Source of the DNA: an uncultured archaeon
Lineage (GTDB): Archaea > Aenigmatarchaeota > Aenigmatarchaeia > QMZP01
Assembly: GCA_964353635.1 (NCBI GenBank)
Contig: CAYGVS010000002.1
Span: 1 to 63,109, forward strand
Length of the DNA stretch: 63,109 bases
Direction of reading: 5' to 3'
Made by a program: the position numbers and the translations under genes. Shown here piece after piece: positions 1 to 63,109 of this stretch (position 1 is its first letter; every line of letters starts with the position of its first letter). A model generated the notes under the pieces. It did not search any database, had not been told where the DNA came from, and was given only the letters and a program-made list of their open reading frames with translations.

Positions 1-445
1 AGGGGAAGATACTTTTAGTACGAAAGGAACGGAGTGTCGCGGCCTCTGGTGTATCGGTTGTCAAATGGCACGCCGAGTAGCTAAGCCGTAACGGATAAGC
101 GCTGAAGGCATACCGGAAGAAGGCGTAAGTTATACGAATAGCCTAAATGGCTAGATTGGATTGTAAAGATAGAGTCCGATATATAGGAGCTGCAAATGCA
201 GCTGAATAGTGCTGTCTTCCGGGCCTAACTAAGCGTGAAGCCGTTCCTGAAAAGAGGCAACCATTATCCAAACTGGTAGGCGACAGTGGATAGACGGTGT
301 CTGTGACGCCGTCCAACCGCCAATATCGGTGCGGATAGGAGGGTCCTGTAGACGACAGGTTTGATGGAACAGGGGTGTAAGCACTAAGGTTCGCCGAGGT
401 GTTCAGCTCACTGCTACCAATCCCCGACTGGTCCTAGTTAAAAGG
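1..445 (+). rRNA. 23S (LSU) rRNA, 3'-terminal part, truncated by the window edge; 3' boundary approximate
   Basis: Sarcin-ricin loop AGTACGAAAGGAAC at 17-30. GGATAAGCGCTGAAGGCAT at 93-111 and CTAAGCG at 229-235 match conserved domain VI sequence. GTAGACGAC...GGTGTAAGC near 350-395 resembles the terminal helices. No coding signal. Confidence 0.85.
110..222 (+). other. ~110-nt structured insertion (intron or expansion segment) inside the 23S rRNA 3' domain
   Basis: It splits the normally contiguous GCUGAAAGCAU/CUAAGC stretch. It is closed by the 8-bp helix CCGGAAGA(113-120)/TCTTCCGG(215-222). Internal hairpins are TAGCC(139-143)/GGCTA(149-153) and AGCTGC(188-193)/GCAGCT(198-203). Confidence 0.5.
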
Positions 446-808
446 ATAGCTCACCATGATTTTTCTTTAAACTATCGAGTTAAAGGTATCTTTATGGAAA
501 GGAATGGCTACTGTAAGTTTAGGGAATCAGAGGCTTTTAGCAACCAGATCGTTCTGGAATGCTGCAGAAATCCATACTCATTTAAGAAAATAAAAACACA
601 CTATAAAATAATGGAAGCCCAGAAGATGTTTTTCCCATTCTCTGAACTTATCGGTGGAATGAAATCGGGCGAATATAAGACAGCAAACGGAAAGGGCAAA
701 AAAAGCAAAATCATAGCCATTCCCCCCCCCGAACCCTGATAGGTACTGTATAGAATGCGATTTTTACCTGAAATAAAGCTTTTTAAACATCCCCACAATT
801 CTTTATCA

Positions 809-1197
809 GGTGTGAGCCCCATAGATAGCGCCGTCCCAAGCCCATCAAAAGGTCAGGGATGAGGAAGCTCCATTCACCCAAACGTGGACAGAAGGCGTTC
901 CAAAAGAACCATCTTCTCTCCAGCGTTAGCGCATCGCTGCGAAGCGGGTGCTGAGAAGCATGCACAGGAGGCAGAAAACCACTGCCTGCCCGGAGCTATG
1001 AAGCGGGAACGCTTAGCACAGAAGGGCAGTGCCAGGTGAAACATCCTGTGATGCGCGGGTGCAAGTCGAAAATGGATTGACGCCTCTGGAAAGAGAGCGT
1101 CTCTCAAGCGAATACGCTCAGACAAATGCTATCAGCCGCTTTAGCAGGCTTTCAAGCCGGCTAGCGGTTCACAGAAAATGGGCTATTTGGGGCACAC
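809..1197 (+). ncRNA. rnpB: RNase P RNA (archaeal type A-like)
   Basis: P1 is GGTGTGAGCCCC(809-820) pairing with GGGGCACAC(1189-1197). CR-I-like GAGGAAGCTCC lies at ~861-871. P4 is AGC-U(bulge)-CCAUU pairing with AAUGGGCU inside the CR-V-like ACAGAAAATGGGCTAT (1171-1186). GTGCCAGGTGAAAC lies at ~1029-1042. The ORFs called here overlap one another on both strands and look spurious. Confidence 0.75.
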
Positions 1198-1322
1198 ATT
1201 TCTTTTTATATCTGGCAGATTTGCCATTTGGCAGATTTCTCCCAAGCAAATCAATACCATCTGCGGCAGGCACTTGATAGATTTCTGCAATATTTATATA
1301 GAGGCCCTAAGCATATAATATT

Positions 1323-1775
1323 ATGGACGATGATTACGAAATTATTCCGACTTCTCCCCTAAGAAGACTTGAAAAGCGCATTAGCCAAGTCGAGAGCTCC
1401 AGTTCTACATCAGAAGTCCAGAGGCTTATAGAGCAGATAATAGAGCTCATAAAGTCAAACCAGAGGATTATAGACGATGTAATAAAGGCTGACGCTGAGC
1501 TCAGAGACGAGATATCCAAGGTTCCCGGGAAGATTGATGAACTGCTCTCCAGCATGCATGAGTTCATGGAGATACTCAAGACATCTGCAACAGAGGATAC
1601 TGTATCCGATATATCCAAGGATGTCATGCAGCCCCTCGTGACAAAGATGACGGAAATGGTAGATCAGAACAAGAAGAATGTGGAAGTGGGGCAGGCCTCC
1701 CTCGCAAGCCTCGGCATAATAGACAAGAGGCTAAAGAGGATTTACCTACAGTTCGCAAATACTTACAGAAGATAG
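1323..1775 (+). CDS. hypothetical coiled-coil protein, first gene of pilus locus 1
   Basis: 150-aa ORF with TATA-like TTTATATA ~25 nt upstream. Heptad-rich sequence with no TM segment. No family recognised. Confidence 0.6.
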   Translation: MDDDYEIIPTSPLRRLEKRISQVESSSSTSEVQRLIEQIIELIKSNQRIIDDVIKADAELRDEISKVPGKIDELLSSMHEFMEILKTSATEDTVSDISKDVMQPLVTKMTEMVDQNKKNVEVGQASLASLGIIDKRLKRIYLQFANTYRR

Positions 1776-1785
1776 GAGGATAAAT

Positions 1786-2220
1786 ATGAAAAAGGGAATA
1801 ACCCCGATAGTGGCAACCATAATACTGTTGCTGATAACAGTGGCTCTGGCAGGCCTTGCCTGGACATTCCTATCCCAATACTATGGAGGCCTAACAAACA
1901 AGAATATCCAGGTCACTGACAGCTACTGCCTGAACGGTTTGGCAAAGGCTACACTATTAAACATCGGGTCGGCAACAATAAGCCTAGGCGGATGCACAGC
2001 AGCAGCTGGAGTATCAGGTCAAAGCACAGTATGTGGTGACGTAACAATAACAAAGACTGGCGGATTACCTGCAGCAATGTCGGGGAACACCTCGGCTGCA
2101 ACAATTCCATCGCAGGGAAGCGTTACATTCACTGACGTTTGCACAGCAAGCAACACATGCGTATATAGGATAACAACCGGCTCAGGAATCGGCGCCAACG
2201 TAGTGTCTGTAACATGTTAA
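1786..2220 (+). CDS. archaeal type IV pilin (class III signal peptide), copy 1
   Basis: N-terminus MKKG|ITPIVATIILLLITVALAG is the Pilin_N-type prepilin signal. SD AGGAGG lies 6 nt upstream. 144 aa, Cys-containing C-domain. Confidence 0.85.
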   Translation: MKKGITPIVATIILLLITVALAGLAWTFLSQYYGGLTNKNIQVTDSYCLNGLAKATLLNIGSATISLGGCTAAAGVSGQSTVCGDVTITKTGGLPAAMSGNTSAATIPSQGSVTFTDVCTASNTCVYRITTGSGIGANVVSVTC

Positions 2221-2265
2221 TCTTGACACAGAAACTGATTGCTTATAACAAAGAGGAGGATAAAT

Positions 2266-2700
2266 ATGAAAAAGGGAATAACACCCATAGTAGCAACGAT
2301 AATCCTGTTGCTCATAACAGTGGCTCTGGCAGGCCTTGCCTGGACATTCCTATCCCAATACTATGGAGGCCTAACAAACAAGAATATCCAGGTCACTGAC
2401 AGCTACTGCCTGAACGGTTTGGCAAAGGCTACACTATTAAACATCGGGTCGGCAACAATAAGCCTAGGCGGATGCACAGCAGCAGCTGGAGTATCAGGTC
2501 AAAGCACAGTATGTGGTGACGTAACAATAACAAAGACTGGCGGATTACCTGCAGCAATGTCGGGGAACACCTCGGCTGCAACAATTCCATCGCAGGGAAG
2601 CGTTACATTCACTGACGTTTGCACAGCAAGCAACACATGCGTATATAGGGTAACAACCGGCTCAGGAATCGGTCCCAATGTAGTGTCTGTAACATGCTAA
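2266..2700 (+). CDS. archaeal type IV pilin, copy 2 (start moved from the track's 2239 to the ATG matching copy 1)
   Basis: Same RBS and start context (GAGGAGGATAAATATG) as copy 1. 144 aa, differing from copy 1 at 2 residues. Confidence 0.85.
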   Translation: MKKGITPIVATIILLLITVALAGLAWTFLSQYYGGLTNKNIQVTDSYCLNGLAKATLLNIGSATISLGGCTAAAGVSGQSTVCGDVTITKTGGLPAAMSGNTSAATIPSQGSVTFTDVCTASNTCVYRVTTGSGIGPNVVSVTC

Positions 2701-2712
2701 GGCTAGTTGAAT

Positions 2713-3342
2713 ATGATCCCAAAAGCCCAGACGCAAGTGATTACCATAGTCCTGATAAGTGGGATAGTGATAAGTCTTCTGGGCACAGCATACATGTGGG
2801 GCATCCCTTTGATAACAAAAAGGACCTCCATAACAGAGTTTCTTTCAGCCGAGGACTTCGTTGTGAAGCTTGACCAGAAAATAATCGACATATCCGCGAG
2901 CGAGTCCGGTGAAACGACCTTGGATATGCCTGACGGCCTTATAAGGGTTTATTCATATGATGCCTTAGACCCCCTGAACAATTCTTTAATCTTTGAATTC
3001 GTGACAGATCAGCCTTTGTCGACCACCAATTCCAACGTGATACTCAAGACCAGCATACTCGGTGACAATGCCACCTATGGGGAGGCTGAGCCCAGGATAA
3101 TGTCAATGTCAACGGGAAGCTATGCTACCGGCAGCAAGATATCACTAAGGCTGCGGTACAGGGAGCTTGACACCACGACCCAGCCATTCAGGGGATATCA
3201 GATAAGCCTGGTTGCGGGCTCCATTTCCGGAACTGAGCAGGTTATCCTTTCCTATGCGGGCACAGAGGTGAACCCAGGCGGCAAAAAAGCCATGAACGGA
3301 GGCGACCTGTTCTTGACAAAGATCAAGGTAGACGCTGTTTAG
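2713..3342 (+). CDS. pilin-like protein (minor pilin candidate)
   Basis: N-terminus MIPKAQ|TQVITIVLISGIVISLLGTAY is a short charged leader followed by a ~20-aa hydrophobic helix. The track's start at 2707 is TTG; the ATG is at 2713. Confidence 0.65.
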   Translation: MIPKAQTQVITIVLISGIVISLLGTAYMWGIPLITKRTSITEFLSAEDFVVKLDQKIIDISASESGETTLDMPDGLIRVYSYDALDPLNNSLIFEFVTDQPLSTTNSNVILKTSILGDNATYGEAEPRIMSMSTGSYATGSKISLRLRYRELDTTTQPFRGYQISLVAGSISGTEQVILSYAGTEVNPGGKKAMNGGDLFLTKIKVDAV

Positions 3343-3391
3343 CGCTTCAAGCCGGACCTGTTTTTAATAGAAGCCAATGCAATTATATAGC

Positions 3392-3817
3392 ATGGAAAAA
3401 AGGCGCATGAAGGCAGTTTCTCTGATATTCGAGCAGGCTTTGCTGTTCGCATTTGGCGTAACAATATTCATCGCATGCATTGCGGCCTTCAACAACTACG
3501 GCTCATACTTCAGCTCGATTGGCTCCAACGACCAGCTAACGGAATTAAGCGAATATATGAGCTCCAATATAATAAAGCTGAGCGAGAGGGAGGGGGAATC
3601 ATCCCTGAAGGTGACTGTCCCGAAAAAAATCCTGTCAGAGAGCTACATCATGGAGCTTAGCAGCCAGGGCCTCAATATCACAATCCCCGCCACCAAGGCA
3701 TACAGGAGCACATCCCTTTTCAACATGAACCAGTCCTATGAGCTGAAAGGCAGGGTTGTGAGCACTGCAGGCAACATGATAATTATAAAGACGGGAAACC
3801 AAATTATCATAAAATAG
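3392..3817 (+). CDS. pilin-like protein (minor pilin candidate)
   Basis: MEKRRMKA|VSLIFEQALLFAFGVTIFIACIAAF is a basic leader plus hydrophobic helix. Start choice among 3377, 3392 and 3407 is uncertain. Confidence 0.55.
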   Translation: MEKRRMKAVSLIFEQALLFAFGVTIFIACIAAFNNYGSYFSSIGSNDQLTELSEYMSSNIIKLSEREGESSLKVTVPKKILSESYIMELSSQGLNITIPATKAYRSTSLFNMNQSYELKGRVVSTAGNMIIIKTGNQIIIK

Positions 3818-3828
3818 AGAAGAGTTGC

Positions 3829-5655
3829 ATGAGGATACTTAGAATTAGAATAAAAGGCCAGAAGAAGAAGTCCTTCGCAGTCAAGAGTATTGCAAGGAGG
3901 TTCAAGAAGGGCTACAAGGCTTGGACCAAGAAGAAGCAGCTGGAGAAGCAGGCTGCCCAGGGCTACTATGGGGCTGCTGGCGGGCCAAGCTTCGTATACC
4001 AGCCGATGATATATGCGCCCTACAGCAGAAAGGATGACAAGAAGGAGGAGAAGACTAAGTCGCTGGAATTCGAAGCGGCAAGAGACGGTGTTGAGATCCC
4101 GACAAAATTCTCCGACTTCAGCGGGGGAGCAATACGCTCAGAAGAAACAAGGGAAGTGCTGAAGAAGGTGAACATCACATATCACCTGATCCCAAGATTC
4201 CCCAAGAAGGGCGACAGGATTTTTGCATATGTCAATATAAGCTGGGATTCGAAGATAGGCGAGCTTGTCTACCACTTGATTGAGCCCTCGTTAACACAAG
4301 AGGACAGAGAGACCATAGACATGGTGAAAAGGGAGCTGGAGGAAAGGCTTGACATTGACTTCATGAAACTGGGGGAGATAAAGGCGAAGAGCACCCTAAG
4401 AATGGAATCCCTTAACATACTAAACGAGCAGGCAGAACTGAAATTCGATGACAGCAAGAAATCAGTCATCCTATATTATATAGAAAAGGAGATTATGGGC
4501 CTGGGCAAAATAGAGCCTCTCATGAGCGATCCCAACATAGAGGATGTCTCGTGCGACGGAGTCGGGATACCTTTATATGTCTACCACAGGGACCCCAAAA
4601 TAGGCTCTTTGAGAACCAACATTTATTTTTCGGACAGTGATGAACTCAACACTTTTGTTTTCAGGCTTGCCCAGAGATGCAAGAAGATAATATCAATAGC
4701 AGACCCGCTCCTTGATGCAGCTTTGCCTGATGGCTCCAGGGTTCAGGCAACGCTGGGGACAGATATAGCCAGAAAGGGCTCGAATTACACCATAAGGAAG
4801 TTCACCGAGGAGCCGCTCACCCCGACCCACATGCTCAGGAAGGGCACTTTGAACTCCACCCAGCTGGCCTACCTTTGGATTACGATAGACAACGGCCAAT
4901 CCGTCCTGATATCAGGAGGCACAGCAACAGGCAAGACTTCGATGCTTAATGCGCTTTCGCTTTTCATCCGTCCCAATCTCAAGATTGTTAGCATAGAGGA
5001 CACGCCTGAGCTGAGGCTGCCGCATCCCCACTGGATACCAGAGGTTGCCAGAACTCCGCTGGGCGTGGAAGGCAAGAAGGGAGAAGTAAGCCTTTTCGAT
5101 TTGCTTAGGTCATCTCTTAGGCAAAGGCCTGACTACATTATTATGGGAGAGGTGAGAGGCAAGGAAGCCTTCGTGCTATTCCAGCAGATGGCTACTGGTC
5201 ACCCTTCGATAGCAACGATACACGCCGCTTCGATAGAGCAGCTTATCGACAGGCTGACCACACCACCGATTTCCCTTCCGCCCAGCCTGATCGAAAACAT
5301 TAACGTCGTGGTATTCCTTACGCTTTCAAGGCTCAAGGAGATCTATGTAAGGAGGGCTGATGCCATACTTGAGGTCATAGGAGTGAAAGACAACAAGCCC
5401 CTGACCAACAAGGTCTTCGAATGGAAGCCCATATCAGACTCCTTCGAGATCTCACAGAAATCCTTTGTCCTCAAGAACCTGGCCAGAAGGATGGGAATAA
5501 CCGAGGAGACCATAAAGGAAGAGATAATGCGAAGGAAGGTCATTCTGGAATGGATGCTGGCGCAGGAGATATACGACTATAATGAGTTCGCGAAGATTAT
5601 TAGCGAGTATTATTCCAATCCCGATAAGGTGATAGGCCTTATCCAGGCCACATGA
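3829..5655 (+). CDS. type IV pilus assembly ATPase, FlaI/PilB/VirB11 (GspE) family (ATPase 1)
   Basis: Walker A GGTATGKTS, followed by SIEDTPEL, MGEVRG and ATIHA motifs typical of secretion ATPases. Lys-rich ~100-aa N-terminal extension. Confidence 0.9.
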   Translation: MRILRIRIKGQKKKSFAVKSIARRFKKGYKAWTKKKQLEKQAAQGYYGAAGGPSFVYQPMIYAPYSRKDDKKEEKTKSLEFEAARDGVEIPTKFSDFSGGAIRSEETREVLKKVNITYHLIPRFPKKGDRIFAYVNISWDSKIGELVYHLIEPSLTQEDRETIDMVKRELEERLDIDFMKLGEIKAKSTLRMESLNILNEQAELKFDDSKKSVILYYIEKEIMGLGKIEPLMSDPNIEDVSCDGVGIPLYVYHRDPKIGSLRTNIYFSDSDELNTFVFRLAQRCKKIISIADPLLDAALPDGSRVQATLGTDIARKGSNYTIRKFTEEPLTPTHMLRKGTLNSTQLAYLWITIDNGQSVLISGGTATGKTSMLNALSLFIRPNLKIVSIEDTPELRLPHPHWIPEVARTPLGVEGKKGEVSLFDLLRSSLRQRPDYIIMGEVRGKEAFVLFQQMATGHPSIATIHAASIEQLIDRLTTPPISLPPSLIENINVVVFLTLSRLKEIYVRRADAILEVIGVKDNKPLTNKVFEWKPISDSFEISQKSFVLKNLARRMGITEETIKEEIMRRKVILEWMLAQEIYDYNEFAKIISEYYSNPDKVIGLIQAT

Positions 5656-5684
5656 TCGGGATGAAGGATTAAGGTGCATTCGGA

Positions 5685-6587
5685 ATGTTTGGCGGCATGC
5701 CTTTTGGCCGGATAGCTCTCAAGCTCTTCGGGAAGATAGTCGAGCCTTACATGCTGTACTTCGATGCCCTTAGGATGACCCTCAAGAGGGCTGGCATCAG
5801 GGCAGGGATCCATGAATACATATGCTCCATACTGTTCTATTGCTTCCTTGGATTTGCTGCAGCAATTGTATTAGGGTCAGTGTTCATCGCCCTTGCAGTC
5901 ACCAACGCCAGCAAATCAATGACAATGTCCATGGCCGATGTGTTCTATTCGTACACGCTCTCAATCATTATCTCAATCCTGGCAGGCGGCTGCACATTAC
6001 TTGTTGGCTATTATTACCCTTCCATAAGATGCAAGACCATCAAGACCAAGATAGACAGGTCACTGCCCTTTGCCGTCTTCTATATGGCCACATCGGCATC
6101 CTCAGGCATAAACCCGGTGGAGATATTCAACATGCTTTCACAGAAGGAAGGCATATTAGGCAAGGAGGCCGCAAAGATATACAGCGATGTCAACACGCTG
6201 GGCATGGACCTTTCTGCCGCATTGCAGAAGGCTGCCATAAGGACCCCGTCGATGCTGTTCGCAGATCTGCTGTGGAGCATGGCCACGATTATAACAACAG
6301 GCGGTGACATACAGAAATACCTCACAGGCAAGACAAGGACCTTCATGGCCCAGTACAGAAGGAATCTTGACGGCTATGCAAAGCAGATATCCCTGTACAC
6401 TGAGATATACACCACCCTGGTTATTGTAGGAAGCCTGTTCTTCATAGTCATAATATCCATAATGAGCCCGATGATGGGGGGAGGTGCCATGCTCCTGCTG
6501 TACCAGACATTCTTGGTGTTCTTCTTCATACCGGCTGTGTCTATTGGATTCATCGTCCTGCTTAAGGGGATATATCCTAGCGAGTGA
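5685..6587 (+). CDS. pilus platform protein, T2SSF-domain half 1 (TadB/FlaJ-like)
   Basis: One cytoplasmic T2SSF-like domain (LPFAVFYMATSASSGINPVEIF...ALQKAA) flanked by TM helices. Confidence 0.75.
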   Translation: MFGGMPFGRIALKLFGKIVEPYMLYFDALRMTLKRAGIRAGIHEYICSILFYCFLGFAAAIVLGSVFIALAVTNASKSMTMSMADVFYSYTLSIIISILAGGCTLLVGYYYPSIRCKTIKTKIDRSLPFAVFYMATSASSGINPVEIFNMLSQKEGILGKEAAKIYSDVNTLGMDLSAALQKAAIRTPSMLFADLLWSMATIITTGGDIQKYLTGKTRTFMAQYRRNLDGYAKQISLYTEIYTTLVIVGSLFFIVIISIMSPMMGGGAMLLLYQTFLVFFFIPAVSIGFIVLLKGIYPSE

Positions 6588-6594
6588 TTTGAGA

Positions 6595-7524
6595 ATGAGA
6601 AAGAAGGAAAGCAGCAGAAACGTGATATTGTACCCGGCGATTGTCAGCGCAGCTATCATAGCGATAGGCATAATAATTGGGGATGTGCCAGTCCTCGCGA
6701 ACCTTGCGATAATAGCCATATTCGTCTTCATAGTCCCACTTTTCATCTACAAGTATTCCAAGCGCCTCTGGATCAAGGGCATTGAGGAGCAGTTCCCGAA
6801 CTTCGTCAGGGACCTTGCAGACTCGGCACGCTCAGGCATGTCGCTGCCTGAAAGCATAGGGGTGGCTGCAAAATCCAACTATGGAAAGCTCACGCCTGAG
6901 ATAGAGAAGATGTACAACAGGCTATCCTGGGGAACCCCATTCCTGAGGACCATGGAGATTTTCAACGAATCAGCAAAGGAATCAAGGATAATATCCGAGG
7001 CGCTGAGGATAATCAAGCAGTCATACGAAAGCGGAGGAAGCATACCTGCAACCCTGGACTCGGTCTCAAAGGATATACTCATGCTCAAGGAAGCCGAAGC
7101 TGAGAGGATGTCACTGGTGAGGGAGCAGGTAATGATTATGTATGGCCTCTTCTTCATATTCGTGGGGATATCGGTCATGATAATCTTTGTAATGGTCCCC
7201 ATGATAGGCTCCCAGGCAGCCATGGAAGGGCTGAGCACCACAGGATTCGGCTTCTCTAACCCATGCCAGGACAGCGGCATCATATTTCCCTGCGGATTCT
7301 TCCGGGGAATATGCATCCTGTTCAGCATCAGCAAGGACATAACATGCTACTACGTTGCGATATTCTTCTCCGTGGTCCTGATACAGGGCCTATTCACAGG
7401 GCTCATAGCAGGCCAGCTCAGCGAGAACTCCATATTGGCAGGCTCAAAACACTCTCTCATAATGATTATCGTCTCCATAGGAGTCTTCCTGTTCATTTCG
7501 AAGATGGGCATGTTTCCTGCCTAA
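6595..7524 (+). CDS. pilus platform protein, T2SSF-domain half 2 (TadC/FlaJ-like)
   Basis: Second T2SSF-like domain (FPNFVRDLADSARSGMSLPESI...). In-frame ATG at 6595 lies 8 nt after the stop of the previous gene. The track's 6484 start would overlap the previous gene by 104 nt. Confidence 0.75.
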   Translation: MRKKESSRNVILYPAIVSAAIIAIGIIIGDVPVLANLAIIAIFVFIVPLFIYKYSKRLWIKGIEEQFPNFVRDLADSARSGMSLPESIGVAAKSNYGKLTPEIEKMYNRLSWGTPFLRTMEIFNESAKESRIISEALRIIKQSYESGGSIPATLDSVSKDILMLKEAEAERMSLVREQVMIMYGLFFIFVGISVMIIFVMVPMIGSQAAMEGLSTTGFGFSNPCQDSGIIFPCGFFRGICILFSISKDITCYYVAIFFSVVLIQGLFTGLIAGQLSENSILAGSKHSLIMIIVSIGVFLFISKMGMFPA

Positions 7525-7545
7525 GGAAAGAAGGCGAACCAGGGA

Positions 7546-7573
7546 AAAGAAGGCGGCAAAAGCCGCCTTCTTT
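7546..7573 (+). terminator. hairpin plus T-tract after pilus operon 1
   Basis: AAAGAAGGCGGC-aaaa-GCCGCCTTCTTT is a 12-bp perfect stem 22 nt after the 7524 stop. Confidence 0.6.
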
Positions 7574-7629
7574 CCAATATCCATCTGTTAATAGGCAAGC
7601 CATTAAAGCGCAGCACCCAAATATATGTC

Positions 7630-8238
7630 ATGAATGAGCTTCCCAGGCAGCTTGTCCACCTGAGCGGCCTTGCCTTCATAGCATTCGCCCAGCTCGTGGA
7701 CAAGGCAACTGCCAGCATCATATTCTTCCTTGTGGCTTTCTTCTTTTTCCTTTACGGGGAGCATGTGCTCATCTGTGAAAAGCACGAACGCAACCTCCTT
7801 GCCAGGCTTGAGTGCAGGCTCAGGGCATTCGCCCTCTCCCTGGAAAGGAGTGAGTCCAGGAGGCCTTTCGCAGGAGCATTCTGGTTCTACATAGGCCTGG
7901 GCCTGGCATTCCTGCTATTCCCCCTTCCTGCAGCCACTGCGGCCGGGGCCACCTTGGCAGTCTCCGATTCGCTCTCCACAGCAGTCGGCTCAAGGCTGGG
8001 GAGACATAGCCTGCTGGGCAAAAAAACCCTGGAGGGCACTGCAGCCTTCCTTATAAGCGCCTTCTTTGTCTGCCTCATCTTCGTGGGGCCTCTGCCGGCC
8101 TTGACCGGAGCTGCCGCAGCCACGCTCGCCGAGCTGCTCCCTGGCACTGCATGGGCATCAAGGAACCTGAGGAACCTCCTGGATGACAATTTGCTCATAC
8201 CGGTGGCTGGGGGGTTGGTGATTTCCCTACTGATTTGA
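7630..8238 (+). CDS. dolichol/polyprenol kinase-like (CTP_transf_1 family) membrane protein
   Basis: Polytopic membrane protein with SDSLSTAVGSRLG...GKKTLEGTAAF, the DolK/phytol kinase/CdsA-type C-terminal motif. Confidence 0.6.
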   Translation: MNELPRQLVHLSGLAFIAFAQLVDKATASIIFFLVAFFFFLYGEHVLICEKHERNLLARLECRLRAFALSLERSESRRPFAGAFWFYIGLGLAFLLFPLPAATAAGATLAVSDSLSTAVGSRLGRHSLLGKKTLEGTAAFLISAFFVCLIFVGPLPALTGAAAATLAELLPGTAWASRNLRNLLDDNLLIPVAGGLVISLLI

Positions 8239-8244
8239 TTATAA

Positions 8245-8259
8245 GATGCCCCCGACGGG
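8245..8259. repeat. 15-nt direct repeat copy of the tRNA-Arg 3' end (att-like)
   Basis: GATGCCCCCGACGGG is identical to 8601-8615, in the same orientation. Confidence 0.9.
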
Positions 8260-8350
8260 CAGAACTCGTTATCGTTTATTCCCCAGGCTGCAACTATATT
8301 TTAAATAATCCCTAATGGCGAAATGTTAGCTGGGATTGTTGAAGGAATGA

Positions 8351-8518
8351 TTATCTTATTTTATCCTTTTTCCTGAAAGTTGATTCCCAACAATCTTTGC
8401 ATACAGGGGCACGAATCTCTTTACCCGATTTAATTTGTATCAGGATATCTTCATATTGGCCGTTTTTTAATTGCCTGCACATCCAGCATTGAAACTTATC
8501 TTGCGACGATTTTGGCAT
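8351..8518 (-). CDS. 55-aa CxxC...CxxC zinc-ribbon mini-protein (not in ORF track, below 60 aa)
   Basis: Translates to MPKSSQDKFQCWMCRQLKNGQYEDILIQIKSGKEIRAPVCKDCWESTFRKKDKIR. SD AAGGTGAT lies 4 nt upstream of the ATG. Confidence 0.5.
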   Translation of the reverse strand: MPKSSQDKFQCWMCRQLKNGQYEDILIQIKSGKEIRAPVCKDCWESTFRKKDKIR

Positions 8519-8600
8519 AGAATCACCTTATGTTAATCTGATTTTATGCAATATAAAGCCCTCCTTTGAGCCAAAGACTGCAAAACCATACCTTTGTTTT

Positions 8601-8615
8601 GATGCCCCCGACGGG
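8601..8615. repeat. 15-nt direct repeat, the copy overlapping the genuine tRNA-Arg 3' end
   Basis: GATGCCCCCGACGGG. Positions 8603-8615 are the last 13 nt of the tRNA. Confidence 0.9.
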
Positions 8616-8729
8616 ATTTGAACCCGCGACTTCCAGCTTGCTTCTCTCATTGACTCTCTTTCGGAAAGCCTAGAATCTTCTAAATCAAATTAGAAGGCTG
8701 GCGCTCTATCCAAACTGAGCTACGGAGGC
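8603..8729 (-). tRNA. tRNA-Arg(UCU) with a 52-nt intron at the canonical 37/38 site; CCA not encoded
   Basis: Folds as GCCTCCG-TA-GCTC-AGTTTGGATA-GAGC-G-CCAGC-CTTCTA[52-nt intron]A-GCTGG-AAGTC-GCGGG-TTCAAAT-CCCGT-CGGGGGC-A. The intron contains TTAGAAG, complementary to the anticodon loop. Confidence 0.85.
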
Positions 8730-8814
8730 GATTTTCTAAGGAAGGTTTCAAGGGACACCTTCATTCCAGCTTCTAGTTATTGAGTATATTTAAATTTTTG
8801 GGCAGAAATAGACA

Positions 8815-9066
8815 TTACATCGCCCTGGTCGTGAATATGTTCTCTGCGCTGCCGAGGCCTTTGATGGAGTTTATTTCATTCTCGAGCTTGTCCATAACTC
8901 CAGGGCCGTCCGGGATTATCTTGGTGAACTTGAGGGCCTTGAGGCCGAATGCTACAGGCTCCTCTTCAAGCCTGTTGGGCTTGAGGGCTTCGCACTGCTT
9001 CTTGACGTTATCAAAGCTCTCAATGGCATCCGGGAGTATCCTGAAAACCACAATCACTTCGCCCAT
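8815..9066 (-). CDS. ef1b: translation elongation factor aEF-1 beta
   Basis: 83 aa, MGEVIVVFRILPD...KPNRLEEEPVAFGLKALKF, typical aEF-1beta length and sequence. Confidence 0.85.
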   Translation of the reverse strand: MGEVIVVFRILPDAIESFDNVKKQCEALKPNRLEEEPVAFGLKALKFTKIIPDGPGVMDKLENEINSIKGLGSAENIFTTRAM

Positions 9067-9188
9067 AAAATCACATATTCAATAGATAAAATGAACCAAT
9101 AATATTGTTCAGGTAACGGTTTTTGGGATCTCAGCCCGATTCTCTTGGAAGGCGTCCTGACGCCTTCTTTCTTTAATCAGGGCTGATG

Positions 9189-9479
9189 TTAAGGCCCGGT
9201 GAAGCCGCACTTGGGGCACTCATAGATGTTCATGAGCCTCTTGCACTTGTCGCACCGCAGTATCCTCTGCTTGCCGCACTTGGGGCAGGGGAACTTCACC
9301 CACTTGTCCTCTGCCTCTATCTTGATGCCGCAGCTGGTGCACTTCATATGAGCGCCCGCCTCTTCCTTCTGGACTTCCTTCTCGCTTGCCTGAAGGCGCT
9401 GCTGGCTTGAAGGCATCTCTTGATGCTTTCTGTCTATACTTCCACCTTCTTTCAAAATTTCAGTTTTTTCCGTAACCAT
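9189..9479 (-). CDS. Zn-ribbon protein (COG2888-like, commonly next to aEF-1beta) with an N-terminal extension
   Basis: C-terminal CTSCG...CPKCG...CDKC...CPKCG. The track's start is a GTG inside the SD (AGTGATTTTCATG); the ATG is at 9479. Confidence 0.7.
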   Translation of the reverse strand: MVTEKTEILKEGGSIDRKHQEMPSSQQRLQASEKEVQKEEAGAHMKCTSCGIKIEAEDKWVKFPCPKCGKQRILRCDKCKRLMNIYECPKCGFTGP

Positions 9480-9614
9480 GAAAATCACTGGGTAACTATA
9501 TAAGGAGCAGGCTTTATATAGGTTTTGCCCCTCTCTTGGAAAGACGCCTGAGCAGGTAGCTGGAACATGCCCGCAATCTGTTGGATGCTGTCAAGAGGCA
9601 CCTTCCTTCCAGAA

Positions 9615-10238
9615 TCACTCCCAGTAGAATTTGTAATGCCTGAGGTCTTTCTCGTTCTTGGGCCTGTAAGTGTACTTCCAGACCAGTATTATCAGAGCAG
9701 CGGTTATTATGCCTCCCAGATGGCCGAAGTTAGCTATATTCCATATATCCGATGTTGTGTTTGCAATACCGAATATGAGTTCAACAGCCGCTAGAAGGAA
9801 AACTGCGGTAATGGCAGGCAGCGGGATGAAATATATGTATATGACCTCCTTCGGGAACATGAAACCGAATGCCGCCAATACTCCGTAAACAGCCCCTGAT
9901 GCACCCAGCATTGGTATGATAAGGCTGCCTCCTAGCAAACCTGTTAGAAATATGTAAAAAGCGGCTGAGCCCAAACCAGAAACTATGTAGAGGAAAAGAT
10001 ATTTCTTCCAGCCGAGCGCGCTCTCCATGACAACGCCGAACAAGAAGAGGGCAAACATGTTAAGGGATATGTGCAGCGGGTCAGCATGCAGGAACATGTA
10101 GGTGAAGAACTGCCACCAGGCGCCGTTCAGCGCGTTTAGCGGCATGAGCGCGAAGGTCTCTGTGAACCAGGGGTCGAAAATTACCTGGGCTGCGAAAATC
10201 ACAACATTGGTTATTATCAAAGCCAGGGTAACTCGCAT
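9615..10238 (-). CDS. rhomboid family intramembrane serine protease
   Basis: FLHADPLHISLNM (HxxxxHxxxN), GASGAVYG (GxSG) and HLGG motifs in a 6-TM protein. Confidence 0.85.
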   Translation of the reverse strand: MRVTLALIITNVVIFAAQVIFDPWFTETFALMPLNALNGAWWQFFTYMFLHADPLHISLNMFALFLFGVVMESALGWKKYLFLYIVSGLGSAAFYIFLTGLLGGSLIIPMLGASGAVYGVLAAFGFMFPKEVIYIYFIPLPAITAVFLLAAVELIFGIANTTSDIWNIANFGHLGGIITAALIILVWKYTYRPKNEKDLRHYKFYWE

Positions 10239-10313
10239 AATATCACATGTCAGTCTTGGTTTATATTGATTGGAATAGGTGTAAAGAAAGGGTTAAACGG
10301 AGAAGCTCCCCGT

Positions 10314-11480
10314 CTAACCGAACTTCTTCTTTTTCTTCCTGAAGAACCTCCTCCAGATGAAGTATGCTACCGCGGCCACTATGAAAACAATCACTAGCGT
10401 GCTCGCAGGATTGCTCTGGTTGGGGTTCTCGAATCTCAGGTAGACTGGCTTTTCCTCATGGAAATCCTGGAGGTTGGTGCTTGTGTACGTGAGCACAAGG
10501 ACTCCATTCCCCTCTGTGGTAAGCGGGAACTCGAGCGTGGTCTTCTTTGTGGCCTTGAGCTGGCTCGTATAATCCACGCCCACCGTCTGGTTGTTCACTA
10601 GGAGAGTCCCTTCCAGGGAGTTGGCATCAGCCGTTCCCTTGTTGGCTATGTCTATCTGTATCACATCCCTGTCGAAGTTCGCCTGGATGTTGACTACCTC
10701 GATGTTTATGACCCCGTTGACAGGAATCCCCAAAGAGAAGGACTTCTGCACGGATGCGCCGGTCTCATCCTGGTAGTCCAGCGTCAGGGTAGCCGGGTAT
10801 GTCTGCTGGCCTGCTGTGCTGTCGACAGAGAGCTGGATGTCGGCTATAGAATCGCCATCCGGTGCCATATCACCAAGATACGCTGATCCCTTCGAAAGCA
10901 CAGGGATAAGCATCCCGGATGTTGAGGCGAAGGTCGCCTTCACACCATTGGCTGTCCCTGTCCCGACGTTCTTTACCTTGGCGAAGACGTCCACTATCCC
11001 GCCAGGCTCTATGTTCTGGGGAGTGGTCCACGTGCTATCTATTATGAAATCCGGCCGTCCCTGAACATTCACCACAACCTTCTTGGAAAGGTAGCTGTTC
11101 GGGTTGCTGACGTAGTATATCCTGAATTCAAGCTCGTACTGGTTTGATACTGTGTTATCGTTGACCTTCAGGTCGTAAGAAACCTTCACAGAGCCGGAAG
11201 CAGATATCTTAGAGTATGTGGAAGTCTTCTCTGTCCCCGGAAGCAGCTTGAATGGATCTGTGGGCGCGATTTCAACCACAATATTATTTGCATCCCCCAG
11301 CCCCGTGTTCTGCACCTCAATCTCTACATTAACGTTCTTCCCAGGCTCAGCCGGATAGGGCGTCTGCTTGGTTAAAAGCACGTTTAGTATTGGGGCTTGA
11401 CCCGTATTCTGCGCCTGGACGGCTGCTGCAGGCAATATCAGAAGAGCCATCAATGCAGCAACCACAAATATCTTTTTCAT
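10314..11480 (-). CDS. secreted CARDB/COG1361-like (S-layer-domain-like) surface protein with C-terminal TM anchor, module A
   Basis: Sec signal peptide, repeated beta-rich ~110-aa Ig-like segments, C-terminal TM plus KKKKK tail. Start lies 2 nt after the stop of the ABC ATPase gene. Confidence 0.6.
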   Translation of the reverse strand: MKKIFVVAALMALLILPAAAVQAQNTGQAPILNVLLTKQTPYPAEPGKNVNVEIEVQNTGLGDANNIVVEIAPTDPFKLLPGTEKTSTYSKISASGSVKVSYDLKVNDNTVSNQYELEFRIYYVSNPNSYLSKKVVVNVQGRPDFIIDSTWTTPQNIEPGGIVDVFAKVKNVGTGTANGVKATFASTSGMLIPVLSKGSAYLGDMAPDGDSIADIQLSVDSTAGQQTYPATLTLDYQDETGASVQKSFSLGIPVNGVINIEVVNIQANFDRDVIQIDIANKGTADANSLEGTLLVNNQTVGVDYTSQLKATKKTTLEFPLTTEGNGVLVLTYTSTNLQDFHEEKPVYLRFENPNQSNPASTLVIVFIVAAVAYFIWRRFFRKKKKKFG

Positions 11481-11481
11481 G

Positions 11482-12276
11482 CTAATCTCCTCCTTTCTGA
11501 ACTAATGCAGGTTTCCTAGAAACCCTGCTCACTTTCGCTTCATGCTCCCTGCTACCACCCGGATAGGTCTCGTTGAGCACCTGTCCATCAAGCAGGTTTA
11601 TGATCTTGTCTGAATACTGCGCGACCCTTGAGTCGTGAGTGACCACGATTATCGTGTAGCCCTCCTCTGCGTTGAGCTTCTTGAGGAGATTGAGTATCAT
11701 CTGCCCGGTCTTGGTGTCAAGGTTTCCCGTAGGCTCGTCACCGAGGATTATCTGAGGATTGTTGATAAGAGATCGGGCTATCGCGACCCTCTGCTGCTGG
11801 CCACCAGAAAGCTCGGAAGGCTTGTGAGTCATCCTGTCCTCAAGGCCGACGAGCTTTAGCAGCCGCTTGGCCTTGTCCTCAGCCTCCCATTTGGGTTTAC
11901 CCGCAATCCTCATGGGCATCTCCACATTCTCAAGCGCTGTGAAGCTCTGGATGAGATTGTACTGTTGGAACACGAAGCCAATCTTTTCTCTGCGCAGCAA
12001 GGCAAGGTCGTCATCATCAAGGCCAATCACATTCTTCCCATCTATGAATACTTTTCCTTCAGTCGGCTTGAGAAGGCATCCAAGTATGTCTAGGAGCGTG
12101 GTCTTGCCGCTCCCTGAAGGACCCATGATAGAGACAAAGCTCCTCCTTTCCACATGTATGTTGATGTCCTGTAGGACAGTGATTTCGCATTTGCCTTCTT
12201 CTCCGTAGCATTTCTTTATTCCTTTCGTCTCAATCAAATAGCCATCTTCATGCTTTGGCTCAGTTTTTCCTTTCAT
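11482..12276 (-). CDS. ABC transporter ATP-binding protein, MacB/LolD-like, module A
   Basis: Walker [10 protein letters not shown], signature LSGGQQQRVAIAR, Walker [12 protein letters not shown]. The ATG at 12276 is preceded by AGTGAT. Confidence 0.9.
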   Translation of the reverse strand: MKGKTEPKHEDGYLIETKGIKKCYGEEGKCEITVLQDINIHVERRSFVSIMGPSGSGKTTLLDILGCLLKPTEGKVFIDGKNVIGLDDDDLALLRREKIGFVFQQYNLIQSFTALENVEMPMRIAGKPKWEAEDKAKRLLKLVGLEDRMTHKPSELSGGQQQRVAIARSLINNPQIILGDEPTGNLDTKTGQMILNLLKKLNAEEGYTIIVVTHDSRVAQYSDKIINLLDGQVLNETYPGGSREHEAKVSRVSRKPALVQKGGD

Positions 12277-12284
12277 GAAAATCA

Positions 12285-13421
12285 CTATTCATACCTCAAT
12301 GCTTCCACAGGGTCGAGCCTGGCTGCCTGCCTCGCTGGGTAGAACCCTCCTATGAGCCCGAGGAAAAGCGCGAATGCAAGGCCTTCTAGCGCCAGGGTCG
12401 GCGTCACATAGCCTTGGATGGTGCCTCCGGACAGCGCTCCCAAGCCGATTGCGGCGCCGATTCCGATTAGAATCCCCCCAACACCGCCGATTACGCTGAT
12501 CATTGCGGATTCTGTGAGTATCTGCCTGAGTATCATGCTATTGGTCGCGCCTATGGCTTTCATCACCCCAATCTCCTTCCTTCTCTCCATCACGGCCATA
12601 ATCATGGTGTTCATCACTCCAAGGCCTCCAACGAATGCGGCGATAGCACCTATGCCGAACGTGAAGAATCTTATCTGGTCCACTATCTGCGATGCTTGCC
12701 TTGCAGTATCAGCTGCTGTCAAGGCGTTAAGGTTGTCGCTTGCGTCATTTATGGCAGCGGCGACCTTCTCTGTGTCCCTGACATCGTCAGGCACCACGTA
12801 AATGGCATAATAAGTATCCTTATTCATGATGGCTTGCAGGTTGTCGAGCGGGACTATCACAGCGGAGTCAATCTCGCTTATGTCAGTCTTCTCAACAATT
12901 CCAACTATCTGAAAATCATCATTTTCCACAGTCCATGTATCGCCAACCTGGAGATTATATTTGTCCGCAAGAGGCTTTCCTATAATAGCTACATCGGAAT
13001 CGCCTGTTTCCAGGGTCCTCCCCTGGTACATCTTGGTGTTCTCCCCCACGAAATACTGTAGCTTATCGGGTTCCATGCCTATGATGAGGTATTCAGGTCC
13101 GGTAAATCCTGACATAGGTCCTGTCTTCACTGAGATAGGAACGACATCCTTAATCCCGCTAACAGTGTTAATGATGTCCAGATCATCCTTGGTCAGCTCG
13201 GTGCCTAGGCCAAAGATGCCGGCGTCCTTGTTTCTGACCGTTATCTTCCCAGCAGTCAGCTGGAGGCTGTTCGTAATGGAGACGTTAAGTCCTTCAGCTA
13301 TCGAACCTAGCGCCACCACCGCTCCTATCCCTATGAGTATCCCGAGGACAGTGAGCGTCGTCCTTGTTCTGTTCCTCATGATATTCTTGATTGCAAGGTC
13401 CAACATGCTATTCCTCCGCAA
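12285..13421 (-). CDS. ABC transporter permease, FtsX/MacB-type, module A
   Basis: N-terminal TM, large extracytoplasmic domain, then a C-terminal FtsX 3-TM bundle ending ...PARQAARLDPVEALRYE. Confidence 0.85.
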   Translation of the reverse strand: MRRNSMLDLAIKNIMRNRTRTTLTVLGILIGIGAVVALGSIAEGLNVSITNSLQLTAGKITVRNKDAGIFGLGTELTKDDLDIINTVSGIKDVVPISVKTGPMSGFTGPEYLIIGMEPDKLQYFVGENTKMYQGRTLETGDSDVAIIGKPLADKYNLQVGDTWTVENDDFQIVGIVEKTDISEIDSAVIVPLDNLQAIMNKDTYYAIYVVPDDVRDTEKVAAAINDASDNLNALTAADTARQASQIVDQIRFFTFGIGAIAAFVGGLGVMNTMIMAVMERRKEIGVMKAIGATNSMILRQILTESAMISVIGGVGGILIGIGAAIGLGALSGGTIQGYVTPTLALEGLAFALFLGLIGGFYPARQAARLDPVEALRYE

Positions 13422-13875
13422 GGGCCTGGAGCCGCCTCTGGAATTCCTCCTTCAGGCGGAGCGCCTTCTTCAGCTTCTCCGGGTCTCTCCTTATCTTATC
13501 AAAAATATCAAGCCCCTTCCAGAGTTCCCTGCCATGCCCGGTCTCACCCATCATCCTGAACATGGCAACCATCTTCTGCTTCATCTCAGCCTTGTGCAAC
13601 TCGAACTTCTTTATCCTTTCCTCTCCTTCTTTGGTGAGGACATATATCTTCCTTTTGCCTTTGGTTTTCTCGGTTATGAAGCTGTTTGCCTTGAGCTTCT
13701 GGAGCATGGGATAGACAGAGCCTGGGGACGGCTTCCAGCATGCGCACTCCTCTGAGATGCGCTTCATTATCTCATAGCCGTAGTGGGGTTTATCCAGTAT
13801 CCTAAGAATGTGCATCTCCATGAAGCCCCTAGGGATGGAGAGCGTTAGCTTCCCGGGGAGGGAGTCCTTTTTCAT
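13408..13875 (-). CDS. PadR-family transcriptional regulator
   Basis: HILRILDKPHYGYEIMKRI...GSVYPMLQKLK...GKRKIYVLTKEGEE. Overlaps the permease start by 14 nt. Confidence 0.8.
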   Translation of the reverse strand: MKKDSLPGKLTLSIPRGFMEMHILRILDKPHYGYEIMKRISEECACWKPSPGSVYPMLQKLKANSFITEKTKGKRKIYVLTKEGEERIKKFELHKAEMKQKMVAMFRMMGETGHGRELWKGLDIFDKIRRDPEKLKKALRLKEEFQRRLQALAEE

Positions 13876-13942
13876 AAATATCACTAATGATATATCACTT
13901 AAGATATTTAAGGCTTTATTTTCCTCGGGTAGCAGCTAATAA

Positions 13943-16111
13943 TCAACCACATTTGACATCTGCTATCATGCCTTCAAGAGCCTTTCCAATAAGGTCGCCG
14001 AACATAGTGCTTGACGCCATTGCCACAAGAAAATAGATGAACATGCCTATGATAAGCATTTTTGCTACAGTGTTCCACTGCAGGATTTTATTCTCCCCGT
14101 GGCCTATCTTGGTCGTGAAAACAGCCAGGATTATTATGACCTCCATGACATATATCCCCACTATGAGCTGGAAAAGCGATGGGGATATGACAGTTTCCAT
14201 GTTGGCGAAGAGCCCTGATATGTTCATTCCTCCGATGCCTCCTGTCTCACTCATTGATATTGAATTAAGGTAGCAGCTCAGCTTAACAAGCACCTGAATC
14301 ATCACGTCTGCCATTGAGACTATGAGGCCTGTTATCAAAGGTGTGAGGAAATATGCCTGGAATTTCATGGAGGAGGTGGTCTCTGAAAGCATCTCCCTTA
14401 TGTATTCCTGCGTCTCACGGATGTTCTTCAAGTAGCGTGATATCCTGAGCATGGCTTCCGAGGCATAGGTCACGCCTTTCTTCGATGTGTCCACAACCGC
14501 ATACATGATGTTTCTAATGAGCTTGGAGGGATAGTACCTAAGCGCTCCGTATTTGCGGTTGAACAGGGCTTCATCGAATGTCATCCCAAGGGTTTTTATG
14601 TTCCTGAGGGCTATCTTGAACAGGTTGGATATCTCGATGTCCTTCATATCGCCTATGGAGCGCTCCATGGCGACCTCTGTTGGCGTCCCGCCGGCAATCC
14701 TGTTCCCCAGCTGGAACAGGGCGAGCTCGAACTGGCCTTCTATATCTTCAACATCCTTCTGGATCGTTAGCCTTTGGAACGTTGAAAGGAAGTAATATAT
14801 CGCAATCCCTGACGCTATTCCGAGCAGGAGGAATATGGACATAGCCAAGGATAACGCTGGGCATGCGTCTCCCCACGGTTCTCCGAGGAAGGTGCAGCTC
14901 CCTGTATTGGCATCCTTCATCCCCAGCGAAAGCACAGCTGGATTCTCAATGAAGAAGTATCCTGCTGGAACTATGAAGGCAAGCATGACTAAGATTGCCA
15001 GAGGCAGGGCTGGGAAAGACTTGCCCTTTCCAATCCAGAAGCTTCCCTTTGGAGGAAGGTCTGGATGGTGCGAGGTATCCACCTGGGAGAAGGTGACAGG
15101 CCTCTTGCTCAGCGTGTTGTTGATGAACCAGATTATCATCAGGGGCAGGATAATGTCATAGCCCAGGACGAAATATACAGGAGAGACCATGTCGCTCATG
15201 AACACAGCAGCCAGCGGAGCCATTATCGTTCCCATCACAGGAAGGATAATCCCCATCATGTGTATAATCATCACGGGAAGGTTGAGCTCCTGGGCATAGT
15301 GCTTCATCCTTGTCTTCGTGCCGTCAAGTATGACGTCAAGGGCCTCGTCCAGGATCTTCCTGCCCCTTTCCGGGATCTGCGTCTCAGAGTCGCGTATGAG
15401 GCGGAGCGCCTCTGCGAATTCCTCATTCTCAGGCTTCCATTTGGCTATATAATCAGTAAGCGCTTCGGAGGCGGAATAGTATTTCCTCATCTCTATGTCC
15501 CATATCAGCTTCCTCATATCCCAGGAAAGGGCGCCGGATATGTTGGCGGCGGAGAACCTGAGCGCGCGCTCCAGATTGGGAGAGATCCTCATGGATACAA
15601 CCATGTAGAGAGTGGCAAGGACGACCTCGGAGCTTGCCTGTACCCTCAGCTTCTTCACAAGATTCGCAGGATACTTGTAGAAATAATACGCAAGGCCCAA
15701 ACCCATGGCTATTATCACAAGGCTATAGATGGGATTGCTAAGGGAGGCTATCGTGAAGGCTGCGCCAATCACAATAAAAGCTATCAGAGTCAGGACAAAG
15801 AGCGACATCACGCTTGCAGGAGTGATAAGCAGCCCTGTGAACGCTATCTGTTTCCCAAGGTCTTCTTCTGTCTTCTTTCCCGGGGTGACCTTTAGGAGCT
15901 TTTCCGAGAATCTTGCAAGCTTCTCATACCAGATGAGCTTCCTTTTCTCCGTCTGCTTGAATATCCTGTACTCCCTGGAAGATATGACAGGCCTGGGATT
16001 GGAAGGAGGCATGTACATCCTATGCCTGCGCTGCTCCAGGGCGATCCTCCTTAGCTGAATCCTCTCCAGCCTGTAGTCATCCCCAGGCTTCTTCTTCCCG
16101 AAAAGGCCCAT
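13943..16111 (-). CDS. stand-alone FlaJ/TadC/PilC-like platform membrane protein (two T2SSF-like repeats), 722 aa
   Basis: Two cytoplasmic helical domains that resemble the T2SSF domain (NLERALRFSAANISGALSWDMRKLIWDIE...SASEAL and GGTPTEVAMERSIGDMKD...MTFDEAL), each followed by TM bundles. Confidence 0.55.
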   Translation of the reverse strand: MGLFGKKKPGDDYRLERIQLRRIALEQRRHRMYMPPSNPRPVISSREYRIFKQTEKRKLIWYEKLARFSEKLLKVTPGKKTEEDLGKQIAFTGLLITPASVMSLFVLTLIAFIVIGAAFTIASLSNPIYSLVIIAMGLGLAYYFYKYPANLVKKLRVQASSEVVLATLYMVVSMRISPNLERALRFSAANISGALSWDMRKLIWDIEMRKYYSASEALTDYIAKWKPENEEFAEALRLIRDSETQIPERGRKILDEALDVILDGTKTRMKHYAQELNLPVMIIHMMGIILPVMGTIMAPLAAVFMSDMVSPVYFVLGYDIILPLMIIWFINNTLSKRPVTFSQVDTSHHPDLPPKGSFWIGKGKSFPALPLAILVMLAFIVPAGYFFIENPAVLSLGMKDANTGSCTFLGEPWGDACPALSLAMSIFLLLGIASGIAIYYFLSTFQRLTIQKDVEDIEGQFELALFQLGNRIAGGTPTEVAMERSIGDMKDIEISNLFKIALRNIKTLGMTFDEALFNRKYGALRYYPSKLIRNIMYAVVDTSKKGVTYASEAMLRISRYLKNIRETQEYIREMLSETTSSMKFQAYFLTPLITGLIVSMADVMIQVLVKLSCYLNSISMSETGGIGGMNISGLFANMETVISPSLFQLIVGIYVMEVIIILAVFTTKIGHGENKILQWNTVAKMLIIGMFIYFLVAMASSTMFGDLIGKALEGMIADVKCG

Positions 16112-16163
16112 ATTTATAATTATCCCGCTTGTTATTATACATAAGCCGACAGAAAGTGATTTG

Positions 16164-17570
16164 ATGACAATGAAGTTCTACAACACCCTAAAAAAAGGAA
16201 AGGAGGCCTTCAAGCCATTGAAAAAAGGCGAGGCCAGGATGTACAATTGTGGCCCAACTGTCTATTCCTTTGCTCACATAGGGAACTTCCGCTCCTATGT
16301 TTTCGCTGATTTGCTGCGAAGGTACTTGGAATGGAAGGGCTTCAAGGTGAAGCAGATAATGAACCTCACTGACGTGGATGATAAGACCATAAGGAACTCC
16401 CAAAAGGAGGGGATTGCGCTCAAGCAGTTCACAGAGAAGTATGAGAAGGCCTTCTTCGAGGACCTTAGGGCGCTTGACATAAGGCCGGCAAGCCTTTACC
16501 CTAAGGCTACGGAACACATTAAGGAGATGGTGGCTATAGTAAAGGCCCTTCTGGAAAAGGGTTACGCATACAAAGGAGCAGACGGGATATATTTCAGCAT
16601 CCGGAAGTTCAAAGGTTATGGAAAGCTTTCAGGGACCAGCCTTGAAGGGCTCAAGGCTGGAGCTAGGGTTAGCCAGGATGAGTATGACAAAGCCAAGGCC
16701 AGCGATTTCGCGCTATGGAAATTCTGGAGCAAGGAGGATGGCAGCGTCTTCTGGGAGACTGAGATAGGGAAGGGTCGGCCGGGCTGGCACATCGAATGCA
16801 CTGCCATGAGCATGAAATATCTCGGGAGCACATTTGACATGCACACAGGAGGAGTGGACCTGATATTCCCCCACCATGAGAATGAGATTGCCCAGAGCGA
16901 GGCATATACAGGGAAGCCTTTTGCAAGATACTGGATTCACAACGAGCACCTCCTTGTTGACGGCCAGAAGATGGCCAAGTCCTTGGGGAACTTCTTCACA
17001 CTCAGGGACCTGATAAAGAAGGGTCACGATCCCAGAGCCATAAGGTATTTCCTCCTGTCTGGCCACTACAGGGCAAAGCTCAACTTCACTGAGGAGGCCA
17101 TGAGATCAGCTGAGGAGACTGTAAAAGGCCTTCGAAGCTTCGTTGCGGAGATGCGCGCGGCCAACTCAAAGGGCTCGAACGAGAAGATAACAAAGCTTCT
17201 CACAGATGCGAAGAAGGCCTTTGAAGAAAGTATGGATGATGACCTTAACACCCCCCGTGCGCTCAAAGCGGTATTCGATATGATAAAGGAGCTGAACAGG
17301 CTAGCTCCTGTTTCAGAGACAGATGCCAGGTACGCTCTTGATACTCTTTTCAGCTTTGATAAAGTGCTTGGCCTGGGGCTTTCGGAGCTGGGGAAGGTCT
17401 GGCACTCTCCCGAGGAAGCGGAGCCTGAGGTAAGGGAGCTCATTTTGAAGAGGGAGTCTTTCCGAAAGGAGAAGAAATGGAAGGACGCGGACCGCATAAG
17501 GGACTCCCTTAATAAGAAGGGAATTAAGGTCGAGGACACCCCACAGGGGCCCAGGTGGAGGAAGGGTTAG
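16164..17570 (+). CDS. cysS: cysteinyl-tRNA synthetase
   Basis: HIGN (HIGH) and KMAKS (KMSKS) motifs plus the GRPGWHIEC zinc site. The track's start is TTG; the first ATG is at 16164. Confidence 0.95.
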   Translation: MTMKFYNTLKKGKEAFKPLKKGEARMYNCGPTVYSFAHIGNFRSYVFADLLRRYLEWKGFKVKQIMNLTDVDDKTIRNSQKEGIALKQFTEKYEKAFFEDLRALDIRPASLYPKATEHIKEMVAIVKALLEKGYAYKGADGIYFSIRKFKGYGKLSGTSLEGLKAGARVSQDEYDKAKASDFALWKFWSKEDGSVFWETEIGKGRPGWHIECTAMSMKYLGSTFDMHTGGVDLIFPHHENEIAQSEAYTGKPFARYWIHNEHLLVDGQKMAKSLGNFFTLRDLIKKGHDPRAIRYFLLSGHYRAKLNFTEEAMRSAEETVKGLRSFVAEMRAANSKGSNEKITKLLTDAKKAFEESMDDDLNTPRALKAVFDMIKELNRLAPVSETDARYALDTLFSFDKVLGLGLSELGKVWHSPEEAEPEVRELILKRESFRKEKKWKDADRIRDSLNKKGIKVEDTPQGPRWRKG

Positions 17571-17581
17571 CTGGTTCTTCC

Positions 17582-18010
17582 TTAAGAAGGTTCTTCTTGC
17601 TCTATTATGTGAAAAGTCCTACTTCTTTCCCCCATTCCAAATTTATAAGAGCCTGAGGGATATTCGCCCAGCATCTCAAATTGGTATCTTGACAGAACGG
17701 GTTCCATATCCTTGCCTTCAACCAGCGAGATCCAGATTTCATCTTTTATTGAGGATTTTTCTAAGACCCTTCTTGGAGAATTGTCGTCCACATTAATAAA
17801 AGCATCGCCTTCAAGCAGGTTTAGGTTATCGGTGGGATATAACGCGAAAACAATTCCTTTAAGCGGATCCATTCGTGCAACTCTGACGATTTTTCCATCC
17901 TTAACGAACCTCAAATAAAGGATATCATCCCGATTAAAGCACGGACCTAAGCCGGAATCGGCCAGGCTTTTTGGAAGGTAGAATTTATTCATAATTAGAT
18001 ATTTATGCAA
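17582..18010 (-). CDS. hypothetical cytoplasmic protein (last gene downstream of locus 2)
   Basis: 142-aa ORF 33 nt downstream of the LamG-like gene. No recognisable motif. Confidence 0.5.
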   Translation of the reverse strand: MHKYLIMNKFYLPKSLADSGLGPCFNRDDILYLRFVKDGKIVRVARMDPLKGIVFALYPTDNLNLLEGDAFINVDDNSPRRVLEKSSIKDEIWISLVEGKDMEPVLSRYQFEMLGEYPSGSYKFGMGERSRTFHIIEQEEPS

Positions 18011-18043
18011 AGAATTAAAAGTATAACCTACACCAGGCCAGCG

Positions 18044-19552
18044 CTACTTGTATATGTATCCCATGGTCATCACTATCTCAACAGGCTGGAACATGTCCTG
18101 GTCATAGGTCTTGTAATAAGCTGTTTTCACGGGTACATTCATTATACTGTTCTCCACTATGTCATATTCCTCGCTGGCAGCCCATACGACTAGCGCTTTC
18201 AGCATAGTCTGCACTTCAGTGGAAAGGCTTCCCGACGGAGCAAGCCAGGCCGTTCTGCCCTGCACTCCTGCATATTTGTTTGCGATGCATGCAGACCTCA
18301 TGACATCCTTCTGGATAAGCACTGAGCTTCTTGAGTCGCTCACTGGTTCTATCTTTTCATTTGCAATAAGGCCTGTGAAGTTATGCGGCCTGGCAAAGGT
18401 GACCCTTATGTTGTCGAACCTCGCCTGCCCGTACTCCACATCAAGACCTATCTGGCTGCTTGGCGGGATACTACTGAGCGTCTGGCTGGCCAGGACAAGG
18501 ATGCCATTAAGGTAGACCTTTATGCTCTGGTTATACGTCACGATGTCGACCTTGTACCACGTCCCGTTGTTTATTGTATAGCTTTTCATGCCTCTGCTTT
18601 GGGAGCCTTCAGAAACGCTGACCCTGTCAGCATCCACGTCAAGGTTTATCCTTACAGAGCTAGCCGTCACATTGTACATGATGAAGGTCACATTGTGCTG
18701 AAGACCTCCTTCGGTCATGAAGAGGCCGCTCAATGAGTAAGGGCCGTCAATGAGCTGGGAGTAGATGGTTACAGACTCGTTACCGTCGCCTGTTGTGTTC
18801 ATCCCAACATAGTTCTGGCTGTTGACGCTCCATCCTCCCGTTCCTGTAACCTTGTTCCATCTGTTATCCCCATTGCTGAAATCATCATAGGCAAGAGGGA
18901 TGCTGTGGAAGATGTTATAGATGCTGTAATAAGGACTCGAGCTTTGTTTCGAACCGAACTCTTCCTGGGAAGCGCTCAATGACAGAGCGCTGTTCCATTT
19001 CAGGCCGAAGAAATCCTGCTGCACGAGGTCTATTTCGGAAGCGTCAAGATTCCTGATCTCAACCAATCCCTTCCCTGCCCCAAGATACTGGTAGATTTGA
19101 GTGTAGTTGTTGGTCATGTTGTAGTCAAAGGCAATCACAACATCGTTATTATGGGGGAATGAGATGAAGCCAGGATCTATCTGGTTTATGCTGAAATCGA
19201 CCCTCTGGCCGTTTATCACGAACGGCTGGAGTATAGAGCTCATTGTTGCGGTCTCAGTGTCGTTGCATATGCAGCCGACCTCTATCCTGGGCACGATGAC
19301 GTTCCTTAACTTCAGCGAGTAGAGAGTGTTTGCAGTTGTCAGATTCATAAGGGACCTTTGAACCTCTGTGGAATTGAACCAGTTAATCCCTTTCTTGTCA
19401 AGGGTAAACAATATATCATTGGCCTGCGTCCAGAGCCTGACACTCTCCCAGTCCATCTGCTGAGTCGGGATACTGAAGAATTGGAAAAAAAGAAAGAAGG
19501 CTACCAAGCTGACGATTACAATCTCAACTATATGTAGGAAGCCCTTCCGCAT
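18044..19552 (-). CDS. large pilin-like protein with concanavalin/LamG-like lectin domain
   Basis: MRKG|FLHIVEIVIVSLVAFFLFF is a class III-like signal. The C-terminal segment (WNKVTGTGGWSVNSQNY...WYKVDIVTYNQSIKVYLNG) is LamG/ConA-like. Many N-x-S/T sequons. The ATG is at 19552. Confidence 0.6.
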   Translation of the reverse strand: MRKGFLHIVEIVIVSLVAFFLFFQFFSIPTQQMDWESVRLWTQANDILFTLDKKGINWFNSTEVQRSLMNLTTANTLYSLKLRNVIVPRIEVGCICNDTETATMSSILQPFVINGQRVDFSINQIDPGFISFPHNNDVVIAFDYNMTNNYTQIYQYLGAGKGLVEIRNLDASEIDLVQQDFFGLKWNSALSLSASQEEFGSKQSSSPYYSIYNIFHSIPLAYDDFSNGDNRWNKVTGTGGWSVNSQNYVGMNTTGDGNESVTIYSQLIDGPYSLSGLFMTEGGLQHNVTFIMYNVTASSVRINLDVDADRVSVSEGSQSRGMKSYTINNGTWYKVDIVTYNQSIKVYLNGILVLASQTLSSIPPSSQIGLDVEYGQARFDNIRVTFARPHNFTGLIANEKIEPVSDSRSSVLIQKDVMRSACIANKYAGVQGRTAWLAPSGSLSTEVQTMLKALVVWAASEEYDIVENSIMNVPVKTAYYKTYDQDMFQPVEIVMTMGYIYK

Positions 19553-19600
19553 GATAAAGATATTGGAAACCAGCAATAAATAGCATTGCCTGCTGTAGAA

Positions 19601-21163
19601 CTATTTTCTCTTGGCCTTAGGCTTGTGCTGCTGCCTTGAGGCCTTAGGCTGCTGGGACCTCGAGGATCCAGTGATTTCCGTCTCAATGGTCTTGATAAGC
19701 TCCTCCCTGTTCTTATAATACTCTGAAACAACCCGGCCTACTTCATGAAGGTCCTTGACCTTGTTCTTGACGAGCCACTTCAGGACCTTCTTCTTGTCAT
19801 CAACATCCCTCTTTATGTCATCATCGCTCATCCCTGAATAGAGCTTTATGTCATTAATTACCCTGTAGGACTTAGCCAGCTCCACAATGGTATCATCGGA
19901 CGCTATCCACCTGAAGATGACGTTGAGCTCTATCCCCATCTGCTTCACCCCAGCCGTGGGTATGAGCTCTGCCACCTCAAGTACCCTCCTTATCCCTCTC
20001 CTTCTGTCCCTATGCATCACCACTATCATCTGAAGGCTTCCAAGGAGCGCCACAGGTATGTCTATAGGAGGGTTGATCAGCCTTCTGAAGGTCTCGTCCG
20101 CAGTGTTGGCGTGAAGGGTTGAATAAACAGAGTGCCCGGTGTTTATGGCTTCGAAAAGCACCTGGGCCTCCTTGCCCCTCCTTATCTCCCCCACTATTAT
20201 CCTGTCCGGCCTCATCCTGAGCGCATTGATCATAAGCTGGAGCATCGTCACCTCTCCCATGCCTTCAGGGTTGGGGGGTCTTGTGGTCATCGGCACCCAG
20301 TGAAGGTACTTCGGGAGCTGTATCTCTCTCGTGTCTTCTATCGAGATGATTCTCTGATTGGGCTGGATGAAGCATGTGAGCGCATTAAGAAGCGAGGTCT
20401 TTCCGGAAGCTGTTCCGCCAGCCACAACAATATTAAGCTCGTATTGAATGGCGAGCCAGAGGAAGGCGGCCACATCCAAGGATAGGGTCCCGCTTTCAAT
20501 GAAATCCGTTATGGTCCACGGCCTCCTGGCGAACTTCCTTATGGTCAAGGTGTTCCCACCCGAGCTTATTGGAAAGAGCGTGGCGTTGGCCCTGTCACCT
20601 GTGGTGAGATAAGCGTCCATGAGAGGGTTGAGGTTGGTTATCTGGGTTCCCACCCTCCTGCCGATGGCAGCGGAATAATTGTAAATCTGCGTTTCGCTTG
20701 GAATGGTTATGTTTGTCTTCAGCCAGCCGAGCCTCAGGTGATACACCCAAATCGGCGTCTTGGAGTCGTTTATGACTATCTCCTCAAGGTTCTTGTCCTG
20801 CAGGAGTATCTCCATGGGTCCAAGGCCCAGGGAGTTCTGTATAAGGATCCCGACAAGAATCTTCTGGTTCTTCTCGGACAGGCTGGGTAAGTCCTTCTTG
20901 ACCAGCTTGAGCGCTTTTTCAGCGAATTCCGCCTTCAGCTCATTCAGCTCCTTGGCGCTCAGAATCTCCTCCGGCTCTATTGACAGTTCTGTTATGAGCT
21001 TCTCCCTTATGGAGTCAAGCGCTGCCCTTGTTGCAATCTCTAGTTCAGGGAATATCAGCTGGTATATGGGAACGAACTCCAGCGGGTCGTGCAGCACCTT
21101 CACGGTTGCAGGGACATTATCCACAACCAGGTCATATGATTCAATGACTTCTTCCTTCTTCAT
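19601..21163 (-). CDS. FlaI/PilB/VirB11-family secretion ATPase (ATPase 2)
   Basis: Walker A GGTASGKTS, then SIEDTREI, VGEIRRGKEA and YSTLHA motifs. Confidence 0.9.
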   Translation of the reverse strand: MKKEEVIESYDLVVDNVPATVKVLHDPLEFVPIYQLIFPELEIATRAALDSIREKLITELSIEPEEILSAKELNELKAEFAEKALKLVKKDLPSLSEKNQKILVGILIQNSLGLGPMEILLQDKNLEEIVINDSKTPIWVYHLRLGWLKTNITIPSETQIYNYSAAIGRRVGTQITNLNPLMDAYLTTGDRANATLFPISSGGNTLTIRKFARRPWTITDFIESGTLSLDVAAFLWLAIQYELNIVVAGGTASGKTSLLNALTCFIQPNQRIISIEDTREIQLPKYLHWVPMTTRPPNPEGMGEVTMLQLMINALRMRPDRIIVGEIRRGKEAQVLFEAINTGHSVYSTLHANTADETFRRLINPPIDIPVALLGSLQMIVVMHRDRRRGIRRVLEVAELIPTAGVKQMGIELNVIFRWIASDDTIVELAKSYRVINDIKLYSGMSDDDIKRDVDDKKKVLKWLVKNKVKDLHEVGRVVSEYYKNREELIKTIETEITGSSRSQQPKASRQQHKPKAKRK

Positions 21164-21173
21164 ACATATCCTG

Positions 21174-21767
21174 CTATTTCTTGACCACTTTCTTTGAAAT
21201 CTTCCTTCTCATCCCAGCCACAGCCCAAACCAGCGCCACCACAATCGCAACAAGGATTATTATGTTAAGCGGCCATGGCAGGAAAGAGAACAGGGAGAAT
21301 ATCCTCCCTAAAATCATGCTTATCTGTAATCGGATGCCTGCAGTGAACGAGTTGCTCACGACCATCACGTAACCCAGCAAGACCATCAGCCCTCCTATCA
21401 GGGCTATCAGCAACTTTGGTGCTTTCTTGCCAGGCTTCCTTACAGGCTTCCATTCAGTCTCTTTCAAAGGCTTTTGCTTTTCGGAAAATATTATGACAGG
21501 GCTGCCGAATAGGGGATAATGCACCTTGGCGAGCTTGTGATCCTCTATTATCTTCGCCCAGGAGGCTATCTGCTCCCCGGTTACATCGAATTCCTTTTGG
21601 GCTTCAGGGAAGGTCATCCTCTTCTTGCTCTTTATTGCATTGAAGAACCTGTCAAGATTGGTCTCGATGTAAAGGGATTTCTCTCCATCCCTTTTCCATT
21701 TGACATCCATATCCCTGAAAAGGTCATTCTCAGGCTCCGGCATCTTTTCCTTCTTAGGCATCTCCAA
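21174..21767 (-). CDS. membrane protein with cytoplasmic wHTH-like N-domain (locus 2 accessory)
   Basis: 197 aa: a soluble N-terminal ~110 aa, a Lys-rich linker, then 2-3 TM segments. Ends 10 nt before the ATPase start. Confidence 0.5.
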   Translation of the reverse strand: MEMPKKEKMPEPENDLFRDMDVKWKRDGEKSLYIETNLDRFFNAIKSKKRMTFPEAQKEFDVTGEQIASWAKIIEDHKLAKVHYPLFGSPVIIFSEKQKPLKETEWKPVRKPGKKAPKLLIALIGGLMVLLGYVMVVSNSFTAGIRLQISMILGRIFSLFSFLPWPLNIIILVAIVVALVWAVAGMRRKISKKVVKK

Positions 21768-21826
21768 CCAGCTTATTAAATAATGTATTACCCTCTATAT
21801 TATTGTTGCTCCTACCAGATTAATTT

Positions 21827-22585
21827 TTAATATGAAAGCACTTCAACGTAGTTGAAAAGCTCTCCAGTGCATGAGGATTTTGTGAGATTATCGATTGGCA
21901 TCTCCGAAAGCGGGACATTGCAGACCATTGATGTTCCGATAATGGACGCCGGTATGCCTGGGGGCAGGTTGACTGCGTTCAGCACCTCAAAATATATCCT
22001 GCAAATCTCAGGCAGCCTGGTTACCCTTATGTATGCCGTCCAGTATCCGTAAGGATTGAGCTTGAACTCTGTGCTGACGATTTCTGAGTTTATACAGTTG
22101 TCAAGATAAGTCAGCGCGGCATCTTTGCATTCACTGTCATCCATGCTGCAGCTTATTTTGGGCAGCTGGAATATGTTCCCCACGCCGCCTGCCTGGCCTT
22201 CGAAAGGAACTGCATAGTCATAGAGCGAGCCTGGGCATGCCGTCGCTGAGGCGTTCCCAATCTCTGAGAGGCTGTAATTGCACGTAAGGTTGCGGCCTAT
22301 AAGATAGGAATCCTCATCTCTTGGGGCGTCCAGCACCTGCTCTGTGCGCACGCACCTGTCACCTTCCATGGTTATGTTAATCATCATGCGTATGCCATCC
22401 CTGCCTACTATTATGAAGGAAGATGGTGCGCATTGGTCCTTTTTTACTTCCAGGTCATTCATGCATGATGTGTCATTGGCATCGCAGGTGACGGTTATCA
22501 CCGGGGCGATATGGGCGGAATACGCAAGCAGCGCTGCAAAAAAAGCAGCGGCCAATCCAGCAACAACAGCCTTTTTCATTCTCAT
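21827..22585 (-). CDS. secreted Cys-rich protein made of two ~105-aa 6-Cys repeats
   Basis: Sec signal MRMKKAVVAGLAAAFFAALLAYSA. The two halves align (TCNYSLSEIGNASATACPGSLYDY versus VCNVPLSEMPIDNLTKSSCTGELFNY). Confidence 0.6.
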   Translation of the reverse strand: MRMKKAVVAGLAAAFFAALLAYSAHIAPVITVTCDANDTSCMNDLEVKKDQCAPSSFIIVGRDGIRMMINITMEGDRCVRTEQVLDAPRDEDSYLIGRNLTCNYSLSEIGNASATACPGSLYDYAVPFEGQAGGVGNIFQLPKISCSMDDSECKDAALTYLDNCINSEIVSTEFKLNPYGYWTAYIRVTRLPEICRIYFEVLNAVNLPPGIPASIIGTSMVCNVPLSEMPIDNLTKSSCTGELFNYVEVLSY

Positions 22586-22608
22586 GATATTCTCACACCC
22601 TCTTTAAT

Positions 22609-23820
22609 CTAACACACCACATAGCTTAGCTCCATGAGGTTATATGCTGAAGCCTCTTCCGGCCGTATCCTAAGCCACCCAGGCGCCCATCTAACTTTAC
22701 TGCATCCCAGATAGCTCTGGTTTGAAAAGAAAAGATAGTCTGTTCTGGTCTGGTTAGGCTTGCTTGGGATCCCTATCTCATCCATAACAAAGCTCTCAAG
22801 GCCCATTCCATCCGGCGATTCAGACAGGTCGCCTTCCAGCCTCTGCAGGAAGTTCGGGCCTCTCCCCTTGTAATAATATCCCATTTCCTCTTCAATGACA
22901 GGCATGAGCCATGCGCTTGATGTGACGCTATCTATGTAAACGGTCTGATTCTCTGGAATATTTTGCAAGGCGTTTGCAGCCCCTGATACGAAGCACAAAA
23001 CGCCCCTGGAGCCAAGATCCTCGGCATCCTCCTCAACCACCCCCTCAAAGCCCTGCACCGTCGCGTCAGAAATCCCGGACGCATTGCTGATTATAAGGAT
23101 TTTGCTTGCATGATTCGGGTCTGCAGGATCATAGGTAGAGTTGCCGGAGCAGTTCCCGATATTCATCGAGCCCTGCGTTTTCTTCGTGAAATATGCGAAC
23201 GGATATGCATCAATTACCTTCTTGACGTATCCTGTTGTGCTCAAAGGGAATATCGGGTCCTCGAGCCCCTCCACGGACACAAGGACTTCCTTTCTCAGGG
23301 TCTTGTCTATCCTTGATATGTTAAGGCTGTCAGAGACGTTCACGGTCAGCAGCATTGAAACCTTAAGGTTTATGCCGTCATAGTTCTCCACCCTTACGTC
23401 AGAGAAGTTTGATTCCACACTGAACTGGTGATTCTGGGAGAGCATCCTGGACCTCCATTGTTCCAGGGTGTTGTTTGCCATGAGAACGCTTGGGCTGCCG
23501 TAGAGGCTGGCATTTGTTATCAGCTCATGTATCCTCAATGTCGAATTGTCAAGATAAGTCCCATCAATCGTGACCTTGTTAACTGCTGATAGGAGAGCTC
23601 TTTTGGCTATGATCTTCAGCGCCCTTGAAAAGTCGTTCTCTATCTGCTTTTCCACCTGGTGCTGCTGATCCGAGATGACCTTATCCTTCACGCCGAACCT
23701 GATGTTCTGGCTTTCCGTGACGTACACCAGGAGGAAAAGGACCAGCGGTATTATCGCCACTACCATTATTATGGAATACATCTGGCCTTTTTTCCAGTTT
23801 GGCTCAGCGGGCTTTTTCAT
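22609..23820 (-). CDS. large pilin-like protein (403 aa)
   Basis: MKKPAEPNWKKGQ|MYSIIMVVAIIPLVLFLLVYV is a class III-like signal. The ATG at 23820 overlaps the upstream stop as ATGA. Confidence 0.6.
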   Translation of the reverse strand: MKKPAEPNWKKGQMYSIIMVVAIIPLVLFLLVYVTESQNIRFGVKDKVISDQQHQVEKQIENDFSRALKIIAKRALLSAVNKVTIDGTYLDNSTLRIHELITNASLYGSPSVLMANNTLEQWRSRMLSQNHQFSVESNFSDVRVENYDGINLKVSMLLTVNVSDSLNISRIDKTLRKEVLVSVEGLEDPIFPLSTTGYVKKVIDAYPFAYFTKKTQGSMNIGNCSGNSTYDPADPNHASKILIISNASGISDATVQGFEGVVEEDAEDLGSRGVLCFVSGAANALQNIPENQTVYIDSVTSSAWLMPVIEEEMGYYYKGRGPNFLQRLEGDLSESPDGMGLESFVMDEIGIPSKPNQTRTDYLFFSNQSYLGCSKVRWAPGWLRIRPEEASAYNLMELSYVVC

Positions 23821-26654
23821 GACCATATCCTTATCTCCATTTCCGCAGGCCCCCAAAGGCTCGGTATGCCTGATGCGGTCACTGTATCGAACTGGACATT
23901 AGATGTTATCTGAAGATCAACAGGGTTGGTTTGGTTAATGCCGTCATACGGGTTTTCCAGACTTCCGTTTCCATATGAAGACGGGCTGAGATCGTATATG
24001 AAGTTCATCACATCCATCAGCCGCATGAAGGAATCATCAACGGAATCGTTTTGCGGATCGAAGATGTCTGAGGGATCCGGGCCGTATGACACGTCTGAAT
24101 ACCCGTCATAATTGTTGTCGCCGTCCCAATCGTAATAAATCCTCACGCTCGCCCCTTTTGCCTTGGGGAAGACATCGCTGTATCCCTCCAGGAATATACC
24201 GTCCACCTTAAGCGTGTACACAACCCTGTCATCAGGCGAAGCGCCTTTTCCCTCAGTGGAATTAAGCCCTGTGCCTATCTTCACCGAGTTGTTTCCGACT
24301 CCGACATAGGAAACAGGAATGTTTACGATGAACGGATCGCCAAGCGAAATGTAATCCAATTCATAGTCCCCGAGCCAGAAAATCCTCATCCAGTCTGAAG
24401 TAACTGAGCTGTTAACATAAAGCCTGTCAGTCCAGAAATTCGACGAATAGGACGTTATCTTGGCATCCACAACCTCCATGTTCTCAGGTATGTAGTACCA
24501 AGCCTCCTTGGTTTTGGTCGCAGGGTCTGTTATGTTACCCGGCCCGCTTATGTTGCTTATCTTCTGCGTCTCGAAGGTCAGCTCAACCTCTCCGTATCCT
24601 GCAGGCTTAATGGATGAGGAGTAGTCCAGCCTGATATACGAATCCTTGAAGAGAGCGGTGGTGTTCGAGATGCCGCTCACCTCTATCGTCTGCGCCACAT
24701 AGCTTGCGTTGACGACTTCCCTGGCTATTTCCCTGAAGGTTTGCGCCAGCTCCGTCACGTTGCTGTAGTAGTATTTCCCGCCTCCACAAACCGCCGTTCT
24801 GCTCAGCGTTCCATTGTCTACATCTGCTTCTGTCTCGCCAAATCCAATTGTATAGACTGTAATGTTATACACAGTATATGCTTCGCAGGCCGCCTTGATT
24901 GTATCGTCTTTTGCGTCTATGTCAGAGTCGCCATCTATGTCAGAGTTTGCGTTGTTGCACCTGACGTTCGCCTCCCCATCAGTCATTATCACAACACTCT
25001 TCCTTCTTGACTGGCTGCTGAGGTCCCTTGTCATGTTGGCGGCCCTGATTATCCCGCAGCATATGCATGTGTTGCCTCCTGATGTATAGCCTTCTATGCT
25101 TGAATTCAGAAGAGTCTTGTTGGTGGTGAGGTTCACATAGCTGTTTACAGCGGTCGAATAGGAAACGAGGCCCACCCTATTTCCTGGATAGCTGTCATTA
25201 AGGACTATGCCGACGAACTCCTTGTCAGCACCCTTCGCAACATCAAGCTTCGTCATGTTGCATACATCCTTGTCATACACATAATAGTTTGAATACGTTC
25301 CGCATCCACATGTCCCGCATACAGGAGTGGAGCAGCCGAGAGTGGCGTTGAAGGCGCATTCCATATAGGAGTTGTAGCAGAAAATGAACCGCTTCCTGCA
25401 GTCATAGTGGCAGTATGGGGCTTTGCCCCAAATGGCGCAATCATTCATGCTCCCCGAAACATCTGTCACAACTACCGAGTCCCCTATCCCCAGTCCCGAG
25501 CTTACATAGGAAACGTTGACGAGACCCACTCGATACGGCACGGTTTTGTTGCTCATGAAGGAATAATCAAGAAGGCCTGAAAGATACGAGCTGTCCAAGT
25601 CCACAGTCTCTCCTCCAGAGGAGTTGCCTTCGTATACAGTTATGTTGCCAATGGTCATGAAAACGGTGTAATTGCTCCTGAAATGGAGATGAGCTGAGAT
25701 GTTCTTCAGGCTCCCGGGCACATAGAAGGAGGAATAGATGTTTATCAGGCCGTCTATCCCCGGAAGGTACTCTGTCTTTGTGGCATTTTCCCCGTAAGCC
25801 TCCCCTGAATCAGTCAGCTGCGATGTATTGTAGGTAATCTTCAGATATCCACCCCCAATGTACATGCTCTGGTTTGAAGTGAAGTTGATCTGGATGGTGT
25901 TGTTGCCCATAACAAAATACTGCAGGTAGCCGTTTGATATCGCCCAGCTGTCAGCGCGCATGTCACCGATGAAATTCCTTCCATAATCGCCGGAATAGTT
26001 GCCGTTTATGTAAAGGGAGAAGTTATTCCCTGTGCTCATCTCCATGCTGGAGGACACTATGTTGTCGAATTCAGGAAGGGTGAAGTCAGCGCTTATGTTC
26101 CCGTCTCCTATGTAGCCGCCAAAGTAGACATAATAGGTGGATATCCTGTTTGCCTTGCTCAGCCGTGTCCTAGCAGAATAGCCGGATACAGGCTTCCCTG
26201 TCTCATATCCTGACACGATAAGCGATAGCTTTGCCAGGAAGCTCGCTTCTGTTGTGTTCTTCACAAATATATTCTGCCCATCTATCATCAGCTGATAATC
26301 AAGCCCAGAGCCATTGAGAATGCGCGAGAACGTGAGGTTGGCAAGATTACCTGCCTCTGTCATGTTTCCTTCAGCCCAGAAGGAGCCGATGGCATCAAGT
26401 ATGGTTTTGTCCATGTCTTCTTCGGTTATCACCCCGCTGCTCAGATAGCCTTGCACGAGCGGGCTGTCCCCTACGGAGCTTAGCTTTGCCTGTTCTAAAA
26501 CATTGATCAAATCCTTAGCTGAATAGTAAAGCCTTTGGTATTTCAGCTCCGGAGAGGAATAGCTAAAAGAGAGAGCTGAAAGGAAAAGGGCGAGTGTAAA
26601 GACAAGCCCTAGGACTATTATTGCATCCAGGGAGAAGACAAAGCCTCTTTTCAT
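23817..26654 (-). CDS. giant pilin-like adhesin with a vWA domain (945 aa)
   Basis: MKRG|FVFSLDAIIVLGLVFTLALFL. The vWA MIDAS motif DVSGSM sits at nt ~25443-25469, followed by ...RVGLVSYS...GGNT...VVIMTDGEAN. Very many N-x-S/T sequons. The track's start at 26657 is TTG; the ATG is at 26654, with a TATA-like ATTATATAGG ~25 nt upstream. Confidence 0.75.
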   Translation of the reverse strand: MKRGFVFSLDAIIVLGLVFTLALFLSALSFSYSSPELKYQRLYYSAKDLINVLEQAKLSSVGDSPLVQGYLSSGVITEEDMDKTILDAIGSFWAEGNMTEAGNLANLTFSRILNGSGLDYQLMIDGQNIFVKNTTEASFLAKLSLIVSGYETGKPVSGYSARTRLSKANRISTYYVYFGGYIGDGNISADFTLPEFDNIVSSSMEMSTGNNFSLYINGNYSGDYGRNFIGDMRADSWAISNGYLQYFVMGNNTIQINFTSNQSMYIGGGYLKITYNTSQLTDSGEAYGENATKTEYLPGIDGLINIYSSFYVPGSLKNISAHLHFRSNYTVFMTIGNITVYEGNSSGGETVDLDSSYLSGLLDYSFMSNKTVPYRVGLVNVSYVSSGLGIGDSVVVTDVSGSMNDCAIWGKAPYCHYDCRKRFIFCYNSYMECAFNATLGCSTPVCGTCGCGTYSNYYVYDKDVCNMTKLDVAKGADKEFVGIVLNDSYPGNRVGLVSYSTAVNSYVNLTTNKTLLNSSIEGYTSGGNTCICCGIIRAANMTRDLSSQSRRKSVVIMTDGEANVRCNNANSDIDGDSDIDAKDDTIKAACEAYTVYNITVYTIGFGETEADVDNGTLSRTAVCGGGKYYYSNVTELAQTFREIAREVVNASYVAQTIEVSGISNTTALFKDSYIRLDYSSSIKPAGYGEVELTFETQKISNISGPGNITDPATKTKEAWYYIPENMEVVDAKITSYSSNFWTDRLYVNSSVTSDWMRIFWLGDYELDYISLGDPFIVNIPVSYVGVGNNSVKIGTGLNSTEGKGASPDDRVVYTLKVDGIFLEGYSDVFPKAKGASVRIYYDWDGDNNYDGYSDVSYGPDPSDIFDPQNDSVDDSFMRLMDVMNFIYDLSPSSYGNGSLENPYDGINQTNPVDLQITSNVQFDTVTASGIPSLWGPAEMEIRIWS

Positions 26655-26773
26655 CAATATTATTTTGTTAATCCTATATAATATGTAGTGGGAACGTAAT
26701 TGCCAGGGATTGCCTTGAAGGGATTAAAGGAGAAAATCAATACAATGGGTGGGAAAATCCCATTCGCTGTTTT

Positions 26774-27442
26774 CTAACGCTTGCTCATCACAACCAGCAT
26801 ATGATCCTTCTCAAAGGGGTCCAGCTCGAGCTTCTCGAGTATCTCGAAATGCTTCTTCAGCTTGCCAATCTCCTTGGCATAAATCTCCCTTGGAGGCTTT
26901 GTGACGTCAATAGAGCGCGATTTTATGGAAAGCATAGCGTAACCGCCATTCTTCAGGAACCTGCCGCAATTTCGTATGAGAATGTCTGACTGGTCATCTG
27001 TCGCCACGTCCTGGAAGACGACATCGACCTGCTCTATCCAAGAGTAGTCTTCTGGCCTTCTTGCGTTGGCGAGCACCGGGATTATGTTGCCTCGGGCCTC
27101 TGCAACATGGTTGAGATCGCGAATTGAGCGCTCTGATATCTCGATGCCGTAAATCACTCCCTCCTTCCCAACTATGTCGCTGAAATGGCTTGCCGTCGTC
27201 CCGCTTGCTATCCCCAGGTAAAGGATCTTATCACCAGGCTTCAGTGGGAAGTTCTTTAGCCCACGGGCTATTCCCGCAGCAGCCTTGCTCCTGAATGGGT
27301 TCCAAACTCGGTACTCGATTAGCCTGCGTTTAGGTGTCCTGGCTTTTATCAGCTCCTCCCCGTAAACCCGCAAGCCAGGCACAAGGTTCTCAGTAAGGAT
27401 TTTGCCACCCTTCATCCAGACGCCGGGAAATTTCTCTCTCAT
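26774..27442 (-). CDS. flpA: fibrillarin-like rRNA/tRNA 2'-O-methyltransferase
   Basis: KILYLGIASGTTASHFSDIVG...VIYGIEIS SAM-binding motif and typical ~220-aa size. Confidence 0.9.
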   Translation of the reverse strand: MREKFPGVWMKGGKILTENLVPGLRVYGEELIKARTPKRRLIEYRVWNPFRSKAAAGIARGLKNFPLKPGDKILYLGIASGTTASHFSDIVGKEGVIYGIEISERSIRDLNHVAEARGNIIPVLANARRPEDYSWIEQVDVVFQDVATDDQSDILIRNCGRFLKNGGYAMLSIKSRSIDVTKPPREIYAKEIGKLKKHFEILEKLELDPFEKDHMLVVMSKR

Positions 27443-27656
27443 GATGGATATATCGAGGGCTGATTTATAGGCTTATGAGGGTTATTTTTTCTGAAAAGCC
27501 TTCTTCCTCTTTTGACGTATTAATCGTCTAAAATCGATGCAATGCGAACTCTATATCCAACCACGGAAATCCTTTTTAATACACTATCCAATACACAAGC
27601 AATGAATTCACAGCCTTGCTCACGGACGAAGGAAAGCAGAGAGACAGGTGGACTTG

Positions 27657-28136
27657 ATGCAAATGGCGATATGTCAGATTTGCAAGTATCCGGTGTGGAG
27701 CTTCATTTGTCCAGACTGCATTGCGAAGGAGATTGGCAGATGGCTTCCGAGAGGCCTTTCTAGTGAGTTTCGTGGATTCAGCCGCTCTTTGCTCAGGCAT
27801 TTCGAATCCTTTGAGAGCAGCCTCACTAAAGTAAGATGCCTGAAATGCCGCAGCCTGAAAGAAGCTGATTTGTGTTCTTTCTGCTACATTGCTGAGATAT
27901 TTTCATGGCTGCAGGCAAAGAACAGGGAGCTTGCAAAGACCGTATTCATGGCCCTGCCGGTTGACGTTGGGTCAGGCATTTCAACCAAAGCAAATGGCAC
28001 GAGAGCCATAACAGCCATTTCTTTTGAGGAATCATTGACAGATGAAGGCATCTGCGAGGAATGCGAGGAATTCTCTGAGCGAACATCCATGATAAACGGA
28101 AGATGGGTATGCGAGGCGTGCAAGGATTATGAATAG
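27657..28136 (+). CDS. hypothetical multi-CxxC zinc-finger protein
   Basis: CQIC...CPDC, CLKC...CSFC and CEEC...CEAC pairs. No family recognised. Start at the ATG after GGTG. Confidence 0.5.
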   Translation: MQMAICQICKYPVWSFICPDCIAKEIGRWLPRGLSSEFRGFSRSLLRHFESFESSLTKVRCLKCRSLKEADLCSFCYIAEIFSWLQAKNRELAKTVFMALPVDVGSGISTKANGTRAITAISFEESLTDEGICEECEEFSERTSMINGRWVCEACKDYE

Positions 28137-28174
28137 AGGCATTCTCCGGACTGGAGGTTTTGAAAGATGACAGG

Positions 28175-28546
28175 CTAAACTTCCTCGTCTCCCAGCCTGG
28201 CTGTTATCTGCTTCATCTTACCCTTGTATATCCTCAGCCTTCTCATCGATTCTATAAGCTCCACGAAGCCAACGACAACGACACCTGCCCCGATTATGAA
28301 GGAAACGCTTGGATTAACGCTGAAGCTTTGAGACAGTATCGGCCCTATGGCGACCACAGTGAAACCCACTGTGATGGAGGTGAGCCCGGTCCTCATGAAT
28401 GAAAGTATGGTGCGCTCCTTTGCGAGGAGGGTCTGCTCTTTCAGAAAAAGCGTCCTTTCCTCCTCACTGCTTAACTTGTGCCTATAAACTTTTGCGTGTC
28501 TGGATTTATTCCTTTGCCGCTTCTTCCTTTTTCCTTTGGTAGGCAT
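28175..28546 (-). CDS. DUF202 (YidH-like) membrane protein
   Basis: LAKERTILSFMRTGLTSITVGF motif typical of DUF202, with 3 TM segments and a Lys/Arg-rich N-terminus. Confidence 0.6.
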   Translation of the reverse strand: MPTKGKRKKRQRNKSRHAKVYRHKLSSEEERTLFLKEQTLLAKERTILSFMRTGLTSITVGFTVVAIGPILSQSFSVNPSVSFIIGAGVVVVGFVELIESMRRLRIYKGKMKQITARLGDEEV

Positions 28547-28616
28547 TGCTCCTCACTGAGAATATATTGTTAACAGCTGCTTTTATTGTTGCCAAACTGG
28601 CAGAGTGATTTAAATC

Positions 28617-30371
28617 ATGAACAGGAAAAAGATAGATATGCACTATTTGCGCCTTGCCAAGGCTTATGAGGAGCTGGAGAAGACATCCGCCAAGCTGAAG
28701 AAGAGCTCCATAATAGCCACGCTCCTCAAGGACACCGAACCGGCTGAGATGGAAAAGATTGTGCTGCTTCTCCAGGGGAGGGTGTTCCCTGCGTGGAGCG
28801 AGAAGGAGCTGGGAATTGCCAACCAGCTTATGATCAAGGCCATTTCCAATACAACAGGCTTTGCCATAGGAAAGGTTGAGGAGATGTTCAAAAGGACAGG
28901 AGACCTTGGCCTTGTAGTGGAAGAGCTGATGAGCAAGAAGAAGCAGTCCACTTTGTTCCGGAAGCGCCTCACTCTGGAAAAGGTCTTCGAGAACCTGCAG
29001 AAGATAGCGGATGTCGAGGGCAAGGGGTCCCAGGACAGGAAATTCCAGCTGGTATCTGAGATAATAGGCTGCGCAGAGGCCATGGAAGCCAAGTACATTA
29101 TTAGGACGGTTCTTGGGGAGCTTAGGATAGGCGTGGCTGAAGGGATAGTAAGGGATGCGATAGCAGAGGCTTTCTTCCATGATGAGCAAAGGAAGGAGGC
29201 CACGAACGCGATCGAATGGGCCTGGTTCCTCACGGGGGATTATGGCGAAGTGGCAAGGATGGCGAAAGAGAAAGGCATGAGCGGACTGAAGAGCGTGAAG
29301 CTGGAGATAGGTAAGCCCATACAGGTCCTGCTTGCGGAGAAATCACCTTCCCTTAAGGAAGCCCTGGAGAGCTTTGAGGAATGCGCGATTGAGATAAAAT
29401 ACGACGGCGCCAGGGTCCAGATTCACAGGAAGGGAGAGAAGATATGGCTTTACACAAGGCGGCTCGAGAACATAACAAGGCAGTTCCCGGACCTTGTTGA
29501 CATGGTCAGGAAGCACGTCAGGGGAGACGATTTCATCATAGAGGGCGAGATACTTGCCATCGATCCGAAGTCACAAAAGCCAATGCCTTTCCAGATGCTC
29601 TCCCAGAGGATTCACAGGAAGTATGACATTGAGGAAATTGCCAGGCAAATCCCAATACAGGTAAATCTGTTCGATGCGGTCTGCCATAATGGCAAGACGC
29701 TTTTCAATGCACCCTTCAGACAGCGAAGGAAGGTCCTGGAGTCGGCCATAGCTGCTCTTCCAGGGAAATTCCAGCTGGCTGAAGAGCTTGTGACAAAGGA
29801 CCTTGAGAAGGCAGAAAGGTTCTACAGGAAAGCCCTGGAGGAGAACCAGGAAGGCGTGATGGTGAAGAACCTCCAGGCATTGTATCAGCCTGGGAGGAGA
29901 GTGGCAGGAGGATGGCTGAAGGTGAAGCCAACGATGGAGAACCTTGACCTGGCAATCGTAGGCGCAGGCTGGGGAACAGGCAAGCGAGCAGGCTGGATGG
30001 GAACCTTCGTCCTTGGAGTAAGAGATGAGAAGACAGGGAGCTTCCTGGAGTGTGGTATGATGGGCACAGGATTACGGGAAAAGGAGCAGGAGGCTCAGGA
30101 AAAAGAAGTGAATGTGAAGGAAGGCGTGACCTTTCAAAATCTTACTAAGATGCTAAAGCCCTACATAGAGAGCGACAAAGGAGGCTCCATCAAGATAAAG
30201 CCGAAAGTGGTAGTTGAAGTGGCATATGAGGAGATTCAGAAGAGCCCCAATTACGAATCAGGATACGCACTAAGGTTTCCTCGCATAATCAGAATCCGCT
30301 TTGACAAAGGCCCTGAGCAGGCTGACACCCTGGATAGGTTGAAGAGGCTTTATGGGCAGCAGGGAAAATAA
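28617..30371 (+). CDS. lig: ATP-dependent DNA ligase
   Basis: Adenylation motif I EIKYDGARVQIH, downstream EGEILA and LKVKP motifs, ~580 aa. Confidence 0.95.
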   Translation: MNRKKIDMHYLRLAKAYEELEKTSAKLKKSSIIATLLKDTEPAEMEKIVLLLQGRVFPAWSEKELGIANQLMIKAISNTTGFAIGKVEEMFKRTGDLGLVVEELMSKKKQSTLFRKRLTLEKVFENLQKIADVEGKGSQDRKFQLVSEIIGCAEAMEAKYIIRTVLGELRIGVAEGIVRDAIAEAFFHDEQRKEATNAIEWAWFLTGDYGEVARMAKEKGMSGLKSVKLEIGKPIQVLLAEKSPSLKEALESFEECAIEIKYDGARVQIHRKGEKIWLYTRRLENITRQFPDLVDMVRKHVRGDDFIIEGEILAIDPKSQKPMPFQMLSQRIHRKYDIEEIARQIPIQVNLFDAVCHNGKTLFNAPFRQRRKVLESAIAALPGKFQLAEELVTKDLEKAERFYRKALEENQEGVMVKNLQALYQPGRRVAGGWLKVKPTMENLDLAIVGAGWGTGKRAGWMGTFVLGVRDEKTGSFLECGMMGTGLREKEQEAQEKEVNVKEGVTFQNLTKMLKPYIESDKGGSIKIKPKVVVEVAYEEIQKSPNYESGYALRFPRIIRIRFDKGPEQADTLDRLKRLYGQQGK

Positions 30372-30563
30372 TTTTTTCACCACTTTAGGATAACAACACA
30401 TTTAAATATCTTTCTGTGAGTATATAGACTACTTATAAAGCTATAATCCAATTCCCGAGTGCAAGATGTCATCAAAGAGTGGAAAACACCAGGAATTGCA
30501 ATTTGTCACTGTACGATAGCTTTTTAAATAAAAGAGGAATTATAAAAATACGAAAGTGGTTTC

Positions 30564-31373
30564 ATGGTAGGAACAACGGAAGTGCTGGATTCGCTCAGGA
30601 GCATAGGCCTGAACTTATACGAAAGGAAGATTTTTGTCGCGCTCTTAGCCAAAGGAGTTGCCACAGCAGCCGAGGTCTCTGAGATCGCCAGCGTTCCAAG
30701 ATCGCGTTCTTATGATGTTCTTGAGTCCCTTGTCGATAAAGGGTTTGTCGTCTTCCAGCCATCCAAGCCGATAAAGTATATGGCTCTTGCTCCAAAGGAT
30801 GCTCTGGAGAGGATGCAGGAGAATGTGAAGAGGAAGCACGAGGAGATACTGGAGAGGATAGAGAAGCTTAAGAGCTCAAGCGCAGTGAAGGAGATGGAAA
30901 AGATCTATAAGGACGGCCTGAACCTTGTGGAGCCCGCAGACATGGTCGGGACCCTCAAAGGGAGATTCATTATAGACAGGCAGCTTCAGTCCATCTTCAA
31001 GACCGCAAAGAAGAGCATCAACATTGTCACTACCGAGCAGGGCTTTGATGTGCTTTACAACAGGCATTACAGGATACTTAAGAAGATAGGCAAGAGCGGG
31101 ATTAAGCTCAGGATAGCTGCCCCCCTAAGCAACATTGAGGCCGCCAAGGCCTTCTCAGAGATAGCCGAGCTGAAGAACATCAAGCAGCCCTCTGGAAGGA
31201 TATTCAACGTCGATGATGAGCATGTCCTCATGGCCCTGACAGATGACAAGAAAGTCCATGAGACCCAGGACACTGTCTTCTGGGCGAACTCCCCACATGT
31301 TGTTTCCAGTGTGGTGCAGCCCCTTTTCAAGCAGATATGGGACAGCGGGTCTGCGTTCAAGAAGGCGAATTGA
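30564..31373 (+). CDS. TrmB-family transcriptional regulator
   Basis: N-terminal wHTH LGLNLYERKIFVALLAKGVATAAEVSEIASVPRSRSYDVLESLVDKGFV. Confidence 0.8.
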   Translation: MVGTTEVLDSLRSIGLNLYERKIFVALLAKGVATAAEVSEIASVPRSRSYDVLESLVDKGFVVFQPSKPIKYMALAPKDALERMQENVKRKHEEILERIEKLKSSSAVKEMEKIYKDGLNLVEPADMVGTLKGRFIIDRQLQSIFKTAKKSINIVTTEQGFDVLYNRHYRILKKIGKSGIKLRIAAPLSNIEAAKAFSEIAELKNIKQPSGRIFNVDDEHVLMALTDDKKVHETQDTVFWANSPHVVSSVVQPLFKQIWDSGSAFKKAN

Positions 31374-31387
31374 GAGAGGAGTTGAGA

Positions 31388-31810
31388 ATGACAATATCCA
31401 GAAGAGAACTACAAACAGATATTGCTTCTTATACGGCTCCAAACGCCGTTGATGAAAAACTGATTTCTATAGGAGCAGACCCAAAAATAGCTAGGACCTA
31501 CTTTGAAGTATCTGATAAACCCGGTCCAGGGTTCTACGCTATAACAAAAAGGGTAACTGAAAAAATCGGAAAAGTAACCCCTGAACGACTTTTAGAAATC
31601 ATCAGAAACGGAGATCAGACAATCGAAAAGAAAGAGACGGATAAGGGTGTGGTAATCTTCGATTTGCTTGACAACTCTCCTTTCTATGGAGCAACGCTGG
31701 AAAAAGATATGGACAATCTTCTTTATGGCACAGGAAGAGATGACCCCTTCAAGTCTTCTCACATGACCGAACATCTTATAGAAAATGACGCAGAGAGATA
31801 TCCCCGCTAG
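31388..31810 (+). CDS. hypothetical protein
   Basis: 140-aa ORF after a GGAG SD. The track's start at 31337 overlaps the trmB-like gene. No family recognised. Confidence 0.45.
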   Translation: MTISRRELQTDIASYTAPNAVDEKLISIGADPKIARTYFEVSDKPGPGFYAITKRVTEKIGKVTPERLLEIIRNGDQTIEKKETDKGVVIFDLLDNSPFYGATLEKDMDNLLYGTGRDDPFKSSHMTEHLIENDAERYPR

Positions 31811-32691
31811 TACAGAAACCTGAGCCCTGATTTCTCCCTCGCCTCGAGCTCTTCCCATCGCTTGTCTGTTAGCTGCTGTATCTCCTTGATGCTCTCGGGT
31901 GTGAGGTGCTTGAACCTGCCCTGCCCGGAAAGATAATCAGAGACAGGCTTCCTCTGGGGCCTCCTGCTGATTTTGAGCATGCCGTCCTCTATCTCATAAA
32001 GCGCCCACATCCCCGTATCCACAGCAAGCCTTGCCATCTTGACCGAGTCCGACTCAGGGAATTTCCAGCCAGGCGGGCACGGGCAGTGTATGTGCACAAA
32101 GGAAGGCTGCTTTTCAAAGGCCTTCTTCACCTTCTGGGCAAGATCGGCTGGATAGGCTATGGATGCTGTGGCAGCGTAGGGTATCCTGTGGGCGGCAAGG
32201 ATCTCAAGGAGAGGCTTCTTGTTCTGGAGCTTTCCCTGGGACTTCTTACCTATGGGCGATGTGGTTGTCCATGCAAAATGAGGGGTCGCCCCCGACCGTT
32301 GGACGCCCGTGTTTGCATAAGCCTCATTGTCAACGCACACATGAGTGACCTTCTGGCCGCGCTCCATCGTACCTGAGATGGCCTGCAGCCCTATGTCAAA
32401 GGTACCACCATCCCCTGCAATGGACAGCACCTTCCAAGGCTTGTTAAGCTTCCTTATTGCAGCCTCAATCCCGCTTGCCACAGAAGAGGACGTCTCGAAG
32501 GCAGCGTGTATCCAGGGAACGTTCCAGGATGTCTGGGGATAGGCAGAGGTCGTGACCTCAAGGCATGAGGTGGCATTGGACACAATCAGCTCTTTGGGGC
32601 AGCCCTTTGAAAGCTGCCTTATCGCAATGGCCACGCCGCAGCCTGCACAAGTGGTATGCCCGGGAGCTATCAAATCAGCCATCCATTCCAC
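31807..32691 (-). CDS. porB: 2-oxoacid (pyruvate):ferredoxin oxidoreductase beta subunit
   Basis: GHTTCAGCG N-terminal motif and TPP-binding GDGGTFDIG...CVDNEAYANTG. Confidence 0.85.
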   Translation of the reverse strand: MEWMADLIAPGHTTCAGCGVAIAIRQLSKGCPKELIVSNATSCLEVTTSAYPQTSWNVPWIHAAFETSSSVASGIEAAIRKLNKPWKVLSIAGDGGTFDIGLQAISGTMERGQKVTHVCVDNEAYANTGVQRSGATPHFAWTTTSPIGKKSQGKLQNKKPLLEILAAHRIPYAATASIAYPADLAQKVKKAFEKQPSFVHIHCPCPPGWKFPESDSVKMARLAVDTGMWALYEIEDGMLKISRRPQRKPVSDYLSGQGRFKHLTPESIKEIQQLTDKRWEELEAREKSGLRFLY

Positions 32692-32859
32692 CTCAAAGCG
32701 TCAGTTCCTATTAAACAATGGTTTGGGCTTTCATTATATTTAAGCGAAGGCCAAATATATCCCTGATTGACGTAAAGCCCGGCGATAATCAGGCCTGGCA
32801 TCGAGCAAATCAAACTAAAGAAAATATATTCAAGAGCCGCCTGAAAGGCCTATTAGGAA

Positions 32860-33144
32860 TCACTTCTTTTTCCTTGCAGGCTTCTCTTCTTTCTTGGCCT
32901 TTTCCTCTTCCTTCTTGAGTTCCTTTTCAGCCTTCATCTCATCCACTTCAAGCCAGACAACGAACAGCCCGAGCAGGATGAAGAATGCTGGAAGCACTCC
33001 TGTGACGACAATCACGAGGTTATCGAACCAGTTGATTCCAAAGATGCCGGCAACCCCCAGGATGGGATAGACTGAATCCAGCAGAACTGCAAGGCCGATA
33101 ACTATCAGAAGAAGCCCGACCAAAAGCTTTATTGCTGCATTCAT
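32860..33144 (-). CDS. small membrane protein with Lys/Glu-rich tail
   Basis: 94 aa, 3 TM segments, C-terminal KAEKELKKEEEKAKKEEKPARKKK. AGTGAT SD upstream. Confidence 0.5.
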   Translation of the reverse strand: MNAAIKLLVGLLLIVIGLAVLLDSVYPILGVAGIFGINWFDNLVIVVTGVLPAFFILLGLFVVWLEVDEMKAEKELKKEEEKAKKEEKPARKKK

Positions 33145-33393
33145 ATTTTCATCACTTATATCTTATGACGTTCCATTTATATATCTATTATAATATTTAT
33201 TGCATATCTGGAGTGAAGGCGAATCCGCTTTAAGCAGATTCGATTCGCCTTCTTTCTAGTAATCTAATCGCAGCAAAGGTTAAATAACTTGATTGTAAAC
33301 AAAAGGTGAATTGAAGGCGTCAGAAAGAAAGAAGTTGACTCTTGTCAACTTCCAGTGATTGTCGCCTTCATTCAAAGGTTCGAAGTGAATTTC

Positions 33394-33930
33394 ATGGAGA
33401 GCGCCTACAGGCATATGGAGAAGCACTGGAAGAATCCCAAGGGCATGGAGAGCTGGAAGAATATGCTCATCCATTTCAGGAAGGAACCCAGCACACACAG
33501 GGCAGAGAGGCCTACGAGGCCTGGAAGGGCAAGGGAGCTTGGGTACAAGGCCAAGCAGGGATTCATAATCGTTAGGGTGAAGGTCCCAAGAGGAAGGATA
33601 AAGATGCCCAAGCCTGCAGGAGGCAGGAGGCCAAAAGCCGCAGGAAGGTTCTATCCCCTCAGCAAGTCCTGGCAGTCCGTGGGGGAGGAAAGGGCGCAGA
33701 GGAAGTACCCGAACATGAGGGTGCTCAACTCTTACTGGGTTGGAGAGGATGGGAAGAACAAATGGTATGAGTGCATATTGGTGGACCCTAGCCACCCTTC
33801 TGTCATGAACGACAAGAACGTCAAGTGGATTGTCTCCTCGAAGCAGAAGGGCCGGCCGAATAGGGGGCTCACTTCAGCTGGAAAGAAAGGCCGCGGCCTG
33901 AGGCACAGAGGCAAAAGGCTGAAGGCCTGA
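33394..33930 (+). CDS. rpl15e: 50S ribosomal protein L15e
   Basis: MESAYRHMEKHWKNPK... and a basic RRPKAAGR core, L15e-like. The ATG is preceded by GTGAATTTC. Confidence 0.9.
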   Translation: MESAYRHMEKHWKNPKGMESWKNMLIHFRKEPSTHRAERPTRPGRARELGYKAKQGFIIVRVKVPRGRIKMPKPAGGRRPKAAGRFYPLSKSWQSVGEERAQRKYPNMRVLNSYWVGEDGKNKWYECILVDPSHPSVMNDKNVKWIVSSKQKGRPNRGLTSAGKKGRGLRHRGKRLKA

Positions 33931-33972
33931 AAAAGCCGGCACGCTTAAATCGCTTTCGCCCAATTATTTCTC

Positions 33973-34326
33973 ATGGCCAAGGGATTCAAGCTTAACTACA
34001 TACGAGAAAGGGATATTGGCGGCCCGGTCTTGAAAACCCCGTTTGTTGCAGTATGGCTTCCAGGGCAGCGCCTGCTGGTCGAGTATGATGCTGACAATAT
34101 TCTGCTCAACTACACTCACCTTGCACATATCATAAAAGTGGTCTCGGGCGAGAAGGTCGCCATGAGGGAATATAATCGATTGCTGCAGGAACTTAAACCG
34201 AGACAAGAGAGCATTAAGGTCTCACCTGAATTCCTAAAGTGGGCAAGGGCTGTCTACACATCGAGGAAGCCGCCTGAGGAAGCAGTCGAGATTCTGGGCA
34301 TGAGCAGAAATCTAGACGATGAGTGA
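33973..34326 (+). CDS. hypothetical protein
   Basis: 117-aa ORF with good coding appearance. No family recognised. Confidence 0.45.
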   Translation: MAKGFKLNYIRERDIGGPVLKTPFVAVWLPGQRLLVEYDADNILLNYTHLAHIIKVVSGEKVAMREYNRLLQELKPRQESIKVSPEFLKWARAVYTSRKPPEEAVEILGMSRNLDDE

Positions 34327-34414
34327 TATCCCGTATTCTGGACGAAGCACATTGCCAGCCAGCGCTTAGGGTTCAGAAATTTAAGCTTGTCATAACAAAT
34401 ATCATAAGATACCC

Positions 34415-34921
34415 ATGGCTTTACAGAATATCTTCCCCCCGATGATCCTTGGACTGGACAAGATAGGAGTCTACTTGTACCTTTTCCCCTTCCTGCTCAC
34501 ACTTGCCATAACTTATGGAGTTCTTTCATACTCAATGGAGAAGCAGCTCCCGAAGTCAGCCAGGGCCGTGATATCCATCGTGATGGCCTTCTTCGTCATG
34601 CTGTTCTCTTACTTCAACCCTGGCATAGTGATATTCTTCGCGAACGCCTTCGGCTTCACCCTTATAGTGGGCTCAGGCCTGCTTGGCATCATGATACTGC
34701 TCGGCCTCATTGGCATCAGGTTCGAGGACCTGACAAAGAACGAGAAGGCCAAGTGGGTGTTCACAGCATCGATAATACTCATTGGCATAATAATTTTCAC
34801 TGCATCAGCGGGCGCTGCCATATTCGGCACGGATTTCCTGGCGGCAAGCGAAGTCTGGGCGATAGCCGCCATGCTTGCCATACTCGGCTTTTCAGTTTGG
34901 TTCGTCACTCAAAGCAAATAG
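34415..34921 (+). CDS. hypothetical 4-5 TM membrane protein, paralog 1
   Basis: N-terminal GVYLYLFPFLLTLAITYGVLSY matches the neighbouring gene's GMFQYLFPFLLALAVFYGILEF. Confidence 0.55.
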   Translation: MALQNIFPPMILGLDKIGVYLYLFPFLLTLAITYGVLSYSMEKQLPKSARAVISIVMAFFVMLFSYFNPGIVIFFANAFGFTLIVGSGLLGIMILLGLIGIRFEDLTKNEKAKWVFTASIILIGIIIFTASAGAAIFGTDFLAASEVWAIAAMLAILGFSVWFVTQSK

Positions 34922-34969
34922 GCACTGGATAAGAGCAAATTTATATACTTTCAAGGACAATAAAGTAGT

Positions 34970-35512
34970 ATGGCATTGTTCGACAACCTTATTATAAGCA
35001 TGCAGAACCTGGGCATGTTCCAGTACCTTTTCCCGTTCCTTCTTGCGCTTGCAGTATTCTATGGGATTTTGGAATTTGCATTGAAGGACAGGATGAAGAA
35101 AGGTCCAGTGGGCCTCATATCAATTGTCCTGGCATTCTTCGTGATGTTTTACGCGAACACAAATCCCATGATAGTCGGGTTCTTTGCCGCACTGGGCGGG
35201 ACCACACTCATAGTCGCTTGCGGCATACTGGTTATAATGATATTCCTCGGACTGGCTGGTTTCCAACTCAGCGAGGTTTTCAAGAAGGGCTACATGATGT
35301 GGTTCTTCGTATTCGTGATAATACTCATAGGCCTCATAGTGTTCTACGGAGCAGGCGGCGGGAACTTCTTCAATGTTCCAAGCTTCTTCGTGAGCTCTGA
35401 CTTCACAGCGGTCATACTAGTAATCATCATAATAGCCCTTGCCATGTGGTTCATGACGCATGAGGGTGAGAAGTCCGCACCAGCGCCTGCAGGCGGCGGC
35501 AAAACCGGTTAG
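34970..35512 (+). CDS. hypothetical 4-5 TM membrane protein, paralog 2
   Basis: Same topology and conserved N-terminal motif as 34415..34921. Confidence 0.55.
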   Translation: MALFDNLIISMQNLGMFQYLFPFLLALAVFYGILEFALKDRMKKGPVGLISIVLAFFVMFYANTNPMIVGFFAALGGTTLIVACGILVIMIFLGLAGFQLSEVFKKGYMMWFFVFVIILIGLIVFYGAGGGNFFNVPSFFVSSDFTAVILVIIIIALAMWFMTHEGEKSAPAPAGGGKTG

Positions 35513-35565
35513 GTTAATTTTCAATCAAATTCTAGAAAGGAACGCTAATCTCTATTCCTGAAGCC

Positions 35566-36501
35566 TTACCTCTTTTCCTTCAGGCTCTTTATGGTTTCTG
35601 AAAGGCTTCTAAGCGTCTGCATCATCGGGTTGAGGCTGTCCTTCATGGCGCGCTCCACGGATTCCATCCTGGAGCCTATCTCGTCTATAGACTGCTTGTA
35701 GCCGTCTATCTTACCTTCTATCTCCATCAGGTCGCTCTTCTTGTCGCCCTGCATCTGGCCTATCCTCTGCTCGAGGGCTGCTATCCTGTCGTTGAGCTGC
35801 TGGAACCTGCCGTTCATGCCCTCGATCCTCTTGGTGAAGTCATCCCACTTCTCTTCCACTACGCTTTCCGTGAGCTCCTCTAGGGCGCGCCTCTTTTCTG
35901 TCCTTATATCATCCCTTGCCTTTGGCGCAATCCTGGGTATTGGCATTGCCATATCTTCCTCATCCTCAGGCATATCCTCCTCCGGCATAGCAGGGATATC
36001 GAAGCTCCTCTCTCTCGGAGGCCTGGCAGATGGCATGTCAAGGTCGTCATCCTTGTCATCCAAATCGGGCAGCTCCGGAAGGCCTATGTCCTTGTTTGCA
36101 TTCTTGAATTCCTCAAAATCAACAGGCGGCTCTAGGTTTCTTGGGCGAGGGGCTTGCGGATATGATGGAGGCCCTGGAAAGCCAGGCTCCTCCTCATAAG
36201 CAGGCTGGGAGTATGGTCTTGGCGCCGGAGGCCTTCTTGGCTGCGGGCCGTATTCCATAGAAGGTGCTGGAGCATAACTCTGCTCCTGCCTGGGTGGCTG
36301 CATCCTCGGAGGCGCTCCTGTAGCCATGCCTCTGAGAGCCTCTTTCATCGCATTGTCTACCTGGATCGGAGTGTAGCCTTCCTGTCGTAAGATCTGTATT
36401 ATCTCAGGCTCCGAAAGGCCTTGCGAAGAAAGCATCATGACCCTTTCGGTTGGAGAATGCATAGATGCAGGCGATTTTTTTCCGAAGGATAAGAGTTTCA
36501 T
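35566..36501 (-). CDS. hypothetical protein: small N-domain, Pro-rich linker, acidic region and C-terminal coiled coil
   Basis: 311 aa. Low-complexity PPRMQPPRQEQSYAPAPS...PPAPRPYSQP followed by a heptad-rich C-terminus. Confidence 0.55.
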   Translation of the reverse strand: MKLLSFGKKSPASMHSPTERVMMLSSQGLSEPEIIQILRQEGYTPIQVDNAMKEALRGMATGAPPRMQPPRQEQSYAPAPSMEYGPQPRRPPAPRPYSQPAYEEEPGFPGPPSYPQAPRPRNLEPPVDFEEFKNANKDIGLPELPDLDDKDDDLDMPSARPPRERSFDIPAMPEEDMPEDEEDMAMPIPRIAPKARDDIRTEKRRALEELTESVVEEKWDDFTKRIEGMNGRFQQLNDRIAALEQRIGQMQGDKKSDLMEIEGKIDGYKQSIDEIGSRMESVERAMKDSLNPMMQTLRSLSETIKSLKEKR

Positions 36502-36614
36502 TCAATCACATGATTGCCGAATGCGGCAGAGCCGCGGGCATATATATCTATTTTAAATCCCTACTATTTATTGTTTACACGCGTAGTGTGGCTGTAGTTG
36601 CCGTTGCAGTGGGT

Positions 36615-37025
36615 TCACTGCTTTTTTGGCTTCCGGATGACGTTATTGCCAAGTATCTTTTCAAGCTCCTCCTTGGTGACGAATGAGGATTTGAGGGGAT
36701 TGTAAATCTCAATTAGTGTTTCAAGCTCTTTAAGCCTCGTCTCAGTCACGAGCTTCTTCATGTGGCCTATGACCTCCTTGAGCGTGGAGTCTGATTTTGA
36801 GATGCCCGCTTCCAATACTGATATCTTGGAGCTCAGCTCCGTGAGAAGCCTCTGTACATCCCGCCTCTGCTGCAGCACTGACTGCTCCAGAGCCTCCACC
36901 CTTGATGTAAGGGACTCGGAAGACTGCTCAATGATCCTAAGCCTCTGGGTATCGCTGTTCACCCTTTCTATGAGCTCATTTAATATCGTGCGTGCGGTCC
37001 TGGGCTGCCTTTTTGGCGATGTCAT
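36615..37025 (-). CDS. hypothetical coiled-coil protein
   Basis: 136 aa, heptad-rich, no TM segment. Confidence 0.5.
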   Translation of the reverse strand: MTSPKRQPRTARTILNELIERVNSDTQRLRIIEQSSESLTSRVEALEQSVLQQRRDVQRLLTELSSKISVLEAGISKSDSTLKEVIGHMKKLVTETRLKELETLIEIYNPLKSSFVTKEELEKILGNNVIRKPKKQ

Positions 37026-37202
37026 ACTGTCACTCCTGATACTGGAACTACGTATATTATATTAGTCTGCCCGGATAATAAATATTCAGCAAGTTTTGTC
37101 TCTGACGGGTGGCGGAAAGGCGCCAAGAGTCGCCTTCTAACCGAAATCCGCTTTAAGGTGAAAACGAAGAGAGAAGGCGCCAATAGGCGCCTTCAGGTGA
37201 AC

Positions 37203-39467
37203 ATGGTGGCTGTCTGCGATTACGAATACGATGAAGAGCGGATGAGGCTAAGGATAAACTGCACTGGCTGCATCTACGGAGCCTCCATAGAGGATTTTGA
37301 TGAATGCATGGCCAGGACTATTGACAAGATTCTTGAGGTCAAGAAGGTCACAAGCATAGTCTTGGCAAAGAACAGGGAATACGAATACGACTATGAGCAG
37401 ACAAAGATACTTGTGGAGATAGCAAAGGTGATCGAGGATGTGATAAGGAGCAAGCTCATCTCCAAGAGGAACGTGGAGCCCGTGGGGTGCGAGAAGTGCT
37501 ATCCTGGAAGGATGGCTAAGGTCCAGGACATAGTGATAAACCAGCTGAGGAGGGACCCTGTTGGCGCATATGCTGAGCTTATCCGGGAGATTAGGTCAGT
37601 GACAATCAAGCTCAAGAGGCCTGAGAGCAAGAAATGCAGCGAATGCCTTACCCTTTTCAGGGACAGAGTGCTGGAGGTGCTGAAAGCCAGGATGGAAAAG
37701 ACCCAGATGATAATGCTGGCCAAGCCTCACATAGCGGGATACCATATTGGCGACAGGGCCATATACAGGCAGATATTCAGCCCCAGCGTGCGGCCGAACT
37801 TCATGCTCACAAGATACATGATCACTCCCCCGGAAGGCAGCAGGTCTGTTGACAGGTACAAGGTAGGGGACGTGCAGGTCGAGATATTCAAGATATCCGG
37901 TCACACAGGCTATTTCTATTACACAATGCCTCCTGAGTTCAGGCTGAGCGAGGAGAAGTATTCAGTGCTCGATGCGGCAAGGGCTTACATGGCATCGCAC
38001 AGGCCCAAGAACGTTGAGTTCGTGAAGTCCAAGAACGTCAGGGACATCTTCTACAGCATTGGCAAGGACATGATTAGGGAGATGGCCGACAGCATGGGAG
38101 TCTCACTGACCTTGGCTGACCTGGAGCAGATATCCACCATTCTCACAAGATACACCGCAGGTTTGGGCGTGCTCGAGGTTCTCCTGGCGGACGAGAAGAT
38201 ACAGGACATTTACATCAATTCCCCTGTGGAGAACCAGCCGGTCATGATATACCACCAGGACTGGGAGGAGTGCAAGACCAACCTCATACCCAGCATGGAG
38301 GATGCCGAATCATGGGCGACCCGCCTGAGGATACAGTCAGGAAGGCCTCTGGATGAGGCCAACCCCGTGCTGGACACGGACGTGAAAGTCCCTGGAGGGG
38401 ACGCGAGGTTCTGCGTGATAACAAGGACGCTCTCCCCCCACGGGATGGGCTTTGCGATAAGGCGGCACAGGGACAAGCCATGGACCCTTCCGCTTTTCAT
38501 AAAGACCAAGATGATTAGCCCTCTTGGCGCAGGGCTGCTCTCTTTCCTGATAGACGGGGCAGTTAGCATACTGGTCGCAGGCGGCAGGGGAGCAGGCAAG
38601 ACCTCTGTGCTGGGTTCCATTATGCTGGAGATACTCCCAAAGACCAGAATTGTAACTATTGAAGACACCCTCGAGCTCCCTGTGGAGCAGCTGAGGGAGC
38701 TGCATTACAATATCGAGCGCCTCAAATCCAGGTCAGTGATAACCAGAGTGGAGACTGAGATGCCTGCGGACGAGGCATTAAGGACTGCGCTCAGGCTGGG
38801 GGATTCCGCGCTTGTGATAGGCGAGGTCAGGTCCACAGAAGCAAAGGCGCTTTATGAGGCCATGCGCATAGGCGCGCTCTCGAACGTTGTAGCAGGTACG
38901 ATACACGGAGAATCAGCTTATGGTGTGTATGACAGGGTAGTGAATGACCTTGGGGTCCCGCCCACATCCTTCAAGGCAACAGACATCATACCCATCTGCA
39001 AATCCCTCCGGTCAGCGGACGGCATGCATAGGTTCAGGCGCATGACAGAGATAACTGAGATACGCAAGGAATGGGACAAGAACCCTGCGAAGGAAGGAGG
39101 GTTCGTGAACCTAATGGCCTACTCAAGCAAGGAAGACACTCTCAAGCCTACGGAAACACTCCTTAACGGGGAGTCAGAGATCCTGAACAGGATAGCCTCT
39201 TATGTTAAGGACTGGAGCGGCAACTGGAACGCTGTCTGGGACAACATACAGCTCAGGGCAAAGATAAAACAGACACTGGTTGATTTCGCGGAAAAGACAA
39301 AGAATCCCAACCTTCTTGAGGCTGAATGGGTCGTGCGCTCAAATCACAAATTCCATCTGCTGCAGGAGGAGCTGAGAACGGAGACAGGGGCTGCTGAAGT
39401 GGATGAGGTCTACAACGAGTGGCTCAAGTGGCTGAAGGACAGCCTTGCTAAAGCCAAGAAATACTAA
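37203..39467 (+). CDS. FlaI/PilB/GspE-family secretion ATPase with a ~330-aa N-terminal extension (ATPase 3)
   Basis: Walker A GGRGAGKTS, then TIEDTLEL, IGEVRSTEA and GTIHG motifs. The N-terminal region carries CTGC, CEKC and CSEC pairs. The ATG at 37203 follows GGTGA; the track's GTG start at 37158 would place a 9-bp hairpin inside the CDS. Confidence 0.85.
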   Translation: MVAVCDYEYDEERMRLRINCTGCIYGASIEDFDECMARTIDKILEVKKVTSIVLAKNREYEYDYEQTKILVEIAKVIEDVIRSKLISKRNVEPVGCEKCYPGRMAKVQDIVINQLRRDPVGAYAELIREIRSVTIKLKRPESKKCSECLTLFRDRVLEVLKARMEKTQMIMLAKPHIAGYHIGDRAIYRQIFSPSVRPNFMLTRYMITPPEGSRSVDRYKVGDVQVEIFKISGHTGYFYYTMPPEFRLSEEKYSVLDAARAYMASHRPKNVEFVKSKNVRDIFYSIGKDMIREMADSMGVSLTLADLEQISTILTRYTAGLGVLEVLLADEKIQDIYINSPVENQPVMIYHQDWEECKTNLIPSMEDAESWATRLRIQSGRPLDEANPVLDTDVKVPGGDARFCVITRTLSPHGMGFAIRRHRDKPWTLPLFIKTKMISPLGAGLLSFLIDGAVSILVAGGRGAGKTSVLGSIMLEILPKTRIVTIEDTLELPVEQLRELHYNIERLKSRSVITRVETEMPADEALRTALRLGDSALVIGEVRSTEAKALYEAMRIGALSNVVAGTIHGESAYGVYDRVVNDLGVPPTSFKATDIIPICKSLRSADGMHRFRRMTEITEIRKEWDKNPAKEGGFVNLMAYSSKEDTLKPTETLLNGESEILNRIASYVKDWSGNWNAVWDNIQLRAKIKQTLVDFAEKTKNPNLLEAEWVVRSNHKFHLLQEELRTETGAAEVDEVYNEWLKWLKDSLAKAKKY

Positions 39468-40837
39468 ACTAACCTGAAAACATAGATGTACTCGTTGTCA
39501 TACACCTTCTGGAACCTGTCAAGGCAGGTCATGTTCTGTTGCCTGATAAACCAGTCCTCCAGGTAGGCGTATTGAATATCATATCCTTCAGGGACCTTGC
39601 AGGTCCTATAAAATTCCTTGAGCTCAGCCATCCTCTGGTCTGCATCAGGAGCATATTCCGCATAGCCATCCACGAAGCTCCTCCTGTAAGCGATTCCTGT
39701 TATCCAGTGGCCGTGGGACCAGTCAGAGATGATTGTGCCGTTCTCAGGGGTGTTGCCTTTGATCCACAGAAGGGTTTCAGTCTGGCTTTTTGTGGGCCAG
39801 GATGTTCCAAATGAAAAGGCTGCCAGGGAGCCTATAACAAGAGAGTATGCAAGGAAGGCCAGAAGCAGGAGCTTGCTGTATTTTTTGGGCATATGTGAAA
39901 GCTGGTAAGCCCCCAAAGCAGCAAGCATCGCCGCAGGGAAAACAAGATACATGAGGAGCCTTGTGGAGATGAGAGCCAGCAAGAGAGATATTAAAAACCA
40001 TTTCCTGAGGAAGGAGTTCCCGGACTTCCAGAGGCCAAAGAAAGACAAGATGATTACCCCAAGCGCAAGGTTGTCATAGGTCGGGTTTCCATCCTTAAAG
40101 GACGTTTCCCAGGCAAAGAACGGGAGGTTGAAGGACTCTAGGCCGTAGTTCCTTGCTGCATAATCCGCGTGCAGGGCATTCTGCTGCGGTATGCCGTATG
40201 CAAGATAGAAAGGTACGTAAAAGAATCCGGAGAACAGGAGCGCTAGGCCCACAAACCTGAGGTTCTTTAGGTATTTTTTATCCGCGATTAGCGAAAGGAA
40301 TGAGAATATCAAGCCGGTCTCGGGATGGAAGACAAGAGAGAAGGCCAGCGGGATGGACACCCACCACCAGGGCTTCTTCTTCAGCACAAGATAGATTGCC
40401 AGCAGGCCCAGGACTATTGGCGGGGAGCGCGTGGAAAGGTGTGAGAACAAATAAATAAACGTGGGAGAGGAGAGCAGGAAAACAAGAAAGGCCTTTTTCT
40501 TCCCAATCAAGTCTTTTGCGATTGCAAAGCATAATACAGCCACAGCGCCTCCAAGAATCCCCATCATCACGAAGCCGCCCAGCTCCAGGCCGAATGGGAC
40601 GGCGAAGCCTGCCAGCATGAAAGAGAAGAATGGCGGGTATGTGTAAGGCCTGCCTCCAAAGCTGAGCGGGTCATACCATGAGAAATCTCCGGATAGGATG
40701 TATCCCGCAATCCTCTGGTGATAGTATGTTGGGAACCCTATTATCCCGGGAATCCCAAGCGCAGCCCTTATGATTACTGGGGATAGCGATATCAGAAAGC
40801 CAATAGCGAACAAGGCGACGAACTGTTTCAGCTTCAT
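39464..40837 (-). CDS. GT-C fold membrane glycosyltransferase, minimal AglB/STT3-like candidate
   Basis: ~11-13 TM segments. Loop-1 YYHQR and YDPLSFGGRPYTYPPFF resemble AglB/STT3. DWSHGHWI (nt 39701-39724) sits where WWDYG is expected. Confidence 0.5.
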   Translation of the reverse strand: MKLKQFVALFAIGFLISLSPVIIRAALGIPGIIGFPTYYHQRIAGYILSGDFSWYDPLSFGGRPYTYPPFFSFMLAGFAVPFGLELGGFVMMGILGGAVAVLCFAIAKDLIGKKKAFLVFLLSSPTFIYLFSHLSTRSPPIVLGLLAIYLVLKKKPWWWVSIPLAFSLVFHPETGLIFSFLSLIADKKYLKNLRFVGLALLFSGFFYVPFYLAYGIPQQNALHADYAARNYGLESFNLPFFAWETSFKDGNPTYDNLALGVIILSFFGLWKSGNSFLRKWFLISLLLALISTRLLMYLVFPAAMLAALGAYQLSHMPKKYSKLLLLAFLAYSLVIGSLAAFSFGTSWPTKSQTETLLWIKGNTPENGTIISDWSHGHWITGIAYRRSFVDGYAEYAPDADQRMAELKEFYRTCKVPEGYDIQYAYLEDWFIRQQNMTCLDRFQKVYDNEYIYVFRLV

Positions 40838-40906
40838 CCAAACCCCTTCTATTAGAAATTAAAGGCTTTGGGTCTTAACTCGTCCATCCAATAGAAAAGT
40901 GATAAG

Positions 40907-41584
40907 ATGAATGTTTCTGTTATAGTCCCCGCAAAGGACGAGGAGAAGAATATAGGTAAAGTGATTGAGGGGATTAAAGCCAGCTGCAAGGATTGCGAGT
41001 TAATTGTAGTTGATGACGGCTCAGAAGACAGGACATCAGAGGTGGCGGAGTCCTTGGGATGCAGGGTCTTAAGGCTTGAGGAAAACCATGGCAAGGGGTT
41101 TGCTTGCAGGTTGGGCGCAGAAAACGCCTCATCACAGAAAATCGTTTTCATTGACGCTGACGGTCAGTTCTATTCAGAGGAGATACCCAAGCTGGCAGAA
41201 AAGCTCAATGAATGCGATATCGCAATCGGCTCAAGGGACTGGGAAGCAGTTCCCATTCAAAGGAGGCTTTCAAACCGTTTCTCCCGCTTCCTTGTGAACT
41301 CTGCCACAAAATCCAGATACAGAGATGTGCTGTGCGGGTTCAGGGCTGTGAGGAGAGACTCCTTCATCAAGCTAGGATTGGGAAAAAACAGGTATGAGTT
41401 CGAGGTTGAGATGCTCATAAAGGCGCACAAAAAAGGCCTCCGTGTGTGCGAGGTTCCAGTAAGAGTGAGGTATCTGGACTATCCTGGAATGCCGATATCA
41501 CAAAGCATTAAACTCGCTTTATTTATTATAACGCAAAGGTTAAGCTTTGAAAAGAAGGTGGTTTCACCACCTTCAAATAAGTGA
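40907..41584 (+). CDS. GT2 glycosyltransferase, Dol-P-sugar synthase (DPM1/AglD-like)
   Basis: VSVIVPAKDEEKNI...VVDDGSEDRT...IDADGQ motifs. 225 aa, with the AGTGAT SD. Confidence 0.75.
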   Translation: MNVSVIVPAKDEEKNIGKVIEGIKASCKDCELIVVDDGSEDRTSEVAESLGCRVLRLEENHGKGFACRLGAENASSQKIVFIDADGQFYSEEIPKLAEKLNECDIAIGSRDWEAVPIQRRLSNRFSRFLVNSATKSRYRDVLCGFRAVRRDSFIKLGLGKNRYEFEVEMLIKAHKKGLRVCEVPVRVRYLDYPGMPISQSIKLALFIITQRLSFEKKVVSPPSNK

Positions 41585-41588
41585 TGCT

Positions 41589-42023
41589 ATGAACGAATGG
41601 GTGGTCCTCCTTTCAGTTGTCCCGGCCATAGAAGCCATGTGGGCGAGCTCATATTTCTTTTTCTCCAACCAGCTGGCTTACGTCCCGCTATGCATTATTC
41701 TCAACTTCCTGGGTGTTGTAGCTTTCCTGAAGATTCTGGACAAAGGAATGCTTCCCTCCAGGATCGAGCGGTTTCTGGAGAAGACGGCAGGGAAGGCCAT
41801 GAAGAAGGCGGAAGGCTGGTTCCAGAAATACGGCAATTTCACCTTGCTGGTGCTCATTGCCCTTCCATTCACAGGAGTGGGCTCTTATACTGGCGCATTC
41901 ATAGGAAGAATATTCGAGCTGAAAGGCAGGATGTTCTACATCATGATCCTGGGTTCAATAACCCTTTCAGTGGCTTTCGGATTTTTCATTGGCACTTTTG
42001 CCGGCATTTTCTTCAGGGTTTAA
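41589..42023 (+). CDS. small membrane protein, Sm_multidrug_ex (COG2426)-like
   Basis: LLSVVPAIEAMWASSYFF N-terminal motif and 4 TM segments. The ATG at 41589 is preceded by GTGATGCT. Confidence 0.5.
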   Translation: MNEWVVLLSVVPAIEAMWASSYFFFSNQLAYVPLCIILNFLGVVAFLKILDKGMLPSRIERFLEKTAGKAMKKAEGWFQKYGNFTLLVLIALPFTGVGSYTGAFIGRIFELKGRMFYIMILGSITLSVAFGFFIGTFAGIFFRV

Positions 42024-43374
42024 CTTCGCTGTAGGATGCCTTGGGTGTTTTGTAGAACTGCTGGTCCACTCCAAGAAGCGCCTTGAATACAGCCAGTGTG
42101 TTGGTGAACTGCACGACGAATCCTACGAGGAAAATGTAAGGCAGTATTGTCAGGTTTCTGTAGTTCTTCGTCATTATCATAGATACTGCGCACTCGAATA
42201 TGTAGCCGCAGGTTAGAATCATCAGCCCTATTCCCTCCCATGAAAACATGTCAGACATGGCCAGGCCGAAGGATCTAGACAAGGCTACGCCATCAAATAG
42301 CACGCCTGTCGTGTTTGGCCCGAACCATGGAGCCATAAGAATCAGGGTCGAAAGCGTGACTCCCAGGATAAAAGGGAAGACCATGAAGCCGGTGACTATG
42401 AAAACCATGTCTATCTTTTGCGTGCGCGTGAGCGTCTTTGAGCTGATTATGCCGCCCAGGTAATCCTTCATAACCTTCGTGGTCCCGTATGCCCATCTTG
42501 ACTGTTGCTTGACAAAGGCCTTGAGCGTCTCAGGGACCTCACCCTTGACTTTCACGTAGGGGAGGTAGGCCTGCCTGTATCCCTTCTTCAGAATCCTTAT
42601 GGTCAGGTCTATGTCCTCGCCAATGTTCTTCTCGTTCCATCCTCCTGCCTCCAGCAGAACATCCTTCCTCACAGCCCCTCCGGTGCCGCAAAATATGGAG
42701 GTCCCGAGCTTCTCCTTTATGGGCATAGAGCACTGGTGGAACGCGCTGTAGGAAGTCATAGCCAGCCTTGATATCCTGTTGGCCGCCGGGTTAAGATAGT
42801 CCCATCTTGTCTGGACGAAAGCGATGTTGCTTTCCTGCAGAAAGGGTTGCACGGTCTTCCTGAGAAAGTCCTTTCCAGGCCTGTAATCCGAATCGAAGAT
42901 GGCAATCAAGTCCCCGTTTGATATCCTGGTCGCGTCATTGAGGGCACCTGCCTTGAAACCTCTCCTGGAATCCCTTCTTAAAATCCGGAAGCTGATATTC
43001 TTGCCTGAAGGCGACTCATGTCGCCTTCCTTCAGTTTTCAAGTCTTTGAGCATCTTTGTCGTCTTGCCATCTGTGCTGTCGTCTATCACTATGATCTCGT
43101 ACTTGTCCTTGGGGTAATCGAATTTCAGGCAGGTCTTGACGCACTCCACAACCACAGGATCGTTATATACAGGTATCTGCACGGTAACCTTTGGGAGAGG
43201 TTTTGCAGACACCGTCCATCGCGGCTTGTACTTGTAGAATATGCTGGAAAAACCAAGCGCATAGAATTTGAGGGAGTAGATAATCAGGGGTATCATGCAT
43301 GCGTAGAAAAGCATCTTCCCGAAGAACAGCCAGTCCATAATCTCTTTCCTCAGACTTGTATCGAACGAATCCAC
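42013..43374 (-). CDS. processive GT2 beta-glycan synthase-like (cellulose/chitin/NodC-type)
   Basis: VIDDSTDG, FDSDY, GGAVR and QQSRWAYG (QxxRW) motifs with N- and C-terminal TM bundles. Confidence 0.75.
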   Translation of the reverse strand: MDSFDTSLRKEIMDWLFFGKMLFYACMIPLIIYSLKFYALGFSSIFYKYKPRWTVSAKPLPKVTVQIPVYNDPVVVECVKTCLKFDYPKDKYEIIVIDDSTDGKTTKMLKDLKTEGRRHESPSGKNISFRILRRDSRRGFKAGALNDATRISNGDLIAIFDSDYRPGKDFLRKTVQPFLQESNIAFVQTRWDYLNPAANRISRLAMTSYSAFHQCSMPIKEKLGTSIFCGTGGAVRKDVLLEAGGWNEKNIGEDIDLTIRILKKGYRQAYLPYVKVKGEVPETLKAFVKQQSRWAYGTTKVMKDYLGGIISSKTLTRTQKIDMVFIVTGFMVFPFILGVTLSTLILMAPWFGPNTTGVLFDGVALSRSFGLAMSDMFSWEGIGLMILTCGYIFECAVSMIMTKNYRNLTILPYIFLVGFVVQFTNTLAVFKALLGVDQQFYKTPKASYSEVKP

Positions 43375-43421
43375 TTATTGGTAATATATTAATAAAGGAT
43401 TTATAATATAACCGATTTGCT

Positions 43422-44060
43422 ATGAGAAAGACCTTCCCTTTCCTTATTGTACTGTTTTTCGTAGTGTTTATCTCAGGGTTTCTGATAGGCTATTTCGCTG
43501 AGAGGACGGGTATGGTCTACGCGCAGAGCGAGATTGATCGACTTCGCAATCAAGTGGATAACATGCAGCTACAGGAGATGTTTATAACAGGGGAAAAGGT
43601 GGACTGCAAGCTAATGTACTCAACAATGGGTAAGGTTTCCTGGGACCTGTATGATTTGGTTGACCGGATCAAGGTCACAAGACCCGAAACAGAGGAGTTT
43701 TATGGGCTCAAAAGAGAGGCCGACCTTATGTCGCTAAGGACTTGGATAATCGCAAGGAACATACAGCAGCAGTGCAAAAGCGACATCGTGCCAGTGCTTT
43801 TTATCTATTCTGGATATTGCCCCGAATGTAACAGCCAGGACGCTATTCTCAAAACGGTAAAACAAAACCATCCGGAAGTTATGGTTTATGCAATCGATTT
43901 TGACATGAAAGAGGATGCAACAAATCTTGTAAAGGCAGCCTACAGCATAACCTCCACACCCTCTATGATAATAAACCACACTCTTTACGGAAAGCTTTCC
44001 AAAGAAGAGATGGAAGAAATTATTTGCCAGACCATCAATTGCGGATCTTCTCAAGTATAG
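43422..44060 (+). CDS. membrane-anchored thioredoxin-fold protein (CPEC motif)
   Basis: N-terminal TM anchor. VLFIYSGYCPECNSQ looks like a thioredoxin/glutaredoxin CxxC site, followed by ...TPSMII. Confidence 0.5.
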   Translation: MRKTFPFLIVLFFVVFISGFLIGYFAERTGMVYAQSEIDRLRNQVDNMQLQEMFITGEKVDCKLMYSTMGKVSWDLYDLVDRIKVTRPETEEFYGLKREADLMSLRTWIIARNIQQQCKSDIVPVLFIYSGYCPECNSQDAILKTVKQNHPEVMVYAIDFDMKEDATNLVKAAYSITSTPSMIINHTLYGKLSKEEMEEIICQTINCGSSQV

Positions 44061-45612
44061 TTATTTCTATTCCGATGTCCTTGAAAAGCCTCCTGCTCTG
44101 GGCCGTGTAGTTCCCGTTTTCAAGCACTATAGGTATGTAATCCAGCTTCCATTTATTGTAAACTAGGAAGTCTTCGGTATTGTAAAATCTTGATTCGTTA
44201 AGGGTTTCTATGAGGATTATTGTGTCAAAATCATGTTTTCCAATATAATTATTGATGCGTTCCGGGCTCACCCTGTCTGGCACACCAAGACGCCCTTTTA
44301 TTAGACGGTAATACTCTTCGAATTCCCAGATAGCATAAGTGCTTGCTCTTACCGCCTTTATGCTGGTCGCATTGCTGAGATGCCAGCTTATTAGCCCGGG
44401 GCTGATTTCATTAATTTCCCCCAAAACGAATATGTTGTATGAATTTCGCGTGCTGTTTTTTATGAAATCAAGGGGTTCTGTAACTGAAAAATCATAGCCA
44501 ACAAGCCTGAAACTGCTGGAAGCATAGAAGGAGAAAACCGCCATGCATACGCCCAGAAGAAGATAAAATGCAAAGCGCTTTCTCTTGTGACTGATTTTTC
44601 CATAAAGAGTGGTGAGGTGGAATGCTGCCATGGAAAAAAGAGGTGGATACAGGTACAGGATGTATCGCATCTTCTTGTTCTGATGGAAGAAATTCAGAAG
44701 GATTGCAAGAACCGCCACTATGAAAAGGAACCTTATCTTGTCATTCTTCAGCTGCTTGGATGATAGCATAAAGGCCGCCGCATAAAGGACAACCATGAGT
44801 CCTGAATACAGAATTATTTGAGTTGGGTAGTACAGTATGCCTTCAATGGAGAATGGCGGGGGGCCTTCTGACCGGTTCGCAAGGAAGCCGAGGAAAATCA
44901 AAAGCCTATCGGTCGGCAAAATCCAGAGAAGGATAATCAGTGCGACGGGGGCAACAATTCTTATGAAGTCCCTGTTTCTGAAAAGAGAGGCAAACCGGAA
45001 TTTTTCATGAATGAAATAATAGATGGCAATGGATGCAATCAGAACAATCCCGAAATTGGTCTTGGAGAAGAAAGTCAGGATAGCAAAGACGAGCACAGCC
45101 CACCAGAGCTTGTTGTCCTTGAGGAACCTAAGGAAAAACAGAAGTGAAAGAGTGAAGAAGAGCAATGCGAGCATTTCAAGCATGATTTCCGACGCAGAGA
45201 GGTAGAGCGACCCTGTTATCAGGGCAAACACAGAGCAAAGGACGCCAGAAATCTGCTTGTTTTTATTGACAATTTCCCTACCCAGGAAATACATGGATAA
45301 GGAGAAAAGGAAATAGAGCAAGATGCTGAGCGTCCTTCCCATGAGTATGTCAGGGCCGAAGAACATGAAGAACAGGGAAAGCAAGAGCGGATGGAGGGGG
45401 GGCCAGAGAATTTGCTCGTACATATGCGCTGCAAGAGAAGCCGGATCCGATCTTTGCACATCATTGAGGAAAACGAGGCCTGTGAAAGCATGCTCCGCCT
45501 CATCCCACATCATCTGGCCTCTTGTAGTTGCATAATTGCTGAAAACAATGATGCAGACAATTGCTGAGAAGACGGCTACAAAAACCATGCCGGTCAGGCG
45601 ATCATTTATCAT
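44035..45612 (-). CDS. GT-C fold glycosyltransferase, ArnT/PMT_2 (GT39/GT83)-like
   Basis: ~12 TM segments, a first-loop WDEAEH (DE) motif and a C-terminal soluble domain. Confidence 0.65.
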   Translation of the reverse strand: MINDRLTGMVFVAVFSAIVCIIVFSNYATTRGQMMWDEAEHAFTGLVFLNDVQRSDPASLAAHMYEQILWPPLHPLLLSLFFMFFGPDILMGRTLSILLYFLFSLSMYFLGREIVNKNKQISGVLCSVFALITGSLYLSASEIMLEMLALLFFTLSLLFFLRFLKDNKLWWAVLVFAILTFFSKTNFGIVLIASIAIYYFIHEKFRFASLFRNRDFIRIVAPVALIILLWILPTDRLLIFLGFLANRSEGPPPFSIEGILYYPTQIILYSGLMVVLYAAAFMLSSKQLKNDKIRFLFIVAVLAILLNFFHQNKKMRYILYLYPPLFSMAAFHLTTLYGKISHKRKRFAFYLLLGVCMAVFSFYASSSFRLVGYDFSVTEPLDFIKNSTRNSYNIFVLGEINEISPGLISWHLSNATSIKAVRASTYAIWEFEEYYRLIKGRLGVPDRVSPERINNYIGKHDFDTIILIETLNESRFYNTEDFLVYNKWKLDYIPIVLENGNYTAQSRRLFKDIGIEITILEKIRN

Positions 45613-45691
45613 GAATAAAGAGGGCAGACACGATTAATAAAACATATTCAGTTTGAACAAGGATTTATTCTAAGTCTATATATTGTCAAGA

Positions 45692-46402
45692 ATGAAAGTG
45701 AGCGTTATAGTCCCTGCGCACAATGAAGCCCAGAATATAGAAAAGAGCATAAAATCCATTGAAAGGGCGCTGAAAGATTGCTGCCAGAAAAACTTCGAGA
45801 TAATAGTTGCCGAAGATGGGAGCATAGACGGGACTGACAAGATTGTCAGAAGACTTATATCTGGCAACAGAAGGATAATCCTCCTTCATTCTAATCGCAG
45901 GCTTGGCAAAGGCAAAGCGATAAGCAACGGCTTTTTTGCGTCAACCGGTAAAATAATTTTCCTAATGGACGCAGACGTGCCAGCTGACTTGAAATGCCTG
46001 CCAGAGATGCTATCATCGCTGCAGAGCGCGGACATAATCCTTGGGAGCAGATTCATTAAAGGCGGGATTGCAGACAGATCCTTATCGCGACACCTATTCT
46101 CCCTGCTTTACAATTCAATGATCAAACTTCTCTTCCAAACCGGCGTGAAGGATCACCAATGCGGCGTGAAAGCATTCACAAGGGAAGTCCTGCAGGACAT
46201 AATTCCATCAATGACATCTGAAGGATTTTTCTGGGACACAGAGCTAATTGTGAAGGCCAAGCGCAGAGGTTATGCCATACAAGAGCATCCCATATTCTGG
46301 AGAGAAAGGGACCAAGGAAAATCAAAGATATCTTTCAAGGATGCGTGTTCTTTGGGAAAAAGCGCATTGAAGTTCCGGTATCATGGCTCTTATGGTAAGT
46401 AA
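45692..46402 (+). CDS. GT2 glycosyltransferase, Dol-P-sugar synthase-like (paralog of 40907..41584)
   Basis: VSVIVPAHNEAQNI...AEDGSIDGT...MDADV motifs. The track's start is TTG; the ATG is at 45692. Confidence 0.75.
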   Translation: MKVSVIVPAHNEAQNIEKSIKSIERALKDCCQKNFEIIVAEDGSIDGTDKIVRRLISGNRRIILLHSNRRLGKGKAISNGFFASTGKIIFLMDADVPADLKCLPEMLSSLQSADIILGSRFIKGGIADRSLSRHLFSLLYNSMIKLLFQTGVKDHQCGVKAFTREVLQDIIPSMTSEGFFWDTELIVKAKRRGYAIQEHPIFWRERDQGKSKISFKDACSLGKSALKFRYHGSYGK

Positions 46403-46455
46403 GGCAAACCAACCTTTATCTATCTGCCTTTTCCAACTATTCATAGGTGTTTCAT

Positions 46456-47928
46456 ATGGCAGGCAAACCAAACCGCGGCAAGTTCTACATAACCACGCCA
46501 ATCTACTACGTGAATGACGTCCCTCACATAGGGCATGCTTACACAACAATAGTCGCGGATGTGCTGGCAAGATGGCACCGCTTGAATGGAGAGGGTGTGT
46601 TCTTCCTCACGGGCACGGACGAGAACGGGAAGAAGGTTGAGACCGCTGCGAAGAATTCGGGCAAGTCGCCAAAGGCTTTCGTGGACGGGATTGTGAAAAG
46701 ATACCACGATACATGGAAGTCGCTCTCCATATCAAATGACGATTTCATCCGGACAACAGAGGAGAGGCACAAGAAAACTGTGGCTCAAATAATCCGCCTC
46801 ATGGAAAAATCCGGGGACATCTATAAAGGCCAGTACGAGGGCTGGTATTGCGTGCCCGACGAGTCTTTCTGGACAGAGACCCAGCTCAAGGATGGGAAGT
46901 GCCCTGAGTGCGGAAGGAATGTGGAGATTGTGAAGGAGGAGTCCTATTTCTTTAGGTTGAGCAAATACCAGAAAGCCCTGCTGGATTTGTACAAGAAGAA
47001 CCCTGATTTCATCTCCCCAAAGAACCGCAGGCAGGAAATAATTAACAGGGTACAAGCGGGCCTGAAGGACCTGAGCATAACCAGGGAGACAGTGAAATGG
47101 GGCATACCCTATCCAGGAGACAGCAAACATGTTGTTTATGTGTGGGTGGATGCTCTCACAAATTACCTCTCAGCGATAGATTACCCGCACGCCAAATTCA
47201 AGAAGCTCTGGCCCGCAGACATTCATCTCATGGCCAAGGAAATACTGTGGTTCCATTCAGTGATATGGCCTGCCATACTCATGTCATGCAAGCTTCCCTT
47301 GCCAAAGAAAGTGTTCGCGCACGGATGGCTCACGATTGACGGGGCAAAGATGAGCAAGTCAGTGGGGAATGTGGTGGACCCGCTCAAGCTCATCCAGAAG
47401 TATCCTGTGGACACTGTGAGATATTTCCTGATAAGGGAAATCCCGCTGGGAGATGACGGGGACTTTTCTGAGAAGGCTTTGGCGAGCAGGATAAATGGAG
47501 AGCTCGTTTCAGACTTGGGTAACCTGGCGAGCAGGGTGCTGACTTTGGCCGAAAAGTCTGGATTCAAGACTTTCCAGGGAAAAGATGAGCTCAGCAAGAA
47601 CCTGGACTTCAAGAAAATCCAGGCCCATGTGGAGCAGATAGAACTGCACCACGCCATCCAGGAGATATTCGCTTTCATCCGCTCTGTGAACAAATACATA
47701 AATGAAAAGGAGCCTTGGAAGCTCCAAGGTAAGGAACTGGAGCATGTTCTCTATAATCTGCTGGAATCCCTGAGGGTCATCTCAATACTGGTAAGCCCGT
47801 TCATGCCCTCCACTTCGGAGAAGCTGAACTCCCAGCTGGGAGTGAAGGCCGGGACGTTCAGGGATTTGAAGTTCGGCAAGTTCCCGGGGAAACCGAAGAA
47901 GGGGGAGCATCTGTTCGAGAGGGTTTGA
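46456..47928 (+). CDS. metG: methionyl-tRNA synthetase (core enzyme, no C-terminal appended domain)
   Basis: PHIGH (HIGH) and KMSKS motifs, plus the CVPDE...CPECG zinc knuckle. Confidence 0.95.
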   Translation: MAGKPNRGKFYITTPIYYVNDVPHIGHAYTTIVADVLARWHRLNGEGVFFLTGTDENGKKVETAAKNSGKSPKAFVDGIVKRYHDTWKSLSISNDDFIRTTEERHKKTVAQIIRLMEKSGDIYKGQYEGWYCVPDESFWTETQLKDGKCPECGRNVEIVKEESYFFRLSKYQKALLDLYKKNPDFISPKNRRQEIINRVQAGLKDLSITRETVKWGIPYPGDSKHVVYVWVDALTNYLSAIDYPHAKFKKLWPADIHLMAKEILWFHSVIWPAILMSCKLPLPKKVFAHGWLTIDGAKMSKSVGNVVDPLKLIQKYPVDTVRYFLIREIPLGDDGDFSEKALASRINGELVSDLGNLASRVLTLAEKSGFKTFQGKDELSKNLDFKKIQAHVEQIELHHAIQEIFAFIRSVNKYINEKEPWKLQGKELEHVLYNLLESLRVISILVSPFMPSTSEKLNSQLGVKAGTFRDLKFGKFPGKPKKGEHLFERV

Positions 47929-47932
47929 GCGA

Positions 47933-48748
47933 TTACCCCAGTTTTTCCAATAATGCCTTTCCCAGTTCCTTTGTGGAAGCGGCAACAATCGGGTATTTTG
48001 CATCAAAGTCATATTTTTCTTTATCCAGCGGATTTCCATCAAGGTCAGCGAGGTAGCCGCCCGCTTCCTTTATCAGAAGGTATCCTGCCCCAAGCTCATG
48101 TGCCTTTTGCGAGGGATTGAGACACGCATCAAACAACCCGCTGCTTATGCCTGCAAAGTGGAATGCTGATGTGCCGAAATCCTTTACCCAGGATAGAGGA
48201 TAGATTTTGAGAAATTTCGAAACATCACTGCCAGCCGAATAATGGTCTATTATCACAAGGGTTCTCCTGTCAAGGCTCTTCCTTCCGGACGTTGTGACCT
48301 CTTTTCCGTTCAGGTAGCAGCCGCCGCCTCTTGCAGCATGCCAAAGCCTTCCGGAATTGTGCTCTATGATACCGCTTACAAGCATGTTTTCAAAATCAGG
48401 CTCAGGGGAATCGAAAATGGACACAACTGTGCAGTAGGGGAGGATGCCTCTGCCCCTGTGATAATTGTCCGTTCCGTCTATGTCATCAAAGGCGATTGTA
48501 TATCTGGGGTTTCTCACAAGCTCCAATCTTCCGGATTCTTCGCTGTAAAGCACAGCAGGAATCCTCTGCTCCGTGAAGAACCTTATCAGGGACTCAGAGA
48601 CAGTCCGGTCTCCTGTGGTGGAGATATCTGTGACGTGCAGATCATGAACTTCAGAAACACCTTTATCACCAAGCAAGTCTAGCGTAGCATGCGCTTTGTA
48701 CAAACCGTCTTTGCAGACTTGTACCAAATGTTTCATATAATCACGCAT
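47933..48748 (-). CDS. inositol monophosphatase/FBPase family protein
   Basis: YSEESG and FDDIDGTDNY metal-binding motifs. Confidence 0.75.
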   Translation of the reverse strand: MRDYMKHLVQVCKDGLYKAHATLDLLGDKGVSEVHDLHVTDISTTGDRTVSESLIRFFTEQRIPAVLYSEESGRLELVRNPRYTIAFDDIDGTDNYHRGRGILPYCTVVSIFDSPEPDFENMLVSGIIEHNSGRLWHAARGGGCYLNGKEVTTSGRKSLDRRTLVIIDHYSAGSDVSKFLKIYPLSWVKDFGTSAFHFAGISSGLFDACLNPSQKAHELGAGYLLIKEAGGYLADLDGNPLDKEKYDFDAKYPIVAASTKELGKALLEKLG

Positions 48749-48759
48749 TCTCTGACCAG

Positions 48760-49794
48760 CTAATCCCCCAGAAGCTGCACAGGAACTTCGAACTCACTTC
48801 TCTTATATCTCTTGATGCTTTTGGTGAACTCCGCCATCTCTGCAAAGGCTGCTTTCGAACCTATCTCTTTCTTCCTTACAACGTAGAGTTCATAGGTGAG
48901 CGCAGCCTCTGTCGGGGGGCACATTTCCCTGCCATGAAGCTTTATCATTTGCTTGAGGCTTGTAGGATTCATGGACGCAGGCTCTAGCCCCCACACATCA
49001 GCTTCTTTCCGGTTCTTTTTCTTGACCATTTCATATTGGATGTCTTCAACATCTTTGTATGAAAGGTCTGTTGGTAGCCTTGCAACAAGCTCGGGACGCG
49101 AATGCCTTGATCCTGCAAATTGTGTATCTGATATAAGGGCCATCATATGCAACTTGGAAGGATCGATGTCATTTTTTGCCTTCAGCCCGGTTTCCTCGAG
49201 GATTTCCTGGAGCAAGGCTTCAGTGGAGCCTTCTCCTGGTTTCGGTCCGCCTCCAGGCGAATAGAGCATGGCCGGATATACAGGAGTTTCTATGCCCCTT
49301 CTGGTCAAAGGTATAAAGCCATCCTTTGTTTCAATGAGAACGCTTGCCCCAATTCCGGCATAAGTTAGAGGCAGACCGTTTTTTTCAAAAACATTCCCAT
49401 ATTCATTGTTGTAGCATGCTATCCATTCAGTATAGCTTATTGGATGGACAAGAACATCCGCTTTCTCATCAGAAACATCATAACCGGTCATTGTGACAGT
49501 CTTCCCGGCCCACATCTTCCTTTTGTCTGGTTCTCCTTTCTCGAAAAGCGAGTTCTCTCCTGTTTCCTGATCAAACATAATGGAGTATTGGCTATTGGGA
49601 TTTGCGGTTTCAAGAACACGCTTCCTTTCCTCAAGCTTCTCCTTCCAGACATTTTTTCTGATACCTCGGGCTTCCTCCGGCTCAGGCACTTCCCTATCAA
49701 CATAAACAAAACTGACTTTGCTTGCAGGCATTCCGATATACTCTATAGTATGCCATGTATCCGTCTTTATGTCCCTGAATTGCTTCCTATTCAT
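48760..49794 (-). CDS. Nudix-hydrolase domain protein with unknown N-terminal domain
   Basis: Near-canonical Nudix box GGPKPGEGSTEALLQEILEETGL. Confidence 0.6.
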   Translation of the reverse strand: MNRKQFRDIKTDTWHTIEYIGMPASKVSFVYVDREVPEPEEARGIRKNVWKEKLEERKRVLETANPNSQYSIMFDQETGENSLFEKGEPDKRKMWAGKTVTMTGYDVSDEKADVLVHPISYTEWIACYNNEYGNVFEKNGLPLTYAGIGASVLIETKDGFIPLTRRGIETPVYPAMLYSPGGGPKPGEGSTEALLQEILEETGLKAKNDIDPSKLHMMALISDTQFAGSRHSRPELVARLPTDLSYKDVEDIQYEMVKKKNRKEADVWGLEPASMNPTSLKQMIKLHGREMCPPTEAALTYELYVVRKKEIGSKAAFAEMAEFTKSIKRYKRSEFEVPVQLLGD

Positions 49795-49900
49795 GGGTTC
49801 AATATAACAGAAAGCTTTTTATTCTTCAAAAACCTCCATTTCCCAAAACATCCTTCCCAGGATACAAATGCTTATAAACCCCTCAAAATAAAGTAATTTA

Positions 49901-49916
49901 CTACAAGATATTGTGT
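49901..49916. promoter_or_regulatory. NrdR-box-like palindrome 1
   Basis: CTACAAGATATTGTGT matches 13 of 16 positions of the NrdR-box consensus as I recall it (acaCwAtATaTwGtgt). Confidence 0.5.
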
Positions 49917-49932
49917 TGGTGTGGGGATGGCG

Positions 49933-49948
49933 GCACAATTAGTTGTGT
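49933..49948. promoter_or_regulatory. NrdR-box-like palindrome 2
   Basis: GCACAATTAGTTGTGT matches 12 of 16 positions. Its start is 32 bp from box 1, about three helical turns. Confidence 0.45.
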
Positions 49949-50082
49949 TGCCATGGTCCAGTGGTATCTGGCCTTTTCCCCACCCTCTCCCCGTTTTATT
50001 TGTTCCGGGGAAAGAAAGCGCGCGCTTAGTTTTGTTAGCTAAATTCACATATAGTCGTAAGTCTATCGCGGAATTGGCTATC

Positions 50083-50135
50083 CCAGTGAATCAGAAGCGT
50101 TTCTTTGATATCGTTGAACGCTTCTGATTCACTGG
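50083..50135. repeat. perfect 19-bp inverted repeat (hairpin or operator) in the nrd upstream region
   Basis: CCAGTGAATCAGAAGCGTT(50083-50101), a 15-nt spacer containing GATATC, then AACGCTTCTGATTCACTGG(50117-50135). Confidence 0.9.
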
Positions 50136-50212
50136 AGAACACAAAAGAACAGAAATCGTTCAGTTAAAGTCGGCCATTGCCGATTATTTCAAGCAAATCG
50201 GAGGTCGGTTAA

Positions 50213-52786
50213 ATGAAATGCCCTTACTGCAGTTCTGAGGACAACAAAGTGGTTGACAAGAGGGAGACTGGAGACCTGATAATAACCCGGAGGAGAAGGG
50301 AGTGCCTCAGCTGCGGGAAGCGCTTCACCACTTATGAGAGGGTCGAGGCTGTGGACCTTGCTGTCGTGAAGAAGGATGGCAGGAGAGAGGCCTATGACAG
50401 GAAGAAGCTACAGAACAGCCTTGTGAAGGCCCTGGAGAAGAGGCCTGTGGCACAGGAACTCATAGAGAAGGCTGTGGACGAGATGGAGGCCGAGCTCAGG
50501 AAGGCCGAGAAGCCAGAGGCGACTACCAAGACCATCGGGGAGATGGCCATGAAGAAGCTCAAGGAGCTGGACAAGGTGGGGTATATACGGTATGCTTCAA
50601 TCTACAAGGACTTCACAGATGTGACGAGCTTCGAGGCCGAGCTCAAGAAGCTGGCTGAGGAGCGGGAGCGGCTGAACGTGAAACCAAAGCTGCACTATGT
50701 CGTAAAGAGGGATGGCACAGCTATCAAGTTTGACAAAGAGAGGATTGTAACTGCGATTTGGAAGGCTGCCGAGAGCGTGGGAGGGACTGACAGGAAGATT
50801 GCCGAGCAGCTGGCTGACAAGGTCGTTGAGGCGCTTGAGGGCAAATTCAATGACAAGAACCCGCCGGGTGTGGAGCAGATACAGGACATAGTGGAGAAGA
50901 TATTGATAGAGAACGGGCATGCAAAAACCGCGAAAGCGTTCATACTTTACAGGGAGCAAAGAGCAAAGATAAGGGAAACCCAATCTACCTTCGTGGACGT
51001 TGAGAAGACCATAGACTCCTACGTGAACCAGTCGGACTGGAGGGTGAGGGAGAACAGCAATGAGCAGTACTCGTTCTCAGGGCTGCTCCTGTATTCCGCA
51101 GGGAAGGTGATGGCTAATTACAACCTTACCCAGATGTACACGTCAGCGATATCCGAGGCGCACAAAAAAGGCTACTTCCACATACATGACCTCTCCCACG
51201 GGGTTATAGGTTATTGTGCCGGCTGGAGCCTGAAGAACCTGCTGGTCAGGGGGTTCGGGGGCGTTCCGAACAAGGTGGACTGCAAGCCTTCCAAGCACCT
51301 GTCCACAGTCGTGCACCAGATGGTTAACTACATAGGCTGCCTGCAGATGGAGTTCGCTGGCGCGCAAGCCTTCTCGAGCGTGGACACGTTCCTGGCTCCG
51401 TTCGTGAAGGCCGAGAAGCTGGATTACAAGAACGTAAAGCAAAACATGCAGCAGCTGGTCTTTTCTTTGAACATCCCATCCAGATGGGGTTCGCAATACC
51501 CATTTTCTAACCTAACGTTCGACTGGACCGTGCCCGAAGACCTGAAGAGCGAGTCAGCCATAGTCGGAGGCAAGCAGCAGGACTTCACGTACGGGGACTG
51601 CCAGAGGGAGATTGACATGGTAAACAAGGCATTCCTTGAGGTGATGATAGAGGGAGACGCTTACGGCAGGGTATTCACATTTCCCATACCTACCTATAAC
51701 GTCACAAAGGATTTTGACTGGGAGAGCGAGAATGCGAAGCTTCTTTTTGAGCTGACTGCCAAATACGGCACCCCATACTTCCAGAACTATGTGGGAAGCA
51801 ACCTGGAGCCGGGGGCTGTGAGGGCGATGTGCTGCAGACTCAATATGGACACAAGGGAACTCATGAACCGGCCGGGCAGCATGTGGGGACCTGGAGACAA
51901 CACTGGCTCCATTGGGGTGGTGACCATTAACATGAACAGGCTCGGATACGAGGCCAAGACAGAGGAGGAGTTCTTTGAGAAGCTCAAGCAGTACATGTTG
52001 CTGTCAAGGGACGCGCTGGAGATAAAGAGGAAGGTCGTTGAGAGGAACCTGCAGAACGGGCTGATGCCATACACCAAGACCTACCTGGGAACCTTTGCGA
52101 ACCATTTCTCGACCATTGGGCTGTGCGGGATGAACGAGGCCTGCATGAACCTGCTCAAGAAGGACATATCCACGCCCGATGGCAAGGCGTTCGTGATAAG
52201 GACCATGAACTTCATGAGGGAGCTGACAAGGCAGTTCCAGATTGAGACAGGCAACCTTTACAACCTGGAGGCCACGCCTGCAGAGTCGGCTGCATACAGG
52301 CTTGCAAGGCTGGACAAGCAGATGTACCCGGACATATACACCTCCGGGGAGAAGGAGCCATATCTCACGAACTCCACGCAGCTGCCTGTTGGATATACGG
52401 ATGATCTGGTCAAGGCGCTGGAACACCAGAATGACATCCAGCCCCTGTACACAGGAGGCACGATTTTCCATACCTTCCTGGGTGAGAGGATGGCTGACGG
52501 GGATGCTGCAAAGGCACTTGTGAAGAAGATAGCCCATAACACGAGGCTGCCCTACTTCTCGATAACACCCACGTTCAGCGTGTGCAAGTCCCACGGCTAC
52601 ATGAAAGGCGAGGTTCAGAAATGCCCCACCTGCGGAGCTGACAACGAGGTTTTCTCCAGGATAGTGGGATACTACAGGCCCGTGAGCAACTGGAACGTCG
52701 GCAAGCAGGAGGAGTTCAAGGACAGGCTTGAGTACGCGGCGAAGAAGGCCCTTGAGAAACCCATAAAGTGCGCTGTTGCTGCCTAA
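50213..52786 (+). CDS. nrdD: NrdR-NrdD fusion: Zn-ribbon/ATP-cone repressor fused to anaerobic (class III) ribonucleoside-triphosphate reductase
   Basis: Residues 1-~150 align end to end with NrdR (MKCPYCSSEDNKVVDKRE...RRRRECLSCGKRFTTYERVE, ATP-cone, ...VGYIRYASIYKDF). A second ATP-cone follows, then the NrdD core (MCCRLN) and the C-terminal CPTCG...SRIVGYYRP glycyl-radical motif. Confidence 0.85.
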   Translation: MKCPYCSSEDNKVVDKRETGDLIITRRRRECLSCGKRFTTYERVEAVDLAVVKKDGRREAYDRKKLQNSLVKALEKRPVAQELIEKAVDEMEAELRKAEKPEATTKTIGEMAMKKLKELDKVGYIRYASIYKDFTDVTSFEAELKKLAEERERLNVKPKLHYVVKRDGTAIKFDKERIVTAIWKAAESVGGTDRKIAEQLADKVVEALEGKFNDKNPPGVEQIQDIVEKILIENGHAKTAKAFILYREQRAKIRETQSTFVDVEKTIDSYVNQSDWRVRENSNEQYSFSGLLLYSAGKVMANYNLTQMYTSAISEAHKKGYFHIHDLSHGVIGYCAGWSLKNLLVRGFGGVPNKVDCKPSKHLSTVVHQMVNYIGCLQMEFAGAQAFSSVDTFLAPFVKAEKLDYKNVKQNMQQLVFSLNIPSRWGSQYPFSNLTFDWTVPEDLKSESAIVGGKQQDFTYGDCQREIDMVNKAFLEVMIEGDAYGRVFTFPIPTYNVTKDFDWESENAKLLFELTAKYGTPYFQNYVGSNLEPGAVRAMCCRLNMDTRELMNRPGSMWGPGDNTGSIGVVTINMNRLGYEAKTEEEFFEKLKQYMLLSRDALEIKRKVVERNLQNGLMPYTKTYLGTFANHFSTIGLCGMNEACMNLLKKDISTPDGKAFVIRTMNFMRELTRQFQIETGNLYNLEATPAESAAYRLARLDKQMYPDIYTSGEKEPYLTNSTQLPVGYTDDLVKALEHQNDIQPLYTGGTIFHTFLGERMADGDAAKALVKKIAHNTRLPYFSITPTFSVCKSHGYMKGEVQKCPTCGADNEVFSRIVGYYRPVSNWNVGKQEEFKDRLEYAAKKALEKPIKCAVAA

Positions 52787-52833
52787 GGGTTAAAAAGCGC
52801 CCTGTCAAGTATGCTTATCGGCAGGAGCTTTTT

Positions 52834-54123
52834 ATGAGAAAGTACATTTTTGACACAGAAAACAGGGAGCGGGTATCAGGCGCGATCTTTGACACTTCTG
52901 CATTCGGGAATATAGAGCTTCTCCAACAAGGCGATGAGATTCTTGATTCCCAGCTTGATCCGCTTTGGGTCATCACAGAGGGAGGGAGTATATTCAACAG
53001 GCCTGTTATCGAAGACGGTGTGATATATTTCGGTTGCTGTGACAGGAAGTTCTATGCTGTTTCCATTAAAGGGAAACCCATGTGGAAATTTGACACAAAT
53101 GGAATTATAATATCTTCCCCATGCTCTGTTGGCAGTCTCATGGTATTCGGCTCTTATGATTTCAATCTTTATGCATTGGAAAAGAAGACAGGAAGGCTTG
53201 CCTGGAGATTCCCAACCAACGACAAGATATACTCGAATCCCTGCACTGATGGAAGCCGCATATTCGTCGGCTCAAAGGACGGGAATTTTTATTGTGTCAG
53301 CACTTCAGGAAGGCTTGTATGGAGATTCAGGACAGGAGGACCAATAGAGACCCACCCGCTTCTGCACAAAGGAGCTGTTTACTTCGGCTCCAATGACAAG
53401 AATTTATATTCCCTAAATGCTGAAACAGGCAAACTTCGCTGGGCATTCAAGACAAATTCCAGCCTAAGGCATGGCATGGCAGTCCTTAATGATGTTATAT
53501 ATTTCGGAGGAATGGAAAAGAATATATTCGGAGTGAATACAGAAGGAAGGAAGGTTTTCTCTTTTTTGATGAGTGATCTTAACTCAGCCTCGATAATAAC
53601 AGAGAACGGAATAATCTATATCCCATCGAGGGACAAGAACATTTATGCTGTAAAGCCAAGCGGGGAAGTGATTTGGAAGTTCCAGACAGGCCACGCGGTT
53701 GAGTGCCCTGCTTTTCATAAAGGGACCCTGCTTTTCGGGGCAGACGATCATGCTCTTTATGCGCTAAACGCTTCTTCAGGCAGGCTTCTGTGGAGCTTCA
53801 AGACAAATGGGTTCATGCCATCCACCCCTGTGGTGCGCGATGATGTTGTGTACATGGGAGGGTGGGACTGTAACCTTTATGCACTCGCTTTTTCAGACGG
53901 AAGGGTGTTGTGGAAATTCCAGACCAGCTCAGGAACGCAATCAAAATTCGAGCTTGAGCAGCTTAAGCCAGAGAAACACTTTCAGGTCGTGTGGTCAGCT
54001 GAGGATGAGGAAAAGGAAGAGGAAAACAAGGAAACCAATATTACCGACTATGGAGAAATAAAGAGCGATTATACAGCAGGCATGTCAAAGGATTATGTAA
54101 AAGGAAAGAAGGATTACATATGA
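52834..54123 (+). CDS. PQQ-like beta-propeller repeat protein, no signal peptide
   Basis: Repeated G.(I/V)YFG(S/G).D..(L/F)YA(L/V) blades. The ATG at 52834 follows GGAG; the track's start overlaps nrdD. Confidence 0.7.
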   Translation: MRKYIFDTENRERVSGAIFDTSAFGNIELLQQGDEILDSQLDPLWVITEGGSIFNRPVIEDGVIYFGCCDRKFYAVSIKGKPMWKFDTNGIIISSPCSVGSLMVFGSYDFNLYALEKKTGRLAWRFPTNDKIYSNPCTDGSRIFVGSKDGNFYCVSTSGRLVWRFRTGGPIETHPLLHKGAVYFGSNDKNLYSLNAETGKLRWAFKTNSSLRHGMAVLNDVIYFGGMEKNIFGVNTEGRKVFSFLMSDLNSASIITENGIIYIPSRDKNIYAVKPSGEVIWKFQTGHAVECPAFHKGTLLFGADDHALYALNASSGRLLWSFKTNGFMPSTPVVRDDVVYMGGWDCNLYALAFSDGRVLWKFQTSSGTQSKFELEQLKPEKHFQVVWSAEDEEKEEENKETNITDYGEIKSDYTAGMSKDYVKGKKDYI

Positions 54124-54815
54124 TTCCAATCAAAGGGATGGAGAAGACCTCACTCATAGACTATCCGGGAAAGATAAGCGCTGTGGTATTCCTGGGAGGA
54201 TGCAATTTCAGATGTCCTTTCTGCCATAACAGGGAGCTGGTTCTGGATTATGAGAGCCTCGACACCATACCTGAGGACGAGGTGCTGCAATTCCTTGAGG
54301 ATAGGAAGGACTGGCTGGATGGAGTTGTGGTTTCCGGAGGGGAGCCGACGCTCTGGAAGGAGCTGCCTGGTTTTCTGGAAAGGATCAAGGCATTGGGCTA
54401 TCCTGTGAAGCTTGACACCAACGGAACGAATCCGAAGATGCTGAAAGAGGTCGTGGCGAAAGGGTTGGTGGACTACATAGCCATGGACATAAAAGGGCCT
54501 GAATCCAGCTATGAGAGGATATGTGGGACAAATGTGGAATTCTCCAAGATACGCGAGAGCATTGAAGTCATCATAAAATCAAATGCGAAGCACGAGTTCA
54601 GGAGCACCATACTCCCAAGCCTGCACACCAGGGAGGACGTGCTGGCCATGGCCAGGATGGTTGCGGGAGGGGAGAAGTTCTATCTCCAACAGTTCAGACC
54701 AAGGAACACCCTTGATCCCGAGTTCAATAAAGTCAAGCCGTTCGAGGAGAAGGAGATGAGGGAGCTCAGGGATTTATGCAGGGAATATGTGGAGACGGAA
54801 GTGAGGATGGCCTAA
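54120..54815 (+). CDS. nrdG: anaerobic ribonucleotide reductase activating protein (radical SAM)
   Basis: GGCNFRCPFCHN CxxxCxxC cluster motif, GGEPT, ~230 aa. The start overlaps the upstream stop as ATGA. Confidence 0.85.
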   Translation: MIPIKGMEKTSLIDYPGKISAVVFLGGCNFRCPFCHNRELVLDYESLDTIPEDEVLQFLEDRKDWLDGVVVSGGEPTLWKELPGFLERIKALGYPVKLDTNGTNPKMLKEVVAKGLVDYIAMDIKGPESSYERICGTNVEFSKIRESIEVIIKSNAKHEFRSTILPSLHTREDVLAMARMVAGGEKFYLQQFRPRNTLDPEFNKVKPFEEKEMRELRDLCREYVETEVRMA

Positions 54816-54824
54816 GCTTTAAAT

Positions 54825-54841
54825 ATATAACACTGTTATAT
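54825..54841. promoter_or_regulatory. 17-bp perfect AT-rich palindrome within the TATA-rich promoter region of the Fe-S gene cluster
   Basis: ATATAACACTGTTATAT has 8-bp arms around C54833. It is flanked by TTTAAATATATA and TTTATATAAC. Confidence 0.4.
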
Positions 54842-54906
54842 TTATATAACCTCAGATATATTACCCCTTGACTAACTATCAAGGAACCTAGCGGTTCGGA
54901 GGTGTT

Positions 54907-55113
54907 TTGATGACAGGAAAATTCGGCCATAAGATTCCGAAGGTGGATATCAAGAAGTGCACGGGATGCGGCACATGTAAGTCAGTGTGCCCGGCGAACG
55001 TGTTTGACATAAAGGGCGGGAAGTCCGTGGTGGCAAGGCCGCAGGACTGCCTTGAGTGCGGCTCATGCGTAGCCAACTGCCCGCAGGAAGCTATCAAGCT
55101 CATTGACGGCTGA
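54907..55113 (+). CDS. 2x[4Fe-4S] ferredoxin
   Basis: CTGCGTCKSVCP and CLECGSCVANCP cluster motifs. Confidence 0.85.
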   Translation: MMTGKFGHKIPKVDIKKCTGCGTCKSVCPANVFDIKGGKSVVARPQDCLECGSCVANCPQEAIKLIDG

Positions 55114-55122
55114 TTCCGGAGG

Positions 55123-55143
55123 GAAGTTGGCTCCGCCAACTTC
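55123..55143 (+). terminator. hairpin after the ferredoxin gene
   Basis: GAAGTTGGC-tcc-GCCAACTTC, 9 bp, 10 nt after the stop. Confidence 0.45.
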
Positions 55144-55184
55144 GTTCTCTAACACGTTGTGCATTAAGAAATTGAGGTTATCAA

Positions 55185-56339
55185 ATGAGGAAAGTCTATC
55201 TTGACCATGCGGCAACCACGCCGGTTGCAAAGGAGGTCCTTGAGGCCATGCTGCCTTTCTTCAGTGAAAGGTTCGGCAACGCCTCAAGCCTTTACCAGCT
55301 CGGCAGGGATGCCAAGGATGCCATATCAGCCAGCAGGCAGAACATAGCGAAGCTCATAAACGCAGAGCCTGGTGAAATGGTCTTCACATCAGGAGGCTCC
55401 GAAGCGGACAACATAGCGCTCAGGGGGCTGCTCAGAAAAGGCGACCACGTGATAACCAGCAAGTTCGAACATCATGCAGTCCTTTATACATGCGAGGCGC
55501 TTGAAAAGGAAGGCGTGAAAGTCACGTACCTTCCGGTCACAAAAGACGGCTTTGTGAAGCCGCAGGATGTGCAGAAGGCGATAACCAAGCAGACCAGGCT
55601 GGTCTCTGTTATGCATGCCAACAACGAGATAGGCACAATCCAGCCCATATATGAGATAGGGAAGATATGCAGGGACGTGAACGTCCTGTTCCATACTGAT
55701 GCGGTCCAGACCGTTGGGAAGATACCGGTTGACGTGAAGAGGATGAATTTAGACCTCCTCTCAGCCTCAGCGCACAAGCTTTATGGTCCCAAAGGGGTGG
55801 GCTGCCTCTACGTGAGGTCCGGAGTTCAGGTCAGACCCTTGATAACTGGAGGCTTCCAGGAGCACAGCATGCGCGCAGGTACAGAGAATGCCGCAGGCAT
55901 TGTAGGCTTCGGGAAGGCGGCTGAGCTTGCAATTAAGAACATGGACAAGGAAGCCGCCTTTCTAACAAAGCTCAGGAACTTGCTAATGGAAGGAGTGCTG
56001 AAAATCCCTGATTCCTGGCTCAACGGCTCCAGGCATAACCGCTTGCCAAACAACACCAACTTCGGCTTCGATTACATAGAAGGCGAGTCCATAGTCCTGC
56101 ACCTGGACATAAAGGGCATAGCAGCCTCCACAGGCAGCGCGTGCTCCAGCGAGTCGCTAACGCCCTCCCATGTGCTAGCTGCAATAGGCCTGAGCCCAGT
56201 GAAGGCTCACGGTTCGCTCAGGATGACCCTGGGAAAGGACAATACAAAAGAGGATATCGATTACGCCATGCAGACGCTTCCTGAGATAGTGGAAAACCTC
56301 AGGAGGATCAGCCCCATGAGGGTCCCAAAGAAGAAATGA
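55185..56339 (+). CDS. nifS: cysteine desulfurase (NifS/IscS type)
   Basis: PLP-Lys motif SASAHKLYGPKG and active-site loop GSACSS. Confidence 0.9.
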   Translation: MRKVYLDHAATTPVAKEVLEAMLPFFSERFGNASSLYQLGRDAKDAISASRQNIAKLINAEPGEMVFTSGGSEADNIALRGLLRKGDHVITSKFEHHAVLYTCEALEKEGVKVTYLPVTKDGFVKPQDVQKAITKQTRLVSVMHANNEIGTIQPIYEIGKICRDVNVLFHTDAVQTVGKIPVDVKRMNLDLLSASAHKLYGPKGVGCLYVRSGVQVRPLITGGFQEHSMRAGTENAAGIVGFGKAAELAIKNMDKEAAFLTKLRNLLMEGVLKIPDSWLNGSRHNRLPNNTNFGFDYIEGESIVLHLDIKGIAASTGSACSSESLTPSHVLAAIGLSPVKAHGSLRMTLGKDNTKEDIDYAMQTLPEIVENLRRISPMRVPKKK

Positions 56340-56410
56340 TTTGTCGTAAGGTGACATCGAAGACTGAAGGTGGTGGACTCACCTTCATTCCAGAAATGTG
56401 GAGATGATTT

Positions 56411-56683
56411 ATGAAAACCAAAACAAAAGCGAAGAAGCCTGCAGCCAAAGCAGTAAAACCTGCTAGGCAGCTGATAAACAAAGACATGAGCTTCGGAGAG
56501 GTTTTGCAGAGATTCCCTCAGACTTTTCCTGTCTTTTCCAAATACGGGATGCACTGCATAGGCTGCTCAATGTCCGCATTCGAGACGATAGAGCAGGGAG
56601 CGCAGGCGCATGGGATAGATGTCAGGAAATTCATATCAGACTTGAACTCTGCTGCTAGCGGAGAATCAAAAAAGAAAAAGTGA
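56411..56683 (+). CDS. DUF1858 (hybrid-cluster-protein-associated redox disulfide) domain protein
   Basis: MSFGEVLQRFPQTFPVFSKYGMHCIGC...TIEQGAQAHGID is typical of DUF1858. Lys-rich N-terminus. Confidence 0.65.
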   Translation: MKTKTKAKKPAAKAVKPARQLINKDMSFGEVLQRFPQTFPVFSKYGMHCIGCSMSAFETIEQGAQAHGIDVRKFISDLNSAASGESKKKK

Positions 56684-56689
56684 GATATT

Positions 56690-57076
56690 ATGTACTCAAA
56701 AGAAGTGATGGAGCATTTCCAGCACCCTCACAATATGGGTGAGATGAAGGACCCTGACGGAGTGGGAAGGATAGGTAACCCGGTTTGCGGAGATGTCATG
56801 GAGATATCCATCAAAGTGGGGAAAGGAAAGGACGGGAAGGAGCGGCTAAAGGACATAAAGGTCAAGACCTTCGGATGTGTTGCCGCGATAGCCACTTCAT
56901 CCATGATAACCGACCTTGCAATGGGCATGACTCTGGAAGAGGCGATGAAGATTTCGAACAAGGAAATAGCTGACGCCCTGAAAGGCCTTCCACCCGTGAA
57001 GATGCACTGCTCGGTCCTGGCGGCAGACGCACTGAAGAAGGCGATACAGGATTACAGGAAGAAAGCGAAGAAATAG
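56690..57076 (+). CDS. nifU: Fe-S cluster scaffold NifU/IscU-like
   Basis: NPVCGD, FGCVAAIA and HCSVLA cysteine motifs. Confidence 0.9.
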   Translation: MYSKEVMEHFQHPHNMGEMKDPDGVGRIGNPVCGDVMEISIKVGKGKDGKERLKDIKVKTFGCVAAIATSSMITDLAMGMTLEEAMKISNKEIADALKGLPPVKMHCSVLAADALKKAIQDYRKKAKK

Positions 57077-57113
57077 CCTCCAATGATTTTATATTCAGGA
57101 GCCAATTAAAATT

Positions 57114-57869
57114 ATGTTCGAAGTTTGGTTTTATTCGCTCTTAAGTGTTTTTCTTGTAAGCGCGATATCTCTCATAGGGGTGTTCACCCTAGCTATCAAA
57201 GACACCACGCTCACAAAGATACTGCTTTACTTCGTGAGCTTCTCGGCAGGTGCGCTATTGGGTGACGCTTTCATTCACCTGCTCCCGGAGGCCACAGAAA
57301 ACGGATTCACTGTGCAGATTTCGCTTGCGATACTTTTTGGTATATTGTTCTCATTTATCGTTGAGAAGGTTGTGCACTGGAGGCACTGCCACATGCCCGT
57401 CACCAAGGACCACCCACACTCCTTCGCATACATGAATCTCTTCGGAGACGGCGTGCACAACTTCATAGACGGGCTCATAATAGGAGCAAGCTACCTTGCG
57501 AGCATTCCTGTGGGAATAGCCACCACACTCGCTGTGATTTTTCATGAAATTCCCCAGGAGATAGGGGATTTCGGGGTTCTTTTGCACGGAGGCTTCACCA
57601 AGAAAAGGGCATTGTTCATGAACTTCCTGACCGCCCTTACAGCAGTTGCTGGAACTGTTATAGCAATCCTTTTGGGGGCAATGGAAGGTGTAAACGCAAA
57701 CCTCCTTGCCTTTGCGGCAGGTGGCTTCATCTACATAGCTTCGACAGACCTCATACCCGAGCTGCACAGGAAGAACGTGTGCGAGGGCTTTTCCAGAGAC
57801 GCTCTCATCCAGATGATTTTCCTGATGATAGGAATGGCAGTTATGTATGCTCTTCTGCTGGCAGGATGA
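57114..57869 (+). CDS. ZIP-family metal (zinc) transporter, ZupT/GufA-like
   Basis: HEIPQEIGDFGVLL motif and 8 TM segments. Confidence 0.8.
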   Translation: MFEVWFYSLLSVFLVSAISLIGVFTLAIKDTTLTKILLYFVSFSAGALLGDAFIHLLPEATENGFTVQISLAILFGILFSFIVEKVVHWRHCHMPVTKDHPHSFAYMNLFGDGVHNFIDGLIIGASYLASIPVGIATTLAVIFHEIPQEIGDFGVLLHGGFTKKRALFMNFLTALTAVAGTVIAILLGAMEGVNANLLAFAAGGFIYIASTDLIPELHRKNVCEGFSRDALIQMIFLMIGMAVMYALLLAG

Positions 57870-57876
57870 GAAACCT

Positions 57877-58473
57877 TTAACCAGATTTTTTTGCATCCTC
57901 AAAAACCGATTCATTAAGCTTGATCTTATTTGTCAAGCCATATGAGTATTTGCTGACAATGTTGAGCGATTCGAGCCTTTTGACAATCCTGTGCACCCTG
58001 ACCTTGGAAAGGCTTGTTCTTTTGACAAGCTCGGATTGGGTGAGCTCCCCATTGTTCTCGTTCAGAATCCTTATGACAAGCTTTTCTTCTGGTGTTGTGA
58101 CAGTCTCTATTACACCTTTTGTAAGCTCCCTGCGCTCCTTCTTCCTGATAAGGTTAAGCAGGGAAAGACCTGCGGTTATGGAGACGAAAGAACCGAAAAG
58201 CGAGACGAATATGATAACGTAAAAGAACCTGGACACCTCTGGCTCTAGAAATATCCTGCGGCTGGCGTTCATGCCTGAAAATTCTGGAGACCCAGTAAAA
58301 TTATCTGGCAAATTCATTTCGAATCCCCTTGCCGGAGGCGCCCCGCTGGCATTAATAAAAGGAGACATCTGCATTATGAAAAAAAGCAGCGAAATACCTC
58401 CGTATATGAAGCACAATATCATCACAATGAAATGCCAGTCATGCATTTTTAGCCTCATGATGGATATAACCAT
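57877..58473 (-). CDS. membrane-anchored wHTH (MarR-like) regulator
   Basis: Two TM segments, then LTQSELVKRTSLSKVRVHRIVKRLESLNIV. Divergent from ABC module B. Confidence 0.6.
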   Translation of the reverse strand: MVISIMRLKMHDWHFIVMILCFIYGGISLLFFIMQMSPFINASGAPPARGFEMNLPDNFTGSPEFSGMNASRRIFLEPEVSRFFYVIIFVSLFGSFVSITAGLSLLNLIRKKERRELTKGVIETVTTPEEKLVIRILNENNGELTQSELVKRTSLSKVRVHRIVKRLESLNIVSKYSYGLTNKIKLNESVFEDAKKSG

Positions 58474-58557
58474 CCCAGGATTTAAATGCTTTCATAAACT
58501 GGTTTCGTGCTGTTTCTGGTTTCACCTCGTTTCACGATATATTAATATTGTGTTTCA

Positions 58558-59277
58558 ATGACCGAATGTAGCATGAAACCCATTATTGAGCTAAAAAACG
58601 TATCGAAGACTTACAGAATGGGAGAAGTGAACGTTTCCGCATTGAAAGGAGACAGCCTGGATGTTAAAAAGGGAGAATTCTTGGCGATTGCGGGCCCCAG
58701 CGGAAGCGGGAAAAGCACTATGATGAACCTTGTAGGCTGCCTGGATCTTACAAGCGAAGGGGAAATATTTCTTGACGAGAAAAACATAGAAACGCTAAAA
58801 GAGTCCAGCCTTGCCCAGATACGGGGGCAGAAAATAGGATTTGTTTTCCAGCAGTTCAACCTCATCCCTACCCTTAATGCACTGGAGAATGTGATGCTTC
58901 CCATGGAATTCCAGGATGCTGACGACTCTAAAGCTAAGAAAAAAGCCATGGAGCTGCTGAAGATGGTAGGCCTGGCTGACAGGATGCATCACCTGCCGAC
59001 CCAGCTTTCAGGCGGGCAGATGCAGAGGGTCGCAATCGCCCGAGCGCTCGCCGTCAACCCTGAAATCATCCTTGCAGATGAGCCGACCGGCAACCTTGAC
59101 AGCAAGACAGGCCAATTCATAATCGACTTCATTACCAGAATACACAGGGAAGACAGCAAGACCATCATAATGGTAACTCATGACCTGAATCTGACAAAAC
59201 ATGCAGACAGAATCGTCTACATGAAAGACGGCCAGGTCGAGAAAATAGAATCAAGAAAAGGAGATGTCAAAGCATGA
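58558..59277 (+). CDS. ABC transporter ATP-binding protein, MacB/LolD-like, module B
   Basis: [22 protein letters not shown] and [11 protein letters not shown] motifs. An alternative ATG lies at 58573. Confidence 0.9.
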
Positions 59278-60599
59278 AAACAAAAGCATTTTTGTTTTCG
59301 GTCATAATAGCGATATCATTCGCATGCATGATTCCAGGTTTAGCTTTGTCCCAGAGCACAGACACAGATACCAGCAGCCCGAATTCTGCAAACCTGAACG
59401 TGTCTCTTGTAAGCCAGAACCCGGACCCTGCAAAGTCAGGGGACATGGTGGAGCTAAGGTTCATGATAGAGAACACCGGCGGCCGGCCTACAAGCGATTT
59501 GAAATTTGAATTATTGGTCGAGTATCCTTTTACGGAGATCCCCGGAGAGGAATACATCAAGACAGTCAGCGCGCTGAAAGCTTACCAGCAGGGCGCAGAC
59601 GCCATAACAATTAAATTCAAGGTCAGGGTGGATAAGGATGCCATCAAAGGATCCAATCAAATCAAGCTAAAAAGGAGCGAAGTCGGTATGGATTATGCTG
59701 TTATCCAAAGCTTCGTGGTTGATGTGACAGGCTCGGAATATGCCCAGATTATTTATGTGGACAAATCAATACTGAGCCCGGGTGAAGAGACCCCGTTAAA
59801 ATTCACAATCACCAACGTGGGAACATCCCCTCTTCAGAACCTTGTCTTCTCATGGAATGAGAAGAACGGCGTCATCCTTCCGGTCTATTCAGACGACACC
59901 AAATACATCAAATACATCGATGTCGGAGAGTCCACTGATGTGGAATACACTGTGGTCGCGGATGTGAACACTGACCCAGGCCTATATCAACTCGACCTCA
60001 CGCTGAAGTTTGACGCTGAAAGCGGCGTTTCCCAGGAAATGAACACGAAGGCGGGAATCTTTGTGGGCGGCGCAACGGATTTTGACGTGACCTTCTCAGA
60101 AAGCACTGCTGGGCAGACCTCGCTTTCAGTGGCCAACATAGGAAACAATCCTGCCCTCTCTGTCACTGTCAGGATACCTGAGCAGGAGAATTTCGCGGTA
60201 AGCGGAAGCACATCCTCAATAATAGGCAACCTTGACAAGGGAGACTACACTATTGTTTCCTTCCAGATAAGCCAGACTATGGCAGGCGGGAGGATGAACA
60301 GGACGATTGGCCAGACGCCGACAGCATCCCAAAGCAACCTGAAGGTGCAGATAGAGTACACGGACACGACAGGCAAGAGGTACACGCTCGAGAAGAGTGT
60401 GTCCATCCAGTTCAGGTCGACTGATTCAGCAACAACAGGACAAACCACCACAGGGTTCAGGCAGCAGTCAAATCCATTAGCAAACTACCTTCCATACATT
60501 CTTGTTGCCGCGTTGATTGCCGCCGGACTTGTGTGTTACAGGAAAAGGAGTTACTTGCGTACCCACCTGGGCAGGCGTTCAAAAAAAGGGAAGGCTTAG
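59274..60599 (+). CDS. secreted CARDB/COG1361-like surface protein with C-terminal TM anchor, module B
   Basis: Signal peptide, three Ig-like beta-rich segments and a C-terminal TM plus basic tail. Same architecture as 10314..11480. Overlaps the ATPase stop by 4 nt. Confidence 0.6.
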   Translation: MKTKAFLFSVIIAISFACMIPGLALSQSTDTDTSSPNSANLNVSLVSQNPDPAKSGDMVELRFMIENTGGRPTSDLKFELLVEYPFTEIPGEEYIKTVSALKAYQQGADAITIKFKVRVDKDAIKGSNQIKLKRSEVGMDYAVIQSFVVDVTGSEYAQIIYVDKSILSPGEETPLKFTITNVGTSPLQNLVFSWNEKNGVILPVYSDDTKYIKYIDVGESTDVEYTVVADVNTDPGLYQLDLTLKFDAESGVSQEMNTKAGIFVGGATDFDVTFSESTAGQTSLSVANIGNNPALSVTVRIPEQENFAVSGSTSSIIGNLDKGDYTIVSFQISQTMAGGRMNRTIGQTPTASQSNLKVQIEYTDTTGKRYTLEKSVSIQFRSTDSATTGQTTTGFRQQSNPLANYLPYILVAALIAAGLVCYRKRSYLRTHLGRRSKKGKA

Positions 60600-60602
60600 A
60601 AG

Positions 60603-61901
60603 ATGAAACCCTCAAAATCCTTCAAGCTTGCCCTGAACATACTGCTGCACAGCAAGCTGCGAAGCTGGCTGACAATAATAGGCATAGTTATAGGAGTCGC
60701 TGCTGTAGTCGCCATAATGTCCATAGGGGAGGGCATGCAGCAGGAACTTCAAAGCAGGCTGGGCGGGCTCGGAGCTGATATCATCACGATATCTCCCGGA
60801 TCATCAAGAGCCGCGGGAGGATTCAGGGATTTTGGTGGCGGCGGATCACCAAGCGCCGTCAGTAGCACCAGTGACAGAAGCAGCACCAGCAACACAGGAA
60901 CGCAGGAGTCAAAAGATCTGACGGAAAGGGACATCCAGACAATCGAGTCTGTGGAGAATGTGGACCTAGTTACCGGCACAGTTTCCGGAAGAGGGGAACT
61001 CTATTATCTGGCTGAGACGGTGACAGTCTCTGTCATTGGTGTAGACCCGGTTACATGGAACGAGATAACGACGTCCTCGCTCGCTTCAGGACGTTTTCTT
61101 AGCGCAGGGGATTATAATACCGTTCTGATTGGAAGCAGAGTGGCCAATAGCATGTTCAAGCAGCCTTTAATGGTGAACAGGCAGATTGAAATTGAAGGAG
61201 TGAACTTCAAGATAGCCGGGATAATGAATGAAAGCGGAAGCTCAATGGGTGGAGGAGGCAGCGACAGCGGAATAATCATGCCGATAGAGGCTGCAAGAAG
61301 CACTCTAGATGATGTAGGTATTGACGAGCTCGATTCCATAATCGTAAAAGTAGACGATGAGAGTCTCGTGGAAAAGACGATGTCGGACATCGATGCTACG
61401 CTCATGCTCTCGCGCCACGTCACGAACAAGACCAAAGATTTCAGCGTCACTTCTTCAGTGGCCATGCAGGAGACAATAAGCTCGACCATGGAATCCATGA
61501 CCACCTTCTTGGCTGCCATAGCAGCCGTTTCGCTGCTCGTCGGAGCGATTGGCATCGCCAATACCATGTTCACCACGGTCCTTGAGAGGACGAAGCAGAT
61601 AGGCATCATGAAGGCTATTGGAGCTAAGAACCGAGACATCATGACTATATTCCTGATGAATTCAGCATTGGTTGGCTTTGTGGGAGGAATAATAGGCGTC
61701 GCAATAGGTTCTGTAGCATCCACAGTAGTCGTGCTGCCCATGATGGGAGGCCGGATGATGAGTGGGGGAGGAAACGCTGTCAGCCCTCAGCTGATGATGT
61801 TTGGCTTATCTATAGCTGTCGGGACTGGGATTCTGTCAGGGCTGATACCAGCCTACCGCGCTTCCAAGCTCAAGCCTGTGGATGCACTAAGGTACGAGTG
61901 A
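60603..61901 (+). CDS. ABC transporter permease, FtsX/MacB-type, module B
   Basis: Same architecture and C-terminus (...PAYRASKLKPVDALRYE) as 12285..13421, with an extra Gly/Ser-rich insert. Confidence 0.85.
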   Translation: MKPSKSFKLALNILLHSKLRSWLTIIGIVIGVAAVVAIMSIGEGMQQELQSRLGGLGADIITISPGSSRAAGGFRDFGGGGSPSAVSSTSDRSSTSNTGTQESKDLTERDIQTIESVENVDLVTGTVSGRGELYYLAETVTVSVIGVDPVTWNEITTSSLASGRFLSAGDYNTVLIGSRVANSMFKQPLMVNRQIEIEGVNFKIAGIMNESGSSMGGGGSDSGIIMPIEAARSTLDDVGIDELDSIIVKVDDESLVEKTMSDIDATLMLSRHVTNKTKDFSVTSSVAMQETISSTMESMTTFLAAIAAVSLLVGAIGIANTMFTTVLERTKQIGIMKAIGAKNRDIMTIFLMNSALVGFVGGIIGVAIGSVASTVVVLPMMGGRMMSGGGNAVSPQLMMFGLSIAVGTGILSGLIPAYRASKLKPVDALRYE

Positions 61902-62040
61902 TTAAGGTGATGTATCATGAAGCAAAGAAACAACACAAGACAGCACTTCATGTTTCCGTCAGATAGTTGCATTTTATTAACTTCGTAATACCTCGCCATG
62001 AATGACGGGGCTATTTATTAAATTAAATCAAAATATCAGT

Positions 62041-63109
62041 ATGAATAAACCCCTTCTTCTAATTTTCTTGGCAGCAGTCCTATTCTTCTTGAATTCTCAT
62101 CCAGTTCTCGGGCAGACACTTCAATTCAACCTTAATTTCTCCACCTATATTGGCGGCTCCAGCTGGGAAAACATACGAGGCATAACAACCGACCCGCAAG
62201 GCTATATTTACATAACAGGAGGAACAAATTCTGCAGACTATCCGACAACCTTTGGTCCTTCTCATCAAGGTCCAGCTTGTCCATGTCCTCCTTCTCCATG
62301 TCTCACAGCGCTTCCGTCGGGTACGTGCTCGGACATTTTTGTAACCAAGCTTACTCCTGATGGCAAGACAATTGTCTGGTCAAGGCTGATTGGGACAACA
62401 GGCCACGACCGCGGCTATGGGGTTAAATATGACCCCACCGGATATCTGCTTATCCATGGCCGCATGGCACCTGGTTATACCATGACTCCAGGAGTAGTCC
62501 AGCCCACATTCGGCGGATGGGGTGTTGTTGGCGTTGATGGTTATGGCCCCCAGAACGGCTTCGTTGGAAAGATTTATCCGAACAATGGCAGCATAGTCTG
62601 GATCAGCTATATTGGCTCTGCTTCTTTAGTTCGTGACGCTAATGTTGATGAATTGGGCAACGTGTATGTCGCATCTGCCTATGAACCTGCGCTGGGTTCA
62701 CCATGGAGGCCGGACCAGCAGTATCCTGCTGCGTTTGCCAACGCCTTTCGCAAAACCCCGAATGATAATGTCCGCGATGTAGTGATTTTCAAAATTAACC
62801 CGAACGGCACGCAGATTCTATGGGGTACCTATTTTGGCGGTTCAGGCGCCGATGGTTCCGCGGAAAGCATCGGAATACATAGAGCAACGAAAAGTGTCTA
62901 TTTCTCGGGCGAAACAACGTCAACAGACCTCCCAAACACTACCAATGTTTTCCCTCAGGGAAGAAACGCACATGGAGCAGTGGATTATTTTGTCGCCAAA
63001 ATCTCTTCAGACGGCTCTTCTCTATTGTGGGCTGCGTATTTGGGAGGTTCCAGCGACGAGTTTCACAATACGCAAAATTTGGTAGTCGAACAGTCGACCG
63101 GAGATGTTT
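62041..63109 (+). CDS. secreted beta-propeller repeat (SBBP-like) protein, 3'-truncated by the window edge; absent from the ORF track
   Basis: I translated it by eye and the frame is open from the ATG at 62041 to the window end (356 codons). Signal peptide MNKPLLLIFLAAVLFFLNSHPVLGQ. Repeats of the form STYIGGSSWE..GITTD.QGYIYITGGT.SADYPTT. Confidence 0.75.
   Translation, partial: MNKPLLLIFLAAVLFFLNSHPVLGQTLQFNLNFSTYIGGSSWENIRGITTDPQGYIYITGGTNSADYPTTFGPSHQGPACPCPPSPCLTALPSGTCSDIFVTKLTPDGKTIVWSRLIGTTGHDRGYGVKYDPTGYLLIHGRMAPGYTMTPGVVQPTFGGWGVVGVDGYGPQNGFVGKIYPNNGSIVWISYIGSASLVRDANVDELGNVYVASAYEPALGSPWRPDQQYPAAFANAFRKTPNDNVRDVVIFKINPNGTQILWGTYFGGSGADGSAESIGIHRATKSVYFSGETTSTDLPNTTNVFPQGRNAHGAVDYFVAKISSDGSSLLWAAYLGGSSDEFHNTQNLVVEQSTGDV

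Follow-up and report, generated by a model that had tools for sequence, protein, structure and literature searches.

Does an archaeal operon that combines a FlaI/PilB-family ATPase with three large glycoprotein-like proteins (945, 403, and 502 aa) encode a new kind of surface machine or part of a known pilus? The operon in question is compact, lies on the minus strand at 17.6 to 26.7 kb of the window (the whole 63-kb stretch of DNA that was analyzed), and comes from a Candidatus Aenigmatarchaeota (DPANN) genome. The original prediction, made from the sequence, was of a novel pilin-less apparatus. The relevant features are listed below, with a slash marking putative cleavage sites.

g1, 23817-26654/26657, minus strand: 945/946 aa, class-III-signal protein with a vWA domain
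g2, 22609-23820, minus strand: 403 aa from ATG, class-III-signal protein, KKG/QMYS...
g3, 21827-22585, minus strand: 252 aa, secreted or anchored protein with two 6-Cys repeats
g4, 21174-21767, minus strand: 197 aa, cytoplasmic wHTH-like domain plus 2 TM segments
g5, 19601-21163, minus strand: 520 aa, FlaI/PilB/TadA-family secretion ATPase, predicted assembly motor
g6, 18044-19552, minus strand: 502 aa, MRKG/FLHIVEIV, ConA/LamG-like domain at ~283-393
g7, 17582-18010, minus strand: 142 aa (136 aa from ATG), cytoplasmic ORF
CysRS gene, 16161-17570, strand opposite to p722 and the operon, which it separates
p722, 13943-16111, minus strand: 722 aa, 8-TM unsplit FlaJ/TadC-type platform protein
Locus 1, 1323-7524: PilA-type pilus, with pilins starting MKKG/ITPIVATIILL, two T2SSF genes, and its own ATPase
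Third ATPase of the window, 37158-39467

A re-check of the ORFs, together with gene calls in an independent public assembly (L082; identical g1; 945, 403, 252, 195, 520, 502, and 136 aa), confirmed the ORF positions originally given, the gaps of 10 to 59 nt between operon genes, and the ATGA overlap at 23817-23820 (g2 start over g1 stop). The vWA, ATPase, and ConA/LamG-like domains also stood, with Pfam matches to VWA/VWA_2 in g1 (E = 1e-9), T2SSE in g5 (E = 2e-35), and 3keto-disac_hyd/Laminin_G_3 (ConA-like) in g6 (7e-8, with 3keto-disac_hyd above its cutoff). The g5 translation contains a Walker A motif (GGTASGKT) and Asp and His boxes but scored below the model cutoffs for FlaI (291 versus 550 bits) and BasE (143 versus 1000 bits). 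Its PDB sequence matches (afGspE, 244 bits; FlaI, 189; CpaF, 186) place g5 nearest A. fulgidus GspE and equidistant from FlaI and CpaF. g5 may belong either to the Epd-like or to the euryarchaeal clade 2 ATPases.

The assignment to a type IV filament system is upheld by the ATPase together with conserved class-III-type N termini. All three large proteins (g1, g2, and g6) match the FlaFind 1.2 motif, [KRDE][GA][ALIFQMVED][ILMVTAS] (PMC4307647), with a hydrophobic stretch after it. Among 49 g1 homologues, K/R occupies position -2 in 46, G/A occupies position -1 in 48, and D/E occupies position +6 in every one; the N-terminal motifs of g2 and g6 are likewise conserved among their homologues (six for g6). 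For g2, the class III signal holds, but the cleavage site first proposed (GQ/M) does not, and KKG/Q is the likelier site. The proteins had been described as loaded with N-x-S/T sequons, and counts of 38 in g1, 12 in g2, 6 in g3, and 12 in g6 are indeed 2 to 3 times above compositional expectation. This excess, which is absent from the cytoplasmic proteins of the window, indicates that these four are putative extracellular glycoproteins.

The largest of these proteins, g1, consists of a pilin-like N-module (residues ~1-115), a beta domain (120-380), the vWA domain (392-652), and a beta-rich C-terminal domain (658-945). The vWA domain has MIDAS residues D399/S401/S403/T530/D560 and a 10-Cys insert at 407-466; the MIDAS and N-terminal motif are kept in 43 to 49 of the 49 homologues. 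An AF2 model of g1 (pLDDT 85.9) retrieved vWA adhesins in Foldseek, among them PilB, a minor pilin of S. sanguinis (7b7p; E = 3.6e-8). The intact, conserved MIDAS and the ConA-like domain of g6 agree with the earlier view that the candidate substrates carry adhesion or lectin modules. AF2 predicted the N-terminal region of g1 as a helical bundle, not a textbook pilin head. The g1 N terminus is homologous to small pilin-like proteins: an HMM of residues 1-118 found stand-alone proteins of 134 to 175 aa in relatives, with the same KGF-x-F-[ST]-L-D N terminus, and in three gene maps (L029, L043, and L080) such a gene sits in the g1 slot of the locus. Because relatives have the N-terminal ~115 residues of g1 as separate proteins, the best reading of the giants is that they are modular minor pilins or tip adhesins, the role predicted for g1. 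The N-module HMM also matches g6 N termini weakly (3e-5 to 5e-3); g6, which is limited to the closest relatives, is predicted to be a lectin-type modular pilin.

The other operon genes were compared across 80 related loci, all from DPANN MAGs, with ATPases 46 to 85% identical. Of these loci, 55 have a member of the g2 family, and g2 adjoins g1 in 25 of the 29 that have both. The family is unannotated, comprises 979 clusters at 50% identity, and has no Pfam match. The g2 AF2 model (pLDDT 78) has a long N-terminal helix (residues 11-86) followed by a beta sheet and gave no fold match in the PDB, including no detectable likeness to any solved pilin. Short family members fill position 5 of the three loci with a stand-alone g1 N-module, and in two of these, L080 and L043, a different minor pilin is the giant (723 and 677 aa, respectively). 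We predict that g2 is a large minor pilin. In 57 of 58 loci, g4 immediately precedes the ATPase gene; it has a conserved motif, ETxIDKLYxLV...IEEWxxILEEHxL. Its cytoplasmic N-domain, two TM segments, and weak MarR/HTH_24 matches in a homologue fit the wHTH-like membrane protein first described, and we predict that this obligate ATPase neighbor serves the assembly motor as a membrane accessory.

Two genes appear more peripheral. The two 6-Cys repeats reported for g3 are borne out by 12 Cys residues in two sets with matching spacing (34, 41, 52, 78, 102, and 117; 146, 153, 164, 195, 222, and 239). The g3 signal or anchor is ordinary, without conserved [KR][GA] context; homologues occur in just four loci, and an unrelated secreted protein takes this slot in others. 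It is a lineage-specific accessory. As for g7, the gene calls of L082 include it, but no homologue was found in any of the 80 loci, nearest relatives included, where g6 abuts CysRS with no g7 between, and g7 is probably outside the system.

A platform gene is missing from the operon, as originally noted, but not from its vicinity: p722, which was overlooked, is FlaJ/TadC-like and sits 1.9 kb downstream. Its Pfam match to T2SSF (E = 0.06) covers the full profile, and hhalign aligned residues 84-339 with the TadC1 profile (98.0%; E = 3e-13) and residues 430-699 with the TadC2 profile (91.9%); by these profile alignments, p722 has homology to both TadC1 and TadC2. L001, L002, and L028 keep the gene order g5-g6-CysRS-p722-PadR, and in L072, L073, and L077 the p722 orthologue adjoins g4-g5 and a second ATPase. 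The most likely role of p722 is as the candidate platform for g5, although it may serve another motor, since the orthologue follows an ATPase of the third type (that at 37158-39467) in three Woesearchaeota-like loci.

The g1-g2-g4-ATPase core recurs in orthologous loci of Aenigmatarchaeota, Nanohaloarchaeota, Woesearchaeota, and Parvarchaeota. In many related loci, this core is joined by a pair of TadB/TadC-like platform genes (~300 aa each), by three to five small genes of pilin-like type, and by a conserved pilin of 129 to 161 aa (...Q-A-A-M-E-Y-L-M-T-Y-G-W..., here the MTYGW type). In most relatives, TadB- and TadC-like genes follow the ATPase, at times with a TadV-like peptidase; two or more short TadC-like genes were present in 45 of the 80 loci, and an MTYGW pilin was within 10 kb in 25. 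Canonical loci, e.g., L029, L034, L046, and L051, hold a full pilus set. That of L029 runs from five pilin-like genes, whose order is fixed, through g4, a MinD-like gene, the ATPase, and two ~300-aa T2SSF genes to a 136-aa pilin beginning ...AQSAMEYLMTYGW, and L051 has a Peptidase_A24 gene as well. Such loci, which share the core of the operon, argue against the idea of a novel pilin-less apparatus, and by synteny the locus essentially maps onto a described archaeal pilus class with a small major pilin. We consider it probable that the operon is the motor and accessory-pilin part of a DPANN-conserved Tad/Epd-like type IV pilus system, i.e., the ATPase/adhesin half of a known kind of pilus and not a new machine. 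A tip-adhesin complex, mentioned only in passing in the original prediction, is the reading that the evidence favors.

In one respect the first description was accurate: the 63-kb window nowhere contains a small MTYGW-type pilin such as those of related loci, nor does it contain minor pilins 1 to 3, a split TadB/C pair for g5, or a prepilin peptidase. The closest relatives (L001 to L007) have no MTYGW pilin, TadB/C pair, or prepilin peptidase within 10 kb of the ATPase, and some of L008 to L024 have a TadC pair ~4.5 kb away yet no pilin. Because neither an MTYGW-type pilin nor minor pilins 1 to 3 were found in the window or within 10 kb of the ATPase in L001 to L024, we assume that the major pilin of this sublineage is not encoded nearby and probably lies in trans.

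We infer the following sequence of events. g1, g2, and g6 would be made as membrane-anchored precursors and cut after [KR]-G by a prepilin peptidase encoded elsewhere. [quoted passage not shown] Kept at the membrane with g4, g5 would drive assembly on a FlaJ/TadC-type platform, likeliest p722, and the filament body would be built from the small pilin encoded in trans. Considering that the large surface proteins look like pilins with adhesion domains, a host-attachment device is plausible, with a putative role in attachment to the host cell.

It is possible, but in our view unlikely, that the machinery of this sublineage has ceased to make a filament, as the original prediction would have it, and that ATPase and platform draw g1, g2, and g6 alone out of the membrane and assemble them into a short tip-only stub that would drive the vWA and lectin modules out across the cell envelope. 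The missing MTYGW and minor pilins described above fit such a stub, but in this clade the genes of the system lie dispersed (in the L023 genome, the g1 homologue stands alone ~16 kb from the ATPase), so absence in cis is weak evidence of absence. In the window and in L001, L002, and L028, unsplit p722 stands in place of the split platform pair, no platform gene lies in the sequence stretch around the ATPase in L003 and L004, and modular g6 was added beside the ATPase in exactly these genomes, all in favor of a stub; against this, it is normal for the major pilin of an archaeal type IV pilus to stand alone (PMC4858521), and the MTYGW family has at least 6918 matches, of which the best 120 were inspected.

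Rather less probable is that g1, g2, and g6 decorate or prime the PilA-type pilus of locus 1, with g5 as a second, differently regulated motor. Within the window, small pilins and a split platform pair do occur only in locus 1, and the [KR][GA] cleavage context is common to all of the signals, but locus 1 has an ATPase of its own, and its whole p150-pilA-pilA-p211-p146-ATPase block is conserved as a separate unit in Nanohaloarchaeota with a complete g5-type locus nearby. Across phyla, the pilin linked to g5-type ATPases is of the MTYGW type, not the PilA type. Finally, we find it very hard to credit that g1, g2, and g6 are ordinary adhesins on uncleaved signal anchors, independent of the ATPase and merely coregulated with it, a view that the sequence-derived cleavage sites, the lack of a structural match between g2 and any pilin, and the ordinary signal of g3 in the same operon would allow, because a plain anchor needs none of the -2, -1, and +6 residues conserved across phyla, small stand-alone N-module homologues lie among pilin genes in canonical loci, and the ATPase linkage persists from Aenigmatarchaeota to Woesearchaeota and Nanohaloarchaeota.

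The favored reading, a Tad/Epd-like pilus with modular tip adhesins, can be set against several known systems. The bindosome (Bas) of Saccharolobus/Sulfolobus similarly has large class-III-signal proteins, a FlaI-like ATPase, and a FlaJ-like platform. Bas substrates are sugar-binding proteins of ABC transporters, whereas g1, g2, and g6 have no SBP domain in Pfam, g5 is far below the BasE cutoff, and genuine small pilins are encoded in orthologous loci here. PilY1, with the minor-pilin priming complex of bacterial T4aP, and TadG offer the likeness of a big vWA adhesin tied to a set of minor pilins for priming assembly and capping the pilus, but PilY1 is a beta-propeller protein and no pilin. 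TadG, the vWA protein of bacterial Tad pili (as cited in PMC4858521), shares the vWA domain with g1, in which no Tad/TadE Pfam domain was found.

In Streptococcus sanguinis, modular vWA (PilB) and lectin (PilC, ConA-like) pilins are tip adhesins (PMC8179133, PMC9934059). These also combine a class III signal, a small pilin module, and a grafted vWA or lectin module and are predicted to fit at the pilus tip only; PilB, the Foldseek match of g1, has a functional MIDAS. The present system is archaeal, however, its pilin modules have no detectable sequence relationship to those of S. sanguinis, and g1 has twice the size, two additional beta domains, and the Cys-rich vWA insert. The modular-pilin survey in PMC8179133 used the bacterial N-terminal signature and did not mention archaea.

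Another related system is the Epd pilus of Methanococcus maripaludis (clade 1 or System 1, which has been reported in DPANN) (PMC4858521; bioRxiv 10.64898/2026.04.22.720090; PMC6668835), from an ancestor of which type the Tad system is thought to derive. Clade 1 pili feature major pilins that stand alone, as well as large adhesin-like class-III proteins (DUF2341) (PMC4858521). Related loci share with Epd two single-domain platform genes, many class-III-signal minor pilins, large class-III adhesin-like proteins with ConA-superfamily domains (proposed PilY1-like tip adhesins), and major pilins often encoded elsewhere; ATPase/TadC modules using pilins in trans are also known in haloarchaea. Unlike in Epd, the DPANN candidate major pilin is 129 to 161 rather than ~70 aa, DUF2341 was not detected among the operon proteins by Pfam, and the window has no split platform pair.

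Tad-type pilus clusters have been described in DPANN, in the Nanohaloarchaeota "Nucleotidisoterales" and in Undinarchaeota, with the statement that pilins were not annotated (PMC9563170). These clusters share both ATPase family and locus type with our operon, and the QJJ MAGs of that study supplied three of our related loci (L035, L037, and L070); the window locus differs in having an unsplit platform nearby instead of the split TadB/C pair and small pilins. Beyond that description, our comparison identifies the pilin set and the conserved g1 (vWA), g2, and g4 components.

The observation behind the original prediction, a type IV filament-like operon whose prepilin-type products are all giant proteins, is right and more than chance, and the best explanation for the locus is a rearranged version of a known kind of machine, of which it would encode the motor and the modular minor pilins (tip adhesins). 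All seven ORFs were recovered on the minus strand at the predicted positions and lengths, with intergenic gaps of 10 to 59 nt and an ATGA overlap at 23817-23820, and g1 (the 945-aa vWA protein) was identical, with the same gene calls, in an independent, shorter ENA assembly (L082) of the same population. Pfam returned VWA in g1, T2SSE in g5 (the FlaI/PilB-family ATPase), and ConA-superfamily domains (3keto-disac_hyd/Laminin_G_3) in the 502-aa g6, in agreement with the earlier domain calls, as were the two 6-Cys repeats of g3 (252 aa) and the cytoplasmic domain and two transmembrane (TM) segments of g4 (197 aa), whose wHTH matches are weak and come from a g4 homologue. N-glycosylation sequons reach 2 to 3 times the compositional expectation in g1, g2 (g1's 403-aa partner), g3, and g6 only. 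An A/T-rich TATA-like element (ATATTATATA) lies 20 to 30 nt upstream of the g1 start and may be the operon promoter; a sigma-70 promoter and terminator scan, which is not applicable to archaea, was uninformative, and repeat scans found no tandem or direct repeats in the operon. The window, which starts at the 3' end of a 23S rRNA gene, also carries genes for fibrillarin, CysRS, and an ATP-dependent DNA ligase. The 142-aa g7 (17582-18010, minus strand) has a homologue in no related locus and was called as a 136-aa gene in the independent assembly; it is missing from the nearest relatives, where CysRS directly abuts g6, and is either a lineage-specific insertion or a spurious ORF.

The closest relatives of g5 (83 to 85% identity) are found in Candidatus Aenigmatarchaeota MAGs, with clear orthologues at 46 to 72% in other Aenigmatarchaeota, Nanohaloarchaeota, Woesearchaeota, Parvarchaeota, and Micrarchaeota. 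The window is therefore assigned to a DPANN archaeon. When all ORFs of 80 related loci were translated and searched with the window proteins, g4 immediately preceded the ATPase in 57 of 58 loci, g1 and g2 were adjacent in 25 of 29, and the g2 family was present in 55/80. Two or more short (~260 to 340 aa) TadC-like genes occurred in 45 of the 80 loci, usually directly after the ATPase, and a 129- to 161-aa pilin with the N-terminus [KR][GA]Q-(A/S)-A-(M/I)-E-(Y/F)-L-M-T-Y-G-W (the MTYGW pilin) in 25 of the 80, usually after the second platform gene. The clearest full arrangement, in L029 (Aenigmatarchaeota), has five pilin-like genes in a fixed order (130, 137, 168, 147, and 314 aa), followed by g4, a MinD-like ATPase, the secretion ATPase, the split platform pair TadC1 and TadC2, and an MTYGW pilin of 136 aa. 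Equivalent arrangements exist in L046 (Parvarchaeota) and L051 (Nanohaloarchaeota), and a Peptidase_A24-like gene adjoins the orthologous locus in L051 (E = 1.9e-4). Loci of this type are complete type IV pilus loci with Tad/Epd-like architecture, and their full type IV pilus set speaks against the novel apparatus that had been proposed. Pfam gave one weak Class_IIIsignal match only (E = 1.4e-3) among the small pilins of these loci and so cannot classify them. In Nanohaloarchaeota, such clusters have been described as Tad pilus clusters (TadA/B/C/V), common to Undinarchaeota, and no pilins could be annotated in DPANN Tad clusters (PMC9563170); three of the 80 loci derive from MAGs of that study. 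The MinD/ParA-like ATPase found between g4 and the secretion ATPase in some relatives (8995-10002 in L029) occupies a TadZ/FleN-like position, and L051 7958-8902 is listed with the MinD/ParA-like and Peptidase_A24-like genes of the canonical relatives; the window operon has neither gene.

As a VirB11/T2SSE-family secretion ATPase (T2SSE E = 2e-35; afGspE, FlaI, and CpaF in the PDB at 2e-71 to 1e-53), g5 is closest by PDB scores to A. fulgidus GspE (244 bits) and equidistant from FlaI (189 bits) and the Tad ATPase CpaF (186 bits). Locus 1, the window's other, PilA-type pilus locus, has an ATPase that lies much nearer to afGspE and FlaI (293 bits) than to CpaF (152 bits), and a TadA-type NCBIfam model gives 198 bits for g5 and 167 bits for the locus 1 ATPase. 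For the core of an archaeal type IV filament (TFF/T4P) system we followed bioRxiv 10.64898/2026.04.22.720090, and for the Epd/Tad-like clade PMC6668835; System 1 is reported in DPANN. Of the Epd/Tad-like hallmarks, two contiguous platform genes with one T2SSF domain each are present in 45 of the 80 relatives and replaced by a single unsplit gene at the window locus, and, in place of a short major pilin, relatives have candidates that at 129 to 161 aa are not short, and the window has none. The ATPase scores of g5, together with the two single-domain platform genes of its relatives, point towards the Epd/Tad-like side, that is, to a locus that "works like a Tad/Epd-type pilus," a likeness of kind rather than a clade assigned by reference phylogeny. 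An archaellum was rejected because g5 reaches 291 bits where the FlaI model requires 550 and the operon lacks archaellin and FlaF/G/H genes, and a bindosome (Bas) because g5 reaches 143 of the 1000 bits required by the BasE model and g1, g2, and g6 have no SBP domain.

The operon itself contains no platform gene, as originally stated, but a candidate lies a short distance downstream:

13943-16111, minus strand: p722, a 722-aa protein with 8 TM segments, 1.9 kb downstream of the operon and beyond the opposite-strand CysRS gene

The N-terminal half of p722 matches a TadC1 profile (98.0%, E = 3e-13; hhalign) and the C-terminal half a TadC2 profile (91.9%), and we therefore read it as an unsplit FlaJ/TadC-type platform; its Pfam T2SSF match has an E value of only 0.06. 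The gene order g5-g6-CysRS-p722-PadR is kept in the three nearest relatives. Three Woesearchaeota-like loci without the split pair (L072, L073, and L077) have a p722 orthologue next to g4-g5, directly after a second ATPase that is the orthologue of ATP3, the window's third ATPase (37158-39467). Synteny thus makes p722 the best candidate for the platform (FlaJ/TadC, T2SSF) of g5, and p722 could also belong to, or be shared with, an ATP3-type motor. ATP3 itself (plus strand) has 769 aa, 11 Cys, and a CxxC-rich N-terminal extension; its orthologues in the same three loci (E ~1e-240) have g4-g5 orthologues before them and the p722 orthologue immediately after, an order suggesting that, in some DPANN, two ATPases share one platform. 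Upstream of the ATP3 region, 34415-34921 and 34970-35512 (plus strand) encode adjacent paralogous 5-TM proteins of 168 and 180 aa with similar N-termini. The p722 gene is followed by PadR (13408-13884), a MacB/FtsX permease (12285-13421), an ABC ATPase (11482-12285), and a CARDB surface protein (10314-11480). The block of p722, MacB-FtsX-like permease, and ABC ATPase recurs in L001 and L002, with a secreted protein following in L001; PadR comes after p722 in L002 and L028, and in L001 no separate PadR ORF was detected and the p722 ORF is 846 aa long.

No small class III filament pilin for the g5 locus was found in the 63-kb window. Among the window's polytopic proteins, in the part of the ORFs scanned, there was no obvious candidate for a Peptidase_A24-type class III signal peptidase. 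Small pilins occur in the window only as the PilA-type pair of locus 1, which has its own ATPase and platform pair and is an independent block conserved in Nanohaloarchaeota (L050 and L053). Locus 1 (1323-7524, plus strand) encodes a coiled-coil protein, a tandem pair of almost identical 144-aa pilins (300-nt direct repeat, 96%), pilin-like proteins of 211 and 146 aa, a 608-aa ATPase whose nearest match is afGspE, and two proteins with a single T2SSF domain each. Nearby, 8603-8729 (minus strand) has an Rfam tRNA match (56.7 bits) spanning 127 nt, and ARAGORN finds no tRNA in the window; this is probably an intron-containing archaeal tRNA.

In the window and its closest relatives, L001 to L007, the neighbourhood of the ATPase has no pilins 1 to 3, no split platform pair, and no MTYGW pilin. 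The TadC pair of L008 to L024 lies ~4.5 kb from the ATPase, with housekeeping genes between and no pilin, and in the L023 genome the g1 homologue stands alone, ~16 kb from the ATPase, in surroundings (L081) without pilins. The system is therefore genomically scattered in this clade. Archaea are well known to carry major pilins as stand-alone genes and to have ATPase/TadC modules that work with pilins in trans (PMC4858521). The MTYGW pilin family has at least 6918 matches, of which the best 120 were inspected. The same picture would arise if the pilus machinery of this Aenigmatarchaeota sub-lineage no longer had a filament subunit and had turned into a pilin-less, "tip-only" device that displays only the three giant glycoproteins, in which the ATPase, wHTH-TM adaptor, and unsplit platform assemble g1, g2, and g6 into a short stub; such a stub would be the host-attachment organ of an episymbiotic archaeon. 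With full pilin sets at related loci and pilin use in trans on record, we consider this improbable, and the evidence to date does not support a new pilin-less machine. The preferred reading remains a scattered pilus system, to which g1, g2, and g6 would contribute minor pilins.

The N-termini of g1 (MKRG/FVFSLDA), g2 (KKG/QMYSII), and g6 (MRKG/FLHIVEI) match the FlaFind 1.2 motif plus hydrophobic stretch, and the predicted cleavage contexts (RG/FV, KG/QM, and KG/FL, respectively) are kept in homologues. Among 49 aligned g1 homologues, with the consensus [KR]-G-F-x-F-S-L-D-A, K/R is found at -2 in 46, G/A at -1 in 48, and D/E at +6 in all 49. Six-frame ORFs of related loci retain the g1 motif across several phyla, as well as [KR]-G-Q-x-Y-S or KG-[IMF]-x-F-[ST] in g2 homologues and [RK]-K-G-F-x-[HR]-[IV]-V-E-I in g6 homologues. 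A plain signal anchor, the outcome that would have counted against the original prediction, would not need such conservation, and these N-termini are predicted class III signals. As a possible fourth substrate, g3 was rejected: the window copy fits with K-A-V-V, but its homologues lack the [KR][GA] context.

An HMM of g1 residues 1 to 118 recovers all g1 homologues together with stand-alone proteins of 134 to 175 aa (E = 2e-7 to 1e-3) that share the g1 N-terminus (MSKGFVFSLDV... in L080 and LKGFYFSLDA... in L055) and occur in loci without a giant g1. In the gene maps of L029, L043, and L080, the stand-alone protein occupies pilin position 4, which is g1's position, and position 5 is held by short g2-family members of 273 to 314 aa (jackhmmer, 1e-9 for L029); the g2 family (979 clusters) has two size classes, ~400 and ~300 to 330 aa. 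Weak matches of the g1 N-module HMM (3e-5 to 5e-3) extend to the g6 N-termini. Modelled with AF2 (pLDDT 85.9), g1 comprises a TM helix with a helical N-module, a beta domain, the vWA domain, and a beta-rich C-terminal domain; the vWA domain has a Cys-rich insert, and its MIDAS residues are conserved in 43 to 49 of 49 homologues. Structural neighbours of this model are vWA adhesins, including the S. sanguinis protein PilB (a modular minor pilin of type IV pili), Mfa5 (type V pilus tip), and PitA (sortase-pilus tip adhesin). In the g2 model (AF2, pLDDT 78), a long N-terminal helix leads into a sheet, and a second domain comes after these; Foldseek found no significant PDB match (best, partial swivel-domain and NTF2-like hits at E = 2e-3) and therefore no fold-based function, and neither an identifiable grafted module nor a pilin fold was found. 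We infer the role of g2 from where its gene sits and from the fact that it is invariably paired with g1. Sequence searches of the PDB gave no match for g6 or p722. The pilin module is separable from the grafted module in g1, and g6 carries a ConA-like module; the giants g1, g2, and g6 are best explained as enlarged minor pilins and predicted tip adhesins. In L080 (4167-6338) and L043 (5094-7127), pilin 1 itself is giant (723 and 677 aa, with N-termini MIKGQVSVEYL... and MKAQAALEYM...); different DPANN lineages have therefore enlarged different minor pilins.

For the question of how DPANN archaea recognize and hold their hosts, g1, g2, and g6 are directly testable candidate attachment adhesins. 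The resulting parts list for DPANN pili includes a conserved protein that is the candidate major pilin (...Q-A-A-M-E-Y-L-M-T-Y-G-W...), minor pilins in a set order, the cross-phylum pair of g1 (vWA with MIDAS) and g2 (whose family is unannotated and has about 1000 clusters), and g4, an ATPase-coupled wHTH membrane protein. The value of the locus lies in these cross-phylum g1/g2/g4 components and the pilin set, and in documenting for archaea modular pilins that bear grafted adhesion modules, a design until now established in bacteria. In S. sanguinis, a vWA (PilB) or ConA-like lectin (PilC) module grafted on a pilin module yields tip-located adhesins (PMC8179133); g1 (vWA) and g6 (ConA-like) repeat the PilB/PilC design in an archaeon, where it is known from genes and models.
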